From Marsupella aquatica (taxonomy: Eukaryota > Plantae > Marchantiophyta): a stretch of 64,000 nt of DNA. Positions 1 to 64,000 of this stretch are shown in pieces. Within the stretch, counting starts at the first letter, position 1, and each line of letters starts with the position of its first letter. A program made the position numbers and the translations under genes. Below the pieces are notes generated by a model. It was not told the DNA's origin. It saw only the letters and a list, made by a program, of their open reading frames with translations, and made no database searches. Where the stretch lies: assembly GCA_973895155.1 (NCBI GenBank), contig OZ316897.1, positions 10,501,832 to 10,565,831 of the forward strand, in the 5' to 3' direction.

Positions 1-984
1 GAACATCGCCGATGGGAAATATTGTCAAATTGTACCGGCACAGTCTGCAACTCCAGCACAGGGAAAAATTTCCGCCGCATCGCCTTCACTCCGTGTCAAG
101 TGCCAATCCTGGGCTCAAAATGACCGCCTCGCTGTGATCAAACCATTGAGCCGTGACACTTCACATTTCTTGCACCAAGTCGAACGTCACGAAGAGAAAC
201 CCGGTTCAGATGAGAACAAGCTACATAGCTTGTGAAAAAACTTGAACGCCTCCGTCATTCGTCACGTCGCACTTGGTAACAACTTGGCAGCAATCTAGCA
301 ACCAAAATGACCAACTCGCTTCAACCTTCAACTTGAGCTATAATGTGTGATCCCTCCCGCATTGTGTGCTCACACCTTTGAAAAATGCAAACTCTGGTCT
401 CTCCCCTGAAACCCGTCGAACACGAATAAAACCTGAACAACGCAAACTTCAATTCCTCCGCACCACGGATACTGATCAGCGAGTTCTAACCATCGTTAGA
501 AAGCTCTCTCACTAACCTATCCGCTCAGCCACACACATTTGAGTTTCATGCGATGAAACTCCGAATGTACCATCAACAATGAACGTTGGAAAACCGTCAC
601 AAAAAAACCTCGTCACCTCCCAGGCATGCTCTGATACCACTTGTTGAGCATAGACAACATTCGCAATGGCAAGCCCATGAACCATCCAACGCACAATAGT
701 TGACACAGAGAGATACATGGTTCACCTCCACATGAGGCTACATCCACGGGAACACACAAGAGCTTTATTGCACTCTAGGCCGACAGGCCATACCAAGCAT
801 CCACAGCACAAGCTCTCCCTATCTCTCAACTAGCTCTGTAACAATGAGCCTAAGTTCCACTAGGGTCTGGCATCAGCCCTGGCTATATGCACAACAGCAC
901 TATCGCTAACATTAGCTAAGTCCTAACCCAAGTTAGACTAACTGTGGTTAGCTCATGAGTCACAAGACTAGAGCAATATCTAAC
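1..984 (-). mobile_element. 5' end of an LTR retroelement: LTR ~642-984, tRNA-iMet PBS, internal region running off the window
   Basis: On the minus strand the LTR end ...CAACA (642) is followed by AG-TGGTATCAGAGC (628-639), the classical tRNA-iMet primer-binding site. The LTR is closely similar to the solo LTR at 15767-16109. No long ORF in 1-627. Confidence 0.85.
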
Positions 985-1290
985 TTTTTTTTGCCTTGAA
1001 AACCAAAAGCAGGCCCATCCAACAAAGGATACTTTACATGTCCTGCTTTGGAGCATGCATTTCTATGTAGGGTAGCCACAAGGGGACAATACCTAGGGAT
1101 CCTACAGGGACCCAGATCAGGAGGGAGAGAGGATTAAACCAAAACCCAAAGTGGGCAACCAGGGCTAAGGGGATAATCAATACTCCCACCACTACACCCC
1201 ACCCACACACACACCCTCCACACCCCTTATGTGTGGAGGGAGGATTGAACCTCGGACCTCACGGTTCTAGGCTCATCCTCTGGCCAACTC
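985..1290 (-). mobile_element. tRNA-derived SINE, family A
   Basis: The minus strand reads TGGCCAGAGG (A-box-like) ... GGTTCAATCC (B box) and ends ...TTCAAGGC plus an A-run. It is colinear with the copy at 35179-35462. Confidence 0.8.
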
Positions 1291-3147
1291 AGTCTTCTTT
1301 GTTCTTCCTAGGAGATCTGTTTGATTCCTTTATGGCACAGAAATTTGTCATCCATAGTAGAGTTGATTTGTATGCCCCTCCACACCTAGTGGGAAAGGGG
1401 GAAATTTACTCTTGGGATGTCCTTTAGATGGGGAAGGGAAATACTTCATCTGCTCTCAAAGAAGTTAGCCTTTTAATTTCCCAACAATCAAGATTTCATT
1501 GGCAAATCTGAATTATCTGTACTAATAACTAGGCAAACCCTCAAGTTTCTAGTTGGGAATTAAAAAGCAGTAGCATTCCTCCCTGCCTTTCTTGTCCAGC
1601 CTCTACTCCTTAACAGCTGATGGAATAGTGCCCTTCAGACACAAAGTAACCCTTTATTCCTGGTGTACATGACACAGGTAATCATTTCTCATAGCAACTT
1701 GAAGTCACATTCCCTTAAGTAATCTGTTTAAACCACAACTGCCCCTTCAAGAGTTACAGGTTACCAGCACAAACTAAATTTCACTAGAAACTAAATTTTT
1801 TTCCTGAAATTGTGAAGCAGACTGGCACCTGAGAGTTAGTACAGTTAATGTGGACACTAAGTCATGCACATCGAGTCTAATTAGTACAGTTACTGCGGAC
1901 ACTAAGTCATGCAAGTGCACATAGTTCAACTTTTCATGAGATTTTCTACCAAACACAAATTAGAACCAAATGTGCAACTACATAAAAGTCCATATTCCTT
2001 TCTATTGTAGCATCATTTCTGCAGATTGTGGCGAGCCATACCTTCTAAATTCATTCCCAACACACATCATATGGCTCTAAAACTTTTGCCAAACGCAGCA
2101 CCAAAGGGACCCTGTTGTACACTGTTGCAACATATAACCCAGCCCTATGTAACCTATTCCATTCTAGAACCCAAAAACCAAAGCAAGCACATTGGTCGAG
2201 GAACCTTCCTAGGAAAAGCTGAGTCCTACCCCATACATACCTCCTTGGGGTCCACGGCAGCGTTTTTTCTAGTTGCGAAAATTACTAGATTCAACCACCT
2301 ATCTGAAAAGTCTTTGCCACTTGGCTAATATTTGCTACTTTTTCCTCCATGAGCCACTTCCACATTAGCTCAATCTGGCGGTTATCCTTAACTGTATGGA
2401 GATCTAACCCTCGGAAATTTATCTAGGAAAGCGAGGCAAGGATTATTTCTAGCAGCTTCTCCTTCACACAGCGACATGGAAAAAACTTTCATAATTACGG
2501 CCGTCCACGATATATGGGCCCTTCCATTGGGCTGCGAGCTCTCTGTCCATTGGGTGTCTTCTACTCTTCTTACGTGTCAAGCTTATGACGGCTCCTAGTG
2601 ACGTATTCCGATTGAGGTATTTATTTGCATTTGACTACTATTTCTCTCAGATCACATTCTCTCAGTTGATTGCCTGACTCTCGTCGTCGGCAGATATTCC
2701 AAAATTGACTCATTGATCGTAAGCAGAACGGGTTTTACAGACAAATTTCGAGGCACACTGATGATGAGGTGCAAGAGAAAGTTCTTTCAGGTTTATGTAG
2801 GTTCTAGTCTCAGACAGAATGGTGGTCATGGAGACGAGATGGCTGACTCAGAGGACTGAACTGCAGTATAAAACAAGCGGCATGGCGACCGAGCAGCAAT
2901 CCAATCCTTTGGCATCCCTCGAACTGCTTCGACAGCTCCGAACATTCATTGGAGAAGTGCTGGCATTTTCAGCTCACCTCGGCTTGGATCGGATCGGATC
3001 AGTAGGCCTTTGGAGGCTTTGGATTTGGGAGAACAAACAAAGGCTATGCTAGGAATAGGGGACCAGCCAGAGTTGGAAAGAAGCAATCATCAGCTTACCT
3101 GTGGCAGCCATCGACCAACTCTTTGATTTCCAGCTGTGATTGAAGAT

Positions 3148-6100
3148 ATGGAGCAAGACGCGCAGCTTTCATTCGGTTTTAGTAGTACGGCTGAAGATGT
3201 GACGAACGGAGTAGATGCTTCTGGGCTCACTACCATTGTGACTGGTGAGTCTCGTTGCATCGATTTGCATATATAGGCAGACAGTAGAAGGAAAACAGCC
3301 GTCGGATTTGCGTTGGATAGAAACACATCAAATTGACGTTGTCGTGAATTTCTCTATGTCCGTATCGGATGGTGCCTGCGTGTGCTGAACAGGATGGAGG
3401 AGGGAGAAACTGATATAGTTTTCATATGTTGGAAGTGATGCTAAGATATAAAGTTTCCTGGAAATTTACGAGTTAGTAATTAATTTAAATTCATGTTGTG
3501 TGTATGACGTAATGCTTGAGTGTGATTAGGTGTTGAGACAAGGGTAATGGACATGGAACTGCATTGACTCTCAAGTTTTAATAGAAGTCTTCTTGTCCTC
3601 AAGAGACAAAAGAGATGTGATGTATCTATAGTGTTCTTTGCATTGGTTCTGTATATGTTATAAGATGCCCACGAAATTGTGAAGCACAACCCTGCAGCAC
3701 TCCAAACTCTCTACAGGTGAAGAACTAGCATGCTTCTTATGAAATTGATGTGCGAGTTCCTGGTCATTGACGTTTTAGAATTTTTTCATGCTCGAATTGC
3801 TTGTTGCTGAAATGGACCATGTCACCGCAAAGTGGAAATGGTCGATTTCAGGTCCAATTTATATTGGCAATCAGTGAACCCATTGTTGAATGGATCTTTG
3901 CGATCGGGTTTGATCAATCCAATAAATTGTCGAGAGGATCAATTTTCAGGTCGACTCATCCATTAATGAATTGGTAGATTCAAGGTTAGGCCTCAGGCCA
4001 GTGTCCAGTCGCATCTGAGACTATTTCATAACTAACAATGAAGACTACCTATATCTAGATTTGTTCTGCCTGCTTTGCAATTGTCAAAATTAATTTTCCT
4101 CCAGAGATCCGTTGTTTATAGGAAGTGGACTTCTCTAGAGACAGGGGAGAGAGTGGTGAGAAAATAGCTACATCTAATTTGATAGGTCTCCACTAGGTAA
4201 GGATGGCTCAAGTGACATGAAATTCTATCATGCAAAATGCTAGCTGGTCGTTCTCAGAAACCAGGACCACTAACCAAAACCAGGGCTAAAGATTTGAGAA
4301 TAGTGGATGACCATAATTTAAGTTTGCGTCGTTATGGTATGTGTTCGTTGAATGGCAGGCGCTACAGCTGGAATAGGTACAGAGACAGTATGAGTGCTTG
4401 CACTACGAGGTGCCCATGTATATCTAACAGGCCGCAGTGTGAAATCTGCCACTGAGACCATGAATGCCATTCTGAAGGAAATACCTGATGCCAAAGTGGA
4501 CATTCTGGCTCCATTGGACCTAAGCTCGCAAGCTTTGGTCAGGAGATGTGCTGAAAGCTTTCTTGCGCTTGATCAGCCTTTGAATCTGCTGATGTAAGTA
4601 TCTTCGCTTCGTTTCTTCCACGCCAATAGATGCACTTGCAGTTTTGTGCTAAATTAAAAAAAATTATCTTGGGTATTATTCCCAGTTGGTTCCAAACGTT
4701 CTTAAACCCTACTATCTTCTATACTAAGAGTAGAGTTTAGAGCTTCCGGTTTGATATTTGTTCAGCAATAGTATGGCCTGTATCACTTGATGGTTGAAGT
4801 TTTCCAAGCAAGGCCTAACAACTAGTGTTTTGTTGGATCCGATCTCAAAGAAATAACGCCGGGATCATGATGGCTCCTCATGGGCTCACGGAGGATGGGA
4901 TTGAAGTTCATTTTGGCACCAACCATATTGGTACGGCTGTGTTGTTCTCAAGAACGCTTTGACAACCTATATATAAGACTGTTTATGGGAGTACTGTCAT
5001 GGCGTACTTCTTGGAATAAGCTTGAACACAGATGTCTGGGGGTCATAGAGAGCAATGGGCTAGTATGCAATGCACTTGCTTGATGTATCTATCATTATGA
5101 AACGTGATGCTTTTATCATTTAATCTCTATACGTTGAAAGCTCTTTGTAACAAGGGGTTGAAAATGTTGTTGTGTTGTCATGACATGGACTTCAGGACAT
5201 TTCTTACTGACAAACCTCCTGTTGGAAAAGCTGATTGAGACGGCAAACAAAACTGGAATCGAGAGCCGGATAGTTATCTTGTCTTCTGCAGGAATTAGAT
5301 ATCCAGCTCCGGACCCCATTGCATGGGACAAGGACAGCATCAACGAGGATAAAGGGTAAAATTCAGAGTTTTCCAAGTTCACAATTGCAAGATCATGAAA
5401 TCCTCGTTTGCTGTGGTGTTTTGAAAAGCTGCCTCCGAAGGTGCAGACCAAAAAGTTGAGAGATGATGCCGCTGATCATTTGACCATGCCCCTTTAACAG
5501 AAAAATGGGGCTGATGGCATATGGTATATCAAAGCTTGCGAATGTTTATCATGCACAAGAGCTGACAAGGCGACTACAGGTAAATTAGCAGCAATTCAAG
5601 CTCACTTTCTCACAACAAATAGATGGCTGTAAACTTGACCGCTCTGTTGCTTTTACTTTGTCATTAAAGAGTATGAGGGAAACAGAAGATATTTCTTAGA
5701 ACCTTGAGTTCAGTTAATTCTGGAAATGATGGATACTCTTTAAATATCTAAAAGTAGATGCAGAATGTCATCAACTCAACAACCTCTTTGTCTATGTAAA
5801 CAGGAGAAAGGAATAACAAACGTGACTGCAAACTCAGTTCATCCCGGAAGGATCCATACCAGTCTTGGAAGACACAGCAAGTGGACAATCTGTAAGCAGT
5901 CTAGGAGTCTTGCCCTTTACCCTTCAGTTTTTCCAGCGAAACATGAAAAAAAACCGATTGGGTGCACATGGGAGGCACTTATTAGCACGCTTCGGCGTGT
6001 TTAGGCATAGGCGCTACTTGCCTTCCACCTCTTTGCTATTAGATTTGTGGTGCCATCACATTTTGTGGAGACTATGTGTAACCTACCCTTCTGACCATCT

Positions 6101-6732
6101 GAAGAGAGTAGAACCCTCACCTGTTGAGGCAGTACAGGCGTCAAGGGGACACACAACACTTTTTTGATCACTTCCGGAGTCCTCTCTTGACAGTATGTTT
6201 CGGGAAATTCTCTGACAGGGTTTTTGTACCTCGCGACATTCTGGACTTGGAAGAGCGTTCCTAGGCAAGTTATTCTGCTCGAGTAGGATGCAGAAGGGTT
6301 CACTGTTAGTCAAATTCTGTTTATACATTTACCTTACCAGCAACTGTCCTGGGACAATATTGATGTGTTGGCTACTATATTTCAAGGAATATATTTATTT
6401 GAGTGCGCTGTGCTTTTTTAGTTGACTCGTTTGTATCTTAGCGAGTAAGATTCACATCTCATTAATTCGTGGGTCCTTCTCGATGTGGACAATTGAACAT
6501 TGGCTTTCTCTCATTGACTAAGTGATGTTATTCTGGTGTTTCAAAACACGTGTGCAGGGAGCTTCAACGACATGTTATGTTGCTCTTCAATCATCCATCT
6601 TTGAAAGGAATCAGTGGCAAGTACTTTGTCGACAACAATGAGTTTGATCCAAAAACCTGTCATCCTCTGGCAGAAGATGAACAGGAAGCCAAGAAGCTCT
6701 GGGATCTCAGTGTCCAATTGACTACTACCTGA
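3148..6732 (+). pseudogene. TIC32-like short-chain dehydrogenase/reductase, copy 1 (premature TGA, two indels)
   Basis: Exons 3148-3244, 4359-4593, 4851-4930, 5196-5355, 5501-5579, 5804-5891, 6219-6264, 6558-6732. Motifs FSSTAEDVT, TGATAGIG, NNAG, FGTNHIGHF, YGISK, NSVHPG, SGKYF. In-frame TGA at 4391-4393 (CGA in copy 2), 1-bp deletion near 6262, 4-bp insertion at 6588-6591. Confidence 0.85.
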
Positions 6733-8789
6733 GCACCTTCAATTACAAATGCCAGCGAGTTTTCTGAAATGAACGTATGTGTAGGTGTTTAGTAACCTTA
6801 GCAGATACACGTATAGTTGCCTGTCATTGCCATATAATTAGGGAAGAAAATAGGAAAAGTCCCTGAAATTACTGCAATTATATGGAGGGTCCACGGTAGA
6901 CGTGTTGACTCCTCATTCTATGGCTCTTGCTTGGGCCTCGTTTGCCTTCGACCTCATAGCAGGCATTGTAAATATAGTTACGCCGTCGTTAGGCATTCAT
7001 TGGCTTCCGTTCCCGTAGTTTCGATTGCATTCGAATAAAGTGCCATCATGGGATGTGAGAGGATTATTTGTGAAATCTCTGTGAAATATACTGTTTGCAC
7101 TTTGAGGAGTCTGTTGTCCCAATTTCGTCCAAACGGTGGATGCAGGCCTTAAAAGTTAAAGAAGAGAGAATGCTTACATGCTTTATCCAAATTTTTATGA
7201 TACCTCTGTTTTGTTGGCTCATTATGAAGGCTTAATTTTATGTGATGTCATTGGATTTGGAACAAAAATTGGGCAAGCTAGTTTTCCCTAGTGGGTGGAG
7301 TGAAATACACTGATGTAAATCCTGGTTGTGAATTCCACTGGTTTGGGGCTAAGAAAGAAATATCATGTCAACATTATGCTGAACTCTCAGTTGCAGGTAG
7401 CAGTGAAAGTTCATGACATTAGTGTTTCAATACCCACTCCAATGAGTGATGAGAACGTTCACAATTCTTGGTCGGAGTCATTTGAAAGCCAAGAAACTAT
7501 AGATACCAAGGGTTCAACTGGTCTTATCTAAATTATTACATAGGTAGTCTAATTTTCTAAACTAATGGCATGTTCTTTCTTACTTTCTAGGGTGTTTATT
7601 GCTTCAAAATGTGGAGGGTGATATTGGACCCCCTTAGAGTGAGAACACTAATATTATTTTGGTCCCATTTTGGGTGGTTTTGTTGGGTATAGTAATGCTG
7701 TCTACATACTCTGAGGTTGGTTGTCTCCTTTAATTAGTCTTATTGGGAAATATTGTAAATCATTTTGTGGTCCACATTCGTCATGATCCATAGCACAGTA
7801 GATTTGTCATCCACCCCAAACACACTCCAACCCAACCCACACTGAGACTGTCTATTCTCAAGGGTGTGATGGAATCCAAGAGTTGTAAGAAACAAACATG
7901 TCACCCCCACCCCTCTTAACTGGAGCTCAGAGTTCTGTTTCCTAGGTTTTGAGTAACTTACAAGCCGCTAACCTAAGTCATTATGAGAAAAAACATGCCA
8001 GGCCCACCATTTTTTGGAAAGGGTTTCACAAAAGTTTAGAAGCTAATCAATTGTCTACTAGAAAAATAGCATATGGGGATAGAAGTGGGGAAACACTTAG
8101 TTTGTAGTAATGGAACAAGCAGTGAGGAGAAACCACTTTGTAAAGAAATAAGCATTGAGGCACACGCACCAAGTCATGCAAAGCTAATTTATTTTTGTTT
8201 TAAAGGGGTTAGTAAGCACTCTATGCAAACTCTGAAAAGGAATAATTAACTATTCTTCTCAACATGGGAATCCTTTTGAGTGGGAAACACTTAGTCGAGA
8301 CAAACTATTTTAACTTTTTGGGGGAATCTTCACACTCTTAAGTACCTTAAGGAATTATTTTTTCTCATTTATCTAGATAGTTACAATAGTCCTAAAAGCT
8401 TTATTACCAGTTTGGGGAGTCTATTGCTTAAAGTTGGAGCAACCCTATGGCAAATTAAAACAAATGTTAGATTCCACTTCTCTAAAAACTGTTCCCCACT
8501 TGGTCAAACTTTTCCAAGCTGCTTGTGTACCACTAGCCTGATTACTCGTTCTTTAAATTGTTATAAATAGAGATGAAGACAACAAAAATCTTGCAAAGCA
8601 AAGATGATGTAGAACATCTTTGCCTCCATCCCTCTCTTTTTTCACCCTAACATCTATGTTGTCTTTATTAAGAGTCAATCTTACTTTTGTCCTAAGTTAG
8701 ACTCAATATCAGTTTTGTTAATCCATCATTGCTCCCATCCCTTTTTATGGGTCCACCTTCACTATTAGTTTTGTCTTAATGAGAGTTAC

Positions 8790-8914
8790 GGTGTAGAGGC
8801 TTAACTGTAGACAGTAGCTCATGAAAGTGTAGAGGCTTAACCGTAGATGCTGAACTGTAGACAGTAGCTCTTGAAAGTGTAGAGGCTTAACCATCGACAG
8901 TAGCTCTTGAAAGT
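8790..8914. repeat. short tandem repeat, unit GTGTAGAGGCTTAAC...GACAGTAGCTCTTGAAA, about 3 copies
   Basis: Repeated units directly visible. Confidence 0.75.
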
Positions 8915-10763
8915 AGCTTCACATTAGGCTTTAATAGCAAGATTAGCTACTGACAGTAGTTTGTCACCTAGCTGCAAACCCCAACAGCAAGAAGCTGAGG
9001 GTTATCATTTTCTAGGGAGATGGGTGATAAATTAATCTAGGAAAACTACCTGATGAATGTTTGTAGCCTCTTCTCGATCCTTAGTTCACACAAGGTGACA
9101 TTGGCCACCCCTTTAAAATTAGGCCGGTGCACGGCATAGAGGCCGTTCCATGGGATTTTGACTGACCTAGCATTGGGCTGCGAGCTCTGTCCATTGAGTG
9201 TCTTGGATGTTTCCATTTCTTTTCATTCAAATACTGTGAGTTTTATTGCCAGACAATAGAGTTTTCTGTAAAAGCAGCCCATGAAAAGATGGGCCACTCA
9301 CCCTGTAATTCTAAAAGAGTAGTTACCGTGAAAGTAGAGCATGACATTTTTGTCAAAACTCAAGGTGAAATCCTATAGCTAATGATCTGTGAGCATTTCT
9401 GACATCCCCTCACACTTTCCACAGTGTGAGCATTTTTGACACTGCTCGCTACTCGCTGCTGTAATCGCTGATCTAAATCGCTGCTGTTGCTGCTAGTTGC
9501 ACCCCTGCTAGTGAAAGACCTTGCACTCTCCCTCTCCAAGCTCGACGATGCGCTCTCCCTCTCCACGACCTCAACCTGGCGTTGCTGCTCTCCCTCTCCA
9601 AAGCTCAACGTGGCTGCCCACATGAAGATTACAGGGTGACTTAGGCTTTGCCACCCCCGAAGATCATTTTCCCGTTTTCGCCCTGGATTTTACTCTGGTG
9701 TATTTGAGTACTGCTGTCAAACGCTAACTCACCCTATGTAAATCATAAACCTGCTTTTCACCCCGTGAACTCACCCCCTAAGTGTGCTTTTACGGAAAAC
9801 TTTAATCTTTGGCAGCAGATATTCAAAGTTGACTCATTCATTGTAATCAGAAAATGAATTATATACAAACTTCGAGGCTGATTGTGGGTGCACGAGAAAG
9901 TTCTGTCAAATGTTACGTACAGTTTACAGAAGTGCAGGCTGACCCTCACAAAATTGCAAATACTAGCAGCAAAAACCAAATATATGAGTGTTTTTCAGTC
10001 TATAACTTTACACATGCATTTATCATTTATTGCAACACATATGTAAAACACGCATTTCAGTTCTTCCAACCTTTACATCAGAAGCATTTTTTGATAAGTG
10101 GAAAGACAATTATCTAAAGTAGTTCCATGCACTGGATCGTGCAAAGACAGTTATCTAAAGTAGTTTCATGCACTGGATCATGCAAAGAAAGTTTCATCGT
10201 GCAACTGGTATGAGCGAGGAGTCTGATATGTATGACTTGACCACACGTATTTCCCATGAGGGAGTAGATTTGACTCCACTTAATTGATAGTGCATCCAAG
10301 CTAATACAGAGAAGTGAATAAATATATCACGTGTACTTACATATTGTATGTAGTGGATAAACTGCAGCGTCCTGCAGTCGTTAGACAAGGTAGATGTTCT
10401 ACTCATACAGAATGTTGGTCCTGCAAAAAGAAGATGGGTGACTCAGAGGAGTGAGGTCGAGTATAGAAAGACAGGCATCGACGACACAACACCAATTCAA
10501 TACTTTGACAGCATAATTTCAATTCTTCCCGCGAACCACTTCAACAGCTCCAAACATTCATTGGAGAGTGGTGGCACATTCAGCTCAGCTCAGCTCAGTT
10601 CGGAGTAGATCTGATTAGCAGGCTTTCGGTATCGGGAGAACGAACGAAGGTAGCTAAGATCTACTCGGGACAGGGGACCAGCCGGAGTTGGAAAGAAGCA
10701 GTAATGAGCTTACCCCTGGCAGCCGTCGACCCAATTCTTTGATTTCCAGCTGTGATTGAGGAT

Positions 10764-13700
10764 ATGGAGCAGGTTGCGAAGCCTTCATTCGGTTTCAGTA
10801 GTACGGCTGAAGATGTGACGAACGGAGTAGACGCGTCTCGGGTCACTGCCATTGTAACAGGTGAGTCTCGTTGCATTCATTTGCATATATAGAGACGGTG
10901 GAAGGAAAATAGTCACAGGATTTGTGTTGGATAGGAAACCTTCGAATTGAAGTTGGCTTGAATTTCTCTATGTCCGTATTGGATGGTGCCTGCGTGTGCG
11001 GAACAGGAGGGAAGAGGGAGGTAACTGAAATAGGTTTCATATGTTGGAAGTGATACTAATATACAAACTAAGTTTGCTGGAAACTTATGAGTAGTAATTT
11101 AAACTCGTGCTAAAGGTATGATGCAATGCTCGAGTGTGATAACATGGAATTGCAATGACTCAGGTTTTAGTAGAAGTCGTCTTGTCCTTGAGAGACATAT
11201 TAAGAGATGTGACGTATCTGCAGTGTTCTTTGCATTGGTTCCGTCTGTGTTATAAGGTGTCCACAAAATTTTGAAGCACAACCCTTCAGCACTCCAAACT
11301 GTATTCTAGCTCAGGAAATAGCATCCTTTATGAAATTGATGTCCTAATTTCTGGTAGTTACTCGGAAATTGCTTGTTGCTAAAATCAGGCATGTCACCAG
11401 AAAGAGTAAATGAAATATTTTCAGTTCCAGTTCATAAATGGCAATTAGTAAACCAATTGTTGAATGGATCTTTGCAGTCGGCTGGGTTCAATAGATTCAG
11501 TATATTGGCGAGAGGATTAATTTTCAGGTCCACATCATCAACTTATAAATTGGTAGATTCCAGTGAGCCCTCAGGCCAGTGTTCACTGGCTTCTGAAACT
11601 ATTGCAGAAGACTAACAATGAAGACTAACCTCGAGACTAACTATATCCAGATTTGTGTTGTCTATTTTGCAGCGCTAACATGTATGGTATCTGTTCGTTA
11701 AATGGCAGGAGCTACGGCTGGAATAGGTACAGAGACAGTACGAGTGCTCGCACTACGGGGTGCCCATGTATACCTAACAGGCCGCAGTGTGAAATCCGCC
11801 ACCGAGACCATGAATGCCATTCTGAAGGAAATACCTGATGCCAAAGTGGACATTCTGGCTCCATTGGACCTAAGCTCGCAAGAGTCGGTCAGGAAATGTG
11901 CTGAAAGCTTTCTTGCGCTTGATCAGCCTTTGAATCTGCTGATGTAAGTATGTTGGTTTTGTTTCTTGCACGCCAATAGATGCACTTGCTGTTTTGTGCT
12001 AGATGAAGAAAATTAACTGGCGTATTTTCCCAGTCTGTTCCAAATGTTGTTGGATCCTACTAGGTTCTATACTAAGAGTAGAGTTTAGGGGCCGGTTTGA
12101 TATTTGTTGAGCAAAAGTATGTCCTGTATCACTTCATCGTTGAAGTTTTCCAAGCAGGGCCTAACAACTAGTGTTTTGTTGAATCCGATCTCAAAGAAAT
12201 AACGCAGGGATCATGATGGTTCCTCATGCGCTCACGGAGGACGGGATTGAAGTTCATTTTGGCACCAACCATATTGGTACAACTGTGTTATCCTCAAGAG
12301 CGCTTTGACAATCTAGAGGACTCTTATAGGACCACCGTCATGGCGTACTTCGTGGGATAACCTTGAACACGGATGTTTCTGGGTTATTGAGGGCAATGGG
12401 GTAGTATGCAATGCACTTGCTTGATGTGTTTGTCATAGTTAAACGTGATGCTCTTATCATTTAATCTCTAAATCCTGAAAGTTTTTGTAACAAAGGGTTG
12501 ACAATGTTGGTGTGTTGTCATGACATGGACTTCAGGACATTTCTTACTAACGAACCTCCTCCTGGAAAAGCTGATAGCGACGGCAAAGAAAACTGGAATC
12601 GAGAGCCAGATAGTTATCTTGTCTTCTGCAGGAATTAGATATCCACCTCCGGACCCCATCGCATGGGATAAGGACAACATCAACGAGGATAAAGGGTAGA
12701 ATTCACAGTTGCAAGATCATGAAATCCTCGTTTACTGATGATGCCTGAGAACAGCTGCCTCAGACCGTGTAGCAGACCAAAAGTTGGGAGATGATGCCGC
12801 TGATCATTTGAATTTACCGCTGTAACAGGAAAAAAGGGGCAAGGGCATATGCTATATCAAAGCTTGCGAATGTTTATCATGCACAAGAGCTGACAAGGCG
12901 ACTACAGGTAAGTTATCAAGCTCACTCGTTTCCTCCTAACGAATAGATGGCTGTGAACTTGGCCGTTGTGCTTGATTCTGTTTTTGTGTTTCTTTCGTTT
13001 TGTAATTAAAGAGTATGAGGGAAACAGAGGATATTCTTTCCAGCCTTGAGTTCAGTTAATTCAGTAAATGATGGATACTCTTCTATTATCTAGAAGTAGA
13101 GAATGTTATCATCTCAATAACCTCAATAACCGCTTTGTCTATGTTAACAGGAGAAAGGAATAACAGACGTGACTGCAAACTCAGTTCATCCCGGAGTAAT
13201 CTATACCAGTCTTGGTAGACACAGCAAATGGATATTTGGTAAGCAGTCTAGGAGCCTTGCCCTTTACCTCAGTTTTTCCAGCGACACGAATTTAACCGAT
13301 TGGGATCACATGCGAGACACTTATTAGCAAGCTTTCTCATGTTTACGGATAGGCGCTACCATCTAAGTGAGTATTGCCCTGACCTATTGGGACAGTACGG
13401 GCGTTAAAGTGACACACAGGACTTTTTCCATCCATCCCCGGAGTCTTCTCCTGACTGTATGTTCCGGGGAACTCTCTGACAGGATTTCTTTACCTCGTGA
13501 CATTCTAGACTTGGAAGAGCGTTCCTCAGGCAAGTTATTCTGCTCGAGCACAAAAGGATGCACTCTTTATCAAATTCTGTTTATAAATTTACCTTACCAG
13601 CAACTGTCCTGGGACAATATTGATGTGTTGGCTACATGACAAGGAATATGTCATTTGACTGAAGAATTTTGCTGAGTGCTATTTTAGCTGACTCGTTGCA

Positions 13701-13993
13701 TCCTAGCGAGTAGGATTCCCATCTAATCCATTCTTGGGTTCCTCTCGAAGTGGACAATTGAATATCGTCTTTCTCTCATTGACTAAGTTGTGTTATTCTG
13801 GTGTTTCAAAATATGTGTATAGGGAGCTTCAACGACATGTTATGTTGCTCTTCATCCATCTTTGAAAGGAGTCAGCGGCAAGTACTTTGTTGACAACAAT
13901 GAGTTTGATTCAAAAACCTACCATCCTCTCGCAGAAGATGAACAAGAAGCTAAGAATCTCTGGGATCTCAGTGTCCAACTGACTTCTACCTGA
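10764..13993 (+). pseudogene. TIC32-like SDR, copy 2 (premature TAG in exon 7; truncated protein or pseudogene)
   Basis: Exons 10764-10860, 11709-11943, 12197-12276, 12536-12695, 12829-12907, 13151-13238, 13483-13529, 13823-13993. TGATAGIG, NNAG and YAISK are intact. TAG at 13506-13508 where copies 1 and 3 have TGG (Trp). Introns and flanks are also duplicated from copy 1. Confidence 0.82.
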
Positions 13994-14892
13994 GCACCTT
14001 CAATTACAAATGCCAGCGAGTTTTCTGGAATGAGCTTATGTGTAGCTGTCTAGTATATTTTTGTAGCAGATACGCATAGAGTTCCGGCCCTGTCATTGCT
14101 ATATAATTAGGGAGTAAGATAGGAAAATTTTCTGTTATCCCTGCAATTATATAGAAGATTTAGGGTAGACGTGTTTGACTCCTCATTCTATAGCTCTTCC
14201 TCGGGCTCTTCTGGCCGACTACCTCATAGCAGGAATTGTAAAAATAGTTCGGCCGTCATCTGGCATTCATTGGCTTTGGATTTCCCCTAGTTTCCACTGT
14301 ACTCGAATAAATACCTGTGAATTGTTATGTGACTGTTTGCAAACTATCTGTGAAATATCTTCTGGCAGTTTGAAGAGTCTGTTGGCCTGGCTTCATCTCG
14401 ACGGTGTATGCAGACCTTGAACGTGAAGAAATAATGTTTTGTTCGTTTGCCATTCAGGCTTAATCTGTGTGATGTGATTGGATTTGGAACAAAAATCCTC
14501 GGACCAGGATTTACATCAGAGTATCTCATCTTTCAAGAGAGAGAAAGAGATATATTGTTTAGTTATTGGCCGAACTACGTTCAGCTAGTGGACCAAAAAA
14601 GCTCCCCAATATACTTTTGTCTGCCATACTACATACTTCAATAAGATGGACTGCAATATATACTGGACTGCTCTACTGTTTCACACGTTGTAAAGGGACC
14701 ACAAATACCCTAAATGTATTCTCAGACATATGTATATACACACTGAATACCATAACATTGTGATGGCTTATGTGAGACGAAGAATGTACAATATAATGAG
14801 ACAAATATAGATGAAAGAACATTAAATTTGATGGTTTATTCCTACTTTGAAAGTATTGATTTGATTCCTTGTGTTTGTTTTTACCTTTTTAA

Positions 14893-14984
14893 GAGACCAA
14901 TTGGGCTAGTGAACTTATAATGTGATTAGTTTAAAAACGAGACCAATTGGGCTAGTGAACTTATAATGTGATTAGTTTAAAAAC
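14893..14984. repeat. perfect 46-bp direct duplication
   Basis: GAGACCAATTGGGCTAGTGAACTTATAATGTGATTAGTTTAAAAAC occurs twice in tandem. Confidence 0.9.
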
Positions 14985-15029
14985 ATTCTCCATTTATATT
15001 GAAGGGTAGTTTAATTAAAGGGGTAGGGG

Positions 15030-16395
15030 GGGTAGCCTTAGTTAGGGCTGACTTTAGTTGTGGACTAGATTACTTAGTTAGGTTAACTATGTTGTGCATT
15101 GTATCTAAAGCAGTGTTTGTTTGGATAGAAGGAACTCAGGCTCATTGTTATATAGCAAGTTAACTAGAGACTCACTGATAAAGAGATCTTGTATTGTGAA
15201 GACTTGATACGGTGGTCGTCGATGGGCCTAGAGTACAATAAAGCTTTCGTGTGTTCCCGTGGACGTAGCCTCAGCTTAAGTGAACCATTTGTTTTTGTGT
15301 GTCGACTACTTGTGTATTGGATGATCAAGAGCTTGTCATTATGAATGTTATTTTTGGTCACCAATTGGTATTAAAGCATGCCTGGGAGGTGACGAATCAT
15401 AGGTTTTCATGACTGGGTTTGTGATGGGTTTTTTTGGCGTTCAATGTTGTGGGTTTTCCGGAGTTTTGTGGCATTAAACATGGAAATTATGGGCTTAGTG
15501 GATAGATAAGTACGAGGGTTTTCTGACGGTGCTTAGGAATCACTTATCATTATCCATGGTGTAGAGGAATCAAAGTTCTCATTACGAGTCTCATTATATA
15601 TTTTGGATTTTTGGTTGAGTTTTGTGTTCAACAATTTTTTGAAGGAGGGACCAAAGTACTTTTTTTGACAATGCAAGTTATGCGGCAAAGGAGCTGTTGC
15701 ATGTTATAGCTCAATGTGTTTACCAAGACAAGGTGATCATTTTGGTATCTGGTTTGCTGACATTTGTGTTGAGCATAGATGACATTCGCAACGACAAGCC
15801 CATGAACCATCCAACGCACAATAGTCAACACAGAGAGATACGTGGTTCACCTCCACATGAGGCTACGTCCACGGGAACACACAAGAGCTTTACTGCACTC
15901 TAGGCCAACATGCCATACTAAGCATCCACAGCATAAGCTCTCCCTATCTCTCAACTAGATCCGTAACAATGAGCCTAAGTTCCACCAGGGCTGGCTTCAG
16001 CCCTAGCTATATACACAACAACACTACCGCTAACATTAGCTAAGTCCTAACCCGAGTTAGCCTAACTATAGTTAGCTCATGAGTCACAAGACTAGAGCAA
16101 TATCTAACAATTTGTATAATTAACAAGTGCAACGCAACAAGCAAAAGAAGATATCTGGCTTTTTGATAGGCTATTGAGTTACCTGAACCAAGTTTCTTGT
16201 TGTTGTGTTTAACTTGGAGGAAGAACCGCGGAGTTTTGAGACTCAACAAACTAAGAGATTGCAGCAAGGCGGTTGGGTTGAGTCAGAGATTGGTACTTGA
16301 CTCGGAGAGAGTGATTCATGATGGATTTTGTTTTTGGCTGAGCTTGCAGATGATCGATGCCGGTGCAATTTGGTAACTTTTCCCGTCAATAGTCA
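15030..16395 (+). mobile_element. old, degenerate LTR element of the same family as 1-984, interrupted by a solo LTR
   Basis: ~15030-15363 resembles the reverse complement of the LTR (e.g. GTGTTCCCGTGGACGTAGCCTCA). It is followed by a decayed PBS, TGGTATTAAAGC-ATGCCTGGGAGGTGACG (from 15366). Internal sequence on both sides of the solo LTR is colinear with the reverse complement of 1-627. Outer boundaries are approximate. Confidence 0.75.
15767..16109 (-). mobile_element. solo LTR (343 bp) with 5-bp TSD
   Basis: Ends TGTTG...TAACA, flanked by ATTTG at 15762-15766 and 16110-16114; matches the LTR at 642-984. Confidence 0.92.
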
Positions 16396-18149
16396 ACACT
16401 TTTCTCAAGTAAAACAACAGCGCTTAAGGTTAATTAACCCAACAAACAAATTGTAAGGTTGAAATGGACAACATGACATCTCAAAATCACTGTTCATATA
16501 GCACACAGTACCCCAACACAAAGATATGTGATTCGACCCGTCTAGACTTTTTGGATTATTTGCTTGAGTTGAGAGGTACAAGAGTTTGGTAGACTCTCAA
16601 GTAAGAACCTCTGACTTGCATAAATTGTAGGGGCTGGTCTACATTTTATATGGACTCAAAATTTGGGGCTACAAAAAAACATAAAATCTTTAAAATACCT
16701 AGGTTTTCCACTTTAAAAATTTCTGAGTCGCATATGACAGAAGTTTGGTTTTCCTTTTTTAATTCCACATAAGATTAAATTCAAATATTTCCTAACTAAA
16801 GCTTGTTGTAATTTTATCAAAATTTTTTATAATTCTAATCAAAAAACTCAGTATAATGCTGGCTAGTTTGGTTGTATACCTTGTATTAAAAAAACCTATA
16901 TAATTAACTTTTGAGCAATTTTTTCCACATCACAACTTGTTCAGTTTATTTTTAGTTACATTTTTGGATTCCTTGCATGAGTCGAGGCATGAGTTGAGAT
17001 GTACAATAGTTTGCTACACTAAAAAATTTAACATGATCAATTAACATGATCAACTAACATGATCAAATAATTAAAACCTTGAGTTAAAAAAATAGGAATT
17101 GTGTACTTGGAGTAGACTAAAATGAAACTTAACATGATCAATTGGATGTAAGTAAAGTTATTACAAGATATCAGAAACTAGCCTCAATATAAGAAGGGGA
17201 GGTGCATACCCAAGCAGTTGTGAAAGCCAGTGCACAAAGAAAAGTAAACCCAAGAGAACCTACCACCGCTAATCAAAAGCCCTTTTAGAATTGGCTATCA
17301 AAAATCTTAGTAACTAGTGTGATCCAAAATATGTATTTTTTTAATTAATAACTAAATTTTTAGAAAAAGTAGAAGATAAAAAATTAAGTATGGTAAACTC
17401 AATCATGTTTATAAAATAATTATTATATAATATTTTTTTTATAAAGTAAAAATAGATAATACTCAAACTCATTTGATTGAAATATATAGGCAATATAAAA
17501 TTTTGCAGTCTGTGCTCATGAGTATGGTACCATTAAAAATTTTTTAAAAAATCATTTCACTTTCAAATGGAGTTTAATAGTCACATGTAATAGCTGAAAG
17601 AATATGTATGAAATTAAACTAGCCCCGACTACCCATTCTTTGAACATGAATAGCGTTGGGGAGTCACTACATGGAGGGTCATAAATCACATGCAAATGTT
17701 TGGATCATTTATGACCCCCTAAGCCACTTTATATAAATTTGTACTACAACAATCATGTGATGACATGTATGCATTTTGCAATTAAACAATCCTATATTAT
17801 TTTCATTGAAAAATTAATAAATCTTCTATCACAACCATTTAAATGGTCCTATACTTCGTTGTTCATGATATGTCACTTTCATAGAAATGACCCCTAAGAA
17901 TAGCGGAGAGAACAATAAAAATGTTATCAAAATATATTCTCTAGATTCATATTCTTTGAAGGTTAATGAAAAGGAAAAAAACCCATCCTTTTAATATATA
18001 GTCATATATAATATACCATCTATCTTTGTATGCATATACTTTTTCCTATGCACATGTATTGTGGTGGGGCCATAGTGCTCATTTTTTGAATATAAATACT
18101 TAAAAATTATCAAAAAAAGTTGAATGTATGGACATACATATATCATAGT

Positions 18150-18450
18150 CATCAAATTTTTCCATGCACATGAGTTTTTCTATGCACATGATGACCATGG
18201 AACTAGGGTCTAGAGGTTACACTCTAGACCTAGGCTCTTAAAAATAGACATCAAATTTTCCCAGGCACATGAGTTTTTCTATCCACATGATGGCCATTGA
18301 GCTAGGGTCTAGAGGTTTCATTGTAGACCTAGGCTCTCAAAAGTAGACTTATCAAATTTTCCCATGCACAGAAGCACATGAGTTTTTCTATGCACATGAC
18401 AACCATGGAGCTAGGGTCTAGAGGTTTCATTCTAGACCTATGCTCTTAAA
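18150..18450. repeat. ~99-bp tandem repeat x3 with an internal inverted repeat
   Basis: Unit CATCAAATTTTCCCATGCACATGAGTTTTTCTATGCACATG...CTAGGGTCTAGAGGTT...TCTAGACCTAGGCTCT starts at ~18150, 18249 and 18350. Confidence 0.85.
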
Positions 18451-18631
18451 ATTAATCCGTGGACCCCCATGTTATTTTAGAGGCTGTTATCTAAAAGCTG
18501 AAGCCTAGATGGACCTCCAAATCTAAAGAAAACAAATTCAAAAATGGACAAATCAATGTTTGACACTTGAAACAGTTGCCAAACTTATCAAGGCAACCAT
18601 AATTAATATCAATCGCAAAATCATATTGTTA

Positions 18632-19116
18632 TATACCCCATTAGGGGTCCTTTCCAAAATTCCTGTTTAATGTGTGGGTAACTTAATTGTCCACTTTAGC
18701 AAGAAGGTGCTCGTTGGTTAGCTCAACTAAATCTGTCAATGTTAAGTTCATTAAAAAACTAAAGAAATTATAAAATTCATAATCTCCTTAGTACTCGATA
18801 AAGTCTGTCAATTTTAGGTTCATTCTCATGAAAGAGGTAAACATTTCAAGGATTGTACAACATAGATTTATATTCACGTTAGAGATTATGAAATCAGGGG
18901 TAAATTTTATTTTTCAAATTACTTACATATTTAATAATTTTCCAAAAACAAATCTCTTCCTGTTTTCAAATTTACTTACAAAATTATTTAAGTTGCCACA
19001 AACACGAACCTAGAAGTTAATTCTCTCCAAAAACAAATCTCTTCCTGTTTGGAGCATGCCATGATGTGGCGCGCTGTGAAGTCAGAAATTTTAGAAAGGT
19101 CCCCTAATGGGGTCTG
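18632..19116. mobile_element. non-autonomous TIR element (MITE), probably Tc1/mariner-type with TA target
   Basis: Left end ACCCCATTAGGGGTCCTTTCCAAAATTCCTG is an imperfect inverted repeat of right end CAGAAATTTTAGAAAGGTCCCCTAATGGGGTCTG. TA on both flanks, AT-rich non-coding interior. Confidence 0.7.
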
Positions 19117-19911
19117 TAAATAGAATTTATAATAAAATATACAAATAAAATATAGAAAAATATAAATTGGGGTCTTTTGACTTGTGAGCCTAGATGATAT
19201 GTGGGTAATTGATAAAGTGCTCAAATTGATAGTAAATAAACATCACTCGCCCTGAATCGCGGTTGACTTTGAGTTCGTGAGAAGTTCACCGTGAGTTTGG
19301 GAAAAAGGAGAGCGAGATTAAGGGCACCTTGCCAAGTTGTAATGCACGATCTGCAGCTGACGGAATAGAATATAGCTTACAGTCGCTGATCAGCTTCCGC
19401 TTTGAATGGGATTCTTTGTCTTGATCTTTAATTGTTTGGTGAGCTAGCTGGGCCCGTACCGACTCCATGCAGCCCAGCCACTGACGATCATGCACTCCAG
19501 TTGCTCTTAAGCTCGATTGAACCGAATTGTTCGCTCAATCACATGCGCTTCAATTCGTTAAATTGCCCAGAGCCTGGCTGCCATCGAGCATGATCGTGGT
19601 TCTCGATTACTGACCACCGTCATTTTATTCTCTGCTGGGTTGACATTCATCTAAATCGATCCAAAACGTACGTATGAGGTGAAGGGGCTTCATTGCCAGC
19701 GTTTCTCTGGTTCGTTGACATTGATTGTTCTACACCCAACCTGAGAGGGAAAGCCTGAGTTTCCTGCGCCCAGTAACACCTCTAAGCTAGTCACACTCTT
19801 CGATCGTCGACTGCTCACTCCTGCTGTCAAGGGAGAGTGAAGAAACGGGCTGGATCGGTTGATAGATTGAGCTTCCCCGAATCAGAATGTAATACACGCT
19901 CATCGAGCAAG

Positions 19912-22132
19912 ATGGGAAAGCTCGCATTCGTCTGTATGGTGTGCCTTATCGTCGCTGCTTCGTCGTTGACATTGTCCTGTGCTGCTCCGGCGCTGCCGCG
20001 TTCTTTGCCGCCAGGTACTGATTTACTCCGTAATTGTAAGTCATTTAGTATATATGAGAGCACTGGTACTGAAATTGTAAGTCAGGTCGTATTCAGCACT
20101 GGTACTGGTCGGGCCTTCAGATTTATACTTACTTTTGCGAGACAGAACTAAACAGACATGTAGAATCCTTACAACTCAGATTTCTGGCAGTCTAAATCGA
20201 GTGACCCTGTTTAATTAGGCAAGTAGAGTATTTTTGCTCTGCTTGTATTGGAGCGGTTTTTTGAATTCCAATGAAGATTAGACAATTTTCATGACTCAAG
20301 CTAGTGAAGGGGACTGAAGAATTCATTGGAATTCTATGAACCTGTTGTCCAAGATATCTTGACAGACAACCTCAAAGTGAATGCTCAGCAGAGCAGTCAA
20401 GCTACTCGGCCATTTAAGTCATATATATAGATTGCCTTCCTGGTCACTCAAACAAGTCCAGAAGCACTGTAATTATTAAAGATCTACATATCACCCTCAA
20501 GATTAGAAGTACAGTAGGTATCTCTTCGGAAATCTCAACAGGCATTTCCATTGCACTCCACAGCTGTGTTCGATACTCGGTGGGTTTTTATTGTATTGAA
20601 CATGGCGAAGTTATTGCTGTTTTGGAGATTTCCACGATATTGATACTCATCCCTAGCTCGCTGGCTAACTTGACCTTAGGGGCATGTTGTGAGTACAGAT
20701 CAGATCTCGGCATCAGAGACAACCACCAGCAAGCCGAATAAGGTGAATCATGCTACTGATTCGATTGTGGCGGAATCTGACGAAGAACTCACAAATTCCA
20801 ACTGGGAGGAACTTTCCGAAGTAAGTCCGTTTCCTTTAATACGTACGTACATTTTATCATGTCTCTGCATGCATGCATGTAACTTCGAGACCTTACTCCC
20901 GAGTTGGCCAACCCAATTTCGTGGAAGATCGAGTCGCCTTGGATCTGTCTACTACTCTAACGATTTTTCACGAGCCATCGGCGGGATAGTTTCATTGGAT
21001 ATCCAAGGCTGATATACCTACAGTCGTTCAATGAAGCCTAGCTTGTTCACATCAAGTGGAGATTGGCTCAGTGGTGGATCAATTTCAGTTCGAGCGAGAT
21101 ACCTACTAGACTCCTCATCAAGCCTGCCCGAGCTCTTATCCTCATCGAGTGGACGGGTATCATGAGTAATCACTATGAAGCCCGGAACGAGTCCGAGCTG
21201 ATGTGTCCTAATCTAATTATCTGTGTATTGGGTGATCGACTCAATGAGCGATATGCGTTCGATCGATCAGACAGTTCAATCAATTAGAACTTTACAGAAA
21301 GCCCTGGCTCTAGACATGCTACTTCATATTGTCCAGTTCATAGAAAGTGAGTAATCACGCAAGACCGATGGAAGATTGACGAAGGCTTCTATCTCATTTG
21401 CTTGACTGCAGTCCACGGAATTGGCCGTGTGCATGGACGGTGATGAAATCGGCACCGGGGAATTATCATTGAAAAAGCCTGAAGTTGAGAAATCTTGCCG
21501 TCGGATGCTGGGGGATGATTACGGGGGAGATTACGGGTCACCAGGAACCAACAAGAATCAAAAGGGTAAGATTCCAGTTCAGCCCTATTATCTTTAACGA
21601 GACACTTAACTAAGCTTCAATGATCACAGTTCACAGATATCCATTAGGCAGATAGAATCCGCCGTGAAATGTACAAATGTTGTGCCGGACAAATATTTGG
21701 GCTAGTCTGATTTGTGTACACTGTTTTAAATGAATTGGAGTATAAAATATAAAAATATCACTAGTACTGTAGTACAATGAGGGTAGAAATTTGAGATATC
21801 AGGTAAAGTTAAGACGTCATAAATGTAATGTGAAACAATACAGGCTGGCCTGACTCTATCAATAATACCGTGGATTAAGAACTTGTTACGAAAAAAATAC
21901 TATCAAATTTTTGGAAACATCCTCCCATATGACTCGATGTTAGTTACATAAGTGAACGCTAATATAGGAGAGGAAATGAACTGGAACATTCAAGTAAATT
22001 CAAGGTCTAGTTCAATTTTGAATGGTGAATTCTTTACTGGTGTTTACAGGTGACTACAACTACGACTATTCTTACAAGAAGAAGCCGGCCAAGAAGGGTA
22101 AAAACAACAAGAAGAGTTCCAAGAAGGATTAA
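19912..22132 (+). CDS. secreted tyrosine-sulfated-peptide-type precursor (PSK/PSY-like), 153 aa, 4 exons
   Basis: Exons 19912-20014, 20699-20820, 21412-21565, 22050-22132, all GT-AG and phase-consistent (462 nt). Product MGKLAFVCMVCLIVAASSLTLSCAAPALPRSLPPDQISASETTTSKPNKVNHATDSIVAESDEELTNSNWEELSESTELAVCMDGDEIGTGELSLKKPEVEKSCRRMLGDDYGGDYGSPGTNKNQKGDYNYDYSYKKKPAKKGKNNKKSSKKD: signal peptide, acidic proregion, C..C-RRML, four DY motifs. Confidence 0.75.
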
Positions 22133-23809
22133 GAAAGATTGATCCATTTCAAAGTATCTGAATGTGATCATGTCATCAAGTTGATAGGTTTGGGACACGA
22201 GACACCTTCCAAATTTAGTCCTCCCACTTTTGAACTTGGCTGGCTTTACAATGGATTTTGGAGGAGAATGTTTATAAACCTCCCTGCTTCAACGAATATG
22301 GTAGGTGCTAGTGTACACTCAGTCTGGGAACCAAGAAGTATCATGCATAAGTTGAAAAATGGAGCTAGTAGATACTATGCAGATAGTTCATATATTTACA
22401 CAAGGTAGCTTGTTGGATCACACAGAAGTTTAGGTGTGAGGAAATTTAGTAAGACCAGACTTGCATGTGAGTTGGCCTTAAGATAATTAAAGGTCCTGAG
22501 ATGCTTGGTTTGGTGGCAACTTTTTGTGACAAGAGAGATTTATTAATGGCTTAGTTTGTGCTGATCCTAAGGAGTATTTTTGGGATCGGAGGCCAACCTA
22601 TGTAGGACCAAATTCTTTCCACCCAAAAACTTCTAGCCTGCAATTTTCACAAAAGCCAAAATCTCAAACACTTGACTGTCTACATTTTATCCAGATCGAG
22701 TTGGTCTACTAGCTGGTTATTAATTTGTAGACATAAAGCTAGGGAGTTTTAGGGCCAAATAAATTTTAAAGGATAGATACATGTGATGGCTTTTAGTTTG
22801 TCCACTGGGACTGCAGACCTTGGAGTTAGCGTATAAATAACAAATTGGGGAAATGGACCATGGAGCAAACAGCAACTTACGCTAAATGGCCCAAAATCTT
22901 TGAGTCCACATGGTATGGACCGAATGAGGGACTAAATGGCAGAATGCTACTCAAATTTCTCATTAAAGTTTGTGTCTTTGTGTTGAGCTCATATTTACCT
23001 TAACATACAGAAGTATTAATGTTTAATTTGTGCTTGATAAAATAATTTGTTGTAGTTTATGTGATGGAATTCAAGGAAAAGGAAAGTAAGGAAAAAGAAA
23101 TACAATCTGATATTGTTGTCACACTTTTGATTCTGAATAATTGCATTCTGCTTTGTAGCTAGCAATAGTGAGATAGTTCATTCAAAGGAAAAATTGTATT
23201 TGAGGTTGCAACAACAGTATTTTAAGAACAGTCTAGCTATAGACTGGAATAGTTGAACAGAGTTCTTTGTCCAACATTGTGGTCCATCAGGGCTTCTTTT
23301 AATTTACCAGATAGATAGTTACAGACTCCATACCTACAATTCATTACTCTTAGATACATTTTTACACAACCGATTGTTCAAGTTGTCACTAATTTATGCA
23401 TGTTTCACCTGGCCATACGTATGCTGAAGTTTCTTGGACTTTCAATCATACCTGGAACTGAGCATTCTTAACATATAGAGGTGGTTATAAGGAAGGTTAT
23501 CAGTTTATTCTCTATGGTAAACCAACAATAAACTGGCGCTATGAGAATTTTAGATGGGGTGTATCGGGGGGTGTATAAACAGTCTTTCTTCGTTACTTGT
23601 AGACTCTTCAGATAGCCAAATGAGTATTTCAGAGATATCTGGCTAATAATTATATGACAATTCACGGACAACTCACGTTCCAATACAATGGACATGGAGG
23701 GAATGAAAGCCAACTGGATATTAGTTACAATTGCTGCTATGAGATGTGAAAAACTTTGACAAGCTGCACGTTTACTTAGCAAGAGTTAGGAATGAACACT
23801 GAAGTGGTC

Positions 23810-23917
23810 CTTAAACCACCACTGTCCATTTCTCTCCTCTAGGGTGAGACTTTGCTCCACAATTTCAAGAAAATAGGTCTAAAAATGGTGAAACGCCATG
23901 GACAGTGGTGCTTTAAG
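23810..23917. repeat. 108-bp fold-back element / small MITE with TTAA at both ends
   Basis: CTTAAACCACCACTGTCCAT (23810-23829) is a 19/20 inverted match to ATGGACAGTGGTGCTTTAAG (23898-23917). Confidence 0.7.
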
Positions 23918-24365
23918 AATCAGTCGGCGGGAATGCACCACACCAGCATCAGTAAGTGCTAATAGGACCGTAAAGAGACTAACCTAAATCTAATCGTAAT
24001 CACAAATATCCAGGCCTGTCCAGATAACATGTAAACAGGGAGGCCATAGCCAGCGGAACGAAGTAGACGAGGATGGTAGTACACAGATGATCAGCCAAAG
24101 AGCCGAGGAAAAGCTGTAGAGTGATCTTCCCATCTTCTTCTCTAATTATATGGCAATGACACACAACTATGTACATATTTGCCAGCTAAAGGTTACCAGA
24201 CACCTACACATGTTCATTTAAATAAATAAAAATCAGCTAGGGCCTTTCCCCTTCCTCTTCCCTCCCTTTATTGGGTTGCTCCGCCTTTCGGATCCTGTCT
24301 GACTCCCTGTTTGACGTTTTGTCCTTTGGCACTGTGATATAGGTGGGTTTTGTAATATAAGGTGC

Positions 24366-25843
24366 TCAGGTAGAACTCAGTTGAACACTGAGATCCCAGA
24401 CCTTCTTAGCTTATTGTTCATCTTCTGCCAAAGGATGGTAGGTTTTTGGATCGAACTCATCGTTATCCACAAAGTATTTGCCACTGACTCCTTTCAAAGA
24501 TGGATAAAGAGTAACATAACAAGCACCAGAAGCTCCCTGCAACAAGTCGAGAGGAACCCAATAATTTATTTGGTATGAATCGTACCTACGTGAATGCAGA
24601 AGAGTCAGCTCAAAATAGCAGCATTTTTTATAATTCTTCCATCAAATGGATATGATGGTTGGCATGTAGCCAATACATCAATATCGTCCAGGCAATTTAT
24701 TGCTAGAATTTCAATCACAGTGACTGCATCCTTCTACATCCTACTAGAGCAGAATAACTTGCCTGAGGAATGCTCTTCCAGGTCCAGAATGAGGCGAGGT
24801 ACATAAATCCTGTCAGATAATCCCCAGAAAAAGCTGTCAGGAGAAAACTGCGTAAGGGATGAAGAAAATCCTTCCTGTCCGTCTAACGCCAGCACTGTCT
24901 CAATAGATGAAGGCACTACTCTCGAGACTACGTACTCTATATAGTCACATGATCAAAAGATTAAATCGCACCTCAAACCTATACCAATGCGGTGAAACGA
25001 AAGTAGTGCCTATGCCTGACGATCGGAAAGCTGGCTTTGAAGTGCTTTCCAAATGGTCGCAAACGGTTATCTTCATATACGAGGATTCTGACTACTTACT
25101 CATTAGCCACATGTGCTGCCTGCCAAGACTGGTAAGGATCCTTCCGGAATGAACTGAATTTGCGTTCACATTTGTTATTACTTTCTCCTGTTACCATAGA
25201 TAAAGAGGTTATTGAGATGACGATATATATTCCGCATCCACTTTTAGAAATTAGGCGAGTCTCCATATATTATTTACTAAATAAAGGAAACTAAAAGTTG
25301 GAGGACTATCCTCCGTTTCCTTCGAACTCTTACAAAACAAAAGAAACGTACCGCAGAACAGACCCGAGCACAGCAGTGATGTTTATAGTCATCTTATATG
25401 TTAACAGGGAGCGAGCAAGCCTGGATTATTGCTAACTTACCTGCAGTCTCCTTGTCAGTTCTTGCGCATGGTAAACATTCGCAAGCTTTGATATACCATA
25501 TGCCAAAAAAAGCCTGTTTTCAAGTTGCAGCGGCATGTTCAAAAGATCAGCGGGGTCATCTTCCATGCAACCTTTTGGTCTGCTACAAGGTCTGAGGCAG
25601 CTTTCAACATTGAAGGCGAACATTATAAGCAACGGCAATGTTCATGTTCAACGGAAATGTTCATGTTCACGAAAATTGTTTACCCTTTATCCTCGTTGAT
25701 GCTATCCTTATCCCATGCAGTGGGGTTTGGAGCTGGAAATCTTATTCCTGCAGAAGACAAGATAACGATCCTGCTCTCGATTCCAGTATTCCTTGCTGAC
25801 TCGATCAGCCTTTCAAGGAAGAGTTCCGTCAGTAAGAAATGTC
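24366..25843 (-). pseudogene. TIC32-like SDR, copy 3, inverted and 5'-truncated
   Basis: Only exons 4-8 are present: 25843-25684, ~25520-25441 (ancestral acceptor AACAG mutated to AACTT), 25187-25100, 24809-24763, 24536-24366. Premature TAA at 24411-24413 (GAA in the paralogs). Homology stops in intron 3 near 26030 and I found no exons 1-3. Confidence 0.85.
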
Positions 25844-27731
25844 CTGAAGTACATGTCACGACAACACACAAACCTTGTCAACCGATTGTTATTAGGAACT
25901 TTCAAGGTTTAGAGATTAAATGATAAAAGCATCAGGCCTAATTACAAACACATCCAGCATGTGCATTGAAGCCTCGCCCATTGCCCGATGACCCCCAAAC
26001 ATCCGTGTCAAGGTATCCCAGGGACCACCGTTCTGTATGAGAGTACAATCACGTAACATCTGATGGAACTTTCTCGTTGCTCCATAGATGTACCTCGAAT
26101 TGGGTTGTTCAGTGATTTCTGTTCGACTGATGACAGTCCCACGTGATATATGTCAAAGATACTTTGGCCACAGGAGAATGCGAGACTTCAATCACCATTT
26201 TAATATGATAATCTGTAGTCAGTCAGATGGGAAAGACGCTAGTATTACGTCACGAGTAGAAATTCTGGAAGGGCATCGAAATCCGAGCAGCCAAGTGTCG
26301 TGGAGCACAAGAAAGGGACCATACTGCACTACTAGACTTAATCAATGCCTTTCGTGAATTCTGTCTTTGTAGTTTGGGGGGCTTTTCTCGATCATAAGAA
26401 TGAAGAGTCTAGATATGGGATTTGGATGGGACATTATGAAACTTCACCTCTATTTTTACTAGAATTTCACTAGAAATAAAATATATAGTGAACTTTATGC
26501 TAACATACTCTTACAAGGGCATTAAGGGCACTCGTACCAACCCTTGTTTCCTGATGGGGACAAGGGGCCCCAACAAGTCCCTTTCAACAGTGTTCTACAG
26601 GAAGCTTAGAATATTTCTGAATATGAACATCCTGTAGTTAACGAGCTACTGGAACATTTTCAGGGTGAGCGAATAACTTATATTATGCTGTGGTTAATTA
26701 GATGTGCTGTTTTTGAAACATAATCAACAAAAGACTTGGTTGGGCCCATGGAGTGAAACAAACCCCCTTTGTGGCCCCTTCTGTTGAAAATAAGGGACTT
26801 GCTGGGCCCCATTGTCCCTATCACCCCTAGACATCTCCTGCCAGAGCCCCCATTCCCTGTCCCAAACGTAGTTGTCAATGCACGTCTCTGACTCAGTACG
26901 CACCTGTCACCTGAAACCAGGCTGGTACTCCTCCCACTACTGCTTTTTTGCCCATGCTGCCCTCCCTCAATTTGCATGCAACCCCGAGCAATGTCAAGGG
27001 TGCCCTGAGTAGTCCAAAGGGTGTCCATATATTCTATAGCGCCTCTAAGTATAAATCAGAATCTGCAACATGGAGGCCTCTTCACTGCAGCCTTATGTGA
27101 TCCAAAGGGTGCCTTGAGTAGTGTGAAGGGCACCATCTATTAAAGAAGGAATCTATCTATATATTGCGACGCACCATAATTGTTAAAAGAATGGTACCTA
27201 GATATTAGTGTGTATTTCTTGGGTCATACTCAATGTTGTTAGGTGTCTTCACAACTAAGGCTACTTGAAGGCGTTAAGATGGACTCTAACTACAAAGATA
27301 AAAGGCACAACGACACACATGAGTAAACAAAGAAGCCATCTTGGTATTTCTGTGTACCTTAATTGATAGACAACTTTAATTCAAACGATACATCCCATAA
27401 AAGTACACACCCTGTTTTTACTGTCACAAACATTTTTTGCACTTTCCACACGCCTTACAATTTGCAACCGTGCTACTAGTCTTACACGCATTTCAAACTT
27501 TGCACATGCAAGTGAATTCATTGTGCACCAACCACGTTACATGATACTGACCATTGATCAATAAATATCAATGGTCACTCAGGGACGTATGCTTATCATA
27601 TATATTGGCTCCAGTACTATCCAAGTTTAATTTAAATTTGGCACCAAAGAGTATGTTATATTTGTGCATATGAACCAATTATTTTCTTCATGCTTGTCAC
27701 ACTAGAGTTGCCAACCATCACAAGAGCTGTA

Positions 27732-27945
27732 AGCCACATTGAACAATTACACCATTGACACCTAAACATTGACAAATATGAATTGTTTGGTGACATGTAA
27801 TTTAGCCACATTGAACAATTGCACCATTCACACCTAAACATCAACAAATATGAATTGCTTGGTGACATGTAATTTAGCCACATTGAACAAGTACACCATT
27901 GATAAGTAAATTGGAACAACAAGAATTGCTTCAGTGACATGTAAT
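27732..27945. repeat. 72-bp tandem repeat, about 3 copies
   Basis: AGCCACATTGAACAA...GGTGACATGTAATTT units start at 27732, 27804 and 27876. This explains the repetitive spurious ORF 27656..27940. Confidence 0.85.
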
Positions 27946-29712
27946 GTACTCCTTTCTTTGGAGTCTACTTCCCTCTTAGTTTCCAGCTCCCCCTGTTTTT
28001 GGCTGCATGACCTTTGGTCCTCCTGGGTGCCTACCCCCTTTTGTGGGCCACCCCTGTTGTATGTTGGCTTTTTGAATGTAATTCAATTATATATCACAGA
28101 GCCCAAGGGCAAAATAAACCGCCAACAGGGAGACATGATCCCAATGCTCTTTGGCTAAATGAATGGGAGGAAAAGAGGGGAAAGGCTTTCTCGAGGGAAA
28201 AAAAACATAGTCTCATAATCTTACAAACCCCGGAATCACAATCTCTCAATGCTAAGTTGGATAGGGTCAGGTTAGTAGTGTTCTGCAATCTTCACAAGTT
28301 ACTCGATCTCAGCTCCACGGTTGCTCACATTTCGCACGAGGTATTTGCTTGATTGACCTCCAAAATGAAACTTGTTACAAAATCAACCCCCTGAGTTCTA
28401 TGAACCCCAGATCTGAGATGGAAAGGTCCATCAACTGTCTAGACTGGGGAAAAGTATGGAGGGGGTTGATTAAGAACTTTTTCGAGAAAGGGGTCTACTA
28501 AGCATATCCCTCCATTTCGCACTATCCACAATGATTCTCCTGGGATTCGATTCGAGTCCGATTCCGGAGTACCGCACCTGTACAGTACGGTTGCCGTACC
28601 GTCTTTATGACAGAGCACGTTTTCGTGTCGTGTTCCGATTGGAACCTCTAGATGCCAAGGATAATGCTACCAGAGTTGGCATTCTGGAATGTTAACGTGG
28701 TGTTTCGATTGAAAAACAACTCACCAACACCACATCGAAACAGCGATGACTACGCGGCGGTGATCGAGAAATTAGGCATTGGCGAAAGTTCTGTCTTCTC
28801 CAGGGAGCCTAGCTGCCGCGTAGAAGAGCGATTCTGGAAAACCTCCTTTTTGTCAATTTTGAATTGTTGGTAAGTCCGTTCAAAGATTGCTTATCTCCCA
28901 GACTTGGGTGCATCGTGTCTGTGCCGCCCTCTTGTTTGAGTCTGAATGGTGGGTAAAAGCACTTCTTCTGTGCATTGCTCCTGTCCAGGTTTAGAATCCA
29001 GAATTGCTGATCATCAGTTGGGTTTCTGCTAATTTCTGCTGCAGCATTCCATCAGAAATCTACGGTCAAAATCGTCTCACCGTGTTGCACTGCAATTGTC
29101 TATTCCTTTAAATTGTAAACGAACCAGCTGAGATTGAGAATGTGATGCAAGTTGTCTACATACAGAGTAGTAATTGGGGCCAATTGATTTTTTGGGGGGT
29201 TTAGTCGTTACGTGCGTCCTGTTCAGTGCCTGAACTGCAAATCGTCCACAGGTGGACTTCAGAGTGACCCTACTATTATGTGTCCAGCTCAAAAATATCT
29301 GGTCGAGTCTAAAGGGTTCGCCATTGGCTTTGGAAGAGAGGTGCCCACAAATTACGTTTGATTTGTCTTTCTTGGGACTCAGGAGGGGTAGTTTTGGTTA
29401 ACACAATTTGACTAAATTGTCTCTATGAGATTAGGTGAGCAGTTTTTTGGCTCATAGATAGAGGCTGATTGTTGAACGGAGTCGCTGTATCCTCGGGAAG
29501 GGTTGTCTAGTCTTATTGCGCACCAGGCTACCCTTCTCAAGGCTTTGTTTTCTCGCTGCCGCGTTGGTTTCTGCTTTTTGTACGTTCTGCTCTTTGCCCC
29601 AGTAGAAGATCTGCAGGGGAGCAAGTCCACTCTAACCTTTTCTATTTCATGTCATATTTTGGCTGGGTGGATGTGTCAAGGTGGGTTGTTTACCTTCTTC
29701 TTCTAGGGCAAA

Positions 29713-32700
29713 ATGGAGGCGGCATTGTCATTGCTCTTGTTGGCATTGCTGACCAGTCCAACACGAGCGACTTTTTCAGAACAGCCCTTGGCTAGAATAG
29801 CAATCCAGGACTCTTTGGCGGTATTTGACTCTAATGTTTCCATAACCGCTTCGCCTGATCTTCTTGGTGCCAAGGTGGGAAATGCCAACTCTATTCCTTA
29901 CTTGAAAATTTTGAAATGAAGTTGGTTTCACGAAATATGGCAATTTCTCCTCGCCCAGCAGTCAGTCTCCGAGGAGTCGGTCTTTTAACAGTTGGGTCGT
30001 AGTTGAGAAAAACCGATGAGCACTGTCCGGAAGTTTCTTCTCAAGGTCATCTTTTTAATTTGAATGTTCGCTATCCAGGGAGAAGGAGCGGAGTATGTTA
30101 CTGTGCAATTCAAACGACCTACTGGCGCTGAGGACACGGACTGGATTGGGGTTTTCTCGCCAGCTATTTTCGAGTATGCATTGAGAAAAATTTATCAGAA
30201 CAATATTGCCGCTTTACAATTGGCTCTATTCAAACTATCCAGTTGCAGGCAGAAATCAATGAATGCATTTTCGGAATTTTATTGGAACCTTTGTGGACCC
30301 TAGGTAGGAGTGTCCGTGATACAGGTTTTAGTCCTTATCACAAAATCCAGTTGCATTCCTTTTAATTTAATACGACAGTAATTGTGGTGGAATTGCAGTG
30401 CCTCACTTTGTTCAGAATCTCCAGGGGTGTCAAACCTTAATGAAGCACCTCTTCTGTGCACTGCTCCTGTCAAGGTTTGAAATCCTGGCTTGCTCAGCAT
30501 CTTCGTACTCGGTGTTGGGTCGGTTTTGCATATGTCAAATTGGGTGTCTGTTAGTGTTTATGCCGCAGTTTGCCATCGGCTTTTTTGTACTAGTCCAAGC
30601 AGCATTTGTCCAACCTGGGTCAGGATAGTTTTTCAATAGCTTTTGAGAGTTTTGACTAGTACTGTACCGTTCTAAATTCGAGTCATTCGAGTTTGCAAAC
30701 ATAAAAAACGGTGAGGAAAGTCTGAAAGCGACATCTTGCGTTTTGAATGCAGTACTCGTATGCCAATTTCTCGACGCCAGATTATGCCAGCTCAGGAGAG
30801 GGAACGCTGAGATTTCGCTTGATCAACATGAGGGCGGACTACTCCTTTGGATTCTTCAAGGGTGATGTTACTAGTGTATGCACTTCTGACCTTGCTAGGA
30901 CTTTGAAATAGCAATCACGAAGTTGTTCCAAAATGTTGAATGTGAATGAGTTGCATTACAGAGACTTTATAAAATCATTCCTTGAAGTTACTCTCTCCCT
31001 CGTATTCGATAGTGCGAGTGCCCTCTTTCTCCTTATTACCAATCTGATGTGGGTTCTCAGCACACCGCTGCACCTACATGGATATTCTTCATGAGATAGA
31101 TGTGGATTGTGGTCATTTGGTTGCAGCCGGTTCTTTTGGCAATATCCAATCCAGTGCAATTTGCTAATCCTAAGGCTCCAGGATATCTGCGCCTGGCAGT
31201 TGGGCAAGAATGGAATGAGGTAAATGCTGGCAAACTTTTGAGGAGAATGTGTTTACTGCCATTTGACAACTTACTTGAGCGAGGAGAGATTAAGAAGATA
31301 GAGATAGCACCCTTGCAGTCACAGGCAATTTCATTTCACTGTGCTGCTGAACCTTCTGCAGAAATGTAAGCCAAGGAATTTGGCCTTATGAGCTGCGCTT
31401 TATGAAGGATGAAAGCCAAGCTTAATCTTACACAGTTCATACATGATCCTCGGACACTGGCGTCTAAGTTTCTCTTACTATTGATTCCCTATCAGATAAC
31501 AGTGACTTGGACCAGCGGTTATGGAGCAGATGAAGCCGTTCCTTTAGTGACGTGGGGTATTAAAGACGAGGCTGATACTCAAAAAACAGTAGCTGGCACT
31601 CTGACGTTTACTAAGAATGACATGTGTGGTACTGTTTCTATTATCGTTTATCCTGTGCACAGCTTTTGTTTCTGCGTTCTTGAAGAAAAACCTATTTCTA
31701 GAAGTGCAGTCACGATATAGGCCAGACAAAGTTATTGCATGCGAGTCACTGCGGACTTGTCTGAGTGACAATCCAATAGACTTTTTGCAGTTGCTGATTA
31801 GCATTATTCCATTTTACAGGAGCACCTGCAAGTACCATTGGCTGGAGGGACCCCGGCTTTATCCATACCGCAAACCTCAAGGGGCTCTGGCCAAACACCA
31901 AGTTAGTAACCTTATAGAAACCTTTTCAGAACTGGATGAAGGCTTATTCTCACTAAAGAATTCACAATGCAAAAAGGAAATATATTTAAAAAAATCTTCT
32001 ATTACCTTTATGGAATTGAATTTTCGGGGCAGTTGTGCTAACTTATGCTTATTAACCTCATACTGAACAGGTACTTCTACCGAGTGGGCCATAGGCTGGC
32101 TAATGGATCTTATGATTGGGGCCGTGAGAGCTTTTTTAAGGCTCCACCTTATCCAGGTCAAGATTCATTGCAAAGAGTTATTATTTTTGGTGACCTGGGC
32201 AAGGTAATCTTTATTGTGCTTAGCATCTTGTCCTGCGCTTCTCCTGTTTGTATAGTCAAGCAAGAAAAAAGCATTGCTTCAAATAAGATTTTGAATTGCT
32301 TTGAGGTTTCCTCAATCTTTGTTGGTGGGAAGCAGTCTTTGGGAAGATGGAGATTTTTGGTTGTGACGAGGTGACAAAAGCTCTTGTGCAGGCAGAGGTG
32401 GACGGATCAAATGAGTTCAATAACTACCAATTAGCTTCTCTGAACACAACAGCCATGTTGGCAGACGACCTGGACAATTATGACTTCATTCTCCACAATG
32501 GGGATTTGGCTTATGCAAATGGATACATTTCCCAGTGGGACCAATTTATTGAGCAGGTTGAAGTTCTAACATCACGAGTGCCCTACATGACTACTAGGTG
32601 CTTATCAACCTTCCTCTCCACCCGCTTCTTCTTTTGGATCCTCAACTGGGAAGCAACCTTCAATTCGAAGTTTAAAGTTCCGAGTTTATCTTTGAATGTA

Positions 32701-34097
32701 AAGGGAAGTATTGATCTTTGATGTGAATTATCAAGTAGTGCTGAGAAGACGGATTTCTAACTGTCTCCTTTCTTCCTCAACTTCTCTTTACTTGTCTTCG
32801 TACTAAATCATGGATCTGTTTTGCCACCAGTGGAAATCATGAGCGTGACTGGCCCTCCTCAGGCTCATATTACACCACGAGTGATTCTGGAGGGGAGTGT
32901 GGTGTTCCTTCTCAAACTCTCTTCAATATGCCCGCCAGAAATAGGGCAAACAACTGGTATGATTCTTAAGACCTCAGGAATTTCATCATGGCACTTTTTG
33001 TTTGAGAAGGTTATTTTAATTTCTTAAATAATCATGCATGTGGGCCTCTAGTCTCACTTTATTGGTAGTGTCGGACGAGGGACGGCGTACGTGCTTTCAA
33101 CGGTCAAGGAGATGGTAATATAACACAAGTTTCCTCACTGTAGTGTTTCAGTAAAATTGGCAATTGTACTAAAGTTTGTGCAATACTGTGCAGGTATGCA
33201 ACAGAATGGGGGATGTTCCATTTTTGCATTGCAAACTCGGAAATGGATTGGAGAGAAGGCACGGAGCAGTACAAATTTTTGGAGGAGTGCCTTGCATCAG
33301 TGGATAGGCAAAAGCAGCCATGGCTGATCTTCGTCGCCCATAGAGTGTTGGGGTATTCCTCTGGAGAATTTTATGCTTGGGAAGGGACATTCAATGAGCC
33401 AGGGGGGAGAGACGATCTGCAGAAGCTGTGGCAAAAGTACAAAGTAGACCTTGCGTTTTATGGCCATGTTCATAATTATGAGCGGACTTGCCCTATATAT
33501 CAGGTAAATTCTCATGCATAAGACATGTCGAATTGAAAAAGTATAAGAGGGTGTAAACAGAAAGCTCCTACAAATATCCTAAGGAACAATTCTCTGCCCA
33601 TTGCATATAATTTAATCATTATACGAGGAAGGCGATGTACCAGAGGACTCTCAGAAACTGGTTCGGGTTGACGGTTCCTTCAGTATAATTATATAGAGAA
33701 TTGTTTCTGACCATAGCCCTGGCCTCCATGTTAAATTTGATATATTGCTATGGAGTATTGATATTAGTTTTGGTTTCTGAACCAGAGCATCTGCGTAAGC
33801 CAAGAACGAGAGCACTACTCTGGTCAGTTTAATGCAACGATTCACGTAGTAGCTGGAGGTGGAGGTGCTGGGTTGGCTCTCTTTGCTCCCTTCAACACAT
33901 CATGGAGCTACTTTAAGGACTATGATTATGGTTTCACAAAGCTCACGGCATTTAATCATTCTTCCTTGCTGGTGGAGTACAAGAGAAGCGATGACGGGAA
34001 GGTGTATGACAAATTCTGGTTCACCAGAGACTATAAAGATGTTCTGGGGTGCGACAAGATGAATCTCTATTGTCCAGCATCGACATTAGCTACCTAG
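29713..34097 (+). CDS. purple acid phosphatase, nucleotide pyrophosphatase/phosphodiesterase (PAP1/PAP24/PAP27-type), ~616 aa, secreted
   Basis: Twelve exons: 29713-29874, 30079-30173, 30399-30474, 30753-30875, 31127-31219, 31496-31628, 31820-31901, 32071-32203, 32392-32597, 32831-32956, 33194-33503, 33786-34097 (1851 nt, open). Signal peptide; EQPLARIAI, DWIGVFSP, CTAPVKY, GWRDPG; metal-ligand motifs GDLG, GDLAY, GNHE, AHR, GHVH. Confidence 0.95.
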
Positions 34098-35029
34098 AAT
34101 CTCGGAGAGGTTTTAGCACCTTATTTATGCTTCTAAGAAAAGGCTGGGTCCCCACGCAAGAAATCCATTCGGTGGACAAATTCAATTCTTGTGTGCAAAT
34201 AGAAAATTCTCGACATTTATTCTGTAATGATTCTGCTTGAGGAAGGCCGGCTTCGTATTGATATCTTGTTTTGGTCTTGCTCATGAAGCATGCCACAGAA
34301 TGGTAAGAGTCCTCGTGTGGGCCATGGTTTGAGGACTGCAAGTGGAGGAAGTCCTTCACTTGTACCTAGCATGTTGGATTGTACGAGTTCAGGACTGAGA
34401 ATCACTCCGTTCACTAAAGAACTCGAGGCCTTTTCACAATTAGGTCTTCTTGATGAAGTCGTCGAAGGTGAGAATCACCCCAATTATTGAGAAATTTAAG
34501 GCCTTTTGACAATCAGGTTTGCCGACACAGATCTCGAAGGTTGCAAACTGAGAATCAGTCCAATTGCTGAAGAGTTTAATGAAGCCCTTGCCATAATCAG
34601 GTCGTCTTGATGCAGTCCTCGAAGGTTGCAGACACACTGGGACATGAAGTCTGTAACTTGATGCAGAGAATTGCAGAGGCCGTCTTAACTGTGTAGTCAC
34701 TGTGAAGTCCTCGCTTTGAATTTTGCATACTGATTCCAATCATGCACATTTTTTTCAAAGTGTTTATTTTGGTTTCTTGTATGTGCATCTAAAGTTTACT
34801 TGTTCTAGATTTATTTTCACGTGTTTGCATGGGATTTCACTGATTGAAACTTGACTTAATTGTAGTCTGAAAGGTGAGGTCTAGAGCATGGTGGTTCATG
34901 AGTACAACTCTTTTCTGGCTCATGTAATCACCTTACCTGGTGTGAGAGACATACAAGTTAATGATTTTCTTTTGCATAGCTTCAGCATGCACTACTCAAC
35001 GACTCCCACGACCATACGAGGTGATAAAT

Positions 35030-35124
35030 GTTTTTGCCCAATGACACATAAAATTTTCATGTAACCATGGGAGAACGTTTTTGCCCAATGACACATAAAA
35101 TTTTCATGTAACCATGGGAGAACG
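35030..35124. repeat. perfect ~48-bp direct duplication
   Basis: TTTTTGCCCAATGACACATAAAATTTTCATGTAACCATGGGAGAACG occurs twice in tandem. Confidence 0.85.
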
Positions 35125-35178
35125 ACCGGACTACAAACCAAATGAACTTTCTGCTGTTGGAAAGATTAGGAATGGTAA

Positions 35179-35462
35179 CCAACTTTTGGCTAGGGGATGA
35201 GCCTAGAACCCAGAGGTCCCAAGTTCAATCCCCCCTCCACATGCAAGGGTTGTGGAGGGTGAGTGTGTGGGTGGGTGGGTGTAGTGGTGGGAGTTATGGT
35301 TTCTCTTCAGTCCTTGGCTAATCCGCTTTGGGGCTCTGGTCCAACTCTCTCTCCCTCTTGGTACTGGGTATGACCCCCCTGTGGCTACCCTACAGAGGTG
35401 CATGCTCCGGAGTTGATAGTCTATCCTCTGTTGGATGGGTCAGCTTTCTGTATTCAAGGCAA
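35179..35462 (+). mobile_element. tRNA-derived SINE, family A, with 18-bp TSD
   Basis: TSD AAAGATTAGGAATGGTAA at 35161-35178 and 35463-35480. TGGCTAGGGG (A-box-like), AGTTCAATCC (B box), ends TTCAAGGC plus A. Homologous to 985-1290. Confidence 0.88.
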
Positions 35463-35537
35463 AAAGATTAGGAATGGTAATGGAAAAAATTTACCATGAG
35501 TGGAGGCCATCCTGGTGAGAAGAATATCCCACTCACT

Positions 35538-35752
35538 TATGACATAGTACATAATGTGGATAAGTGCAGGTTTGGGGTGAGCAAGTATGACATAGTGCAT
35601 AACATGGATAAGGGTGGGTTTGGGGTGAGCAAGTATGACATGGTGCATAACATGGATAAGTGCAGGTTTTGGAAGAACATGTATAACATAGCAAAACATG
35701 GATAAGTGCACACTGTTGACACAGTGCACAACATGCATAAGTGCAGGTCTGG
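35538..35752. repeat. 48-bp tandem repeat, about 4.5 copies
   Basis: TATGACATAGTGCATAACATGGATAAGTGCAGGTTTGGGGTGAGCAAG-like units at 35538, 35586, 35634 and 35682. Confidence 0.85.
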
Positions 35753-36582
35753 GTGTTTCCAGGGACCCCGCACTAAGACACGGTACTGTACAATGTCATT
35801 CCTGAAGCACACAGGGACCTCCAAATCTGAACATAACGACACTTTTTTGTTTTGCCTTGAAATATTTTTTTGAATTCCATTCACAAAGACAGCATACAAA
35901 GAGGCAGCCACAAGGGCAACGCCAAAGGTGGACCAGAGGTCATAAGTGCAAAAACAAACCGGTTCAGCCGGTGCCAGGAAAGAAACTAAGCCTCCCGAGA
36001 GAGAAGCAGCCAAATAAGTAATTTAACTACTGCAGCAGGAGATGCACACTCCGTGAGACTGGCCAGTGCTCAGGTTCCGGCAAGGTTCCATTCAGTGGGT
36101 CTGTGATAGGCTCACTTATCTATCGGTCTAACCTGCAGTGAAGAATCAATTCTTGTGAAACTAGTCAAATTCAAGGCGGGCAAGGTGGGACTGGGGAACC
36201 TGGAGTATGTCCTCATGTACTTCCTAGAGACCGGAGTGTGTCCCATAATCAAAACACATGGCATGGTAGGCCTGTGCAATGGTGGACTTCCCCTGCCCTC
36301 ACCTTTGCCTGTTGTTTGGCCCAGTCCATGCGAAGGTAAATTCCAAGCCAGTGCCAAGCCTTTTGTATGAGAGCATGTGGGTTGGACCTAGTGTGTTCAA
36401 TAAAGTGAGAGCTTCGGTCTTTCCATACATTCCAGCAAACAACGGCAGGCATAACTTATCTGGTACACCCCACTCATCAGGCAGAGGTTCAGCTACAAAA
36501 ATGTGGATTGGCTGCAAGTTGACATTCAAATTACCAGTGGTTGATGCCAAGGTGAGAGTGTATTGCGCCAAATTCCAGATGA

Positions 36583-36830
36583 GCTGTGAGACTAGGCAGC
36601 TCTAAATGCAATGCATGATGCTGTGAGACTGGGCAGCTCTAAATGCAATGCATGATGTCTTCTTGTTGCTGCAGATTACACTGGGTGCACCAAGTTGTCC
36701 CATCAAAAACTAGGAGTTGGGGATTCCGCCAGTGTTGTAAATGCAATGATGTCTTCTTGTTGCTGCAGATTACACCGGGTGCACCAAGTTGTCCCATCAA
36801 AAACTAGGAGTTGGGGATTCCGCTAGTGTT
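36583..36830. repeat. two adjacent direct duplications (~38 bp and ~90 bp units)
   Basis: GCTGTGAGACT(A)GGCAGCTCTAAATGCAATGCATGAT x2, then ATGATGTCTTCTTGTTGCTGCAGATTACAC...GGGGATTCCGC.AGTGTTG x2. Confidence 0.8.
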
Positions 36831-37080
36831 GGGTTGCAGGGATTCTGTAGATGAGCTGCCATAAGTAACAGTTTTCCGTAGCTGCAAGGCACCCAGTTAT
36901 AACGACACTTCGTCGAACACAACTCCTAGTCTTTGGACTAGAGCGCCCCTTGGCTCACGATCCTAATACAATGCCGTGCAGCTGCGGTAGCCAACAGATA
37001 GTGTAAAATCTCCATCTCGAAGTCACCTCTGATGAGAGTGTCAAATCGAATTTGAGATCGAGAACAGAAAACCGATCATT

Positions 37081-37102
37081 AGAGAGAGAGAGAGAGAGAG
37101 AG
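37081..37102 (+). repeat. (AG)11 microsatellite / GAGA-type element just upstream of the ATG at 37116
   Basis: AG dinucleotide run directly visible. Confidence 0.9.
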
Positions 37103-37115
37103 GAAACTCGGGACA

Positions 37116-38210
37116 ATGGCTGCTGTTTCCTCTCCGTTCCTGGTCTATCCTTCGACGACAATAGAGAGAAGTAGAAGAAACAAGGGGAGGAAATGGAATC
37201 CGTCTTCGTGCTTCTCGGTCTCATCTCTTTATCTGAGCTCAAGCTTCGGCAGCAGAAGCAGAGGGGAAAATGTGCAGCAGCACTTTGGGGTGTGGACCAG
37301 TATAAGCTCATCGAGGCTGCCACCGTGCAGCAGGGCCTCTTCTATGGACCTCTCTTCACCGAGAAACTCGACGAGAGGAGATGAGTCTTTCAACAGGGGC
37401 ACCATTTTGGCAGAGTTGGACCACCTCTCTTCAGCGAAAGAGCAAAGCGGTGCAGCGCCAGACACATTAGTAAATCGATTTCAAATAGAGGATTCCACTC
37501 CAGAACAGTTGGCGTGGAAGGCACTTCAACGAGGCGCTGGGTTGGTTTTAGGGTTGGCCATCATAGCATGTACGTGTCTGCCCAATGCCGCGCACTCTCT
37601 GGCAGAGAACTCTATTGGTGCGTCAAGTCTCGGCCTCAAAGTGGCCAATTTCTTACGAGGATCTGGATTGTCTGATGAGCTGGTCGTTGTCATTGTGGGA
37701 ATGCTACCTGTTTTGGAGCTCCGTGGAGCTATTCCTGTCAGCTACTGGATGAAGATGGAGCCTGTCAAGGGCTATTTTCTTTCGATCTTGGGAAACATGA
37801 TACCGGTTCCATTCATTGTGCTCTACTTGGATAAGATACTGAAAACTGTAGGAGAAAAGGGGGAAAGTGGTCAAAATCTTGTGCGTTGGATTGTGGACCG
37901 AACGCGGAAGCAAGCTGGCCCCATTGAGGAATTTCAATGGTTGGGATTGCTGTTGTTTGTGGCTGTTCCACTTCCCGGAACCGGTGCTTGGTCAGGTGCA
38001 ATAGCTGCCTCGATATTGGGGATGCCTTTTTGGGATGCCGTGACTGCCAACCTTGGCGGTGTGTTGGTAGCTGGTCTGTTGGTGACCCTTCTGGTCACAG
38101 TAGGCACTAAGGAGGCAGTCCTCGTTGGCATCGCCTTGTTTGTGAGTTCGTGTTTCCTGTGGAGTGTACTGAGGTTGTTTCAAAAGAAGAAAGGCTCATC
38201 CTCCTCGTGA
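37116..38210 (+). CDS. putative small multidrug export family membrane protein (COG2426 / Sm_multidrug_ex), probable plastid transit peptide, 364 aa, intronless
   Basis: Single ORF. Family motifs LPVLELRGAIP, GNMIPVPFI, LFVAVPLPGTGAWSG; several hydrophobic helices; Ser/Arg-rich N-terminus. Confidence 0.9.
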   Translation: MAAVSSPFLVYPSTTIERSRRNKGRKWNPSSCFSVSSLYLSSSFGSRSRGENVQQHFGVWTSISSSRLPPCSRASSMDLSSPRNSTRGDESFNRGTILAELDHLSSAKEQSGAAPDTLVNRFQIEDSTPEQLAWKALQRGAGLVLGLAIIACTCLPNAAHSLAENSIGASSLGLKVANFLRGSGLSDELVVVIVGMLPVLELRGAIPVSYWMKMEPVKGYFLSILGNMIPVPFIVLYLDKILKTVGEKGESGQNLVRWIVDRTRKQAGPIEEFQWLGLLLFVAVPLPGTGAWSGAIAASILGMPFWDAVTANLGGVLVAGLLVTLLVTVGTKEAVLVGIALFVSSCFLWSVLRLFQKKKGSSSS

Positions 38211-38775
38211 TCTTCCTCAATACCGCCAAGCATCGCTTTGCACATGGATTCATTCGCTTGTGGTACCTTTTATATAGGCTAAGTGAAACATTGCCCGACT
38301 CCTTTGGAAACCCTTCACAATTAGAGACCTTGACTACTGTCGATGGTGCCATAGAACGATTGCCCGAATCCTCTGGTCGGTGTACAGTATTGCGGAATTA
38401 ACCTTTGAAAAGTGTCAGAAATTGGACACTTGGTTATTTAATTTGCACTAAAAAGCTTTGAAACTAGTTACCTGAAAAAGCCCTGGCTAGTAGCTCAGCC
38501 TGATTGCCTTGGATTCGGCAATGCTGGAGATACTAAGAATTTCCAAGTGCGAGAGATTGGAGAAACTACCCGACACACCACGCCTTTTAGTAAAGTTAGA
38601 ATTCTGACAGTTACATAGGTTGAATTCTCTGTCCGCCCTGCCTGATTCGCCTTGGCACTTAACAATACTACAAATTTCCGGCCTCGAGATTCTGAAGCAG
38701 CTACTGGACATAAGTATTCTGTGCACAAGACTTAACAAGCGCGTCCAGTAGCTTTATCTGTCTCCATAATACTTA

Positions 38776-38975
38776 CGCCTGCAAGGATTGAGTTCTTTAT
38801 TACCTGCCCCCGATTCACTTTGTTGCCTGCCAAGACTTTAGAAATAAAGAACCATAACTGGTACTCTTCCAAATCCGCCTGCAAGGATTGAGTTCTTTAT
38901 TACCTGCCCCCGATTCACTTTGTTGCCTGCCAAGACTTCAAAAATAAGGTACCATAACTGGTACTCTTCCAAACC
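38776..38975. repeat. 100-bp near-perfect tandem duplication
   Basis: CGCCTGCAAGGATTGAGTTCTTTATTACCTGCCCCCGATTCAC... starts at 38776 and again at 38876. Confidence 0.9.
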
Positions 38976-41900
38976 CCGGTGACACTGTTGATCTTCCCTG
39001 CACTTCGCCACCATCTCGGGGAGCTACAATCAGGCAATCCACAGAATTTAGGTCGCTGTGGTGCCCATATTCTTGAGACTTGAAGTGCTGCAGAAGGACC
39101 CAAAGATCCGGGACCATCCCAAACCAGAGACAATTGGAACGCTGCCCAAACGATCGATTACAAAAGCAGATTAGAATGGAAGGGCTAAATCCGAGGAGCT
39201 AACCTTCCCGAGTGCGATTGGGTAGACGTAATAACCCTGGTAACAAGGGTTCTGTCCTGACAGCTGAGCAAATGAACTCCGAACTATTGCAAGTTTTGCG
39301 AGTCCCATTGTATGTGGTTGAAGTGTTATCAGCTGAGTCACCACAGGTCTTCTCAAGATTCAGGTTCATCTTATCTTGTGGTACTTTTGCTTAGGACCTT
39401 CTAAACGTCCCTGACACATGACCAATTTTGTTGGCCTGGATGTTTTCTCTGGGCTATTAAGACCACCCACAATTTCTGTATCAGCAAAATAGGATCAAAG
39501 GATGCGATCAAGGATACATGAATTCTTGGACGACAGCAATTCTATAACGACTTGTGAATAGCGGAAGTGCGGAACCCTGAATGGTTGACTGAATCGAAAC
39601 CATTGAGAGAATACCAATCTGCCTCTCTATTGGAGTGCCTGCCTAATTCTTCCATCTCTACGATAGTACTGAACTCTGCTTGTTGTATTATTCGGGATGA
39701 CGGAAATGTTGGAAATCACTGTTACAGAGAAATGTGAAGCTTTTCTGGAAGGAAACGCATCCGAGGGAACCTCTTCTTTCTGGAAATCGAATCACATCCA
39801 GGAATGTACAGCTAAGCTGAAGATTCTTGCTTATAATGATTTCTTTCCTTAGTGACAGATTCTGCACATTGGGACAAAGCTTTAGTGATCGAAATCATTG
39901 GGTCTTTAAATACACAGATATCTGTGTGATGATGTTCAATTTGTTATGTTGCCTTCGAGTACCGATTCTGTTTGGAAACCAAACCAAAGTGTTTTTGTTG
40001 TCTCCCCTTGGTTAGGTTGTTCGCTAGTGAGATCGTGACTCCCATTGGGTGCCTTTCCTTTTTTGGCAGTTTGATATGTATAATAATAGTTTGTTTCTAT
40101 TAGCTTTATATTGTTGCTCATGCCCAAACTACAGGGTGTCTTTCACAAAAGTGATAATTTGTTGCTCATGCCTGAAATACTCAGGGCACCAATTTATGGT
40201 TGATTTATAACATTTGATTATCTTTGTGCTCATGAGGAATGGAGCAAATGACCTAGGAAAAGTCTTGAACTTTGTTACTTAATTGATTGACATCAGAGGG
40301 GGCAAACTTTGAGCTTAAAAATAGATCCAAAAGTTGTTAAAAAAATGGACAAGTCTCCAAAACCAGCAGTTTACATTAGTTTGGGGCTCCTGAAAAAACT
40401 ACTCAGTGCTTCCGTAAAGGTGAAACATCCTCATATATGCAGCTAGTCACTTTTTTGGAGGTGTAAACTGGTATTACTTTACAGTCATCAGGAATGGGCA
40501 AGGGCAAGGTGTGGGTCCATCTTAGTAGGCTTCGGTTTCCTTTTGCTGTTTTGACATGCAATAATAAAAGCAGTCCGGGCGGACCAATTGTTAGGGCGCA
40601 CATTTTGGGCAATTGGTAAGAGCCGGGCCAATTAATATGAGCACACATTGTGGGCCAATCGGTAGGAGCAACAAAGAAAGTTGGGTTGTCCTTGGTTCCA
40701 AGAACCTAACGAACGGCGTTCATAGTGATTATGTGCTGGCAGACAATCTTGGCCATCCATGGTACCTTGGTGGTCAAATCGTGACCATATGTCCAAATAT
40801 AGTTAACTTGGGTGGACTGTGGTAAACAATGTGACATTTTAAGGGGGATATTGAAAACACGATCTTCTAGAAGAGTCATGGAATTTGTGCCATTAACACA
40901 AAGATCAAATAAGTGAAATCACCATGTTGGGGAGAGGGTTTATTATGGCTTCCGACCCTTTTGTCAAAGAAAAATACAAACCTAAAGCAATATTCACATG
41001 GAGGGTTTACTTCGTAGCAAATCTCAGTTACTACGAAAGGAGTGACCCTATTCACATATTTACAAAGAAGTTTGGTGCTGACCAACGAGCGAGCATTGTA
41101 CCTATTCGTTTCAGAGCGTCCAGTTTCAACAACTTCTTCTTCGCGCCAGAATTATTCGTTGCTTATAATTCGAAGAATTCACCGACGTTCAATTCAAAGC
41201 TATACTGAAGTATGCATTAGTGGGATGTTGTTAGATGAGCGGTCCAAGGCTCTGTCGATCGAATCAGGGCTACCTATATCTGACTCCTTCTCGCTCACCG
41301 CCGGTCAAGATACTGTCAATCATGAGCCTTACTGGATTTGGTTGAATACATTCATAGATTTTGAAAGATAGCAATGTCAATTCGGAGTGCGAGAAGGATG
41401 GATTATGCAGAGCGGTAGTAAATTGGTGATTCGATCATCAGTGAGTCTTTCAAGAGCTCGATTGATCGATATCTCGAGCTGGAAAGATACATCATTGACG
41501 TACTTTGACCGGTGACTTTAGTACTCAATAGATTAATTGACTACCTCTCGATCTGACCGACGCCGGTCTTCAAATTGGGGTTAACGTTTGTTAGATTGCT
41601 GAGTGTGGCTCTCGAAAGGCTGTCTAGATAGCCGCGTGTTCTTTGCATTTGCGAACTAGCTGGTGCTGGGTAATTGGACCGACCATACGTTGCAATCAGC
41701 CGTCTGCTGCAAGAGCGTTGCCTTCGGATCCAGTCGAGAATTTGGAGGCGATTCACTTCCATGCATCAAAATTGAAGGCCGATTAGTATCGAAGATGCTA
41801 TGAAATTAGGGGATATTGCTTTGACTACTGTGAACGTTCTGGTTACTATTATGTGTACACATATATACGTCTCCGTATGACCGTCTAGCTCAGGAACAAA

Positions 41901-42224
41901 GTCAACAGCAGGAGTTGAATCCACTATGGCAATCATCGCGACAAGCTGCAAAATTCAAGAACTTAGTTCCAGGAAGCCGCACGCATGTCTTCGGAGGAGG
42001 AATGGTTCAAGCATGTCTGATCAGCAAAGACAGAGTGGCTGTGGCCCGGCCATGGTGATCGAGGGAGCGACGAAGGAGCAGTTTCCCTAGTTCATGAATA
42101 CCTACGTGTAATTCAGTTATTTATCGCCAAATTTTAAACTGGCTACTTTCAAGGAGAGATTTTCGAAAGCCCAAGGACCACGATTATATATGGTGTAGCT
42201 CCAGCATGCTCTACGAAGATTTCC

Positions 42225-45200
42225 ATGGACCATATGAACGTCCAAGAGTTGAGCAAGACCAGCATCAGGGCCCTTTTTACTACTCGGTCCAAATCAGCAG
42301 GAGCACTGGGTCCATCTGTCCCGTGCTCCGATGGAATAGTACAACTAGGAGTGGTACTGGTACTTTTTTCCTTTCTGCCTTCTGCGGACAGCTTCTCAAG
42401 CTCGTGTGTGGAGCTCCGCAAAGGTGCTGTTGCAGAGCATACCATCCAGGCCGGAGGACAGAAATTCACCTGCCTTCACGACGGGTCAGCCCCCGGAAAT
42501 CAAAACAGCGATGGTGGTGGCAGTGAAAGCAGCTGGAGCTGCATAGATCTAGAAGCGTCAACGCCCAGGAAGCCGTTCTTTCTGCAATCGGGCTCCCACC
42601 ATGGACCGGACGTGGTGCCGTGTCCATCTTCACTAAATAGAAAGATTAAGGAGCCTGGCCTCAGTGACAAATTGAGAACGAGGAAACATGGACAGGACTG
42701 GGTGTTTGTCGATATAGAAACCAAGTGCGCCAAAGTGCCGCAAAACTTGTCGACAGCGAGCTCCTCAAAATTCACATTGGATCAGCAGAAATTGCCGGTG
42801 GAAGTAGCCTCTTTGCCATACAGATGCAATAGCACACTATCAGCACCAACGACGACAGAGACCTCAGCATCAGCATCTGAAACGAGAGAATCAACCGATT
42901 CGGCGACAGACTCGTTCCATTTTCGCGTAAAATTCACAACTCCAAAAGCTTCATTGCACCAAATTCTGGAAGAACTCGAGGAACACCTCCAGACGGCCAT
43001 TTGCGACGGCGACGGCGCGCAGTTCGAGGCCGGGAGACGACTGACGGTGAGGCGATCGCTCCTAACCAGGGCCTGGAAGCCGGTTATCGTCATAGACTCG
43101 GTCATTGTAATCATCGGGTTCGTACTCGCGGTGTCGGCGTTGTCGTGCTGGGTTAGGCAACAAGGGGTACTTTACAAGTCGGATACCGATATTGCAGTGC
43201 CCGTGATTACGCCGTCGAACCCTCTTGTCAGCCTCGTCCCGGGCAGCGATCAGAGTCGCTCGGGCAGGCGGTCGCCGGTGGAAGAGGGCTCGGGCAGGTG
43301 GGAAACGGCCGAAGCAGAGGGTCGGGTCAGAGAGCCGGACCTAGAAGGCGGGCAGGGCAGGAGGGGCACCGACGAGTATTTATCGTCAGACACGGGCAGA
43401 TGCTCGCACCGCGAAGAGGGGCCGGGCAGGTGGGAAAGGGCAGAAAATGACGGTCGGGCAAGAAAACCGGAAGAGGCAGAAGAAACCCGAACGGGCAAGC
43501 AGCAATGTCCGGGAAGAGGGGCGCCAGGGGGGAGCGAAGGGTCTGGGGTGAACGCCCCCGAGGCAGGGGGCGATACGACGACGGGGCAGACGGCCCGGTA
43601 TCGGGCGGAACCATTTTGCTTGGAGAGCTTGGCGACGGCAACGGGGGACTTCGACGAGAGCAACAAGTTGGGAGCAGGGAGCTTTGGTACCGTGTACCGT
43701 GGAGTATTGCGCGATGGGAGGTGAGTCGCAACTCATGATCGATGAACGAGTTAATTCTTTTGCGTTTGGGTCTTCCTGTCGATTCATTCTTGCCCTGCAG
43801 TTTGCCTATAGGTATGGTTTAGGTTTATTGTCTCTTCAATTTGCCTATAGGAAGGGTTTAGGTTATGGGGTATTCATTTCTTTTCTTTCCAGCCATCACT
43901 GGCTAATAAGTATAAAGTTTTTTTTATTGTATTTAGTGAAATACTTTAAAAAATTTGTTGAAAAACATTAAGGTTATTTTCATTCAATTTTGAAAATTAC
44001 AAAAATCATAAAGTTTTTTTAAATCAGATTGTGAAATATTTAGGGGTAAAAATATTAGTTAAGAAAATTTTATTCCTTAAATTTTAGGGTGTTTATTGCC
44101 CCAAAACTTTGTGCGTGATATGAAGCACCCCTTAGATTGAGGCCCCCAAGGTTTAGGTTTATTTGTCTTTTCTTTTTGGTCTTTTCTTTGTTTACTTTGG
44201 CCTGTGAGGTCAGGTCTCGGAGTTTGGGATCATGTCTCCAGGTTTGGGGTTTCTACTTTTTGGCAGTTTGAAATATATAATATACTAATCTTGACCTCTT
44301 CCTTTGAGAAAGAATCAATGTGAGTCTTGATTTACCATTGCATTCCCCATTTAAACTGCCACTGTCCCAAAAGCAAAAGAGTATGTATCCAGGTTACCCA
44401 AAATTAGTCAATAATGTTCTTGAAAAGCCAGTGTCCACCAGGTTGAGGAATACAAAATAATGCCATTTTTTTTGCTTAGGGGACAGGGGCAGTTCAAGTA
44501 AAAAACCTCACTGTTCCCAGAGCAACACTATTCCCCTAATTAGTCAATAATTTTCTTAAGTAACAAAGAACACTATTCCCAATTTAAAACTGGTGTATGC
44601 AGATTGCCAAAATTAGTGGATAATGTTATTTAATAAAAGTGCACTATTTTGTCATCCCCTAACCTTATGGACATTGGCGATTTAAGCAGACCTATCCCAC
44701 ACCTGTGGCAGCACGCACATTTAGAATATATTAAGAAGGAAACAAGTCACCAAAGTTTATATACGAGGAAAAAAACCAAGTACAATGAAAGGCAAGAAAA
44801 AGTGGTCCAACGAAAACGAGGTCCAACGAGGTCAAGAGCATTATTGACTAATTATGGTAACCAAGCTCTACCAGGTCTTGCTTGGAATATGGATTCCGTG
44901 AGGGGCTGTGTTCCGGACGCTATGAGAAAGTTGAGTGGGGATACTCCAACAGTCCTGACATTTGATCGAACCATGTTGTGTTATTGATGAGGGTCCTATG
45001 ATTTTTAAGCATGCCTGGACAATATAATTGTAGGTCTCATGTTTGAAGACAAGTGTAAAATTTCTGCATGTATTGTCACAATTGTGCAGGGTGGTTGCAA
45101 TCAAACGGGCGGATAGTAATAATAAAATGCTGAAGATGGTGGACAAGCAATGTGCCTTCAAGGCGGAATTGGACGTGATGTCACGACTCCACCACAAACA

Positions 45201-48200
45201 CTTGCTGAACCTGGTGGGCTATTGTGATGATTGCGATGAGATGATGCTGGTGTATGAGTACATGCCCAATGGTACTCTCGCAGACCACCTCCACGACAAG
45301 CGATTCAAGTCTCGATCCCTTTCATCTTGGAAGGCATGTCCCTGACCTCCAAACAAGACCCTTTGAGCTTTTCCGATTCCCTTGTCTATTGCCATTGTAG
45401 TTCAATTGGTAACTAATCAAGCTAAGCAATTTCCTAAAAATCAGTGAGAGAAGTTGTTTCATCGTCTTGTATACAATTTTTGTATACAATTTTGTATCGT
45501 GCAGGTCCGCATAAAAGTGGCACTTCAAGCTGCACGAGGAATTGAGTACCTCCACACTTACGCAGAGCCACCAGTGATTCACAGAGACATCAAGCCATCA
45601 AATCTTCTGTTGGATGCCAAGGGGTCCGTGCGAGTTTCGGACTTCGGGTTATGTCTCATTTTTCCAACAGCGTCACAGGACGAGGAAGAAGATTTGGAAC
45701 TTGTCAATGCCAATGCTGCAGGCACGATGGGATACATGGATCCTGAGTATTACCGCCACCGGCATCTCACCACCAAGAGCGATGTTTACAGTTTTGGGGT
45801 TGTGATCCTTGAGCTTTTGACAGGTATAATTCTGTCTTAGAAATTTTGCGTCGATAGAATTTTATTAGCACAGGTTCACCAGCTCACTCTCCCACCCCAT
45901 ATAATCTTGGTTTACTCTGTCAATCATGGGGCGATAAGGTGTGCATGTTATGTCAGTGGAAGGAGATGTAAAGCCCGGGGTAAAGCCAGTAATGATGGTC
46001 TGGAGATGAAAATGAAGATGAGCTCCTCGGGACATTTTGAATTACAGAGCGTTCGTTTATGTTTGTCAATATTTAACTCTCAGCATACACGAATTGCATC
46101 GCTAATAGGACTGTACCGAGGAACCTTGCCAATTTAATAGGTCTCATAGTTACAGAAGGTCCTGTGCCTCAGAGTTTTGATCATCCCGGGAGGAATTTGT
46201 CTAGGATTTTGACTTTGATGATGCAGAGAAATGGTATTTACATGAAACAAGATCCGCAGATGCCGATTGATGTTTATGAATTTCAGATAGCAAGAGCCTA
46301 ATGGGTAATTATGCAAGCAGGCAAGAGGGCAATCCATGGGCACAACAACTCCCCTGTCAGCGTGGTGGACTATGCCGTGCCTGCCATTGAGGCAGGTGAG
46401 CTCTCAAGGATTGTTGATCCTGGTGTGCGAGTACCCACAGGACATGAGTTTGCAGCAATGAAGGTACGAAAGCCAGTCCGACTATTGGAAGGATTCTAGT
46501 ATATTGTCAGTTTAAATAGCTGAAGCATTGAGACAGTAGACCTCAACTCATGACCTCAATTAAGAATACGAGATCCCATTGATTCTGCCTATTTCCTGAT
46601 ATACTGCTTGCAGCGTTGTCTTTGAGGCAATGCTTAGAAACGACTCAGTCTCGGAAAAGCTCTTTTCATAAAATCACAGTGTCAATTTCCATCGCTACCC
46701 TTCGCCTTTGTGTGATCGATCGAAATGCTCGCGTAAGGTCATCATATATATATCTCCAGAGCCGCAAACAAAAGCAATGTATCCTTGTGGAGACCTCGGT
46801 GGAGACGTACCTGACTGAGTGTGCATTCTTCGAAGCAGGTGATGGCGGCGGTAGGAAGCCAAGCAGTGCGGTTGCGAGGCAGAGACCGGCCTTGCATGAC
46901 CGAGATCGTCCGGCGACTCGAGCAGGCCGTCTCCCTTTGCCGATCTCGTCATGCCCCTCTCCCAGTTTCCAACGCCCAGATTGGATCCTCCACCGACCAA
47001 TCAGATTCCTCCTCTCCGCCCTCTCATCCCTCTGAAGATTGTCCAGTAGGTGCATATCCTTCGGACTCTGCAGCAGCTGCTCTGTTCGACAAGTTCATAG
47101 GATCTGTGGAGGACGAGGAAGCAGTTCAAGGTACCACTGGGACGGACGTTGCTCAGTTGGGATTAGTAGACGTCGCTCTGGATTTACTCCGAGACATTCC
47201 TCGCAACGGTCTAGCACCTCATGATGATGGCCCTTTCGAGCAAGACAAGTCCAACGTCAATCTTGAGCTCTACCGAAGTAAGCATCTGATTATCTATTTG
47301 TCTGTGACTCTGCGCGAAATGTATATTGCATACCATACTTCTTTCAGCGACGTATTCAGAATTTGTAAAAATTTGTTGACACTCTTACACAGATCAGATC
47401 ATAGCCAGGCTCTCTTTATTGGGATCTCGATAATCTGTGAACTGTTGGTTTCAAAGCTATCACAGATAAAGTTTTATTTGAGAAAAATAGGTTCTCATGC
47501 ACGGTATGGTGCTTCGATTCTGCAGATGCTCAGCATGACCTCGTCGACTGGCCATTAGCTAGAGCTGCCGCTTCTGCAGCTGGTTCCAATCCTACTATGG
47601 ACACTGGATCCTCCTCGTCATCTGCTGCCGATGCACAAGCCGCGGTCTATCACATTGGTGGAAAGACTTTGGGACCTGAGCACCCTTCATCGACGTCGAA
47701 GAGGTGGTCGGACCATCAGGAGACACTCCTGCTAGAAGAGCGACGAGAAAGCTGGTGGCGACGGACTCGCCTGAGCAAGAAAATCAAGTTCGGTGCATCA
47801 GAAGTGTCTGATACTTTTCCGAAAGAGGGATCGTCGGATTACTCCTGCAAAGGTTGCCCAATTAATTCGGCATCAATAACGGATGTAAGTTTGGATTATT
47901 GCTCAAGGAAAGTTGACGAAAATCTTTCGCTGGATCAAAGTACCACCGTGACATGGTCGACGGAATTCTCTAACTTCGGTGACTCGGGGTCGGGCTCGGG
48001 GTCGGGCTCGGGGTCGGCGGAGGACGTCGTTCATCCTCCGCCAGTGCCTCCATCTCCAGTACCCCGTCATGGTAGCGGACCTCCTGGAAAGGATCAAGGA
48101 GGCGAGTTCGCGGGGTCGGCGGCGAATTCCGTTGGAGATATTGACATCGAGTCGGTTCTAGTCGAGTATTCGGGCGAGCAAGCGAAATCGATCACTTATG

Positions 48201-48292
48201 CTGGGTTTAGTAATTTTAATGTACTGCACGACCTAGACGAGTTGATGAGGGCCCTTCATTGTACGTCTGTAAGAGCAGAAGGCTGGAGCTAG
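42225..48292 (+). CDS. receptor-like Ser/Thr kinase with CRINKLY4-related (CCR3/CCR4-like) kinase domain, atypical ectodomain and long C-terminal tail, ~1135 aa
   Basis: Exons 42225-43720, 45090-45333, 45505-45823, 46321-46463, 46839-47277, 47526-48292 (3408 nt, phase-consistent; intron 2 is GC-AG). Hydrophobic segment near aa 38-54, TM VIVIDSVIVIIGFVLAVSALSCW, then GAGSFGTVY, VAIK, YLHTYAEPPVIHRDIKPSN, DFG, GTMGYMDPEYY, SVVDYAVPAI. The start codon is uncertain. Confidence 0.85.
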
Positions 48293-49502
48293 AGCTACAG
48301 AAACCTCGACAGAAACGCCAAGAGCTGCAGCAGTATCCGACCGGGTACACAATAAATCCAAGGAAATTCACCAAAACATATTTCCATGTTGTCACCACTA
48401 CAGTAGTGGGCCGACCGACCGACTACAGACGCAATCGCATGCATTGATCTGGACGTTATGAAAACGGCCGAATGCAATAAGTTTGATCGGCACCTTTGTC
48501 TCCGTTGCAACCTCTCAGCGCTAGCTCGTACATACGTTCCCGCTGGGCCTGTACCGCAGGTCTAGCTGGCATTCGCATCTGATGAAGAGCTCCAACGAGG
48601 GAGATTACATCATTCAACCCAACTGAGTATGGATCATATATTTTGTGGATTCCTCAATGTCGAGCTCGTGCCATCAGAACACGGTCGTTCATATCCAATA
48701 CAACTTGACCAGCTCGAGAATTCCGCAATGCGATATGAAAACTTTCAGTACTTGTGGCGCTGGGATCACACAAGCTCGAGACGTAAGTGATTAATAAGTA
48801 GATCTCATCTACATGAAATTGTATTGCTTCAAGATTTGCAAGAATCAATTATATTCTAGAAGCAGCAGCAATCTACTCGACGGCTTCTCCCAATAGGTTC
48901 CATTGCTTAGAGTAACTTCGGGAGTAACTTACAGCACTCATTGGTAGAAGTCACAATATGGACAACTGTTCACCGGACATTTCCCCTCGCCTTTTACATA
49001 GCTTACATCGAAGCCATGGATCCATATTGACGGTGTGGATTATGTTCTTGGTGAATTAGCTCAAAGCGATAATATTGACAGAAGCGGAGCACAGCATCTC
49101 TATGGCTTGCTTGTCCACTGTCCAGTGGTAATAAAGGCATTGCTTTGGGCCTCGTTGCACCTTCCGGTCCCAAATGAATTAATCATATTAGACTCATTGC
49201 ACTCTAATTCTCATGCCACATTTATTTTCATCGAGTGGAGTGTTTGGTGATCAATTGGAGTGTGCCACCTCCAAAGAAGGTCATAGCCTAGTCTACTCAA
49301 ATTCTAAACCCTAAACCCCAATTATGATTCTGCCTAACTGCAGTCTACTCTAATTCTACAATCCAGAAACTCTCTGTTTGAGACATACCATGCTTGTGAC
49401 ATGGGGATCACGCTGGAAGCCTCTCAATTTCTTCGAACGATCATGTATACTGTCGTCCATTCATAGAACATTTGGGTACAAATTGTTCATATAAATCTTA
49501 GC

Positions 49503-52500
49503 CTATGAACTCTCCTGCATGACAATGGGACGACATAGCAAATGCATTGATTAATCAACAAAGTACACTAGTACCTAATCCAATGGTTCAATATTCCTGT
49601 AATTCTTTTTAGTGTCTGGGGGACATCCTAATTGTTTCCAGTATTCTGGGAAAGTTTCCTATTATCTTGAACCTTTTTTCCCCTGAGTCTTCGTTGGCGA
49701 AAATTGTCACATATTATGCAAAAGATCCCAACTTTCCAAGTGAAATTTCTGATTCTGTTGTTGGTCAATAAAGGTCTCCTTTTATCCTACATTTCTTGAA
49801 CAGATTTTATCACCTACAGCACATGATAGACATGTCTAGTTTTTCAGTATTCGTCTTTCTATGCCTAAGAAAATGCAAGATCGATTATCGCATGAGAAAT
49901 TTATTTCTAGACCCGATGGAAGAGACCCTTAGTAAATCACATGCCCAGGGCTTCCAACCCCAAATTAAATTCATAATTCTTGAACGTTGCTATCTATCAC
50001 TCAAGCCCAAAGAAGCACTAGACTGGGAGTAGTGAATATATGTACCTGCGGACTTTCTAAGTGGCTTGGCAGCAAAGGCTCATGCACGGAAGTTGATTCA
50101 GCTGATTGAGCTATTCGATCTAGAGCTTTGTCAGCCTGAAACCCAATTCAGAACTGACCTGTAAGCCAAAATTCATCGTTGCACCCTTTTGCAGTCAAGA
50201 GAACGAGATTACATCGTAAAGAACAAGCTAATCCGTCCGAATGAAAGGCACAACTTGGAGGCAAGATTTCCACTAGTTCACTCCAAAAGGGAACACGGGC
50301 AACATCATGAATTCAAGCTGATGATCAAGACACTTACCATTCTTCTCCAATTGGTGCATGAAACTAGAGTGAGTACACAAGATGTTTGCACGAAAACAGC
50401 AAGCACTAGTCCCATCACCACACCCTGCAAGGCAAGAATCGAATCGTTCCAATTCACTTAAATGACCACAAACAAGGGAGTAAATCAGCAATTCTGTCAA
50501 CCATATTACCACATAAGAGCTCACTGTAGGAACCTTTTCATCCTAAGATCTAATTTGTGAGACCATCATACAAGGAGACACTGAGAAGAAGGTAGACGCA
50601 CAGTATTAGTGGGGTGTCTTAGAAATTCCTCATTTTTTAGAATTCATACCTTGCCATTGAGGTGGAGCCAAAAGGCTAAAGACAGACAAGTCGGAATTCC
50701 AATAACATAGTAGGCTGTCAAGTTGATTGCTGCACCAAAAGTTTGTTTTCCACAACCTCTTATCACACCTATGCCAAGTCATTACAGACAGCACCAATGC
50801 ATTTCGTTAGTAATTGTTAAGAAAAACAGACCAATTTTACTGGACGTGAGAGCAAATTATGTAGTGTACACTTAAGGTGTTTCCAGTCCCACTTATAGAC
50901 AAACTAGATATTTTGCATCAGTTGTACCTTCTGTGAAATGACGAGTTCTGAAACCTTCCGTTAGTAAAGTGTCATGAAGACAATTTTAACTCCCAACCAG
51001 CCAACATTTGGGTAAAATCCCCGTTGCAGTTGATTCGTTTTAGTTTATGATCAAATGGACCCTATCACTAGATCTGAGACTGGTGAGCAGAAAAAAGCTT
51101 CATTTCTTGACCACTGATGCCGAGTACACATCGATAAAAACTCCAGTTGAAGGCCGGTGAAGTCATAATCACCTGAGCCCACATATTGAATGGCGTCCAT
51201 GAGACTAAGGCAAGCCAGAAACGGTGTCACTTCAGCCACATAATCTAAAACTTCTTCCGCGTTGGTGAAGGCATGTCCCCAGAAATGGCGAGAAAGCATC
51301 AAGGCCACGAAAACAACGCAACCATCAAGGATTGCAAGACCGAAAACCGCTTTCACCGCTAGCTTCGCTGCTTCGGGCCGATTAGCTCCAAGCTCGTTTG
51401 AAACTCTTATACTGCACACAAAAGTACCACAAAAGAAAGGCTTTTGGTGTTCATTTACTCTCACTCCGAATCATTCACGTGGTACGTGTAAGCACAGAAC
51501 GCGTCATCAACATTTCGCAAAGTCATTCAGATACAGAATGATGGAGAAGCAATCAACTTGCTTCCATAGACTTTTGGCCCATATGTAAGCATAAGCACTC
51601 TTCGCATGGCAGTCTAAGCACATATGCTCCTATTTCTCCCAATTTGTTACTAGCTTCTCTTCTTCCCAAGAGGACACCCAAGCGCCTCTGCTCCTATTGC
51701 TCCCAATTCGTTACTAGCTTTTCTTTCTTCCCAAAAGGACATCTAAGGAAGCATCTCCAGTCAGCCCAGCGTGTCATCCTAAGTTAAATGAGGGATTATT
51801 TTACCAATAAAGGAGGGATCCCCTTAGTGAGGGATCAATTTATGAAAGAAACTTCGAATCATCCATCCCAGTTTCTCACTCTCTGTTCACAAAGAAAGAC
51901 CAGGATGAAATCGTTCAATTTAAGAACAAATTATTAGTTCGGCAAGCTAGGAATCGCCTACCTGGCTGCCACGCAGAGGCCCAAGGGGATCATGTCCAGG
52001 AGATTGACAGTGTTGAAAGAGATCGTAAGTAGCGACACCTCAAGGCTAGGCTTCGGCAGCAGCCCCGACGAGAGCACTAGCAGCTCAAACGACCACCACT
52101 CGAAGCAGATCATCACCACGCCGGGCACCGCCAAGCTCAAATAGATTTTGATCGACCCAACCGCATCTCGGATCGAAAAACCGCCCCAACATTTACCTGC
52201 AAATTCCACGCCAATATAAATATCCAGTGACAATTTATTCCTCTCTCCTCAATTTATTGCGATAATAGAATGAGGGCTGGCCTAATGCAGTACCTTAGTT
52301 GAAGAACACATGTCAAGCACTGAAAATCCAAAGACTAGTCTCAATCATCCTAAGTTTGTACAGTGAACCGTGTCTAAGTCTACCTTCTCCGGAAGAAGGC
52401 TTAGTCTGCACTTATGCACAGAATGCACTGCCACTACTGCAATGTTCTCGATAATGCACTTACAAAGATAACTGTATTCGGCCACAATGCAGTTTCTGAC

Positions 52501-54504
52501 GAGTGCATTGTCCTTTTATCAAACAAGTGTAAAAAAATGCTAGTGACAGTTTGGCAGCCTCGTTCCCCTGCCTTATAGAAATTCTCGTACAACCGCTGTT
52601 CAGATGTTTAAGTGCATTTTTACGTCTATGTGAAAAGAACTTTCTCGTATCCGTTAAGGCCCGTCGTATACAATTTGCACCTGTCCATCCCTGTATGTAC
52701 TTATCCATGGAAATGCACGTGTCCTACCTTGGAAGATATCTCTAACTATCAACGAAAAAGATAGTAAACTCACCACACTTCCCTGAAAAAATCGTATAGC
52801 ACAAAAGGAGAATGACCAGAGAACAATATGAGGTCGTCGTCGCCAGTGCCCCACCAGTGAACCCGAACCCCAGCACGTGAATGTACCCATAGCAGACGAA
52901 CGGATGAAGAATCGCCATGATGAGAGAGGTGATCATCATTGGCATGACGATTGACTGCGTTTGGAGAAATTTGATGAGCGGGATACTGAATGCGGAGGCG
53001 AACAAGCCAGGCGACATGCAGCGGAGGTATAAGCCAGCAAGGCGGGAGATTTGGGGATCTTGTCCCACCGCCAAAAGGATTGTCTCCATGTTGAACCAGA
53101 TGATGAAAATTGGGACGAGGGCGGAGGTTGTCACCAAGATGGAGGACTGGAGGTATACTCCCAGCAGGTGGTACCGCTTTGCCCCGTATGCTTGCCCGCA
53201 TAGCGTCTCCATCCCCGTCGCCAGGCCTGTCTATATCAGACGAGAAATGGAAGCAAGGCACACAGCTCATCTCATCAATACCCATGAAGAAGTTAAAATT
53301 CTAAGATTGTGTACTTTGTATATAAGTGCTTGCTATATATATATAGGACCTGCGTCCGAGTGATGTCATGTATCCTAAGTCTTCTCCAACACGCATATCT
53401 CTTATGGAGGATTGTCGAACAACTACACTGCTCCTCTATAATCCATGATAATCTCTACTCTTTCTCTAAAAGGTTTTCTGCCAAGACCACGGATAGGGCT
53501 CTGCTCTTGCTTTAATAATGAAGTTTTCTCCAAGAATTTGTTTGGGGAATTTGGGATCTCTCTGCTCTAAGTCTAAAAAGTTTCCTGTCAACAGTATGGA
53601 TGGAGGAAGAAGTCTAAGAAGGGGATCTTGTACCCCTGCTTGTACCTCTCACCGGGGCCTTGCTTCGATCTGTGATAAAATCCTCTAAGTATCCAGGATA
53701 AAGGCTCCGAATCCATTATTAATAAGACCCAGACGCCCGACTCTACGAGGCATGAATAATTTAACCTTCAAAAGCCCATCTAAAGGTCGAGAGGGTTATT
53801 AGCTAGTAAGTACGGTCCAAGTATTAACTAAGCCTTCCCTGAAGAAAAATGCATGACTTCCCGGTCACTCCTAGGAACCCGGCTCCAACATTCATTCACG
53901 AAGATAAAGCCCACTGCTATACAATCCAAGGAATGAAAGTCTCACAAAGATGGAGAGACAACTGAACATAAGGAGGGAGAGAGGAACATGATCGAGAAAA
54001 TTTCAAGGTCATCAGCCAGGAGAGAAGCCTGGAAATGGTGAGAGAAGACAGTGTACAACGAACTTCACCACGAGAGAAACTAAAGATGAGGCAGGCAAAA
54101 CAATATAATCTAATATCCATTGGAACAATTCAGGAGCCACAGAGTGTTGGGATGCAATTACATACCATTAAAGAGAAGCCAGAAACTACAGCGACGGAAT
54201 TGGCCAACGAGACGCTGGAAAGCTCGACCTCACCCAAGTGACCCACGAACATGATGGAGATGACGACGATAGAGTACGATAGTACGTTGGCAACTATAAT
54301 CGGCCAGGCCAGACCACATTGCAACTTGACTTCCGCGAGCACTCTGCTACCTCCTTCACCTCCTCGTCGACTTTCACCGGTTTTCCTAACTATGCCTCCT
54401 GAACCGTTCCGATCTTCATTTGCTCTCGAATTCTCCTCCTCCCTCTCCCTGACCACTCCACGGAATTCGGGCGATCCATTCTGTGCTCCGTGTTCCGCAG
54501 CCAT
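49503..54504 (-). CDS. MATE/DTX efflux transporter, copy 1, 525 aa
   Basis: Exons 54504-54166, 53230-52774, 52196-51962, 51411-51173, 50768-50650, 50424-50338, 50135-50046, 49514-49503 (1578 nt). Motifs FVGHLGEVELS, ETLCGQAYGAK, KFLQTQ, CFEWWSFE, SIRVSNELGANRP, GVIRGCG, NLTAYYVIGIP. Confidence 0.93.
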
Positions 54505-55480
54505 ATCTTTCCAGCCACTCTAGACCCTGGACCTGGAATGTTTCCACCTACGCTAATCCCAGCTGCAAGCTGACGATCGAACCTTTCCGCCAAAACAGTT
54601 CGAGCTCCTCTGCGAATCTGTTCAATGCATTCATTAGATTTTCATCACCAATGATTTCAAAATTTGTTGCTCGGGTAGACACCATCAAAAGAGCGTTCAA
54701 TCTGATAACAATCTGATGAGATTGAAACATTAATAAAATTTCCTGAACAGTTGCACCTTCAAAAGCCTCAATGTAACGACGAGTATTAGCTAGTATGCTA
54801 GTAAGCTAGCCACCATTGGACAGCAAGTGGCACTGTATAACATTCTTCACCAATTTGCACAAAAACGTGCACCTAATTCAGCGAATCTCGCCTCCTCATC
54901 CGTGTCGAGAGAAGAGTCTTCACCCTCTTAGTATGCTCTATGTAGAGCGAACAGAAACTAGGAATGCGGAAAATTTCGAATGATCTCCATTAAACCCCGT
55001 CTTCCCATCATCACGGACAGATTGAATAGCCACAAGCACGAACAGAAACCGCAGGGCTACATAATTATTCCACTCCATCCCATCAGCTGCATGAAGGGTT
55101 GGACTTAGCTGGTTAAGACCACAAAAAATTTTCAGAGAATTTGCGGACAACTAAGCATTGAAGGTGCATGTGCGATTTGTTACTTCTGACACATGATTAC
55201 TGAGATTCCAATGGTCGAGCATCGAACTCACTTTTGGGACTGTCTAGCTGTTGGTGTCATCAAGCTTTCAGCACCGTCGTTGAAAGGAGGATTTGTTGAT
55301 ATATTCGAACTGCGAAGGCCATCAAGATTTTTCCTTTGCTCTGCGAGGACCTATGTTCACGAAAGAATTCAGGTGGCACGACTCTACAGTCCTCTGTCAT
55401 CTATTATTACTTAAGGAAACCACTATGTGGTCTGTCATCTCTTGGTGAAGAAAACCAGTGTGTGGTACAACTATTCACGA

Positions 55481-55806
55481 CATGTTTGCTTTGGTTTCAC
55501 CAATGAATCAGTCACTATAATAAGCTCCATGTTTACTCTGGTTTCACCAATTAATTAGTCACTATAATAAGCCACATGTTTACTTTGGTTTCACCACTCA
55601 ATCAGTCACTATAATAAGCTCCATGTTTACTCTGGTTTCAACAATCAATCAGTCACTATAATAAGCCACATGTTTACTTTGGTTTCACCAATCAATCAGT
55701 CTCTATAATAAGCCACATGTTTACGTTGGTTTCACCACTCAATCAGTCACTATAATAAGCCACATGTTTACTTTGGTTTCACCAATAATCAATCAGTCAC
55801 TATAAT
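55481..55806. repeat. 47-bp minisatellite, 7 copies
   Basis: Consensus CATGTTTACTTTGGTTTCACCAATCAATCAGTCACTATAATAAGCCA, head-to-tail with no spacers. Confidence 0.95.
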
Positions 55807-56429
55807 CTCCCCATCTCTGTTTACAAACTTGAAAAGGGAGGGATACACCATGAGTAGATTTTGGCAGGATCCTTTATTTAAATAGTGATTGATAAAACAA
55901 ATCATCCCAACTGTAAAAGAAAATGTTTAAATATCTTTCTTAGTATCAGAATCTTTATGAGCTGGATACAATACAAGACAAACTTCTTTACCTTTTTTGG
56001 CTTCTTTAATTATCGTAAGCAAAATTGTCTTGCTGATTATCTAGATATGATAATACTCAAAGCTGTCTAACACCATTTTGGGTATGTTGCTCAAACTTGA
56101 AGTAACCTTGCCTATAGTAGATCTTTCTCTTGGTTTGTCCACTGTATTTTATATTTAGACTAGTGTGCTTGTGAGTAAAGATGGACATGGGACTTTGGGT
56201 GAGCCCCTCATGTGCATGTGCATGGATATCAGGGCTAAACATAATCTGAGGTGGAATCTCAACTCGATCTAACATACTACATCTGCTGGGAGTGGTGCAA
56301 ATTTAGTGTCTCTAAGAGATATTTGTAAACACGATTTATTTTTCCTGTCTTATCGAAACAATTTGGATTGTATTTGAAACCTAAAATGCAACTTGTATAC
56401 CTGCTACAAATAAGTTAGAGTCTACGTGC

Positions 56430-56604
56430 CCAGAGAGGCATGATTTTGTGGTAGCTCACTTGAATGAGTAGAGACTGATAGGTCTTGGGTTTAACTATTG
56501 TGGGCTGACTTTTCCCAACTATTGTGGCTGACTCTTCCCTTTCTGTGGGGTTTCACAGATTTCCCTTTAAAAAACTAAATAAAAAAATTATTTTTAAAAA
56601 AAAA
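56430..56604 (+). mobile_element. short retroposon (SINE-like, family B) with A-rich tail and 18-bp TSD
   Basis: AAGTTAGAGTCTACGTGC at 56412-56429 and 56605-56622; A-rich 3' tail; only degenerate pol III box-like sequence. Confidence 0.8.
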
Positions 56605-57031
56605 AAGTTAGAGTCTACGTGCACCCTTTAACCAGACAGACAGACAACTAAAAAGCTAGAAGACATTATCCGAGGATGAGGATTGGGGAATAGTTCAAGG
56701 AGGAAAAGTTCACTTTGGGGAAAAGTTCACTCTAAAACCATCTCAAGTGAACCTTTCCTCCTTTAATTTTTTCAATGGCCCAGATTGAATCCCCAGAAAC
56801 TTATGGGGTTGAGGTTTGAGGCTGTGTAAAGAGGTATTTCTTTAGGTGGCAAAAGTTGACTAGTTCTGCCTAGTCTACTCAAATTCTGCAATCCAGAAAC
56901 TCTCAATTTGAGAGATACCATGCTTGCATTGTGACATGGGATCATGCTGGAAACGCGGAATTGCTTCAAACCTGTATACAGTCGTCCATTCATAGAATAA
57001 ATGGTTACAATTTGTTCACATGAATTCTAGC

Positions 57032-60000
57032 CTATGAGCTCTCCTGCATGACAAGAGGACCACATAGCAAAAGCACTTATTAGTTAACAAAATCAGAATT
57101 TCAAGGAATTAAAAAATCAGAAGTACATTAGGAAAATCCATCTAATCAAACGGTTCAGTATTCCTGCAATTCTTTTAGTGTTTAGGGAAATCCCAGTGTT
57201 TAGGGGAAATCCCAATTGTTTTCAGTATTATGGGGAAAGTCTTCTAACATTTTCAATCTTTATTCTCGTCAATCTTTTTGTTGCCTTGAAAGTATTCTGG
57301 TGAGTCTTTGTTGGGAAAAAATGTCACAAATTATAAAACAGATCCCAACTTCCCGAGTGAAATTTCTGACTCTATTGTTGGTCAATAAATTCTCCTCTTA
57401 CCTACCTCTCTTGGACACATTCTATCACCTAGAGCACATGATAGACGGTCAAAATTTTCAGCGTTATGTCTTTCCATGCCTAAGACAATCATGCAAAATA
57501 GTTTATCTCATGAAAATTGGTTTTTCTACACACAACGAAATTTTTGTCTACATGTGATGAAAGAGCCTAGTAAATCACATGCGAAGGGCTTCCAGCCCCA
57601 AATGAAATCATCATTCTTGAACGTTGCGTTCCAATCCGTCACTCAAGCCCATAAGATGCACTGGACTAGGAGTAGTAAATCTATGTACCTGCGGCCTTTC
57701 TGAGTGGCTTGGCAGCAAAGGCTCATGCACGGAAGTTGTTTCAGCTGATTGAGCTATAATTCGATCTAGAGCTTTGTCAGCCTGAACCCAATTCAGAACT
57801 GAACTGTTAGCAAAAGCTCATCTTTGACCCCTTTTTTTGTCAAGAGAAGGAGATTGCGAAGTAAAGAACAAGCCAATACTTCCGAATGTGAGAGAACGAT
57901 TTGAAGGCAATTTTCCACTAGTTCATGCCTAGTGGGAACGAGGGGCCAATATCATGAAATCAAGCAGATGATCAAGACACTAACCATTCTTGTCCAATTG
58001 GTACATGAAATTAGAGTGAGTACACACGAAGTTTGCACGAAAATAGCAAGGACTAGTCCCATCACCAAACCCTGCAAGGCAAAGAATCGAGTTGTTCCAA
58101 TTCACTTAAATAACCATAAACAACAGAGTAAGTCAGCGACTCCGTCAACCTAAATGATCAGATAAGAGCTCATTCTAGGAACCTTTTCATCGTACGATCT
58201 ACACTAGTTTGTGAGTACATCATAAAAGGGAGACACTGAGATGAACGGCAGACTCACAGCAACGGTCTAGTTTCTCATCACTTCGACACTGCTTTACATT
58301 CATACCTTGCCATTGAGCTGGAGCCAGAAGGCTAAAGACAGACAAGTCGGAATTCCAAGAACATAGTAGGCTGTCAAGTTGATTGCTGCACCAAGAGCTT
58401 GATTTCCACAACCTCTTATCACACCTATGCCAAAATCATTACCAATACGTTTCGTCAACAATAGTTAAAAAAAGCAGACCAATTTAGTGGGCGTGAGAGC
58501 AAATCATGTATCGAAAAATGAAGGTGTTTCCAATCCTAATTACAGACAAACCAGATATCATGCTTCAGTCGTACCACTATGAAATGATGACTTCTGACAA
58601 TGACATTCCTTTAGGAAAGTGCCTTGAAGAGAATTTTAACTCCCAACCAGCCAACGTTTTGGTAACATCCTCAGTCTCATCAGTTGATTCGTTTTACTTT
58701 ATGATCAAATGGACCCTATCACTAGATCTGAGACTTGTGAGCAGAAAAAACGCTTCATTTTCTTGACCACAGATGCCGAGTACACATACATAAAAAATCC
58801 AGTTGAAGCGCTGTGAAATCGTAATTACCTGAGCCCACATATTGAATGGCGTCCATGAGAGTAAGGCAAGCCAGAAATGGTGTCACTTCAGCCACATAAT
58901 CTAAAACTTCTTCCACATTGGTGAAGGCATTTCCCCAGAAGTGACGAGAAAGCATCAAGGCCACGAAAACAACACAACCATCAAGGATTGCAAGACCGAA
59001 AACCACTTTCACCGCTAGCTTTGCTGCTTCGGGCCGATTAGCTCCAAGCTCGTTTGAGACTCTAATACTGCACACAAATGAAAGGGATCTGGTGTTCATT
59101 AACTCTCACTGAGCAGCAGCATTCAATTGCTACACATAAGTCAAGAATGCATCATCAACATTTCTCAAATACAGATCGAGAAGCAATCAACTTGCGTTCC
59201 ATAGACTTTTTGCCCATATGTGAGCTTAAAGCACTCTTCGCATGGCACTCTAAGCACATATGTTCCCATTTCTCCCAATTCGTTACTAGCTTCTCTCCAT
59301 CCCAAGAGCACATCCAAGCAAATATCTGCTCAAATTTCTCCCACTTTGTTACTAGCTTTCCTTTCGTCTCAAGAGGACATCCAAACAAACATTTCCAGTC
59401 AGCCCAGCTTGTCATCCTAAATACATGAGGGATGATTCTTCCAATGAAGGAGGGATCTCCTGAGCAAGGCATCGATTCATGAAAGAAACTTTGAAATAAT
59501 CCTTCCCAGTTTCTCACTCTCTGCTCACAACGAAAGACGACGAAAATATTGCTCAATTTAGGTACAAGTAGTTCGGCAGCGGGAAGAAATCACCTACCTA
59601 GCTGCCACGCAGAGGCCCAAGGGGATCATGTCCGTGAGATTGACAGTGTTCAAAGAGATCGTGAGTAGCGACAGCTCAAGGCTAGGCTTCGGAAGCAGCC
59701 CCGATGCGAGCACTATCAGCTCAAACGACCACCACTCGAAGCAGATCATCACCACGCTGGGCACCGCCAAGCTCAAATAGATTTTGACCGATCCAACTGC
59801 ATCCCGAATTGAGATACCGCCCCAACATTGGCCTGCGAGTCCACTCCAATACAAATATCCAGTGACAATTCATTCCTCCGTCCTCAATTTATTGCGATCA
59901 TGGAATGAGGGCCCAATGCAGTACCTTAGTTGAAGAACAGATGTCATGCAAGGACACTTAAAACTCTAAAGTCGAGTCTCAATCATCCTAAGTTTGTACA

Positions 60001-62835
60001 GTGAACCGTGTTTAAGTGCTTTTTCTCCGGAAGAAGGCTTGATCTGCACTTATGCACGGAATGCACTTACAAAAATAACCTTATTCTGCCAGTACACACT
60101 TTCTGGTAAGTGCATTGTGCACTTCGAAATTGCTAGTGACAGCTTTGGCAGCCTCGTACCCCTGCCTCATCGATTGCCTCATACAAACCCTCTGTTGAGA
60201 TGTTAAAGTGCGATTTTTTTCGTCTGTGTGAAAAGAACTTTCTCGTATCCGTCGAGGCTTTGTATACAATTTGCACTCGTCCATGGAAATGCACTGTCCT
60301 ACCTTTCGAAGATATGTCTAATTTCAACGAAGTAGGATAGAAAACTCACCACACTTCCCTGAGAAAGTAGTATAGCACAAAAGGAGAATGATCAGAAACC
60401 AAAATGAGGTCGTCGTCGCCATTGCCCCACCAGTGAACCCGAACCCCAGCACGTGAATGTACCCATAGCAGACGAACGGATGGAGAATCACCACGATGAG
60501 AGAGTTGATCATCATCGGCATGACGATCGACTGCGTTTGGAGAAATTTGATGAGCGGCTGACTGACTGCTGAGGAGAACAAGCCAGGCGACAAGCAGCGG
60601 AGGTATGAGGCAGCCAGGCGGGATATTTGGTGGTTTTGTCCCATCGCCAAAAGGATTTTCTCCATGTTGAACCAGATGATGAAAATTGGGACGAGGGCGG
60701 AGGTTGTCACCAAGATGGAGGACTGAAGGTACACTCCCAGCAGGTGGTACCGCTTCGCCCCGTATGCTTGCCCGCATAGTGTCTCCAGCGCCGTCGCCAG
60801 GCCCATCTATATCAGACGAGAAATGGCAGCAAGGCACACAGCTCATCTCATCAAAACCCATAAAGAATTGAAATCCTTAGATAGTGTCCTTCGGAGATAA
60901 ATGCTTGCCACATCTGTAGGACCTGCATTCGAGTGATGTCATGTATCCTTCTTCTGTTGTTGAGGGATGTCGACAACTACACTTCTCCTCTATAATTCCT
61001 GATAGTCTCTGCTCTTGGTCTAAAATGGTTTTCTGCCAAGACCATGCGATATAGAGAAACTCTGCTCTTGCTCTAAAATGATTTGATCCAAGAATTTTGG
61101 AATGGGGAATTGGGGAATCTCTGCTCCAAGTCTAAATAAGTTTTCTGCCAAAAGACAAGATGGAAGGACACAAGATATTATGTATGGTTGCGGATGGAAT
61201 GTTAAAGTTTGGAATCTAATCGAGAAATCGTTTGTAGATATAATCAATAAACGATCTTCGTTTCCATAGATAGCAAGCAAAAGCTAGGTTGGGAACACTT
61301 TTCGACTTGAAATTGCTGAGCTTAAAATTTGGCACCATAACCATACTAATGTAGACGGGAAATTCACTGAACCGTCATGGCTAATCTTCATACTCGGCAG
61401 TTACTACCGCATCTCTTTGGAAGAGTGTATCGCTCAGCTCAGATGCCACTGCAAACCGACTTTTAAAATATTGTAAAATCTCTCCGCCAGCACCAAATTG
61501 AAAGCCGAGTCTCAAAATCTAGACAAGCGTTCCTAGAATAAAATCCTCCAGTACAATTTCGACGCATCTATTATCGTGAAAAGTGCCTAAAGTGCTCGGG
61601 TTCAAGCTCAAAGTACCCTAACGAAGAGACGGCGAGAGTATCCGCCCGGAATGGTTTTGCATATATACTGGACGTCCTGTAAGTTTAAACCCAGGCCAAG
61701 AAAGTAAGAAATACTGAATCCTTAGAATTGCACGACGGCTTTGAAGCGCCGGTACCAGTAGCTATCAAAATAATTCGAGGTTTTGCGGAATTCTGCAGTT
61801 AATCAATGGCTCCTCTGCAAATCAGTTCCTGTCAAGTTCAAACTCCACACATCTGTTTTCGCCGAAGTCTATCGAGGTTCAACTGCATCAGAAATCCTTT
61901 CGCATCTACTTCAGAAGGCTGTGTAGCAGCTCAAAGGGCTACCGAAAAAGTGCCACTGCCTGTTTTTAAAATGATCGACTAAATTCTTTTCGATAGCGTT
62001 TAGTGCTTCCTGAAAAGGAAAGGATAATCCTTCCCGTACAGGATGAAGGCTCCAAATCGATTACGAGATCCAGACGCCGGACTGTACGAGGGATGAGTAA
62101 TTTCACCTTCAAAAGCCCATCTCAGAGTAGAGTCGATTAGTAGCTAGTAAGTACGGACCAAGTATTAACCAAGCCTTTCCCTGAAGGAAAACGCATGAGT
62201 ACCCCGTCACTTCTACAAACCCGGCTCCAAGATTCATCCACGCAAGACATACACCATTGCTGTACAATCCGAGGAATGAAAGTCTCACAGAGATGGAGAG
62301 GCAACTGAAAATGAAGCGGGAGAGAGGGAAATGATCGAGAAAACAGAAAGGTCATCAGGAGAGACCCCCGGACATGACTGAGAAATGTACAAAGAACTTC
62401 ATCGCGAGAGTAAATAAAGATGAAGTAGGCAACGCAATATATTCGAATATCCATTGGAACAATTCAGGAGCCACAGAGCGTTGGGATGCAATTACATACC
62501 ATTACAGAGAAGCCAGAAACTACAGCGAAGGAATTGGCCAACGAGACGCTGGAAAGCTCGACCTCACCCAAGTGACCCACGAACATGATGGAGATGACGA
62601 CGAGAGAGTACGATAGAACGTTGGCAACTATAATCGGCCAGGCCAGACCACATTGCAACTTGACTTCCGCGAGCACTCTGCTACCTCCTTCACCTCCTCG
62701 TCGACTTTCACCGGTTTTCCCAACTATGCCTCCAGAACCGTTCCGACCTTCAATTGCTCTCGAATTGCCCTCCCTCTCCTGGACCGCTCCATTGAATTTG
62801 GGCGATCCATTCTGTGCTCCCTGTCCCGCAGCCAT
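57032..62835 (-). CDS. MATE/DTX efflux transporter, copy 2, 525 aa
   Basis: Exons 62835-62500, 60806-60350, 59832-59598, 59067-58829, 58424-58306, 58071-57985, 57781-57689, 57043-57032 (1578 nt). Same motifs and exon structure as copy 1; introns and flanks are also duplicated. Confidence 0.93.
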
Positions 62836-63192
62836 GTTTTTCCAGCAACTCGAGACTGCGGACCTGGAATGTTTCCACCGACGCTAACCCCAGCTGCAAG
62901 CTGACTAACAAACTGTCCAACCTTTCGCCAACTGTTCGAGCTCTTCTGCGAATCTGTTCAAACTGTTCATTAGATTTCACCACCAACGTCTCAAAATTTG
63001 TTGCTCTGCTAGATACACCTGATAACAATCTGATTATGAGTACACGTGCGTTCAATCTGATAACAATCTGACTAGACGGAGACCAAAATATTAACGAAAT
63101 TTCATGAACAGTTGCACCTTCAAAAGCCCGTCTCAAGATAAAGATGAGTATTAGCTACAGTCGCATGCTAATAACAGTAAGCTATTGAGCTG

Positions 63193-63213
63193 GCCACGTC
63201 AGACAGCACGTGG
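63193..63213. promoter_or_regulatory. paired ABRE/G-box-like ACGT elements upstream of MATE copy 2
   Basis: GCCACGTC (GACGTGGC on the gene strand) and CACGTGG 6 bp apart, ~360 bp upstream of the ATG; a further CACGTG at 63043-63048. Confidence 0.45.
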
Positions 63214-63272
63214 TATTGTATAAAATTCGTGACCAATTTGCACAAAAACCTGCACACAATTCAACGAATACC

Positions 63273-63429
63273 CAAGAAAAGACTTAACAGGACCCCTCTG
63301 CCAGTCTGCCATGAAGACTTAACAGACCCCTGTGACTGCCCATCTTGCCCAGGTCTTCATTGCATCTTACTCACAAGGGTCTGGTTAAGTCCAGGAGATG
63401 CCAGAAGGGTCCTGTTAAGTCTTTTCTTG
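63273..63429. mobile_element. 157-bp Mutator-like MITE with 9-bp TSD in the MATE copy 2 promoter
   Basis: TIR CAAGAAAAGACTTAACAGGACCC / GGGTCCTGTTAAGTCTTTTCTTG (23 bp perfect). TSD ACGAATACC (63264-63272) / ACGAATATC (63430-63438). The aligned site in the copy 1 promoter is empty (single GCGAATCTC near 54881). Confidence 0.88.
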
Positions 63430-64000
63430 ACGAATATCGCCTCCTCATCCGTGTTGAGAGACGTGTCTTGACCGTCTAAGTTTGCTCGATTGATAGCCAA
63501 CAGCAACTAGGAACGCGGAAAGTTCCGAGTGATCTCCATTAAACCCCGCCTTCCCATCATCACGGAGAGATTGAAGAGGACCCACCACAAGTTTGAACAG
63601 AAACGCCAGAGCTACAAATTATCCATCAATCCCATCAGCTTCATGAAGGTTTGGGCTTAGCTGGTTCTGACCACAAGAATAGTTCACGAGAATTTGCTGC
63701 CAAGCATTGGAGGTCCATGTGCGATTTGTTACTACTGAGACATTATTATACAGATTCGAATGGTCGAGCGTCGAACTCACTTTTCGGACTAGCTTTTGAT
63801 CTCATCAAGCTTTCAGCACGGTCATCAAAAGGAGGATTGGTTGATGTGAAATGCGAAGGCCCTCGAGACCTTTCCTTCTCCATCCCCCATTGCTCTGCGA
63901 GGACGTACGTTCACGAAAGAATTCAGGTGGCACAACTCTTCAGTCCTCTGTCATCTCTTGCGTAAGAAAACCAGGATGTGGTCTGTCATCTCTTGCGTAA

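Follow-up and report, generated by a model that had tools for sequence, protein, structure and literature searches.

The Marsupella aquatica locus at positions 19912-22132 of the window (the whole 64-kb stretch of DNA analysed here) is probably a small gene, predicted to encode a secreted protein and absent from the annotation. In this study, we tentatively read it as an unannotated, lineage-restricted liverwort gene, with a probability of roughly 0.45. Its predicted product is a precursor-like, secreted and largely unstructured small protein that is possibly a substrate of TPST. Tyrosine-sulfated precursors in plants are laid out as a signal peptide, an acidic propeptide, R-R-x-L and Asp-Tyr motifs (PMC6698702, PMC7913133). 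The candidate precursor runs from a signal-peptide-like start through an acidic middle to C-RRML, GDDYGGDYGSPGTNKNQK-G-DYNYDYSY and a lysine-rich tail. [quoted passage not shown] If the gene is real, it would stand for a DY-peptide lineage of its own and rank alongside the moss-specific PSY-like peptides.

Gene model and coding signals

An earlier note on this DNA had proposed four phase-consistent GT-AG exons encoding 153 aa. We read the DNA and translated each exon, and the model was reproduced exactly. As shown in Table 1, the exons total 462 nt, corresponding to 153 codons and the stop in phase, with codons split as g/at (Asp35) and g/gt (Gly127), and all three introns have GT..AG borders. 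The region is rich in such dinucleotides, with 158 GT and 188 AG counted in the 2.7 kb around the locus, so phase consistency by itself is cheap. The model takes two of the four GTAAG donors found at 19700-22400, those of exons 2 and 3. In the same interval, the acceptors of exons 3 and 4 were the two best-looking, that of exon 3 being the best of all. The acceptor of exon 2 follows a weak pyrimidine tract, and splicing at the neighbouring acceptor (20680) would disrupt the frame. For intron 1, an alternative donor GTAAGT at 20036 is in phase with that at 20015; its use would lengthen the protein by 7 residues. If intron 3 were retained, the frame would end 10 codons on, as ...KGKIPVQPYYL and a stop.

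Table 1. Exons, introns and sequence motifs of the predicted gene, with positions in the window.
Feature	Positions	Strand	Details
Exon 1	19912-20014	+	103 nt; good ATG context (caagATGg); 34 residues and first base of codon 35; G+C 0.58
Intron 1	20015-20698	+	GTACTG...TACAG; G+C 0.40
Exon 2	20699-20820	+	122 nt; part of acidic Ser/Thr-rich propeptide, 9 acidic and 2 basic of 40 residues; donor GAA/GTAAGT; G+C 0.47
Intron 2	20821-21411	+	GTAAGT...TGCAG; G+C 0.45
Exon 3	21412-21565	+	154 nt; Cys82, acidic stretch, Cys104, RRML, DY motifs; GTAAG donor; G+C 0.51
Cys104	21496-21498	+	Exon 3, directly before RRML
RRML	21499-21510	+	Exon 3
12-nt in-frame tandem duplication	21510-21537	+	Period 12, 2.2 copies, 93% matches
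GDDYGGDY	21511-21534	+	Exon 3
PSY-resembling DYGSPGTNKNQK	21529-21564	+	Exon 3; begins with Asp-Tyr
Intron 3	21566-22049	+	GTAAGA...TTTACAG; G+C 0.34
Exon 4	22050-22132	+	83 nt; DYNYDYSY, Lys-rich tail, stop; G+C 0.40
DYNYDYSY	22052-22075	+	Exon 4
Lys-rich tail	22076-22129	+	Lys at 10 of 18 residues
TAA stop	22130-22132	+	Exon 4

Codon position 1 was G-rich and position 2 A-rich in the model exons. With a codon-usage model trained on only 1339 codons, the score was highest in the model frame for all four exons. Among the 1098 open frames of the window, exon 1 ranked in the top 2.7%, exon 2 in the top 2.2% and exon 3 in the top 3.6%; exon 4 was in the top 15%, which is not distinctive. The antisense frame over exon 1 outscored exon 1 itself. 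The two frames share their third codon positions, so that the excess of synonymous variants in exon 1 (see below) does not settle which strand is coding. A minus-strand gene was rejected as an alternative, because neither coherent exons nor a Pfam match were found on the minus strand over the locus. Rfam gave no match on either strand of the locus.

The locus was also compared with that of a close relative (organism B). Among 40 of 118 substitutions listed, nine fell in exons, five synonymous and four non-synonymous; under neutrality, 22% would be expected to be synonymous, and the observed proportion (5/9) gives p of about 0.03 among the substitutions listed. All four non-synonymous variants lie upstream of RRML, and among the variants listed for this near-identical relative, none of either kind was found after RRML. 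No exon indel occurred among 12 of 46 indels listed. Substitution density was not lower in the exons, with 9 in 462 nt versus 31 in 2439 nt outside among those listed. The codon usage, the contrast in G+C between exons and introns, the use of the strongest splice sites and the ratio of synonymous to non-synonymous variants together give modest but consistent support for a real gene, no single one of them being decisive.

Predicted precursor and known peptide families

The predicted N-terminus consists of an MGK n-region and a hydrophobic core (Kyte-Doolittle hydropathy up to 3.3 over residues 4-14), followed by SCA/AP with small residues at -3 and -1, as judged by a heuristic only. The propeptide contains 16 acidic and 5 basic residues. 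Cys82 and Cys104, which had both been placed before RRML, are present 21 residues apart, and only Cys104 directly adjoins the site. The translations confirmed that all six Tyr are downstream of RRML and that four are preceded by Asp, one of these as DDY. The same region contains 12 Lys versus 6 Asp and two Pro, one each in DYGSPG and in the KKKPA of the tail; HN is absent from it. DY is scarce in the window (114 per 128,000 six-frame positions), and of the three most closely spaced DY pairs in the whole 64 kb, two fall in adjacent exons of the model. Both DY of exon 3 result from the in-frame 12-nt tandem duplication. Since the locus was picked for its motifs among very many windows, these motifs are not independent evidence. 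Exon 4 resembles a sequence derived from an AAG microsatellite.

PSY peptides share the motif DYxxxx[AP]NxxHxP, and 31 of 32 aligned sequences retain its DY, N, H and P (Tost et al. 2021, PMC7913133). AtPSY1 is printed as DYGDPSANPKH (PMC8462819). The earlier note correctly gave the matches to it as D1, Y2, G3, P5 and N8, with H11 replaced by Q, which amounts to 5 of 11 positions. The candidate resembles PSY (AtPSY1, DYGDPSANPKHDPGVPPS; moss PpPSY1, DYEKPCANKKHDPSVCKNG) in its secreted precursor, the DY start, Gly3, Pro5 and Asn8 as in AtPSY1, and an R-x-x-L site upstream, as in AtPSY1-5 (PMC7913133). However, it has T, Q and G at positions 7, 11 and 13 in place of the conserved [AP], His and Pro, keeping only D, Y and N of the motif, whereas moss PpPSY1 retains A-N-x-x-H-x-P (PMC13618415). 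The candidate also carries three additional DY/xY tyrosines and a Lys-rich tail, and its 153 aa exceed the usual length of PSY precursors, the median in the moss PSYL family being about 110 aa. HMMER and word-index searches gave no match connecting it to PSY precursors. Moss PSYL peptides show that DY peptides confined to bryophytes can approach the PSY motif without fitting it; they come from unannotated or misannotated loci. Such peptides, outside canonical PSY and specific to bryophytes, exist and are active. They differ from the candidate in having DYD..NH.P-type motifs and relatives, which come from about 20 moss species and a single liverwort, and they are expressed and bioassayed (Lyapina et al., 10.1101/2024.05.13.593875).

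In the Marchantia peptide MpPSK, the core is YIYTSQ, and the bryophyte form is YIYT(S)Q (PMC8462819). Like PSK precursors (Pfam PF06404; AtPSK4, RRSLVL/HTDYIYTQ), the candidate has a predicted signal peptide and an acidic region, and its two Cys and R-R-x-L ahead of D-Y-x-Y may be a further resemblance. It differs in having DYNYDYSY in place of YIYTQ, and in a DYxY located 27 residues beyond RRML on a different exon. The translations of the four exons contained no YIYT, the closest motif being DYNYDYSY. The Cys spacing of PSK precursors also appears to be unlike that of the candidate, in which a 21-residue gap ends in a Cys abutting RR. The Pfam search proposed for the PSK model was run exon by exon at E<=10 and returned no family, PSK included. 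The general sulfopeptide-precursor layout that had been proposed for the locus agrees with published precursors (PMC6698702, PMC7913133). The proposed link to the PSK and PSY families is not supported, given the blank Pfam result, the absence of YIYTQ, the Cys spacing and the residues at PSY positions 7, 11 and 13. The idea of one composite precursor that joins PSK to PSY is therefore speculative, and the plausible gene model beneath it is itself predicted.

CLE18 carries CLE and CLEL motifs on one precursor. Several candidate mature peptides per precursor also occur in OsPSY7, with four PSY copies (PMC7913133); OsPSY7 and CLE18 contain recognisable family motifs, whereas the candidate has two micro-duplicated DY clusters. 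In its maturation logic, the locus would fit RGF/GLV/CLEL best. RGF-type maturation involves Golgi cleavage by S1P/SBT6.1 at RRxL, sulfation by TPST at DY and trimming by the Asp-dependent SBT3.8 (PMC7913133, PMC7162652). Query patterns were DY with a Pro-rich core ending in H-N for RGF, which in Marchantia is DYAEPDTHPPESN, and PxPPLxxPxPF for CIF (PMC8462819). Neither pattern was found in the candidate, which differs from RGF in lacking the Pro-rich core and the C-terminal H-N.

Searches and alternative readings

Genes for short peptides often escape sequence-similarity searches. Four public runs contained the locus; all were genomic DNA contigs, two of them Hi-C-like, and the splice joints were absent from them. 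When exon 3 was searched with HMMER among 1.84 billion representatives, six matches were obtained, none of them a homologue. These were long or repetitive proteins with scores summed over repeats, and the two inspected (P0001 and P0002) were judged chance. Word-index searches found no match for the 63-aa open frame of exon 3 or for the 107-aa open frame around exon 2 (residues 1-44 scored), the latter among candidate proteins of 59-187 aa. In a metagenome scan, 393 pattern matches to exon 3 peptides were obtained with none confirmed, and a degenerate DYNYDYSYK pattern had no match. In the ESM atlas, the best score for exon 3 was 0.78, beneath the tool's lead level, and a "PSY3-like" plant cluster was among the top three neighbours at only this score. 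No paralogue of the model was found within the 64-kb window. Calypogeia fissa shared one gene with the window, with different neighbours, so that synteny did not lead to the orthologous place. An exact look-up showed that three long ORFs of the window were absent from the protein collection; the proteome of the source genome is therefore outside it, and no self-match is to be expected. For this reason, the lack of homologues in this collection is weak evidence.

A real rival, somewhat less probable than the preferred reading, is that the locus contains no gene. The exons would then be a chance chain of open frames and common GT and AG dinucleotides in intergenic DNA, with a GC-rich hydrophobic frame read as the "signal peptide" and the 12-nt duplication, ACTAC and AAG repeats giving the DY and Lys motifs. 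In-phase chains are easily built at the observed density of GT and AG, the motifs derive from tandem micro-repeats, and the locus was selected visually in a very large scan. The lack of homologues, the purely genomic runs, the absence of a codon signal in exon 4 and exons no better conserved than introns among the variants listed also fit this explanation. It does not readily account for three exons that each independently reach the top 2-4% of codon usage in the model frame, or for G+C that rises in exons and falls in introns. The frame also needs exactly both GTAAG donors after exon 1 and the two best acceptors, and the variants listed show a synonymous excess with zero exon indels.

If the gene is real, its product may still have no signalling role, and we consider this improbable. 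Such a product could be a secreted Tyr-/Lys-rich protein, a cationic peptide cleaved from an acidic propeptide, which is the classical layout of antimicrobial peptide precursors, or a wall-binding protein with cross-linking Tyr. The Lys excess after RRML, the acidic propeptide and the lack of any known sulfopeptide motif are consistent with it, and to our knowledge the sulfated hormones known so far have no Lys-rich tail. Pfam, HMMER and the ESM atlas, however, gave no similarity to antimicrobial or wall protein families, and a cross-linking or antimicrobial role does not predict Asp before four of the six Tyr, which is a TPST determinant (PMC6698702). A highly diverged true PSY (or PSK) member, perceived by a liverwort orthologue of the PSY receptor, is more doubtful still. 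The five matches to AtPSY1, the C...C-RRxL ahead of DY as in PSK precursors and the atlas neighbour, a lead at best, point in this direction. Against it stand the residues at positions 7, 11 and 13, which PSY sequences (PMC7913133) and moss PpPSY1 (PMC13618415) conserve, as well as the missing PSK match and YIYTQ. Moreover, canonical PSY and PSK candidates have already been reported for Marchantia (PMC8462819), so that this gene is not needed in liverworts for that role.

Proposed processing and significance

Plant TPST needs Asp before Tyr and acidic residues nearby (PMC6698702), and liverworts possess TPST (PMC8462819). In the candidate, Asp directly precedes Tyr four times, with acidic residues nearby. 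SBT6.1 cleaves RGF6 at RRLR/RRAL, SBT1.1 cleaves PSK4 at RRSLVL/HTDY and SBT3.8 cleaves at DY (PMC7913133). For the preferred reading of a lineage-restricted precursor gene, we infer the following course in all its steps. On entry into the ER, the signal peptide would be removed, with a predicted cut after SCA. In the Golgi, TPST would sulfate some or all of the four Asp-preceded Tyr, and an S1P/SBT6.1-type subtilase would cleave the precursor at RRML. Asp-directed or other subtilases may then trim it to one or more peptides starting with DY. The Lys-rich tail would be removed, or may help the product bind to the acidic cell wall.

A bolder proposal, which we hold to be a long shot, is that leafy liverworts possess a family of signalling peptides peculiar to them, sulfated at several tyrosines and distinct from PSK, PSY, RGF and CIF. 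These would be cut from an acidic precursor at RRxL, and two DY-x-x-DY clusters would give one molecule as many as four sulfotyrosines. In early land plants, they would be ligands of a new class, acting on sulfopeptide receptor kinases.

The set of sulfated peptide hormones in the first land plants is still unsettled. One survey identified candidates for both PSY and PSK in Marchantia as well as Physcomitrium (PMC8462819). A second survey recovered none before seed plants and blamed short, fast-evolving precursors (PMC13074997). Loss of TPST in a moss causes severe developmental defects that are rescued by PSY (10.1101/2025.11.07.687175). At present, the locus amounts to one gene model, as yet unreplicated, and has the value of a candidate rather than a finding. 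If true, a lineage-specific DY-peptide gene in a leafy liverwort would add to the evidence that bryophyte sulfopeptides have been missed by annotation pipelines.

The four-exon model and its predicted protein

The earlier note had described a hidden four-exon gene for a composite sulfopeptide precursor with Asp-Tyr (DY) motifs. The region 19500-22600 was read again with every exon translated in its own frame, and the chain was reproduced exactly, confirming both exons and motifs as described. The exons total 462 nt, giving 153 codons and a TAA. The introns begin with GTACTG, GTAAGT, and GTAAGA, all three end in CAG, and the codons of Asp35 and Gly127 are split. The N-terminus is MGKLAFVCMVCLIVAASSLTLSCA/AP. 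The propeptide is rich in Ser/Thr and acidic residues (16 acidic versus 5 basic from the signal peptide to RRML, the R-R-x-L site in exon 3). Cys82 and Cys104 were both found, with RRML directly after Cys104, followed by GDDYGGDYGSPGTNKNQK-G-DYNYDYSY; the C-terminal end is KKKPAKKGKNNKKSSKKD. In the exon translations, all six Tyr residues lie downstream of RRML, and four are preceded by Asp. A minimal uORF (ATG then TAA), 20 nt upstream of the candidate ATG, would be relevant only if it lies within the 5' leader.

Coordinates of the candidate gene and other features of the window
Feature	Position	Strand	Length
Candidate exon 1	19912-20014	+	103 nt
Candidate exon 2	20699-20820	+	122 nt
Candidate exon 3	21412-21565	+	154 nt
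Candidate exon 4	22050-22132	+	83 nt
Minimal uORF	19887-19892	+	
Antisense open frame across exon 1	19830-20081	-	
AT-rich stretch	16001-18000		
Third DY-rich open frame	33918-34034	+	
Sm_multidrug_ex (PF06695) gene	37116-38210	+	
Long open frame	42225-43724	+	499 aa
Duplication, first copy	50000-55444		
Duplication, second copy	57642-63995		
ORF in first copy	52770-53285	-	171 aa
ORF in second copy	60346-60861	-	171 aa

Splice sites, codon usage and variants

The in-phase chain alone is weak evidence, because 158 GT and 188 AG occur in 2.7 kb. Since the locus was picked for its DY motifs, these are no independent evidence of a real gene. Six-frame translation of the window contains 114 DY in about 128,000 positions, and two of the three tightest pairs are DYGGDY (exon 3) and DYNYDY (exon 4), on the same strand and 520 nt apart. 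Both derive from small in-frame repeats: a 12-nt tandem duplication in exon 3, and ACTAC- and AAG-repeat-like sequence in exon 4 (AAG 9 versus AAA 1). The third DY-rich open frame (DYDYGFTKLT...FTRDY) resembles part of an ordinary folded-protein exon.

Splice sites, G+C content, codon usage, and the variants of a close relative, all hard for a reader to preselect, agree on a gene, each modestly. Only four GTAAG donors occur in 19700-22400, and two of them are the exon 2 and exon 3 donors. The others lie just downstream of exon 1; that at 20036 shares the phase of the proposed exon 1 donor, and its use would add seven residues. Of six pyrimidine-rich acceptors in this region, those of exons 3 and 4 look best, and the exon 2 acceptor is weak. 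G+C was 0.58, 0.47, 0.51, and 0.40 in exons 1-4 and 0.40, 0.45, and 0.34 in introns 1-3. The codons are G-rich at position 1 and A-rich at position 2. Codon-usage log-likelihood, trained on 1339 codons from four long window ORFs, peaked in the model frame for all four exons. Ranked against 1098 open frames of 90-240 nt in the window, exons 1, 2, and 3 fell in the top 2.7%, 2.2%, and 3.6%; exon 4 was undistinguished (15%).

By this crude codon model, the antisense open frame across exon 1 had the highest local score (13.6 bits), above exon 1 itself. Exon 1 alone leaves the strand unfixed, because the two frames share third codon positions. The antisense frame lacks a donor-like site and matched no Pfam family, the minus strand over the locus gave no coherent gene model or Pfam match, and an Rfam search of the locus found no match. 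No second copy was found within the window, where the locus is single-copy.

Contigs of the close relative (organism B) contained 74-79% of sampled 31-mers. Among the variants listed (40 of 118 substitution sites and 12 of 46 indels), nine substitutions were exonic, five synonymous and four non-synonymous; 5/9 compares with 22% synonymous sites (p about 0.03). The amino-acid changes among them, L21S, P26R, H52D, and L79S, all lie upstream of RRML, and all 12 indels lie in introns or flanks. Listed substitutions were no less frequent in exons than outside. Two haplotype-like contig sets of organism B cross 19600-22500.

The locus is present in just four public runs, drawn from two studies, with no RNA run recorded among them. 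Their contigs over 19600-22500 are genomic, introns included, and no contig joint in these genomic, non-RNA runs matched an intron. In two of them (X2 and X3), contigs break at GATC and then run into unrelated sequence, the pattern expected of Hi-C libraries.

Surroundings and searches for relatives

The window is liverwort nuclear DNA. Its Sm_multidrug_ex gene, a well conserved single exon, is 67% identical to that of Calypogeia fissa and 61% identical, across 58% of the length, to that of Marchantia polymorpha; identity to moss proteins is lower. In C. fissa the gene is flanked by dyskerin and DUF819, neither of which occurs in the window, so local synteny is not preserved; the 10-kb flanks differ apart from the shared gene, and no orthologous place was located in C. 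fissa. Within the window, G+C peaks (0.52) where the 499-aa open frame lies; this frame matched no Pfam family. The tandem segmental duplication (about 5.5-6.4 kb, 81-83% identity) carries an ORF in each copy; the first, the one of the two scanned, matched no Pfam family. An AT-rich stretch (G+C 0.32) lies upstream of the candidate.

Similarity searches were performed exon by exon. Pfam matched no family to any exon at E<=10, the PSK model included. Against 1.84 billion representatives, exon 3 gave six matches, all long or repetitive proteins with scores summed over repeats; on inspection, the top two proved to be chance matches. Word-index searches found nothing with the open frame that naturally surrounds exon 2 (candidates of 59-187 aa, scoring restricted to exon residues) or with the exon 3 open frame, and two metagenome scans found no relative. 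In a language-model atlas, the three clusters nearest to exon 3 were small and from Streptophyta, one being 'PSY3-like', at a score (0.78) often reached by shuffled sequences. Three long window ORFs had no exact match in a 15-billion-protein collection, so the genome's own proteome is absent from it. These blank searches say little either way: peptide precursors change rapidly, and even a conserved membrane protein shares only 67% identity with its counterpart in the nearest proteome of the collection.

Comparison with tyrosine-sulfated peptides

For PSY, the published motif reads DYxxxx[AP]NxxHxP, and 31/32 sequences conserve its DY, N, H, and P (PMC7913133); moss PpPSY1, DYEKPCANKKHDPSVCKNG, keeps it (PMC13618415). 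The candidate peptide, DYGSPGTNKNQKG, departs from it at T7, Q11, and G13. Its claimed likeness to AtPSY1 is real as 5/11 identity, but the shared residues are DY together with G, P, and N within a Gly/Asn-rich stretch where several DY anchors are possible. Compared with PSK, the candidate lacks YIYTQ and, exon by exon, a Pfam match, and appears to differ in Cys spacing, sharing only a C-RRxL-...-DYxY flavour; the Marchantia PSK candidate is YIYTSQ (PMC8462819). The PSK-PSY link proposed in the earlier note is not supported. The Pro-rich cores of RGF and CIF are also lacking, as is the H-N end of RGF.

Common to the candidate and these families is a general precursor logic: signal peptide, acidic propeptide, Asp before Tyr, and R-R-x-L. 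The sulfotransferase TPST requires Asp before Tyr (PMC6698702). SBT6.1/S1P cuts RGF6 at R-R-x-L-type sites (RRLR, RRAL), and R-R-x-L precedes DY in PSK4 (RRSLVL/HTDY) (PMC7913133). Precedents exist for bryophyte-only DY peptides missing the PSY motif (moss PSYL; 10.1101/2024.05.13.593875) and for a multi-copy precursor (OsPSY7; PMC7913133).

These results suggest that some such gene exists at the locus, at a probability of about 0.6-0.7. A chance chain of open frames with no gene would fit the abundance of GT and AG and the unreduced exonic substitution; it is a serious but less likely rival given the agreement of splice sites, composition, codon usage, and variants. A real gene could instead yield a secreted Tyr/Lys-rich or cationic product with no hormone role; this would suit the Lys-rich tail, and is improbable given that Asp precedes four of the six Tyr. 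A true but diverged PSY or PSK member, to which the 5/11 identity points, is very unlikely in view of T7, Q11, and G13 and the missing YIYTQ. The predicted gene may tentatively, at somewhat short of even odds, encode a secreted protein resembling a TPST-type precursor, with the features described.
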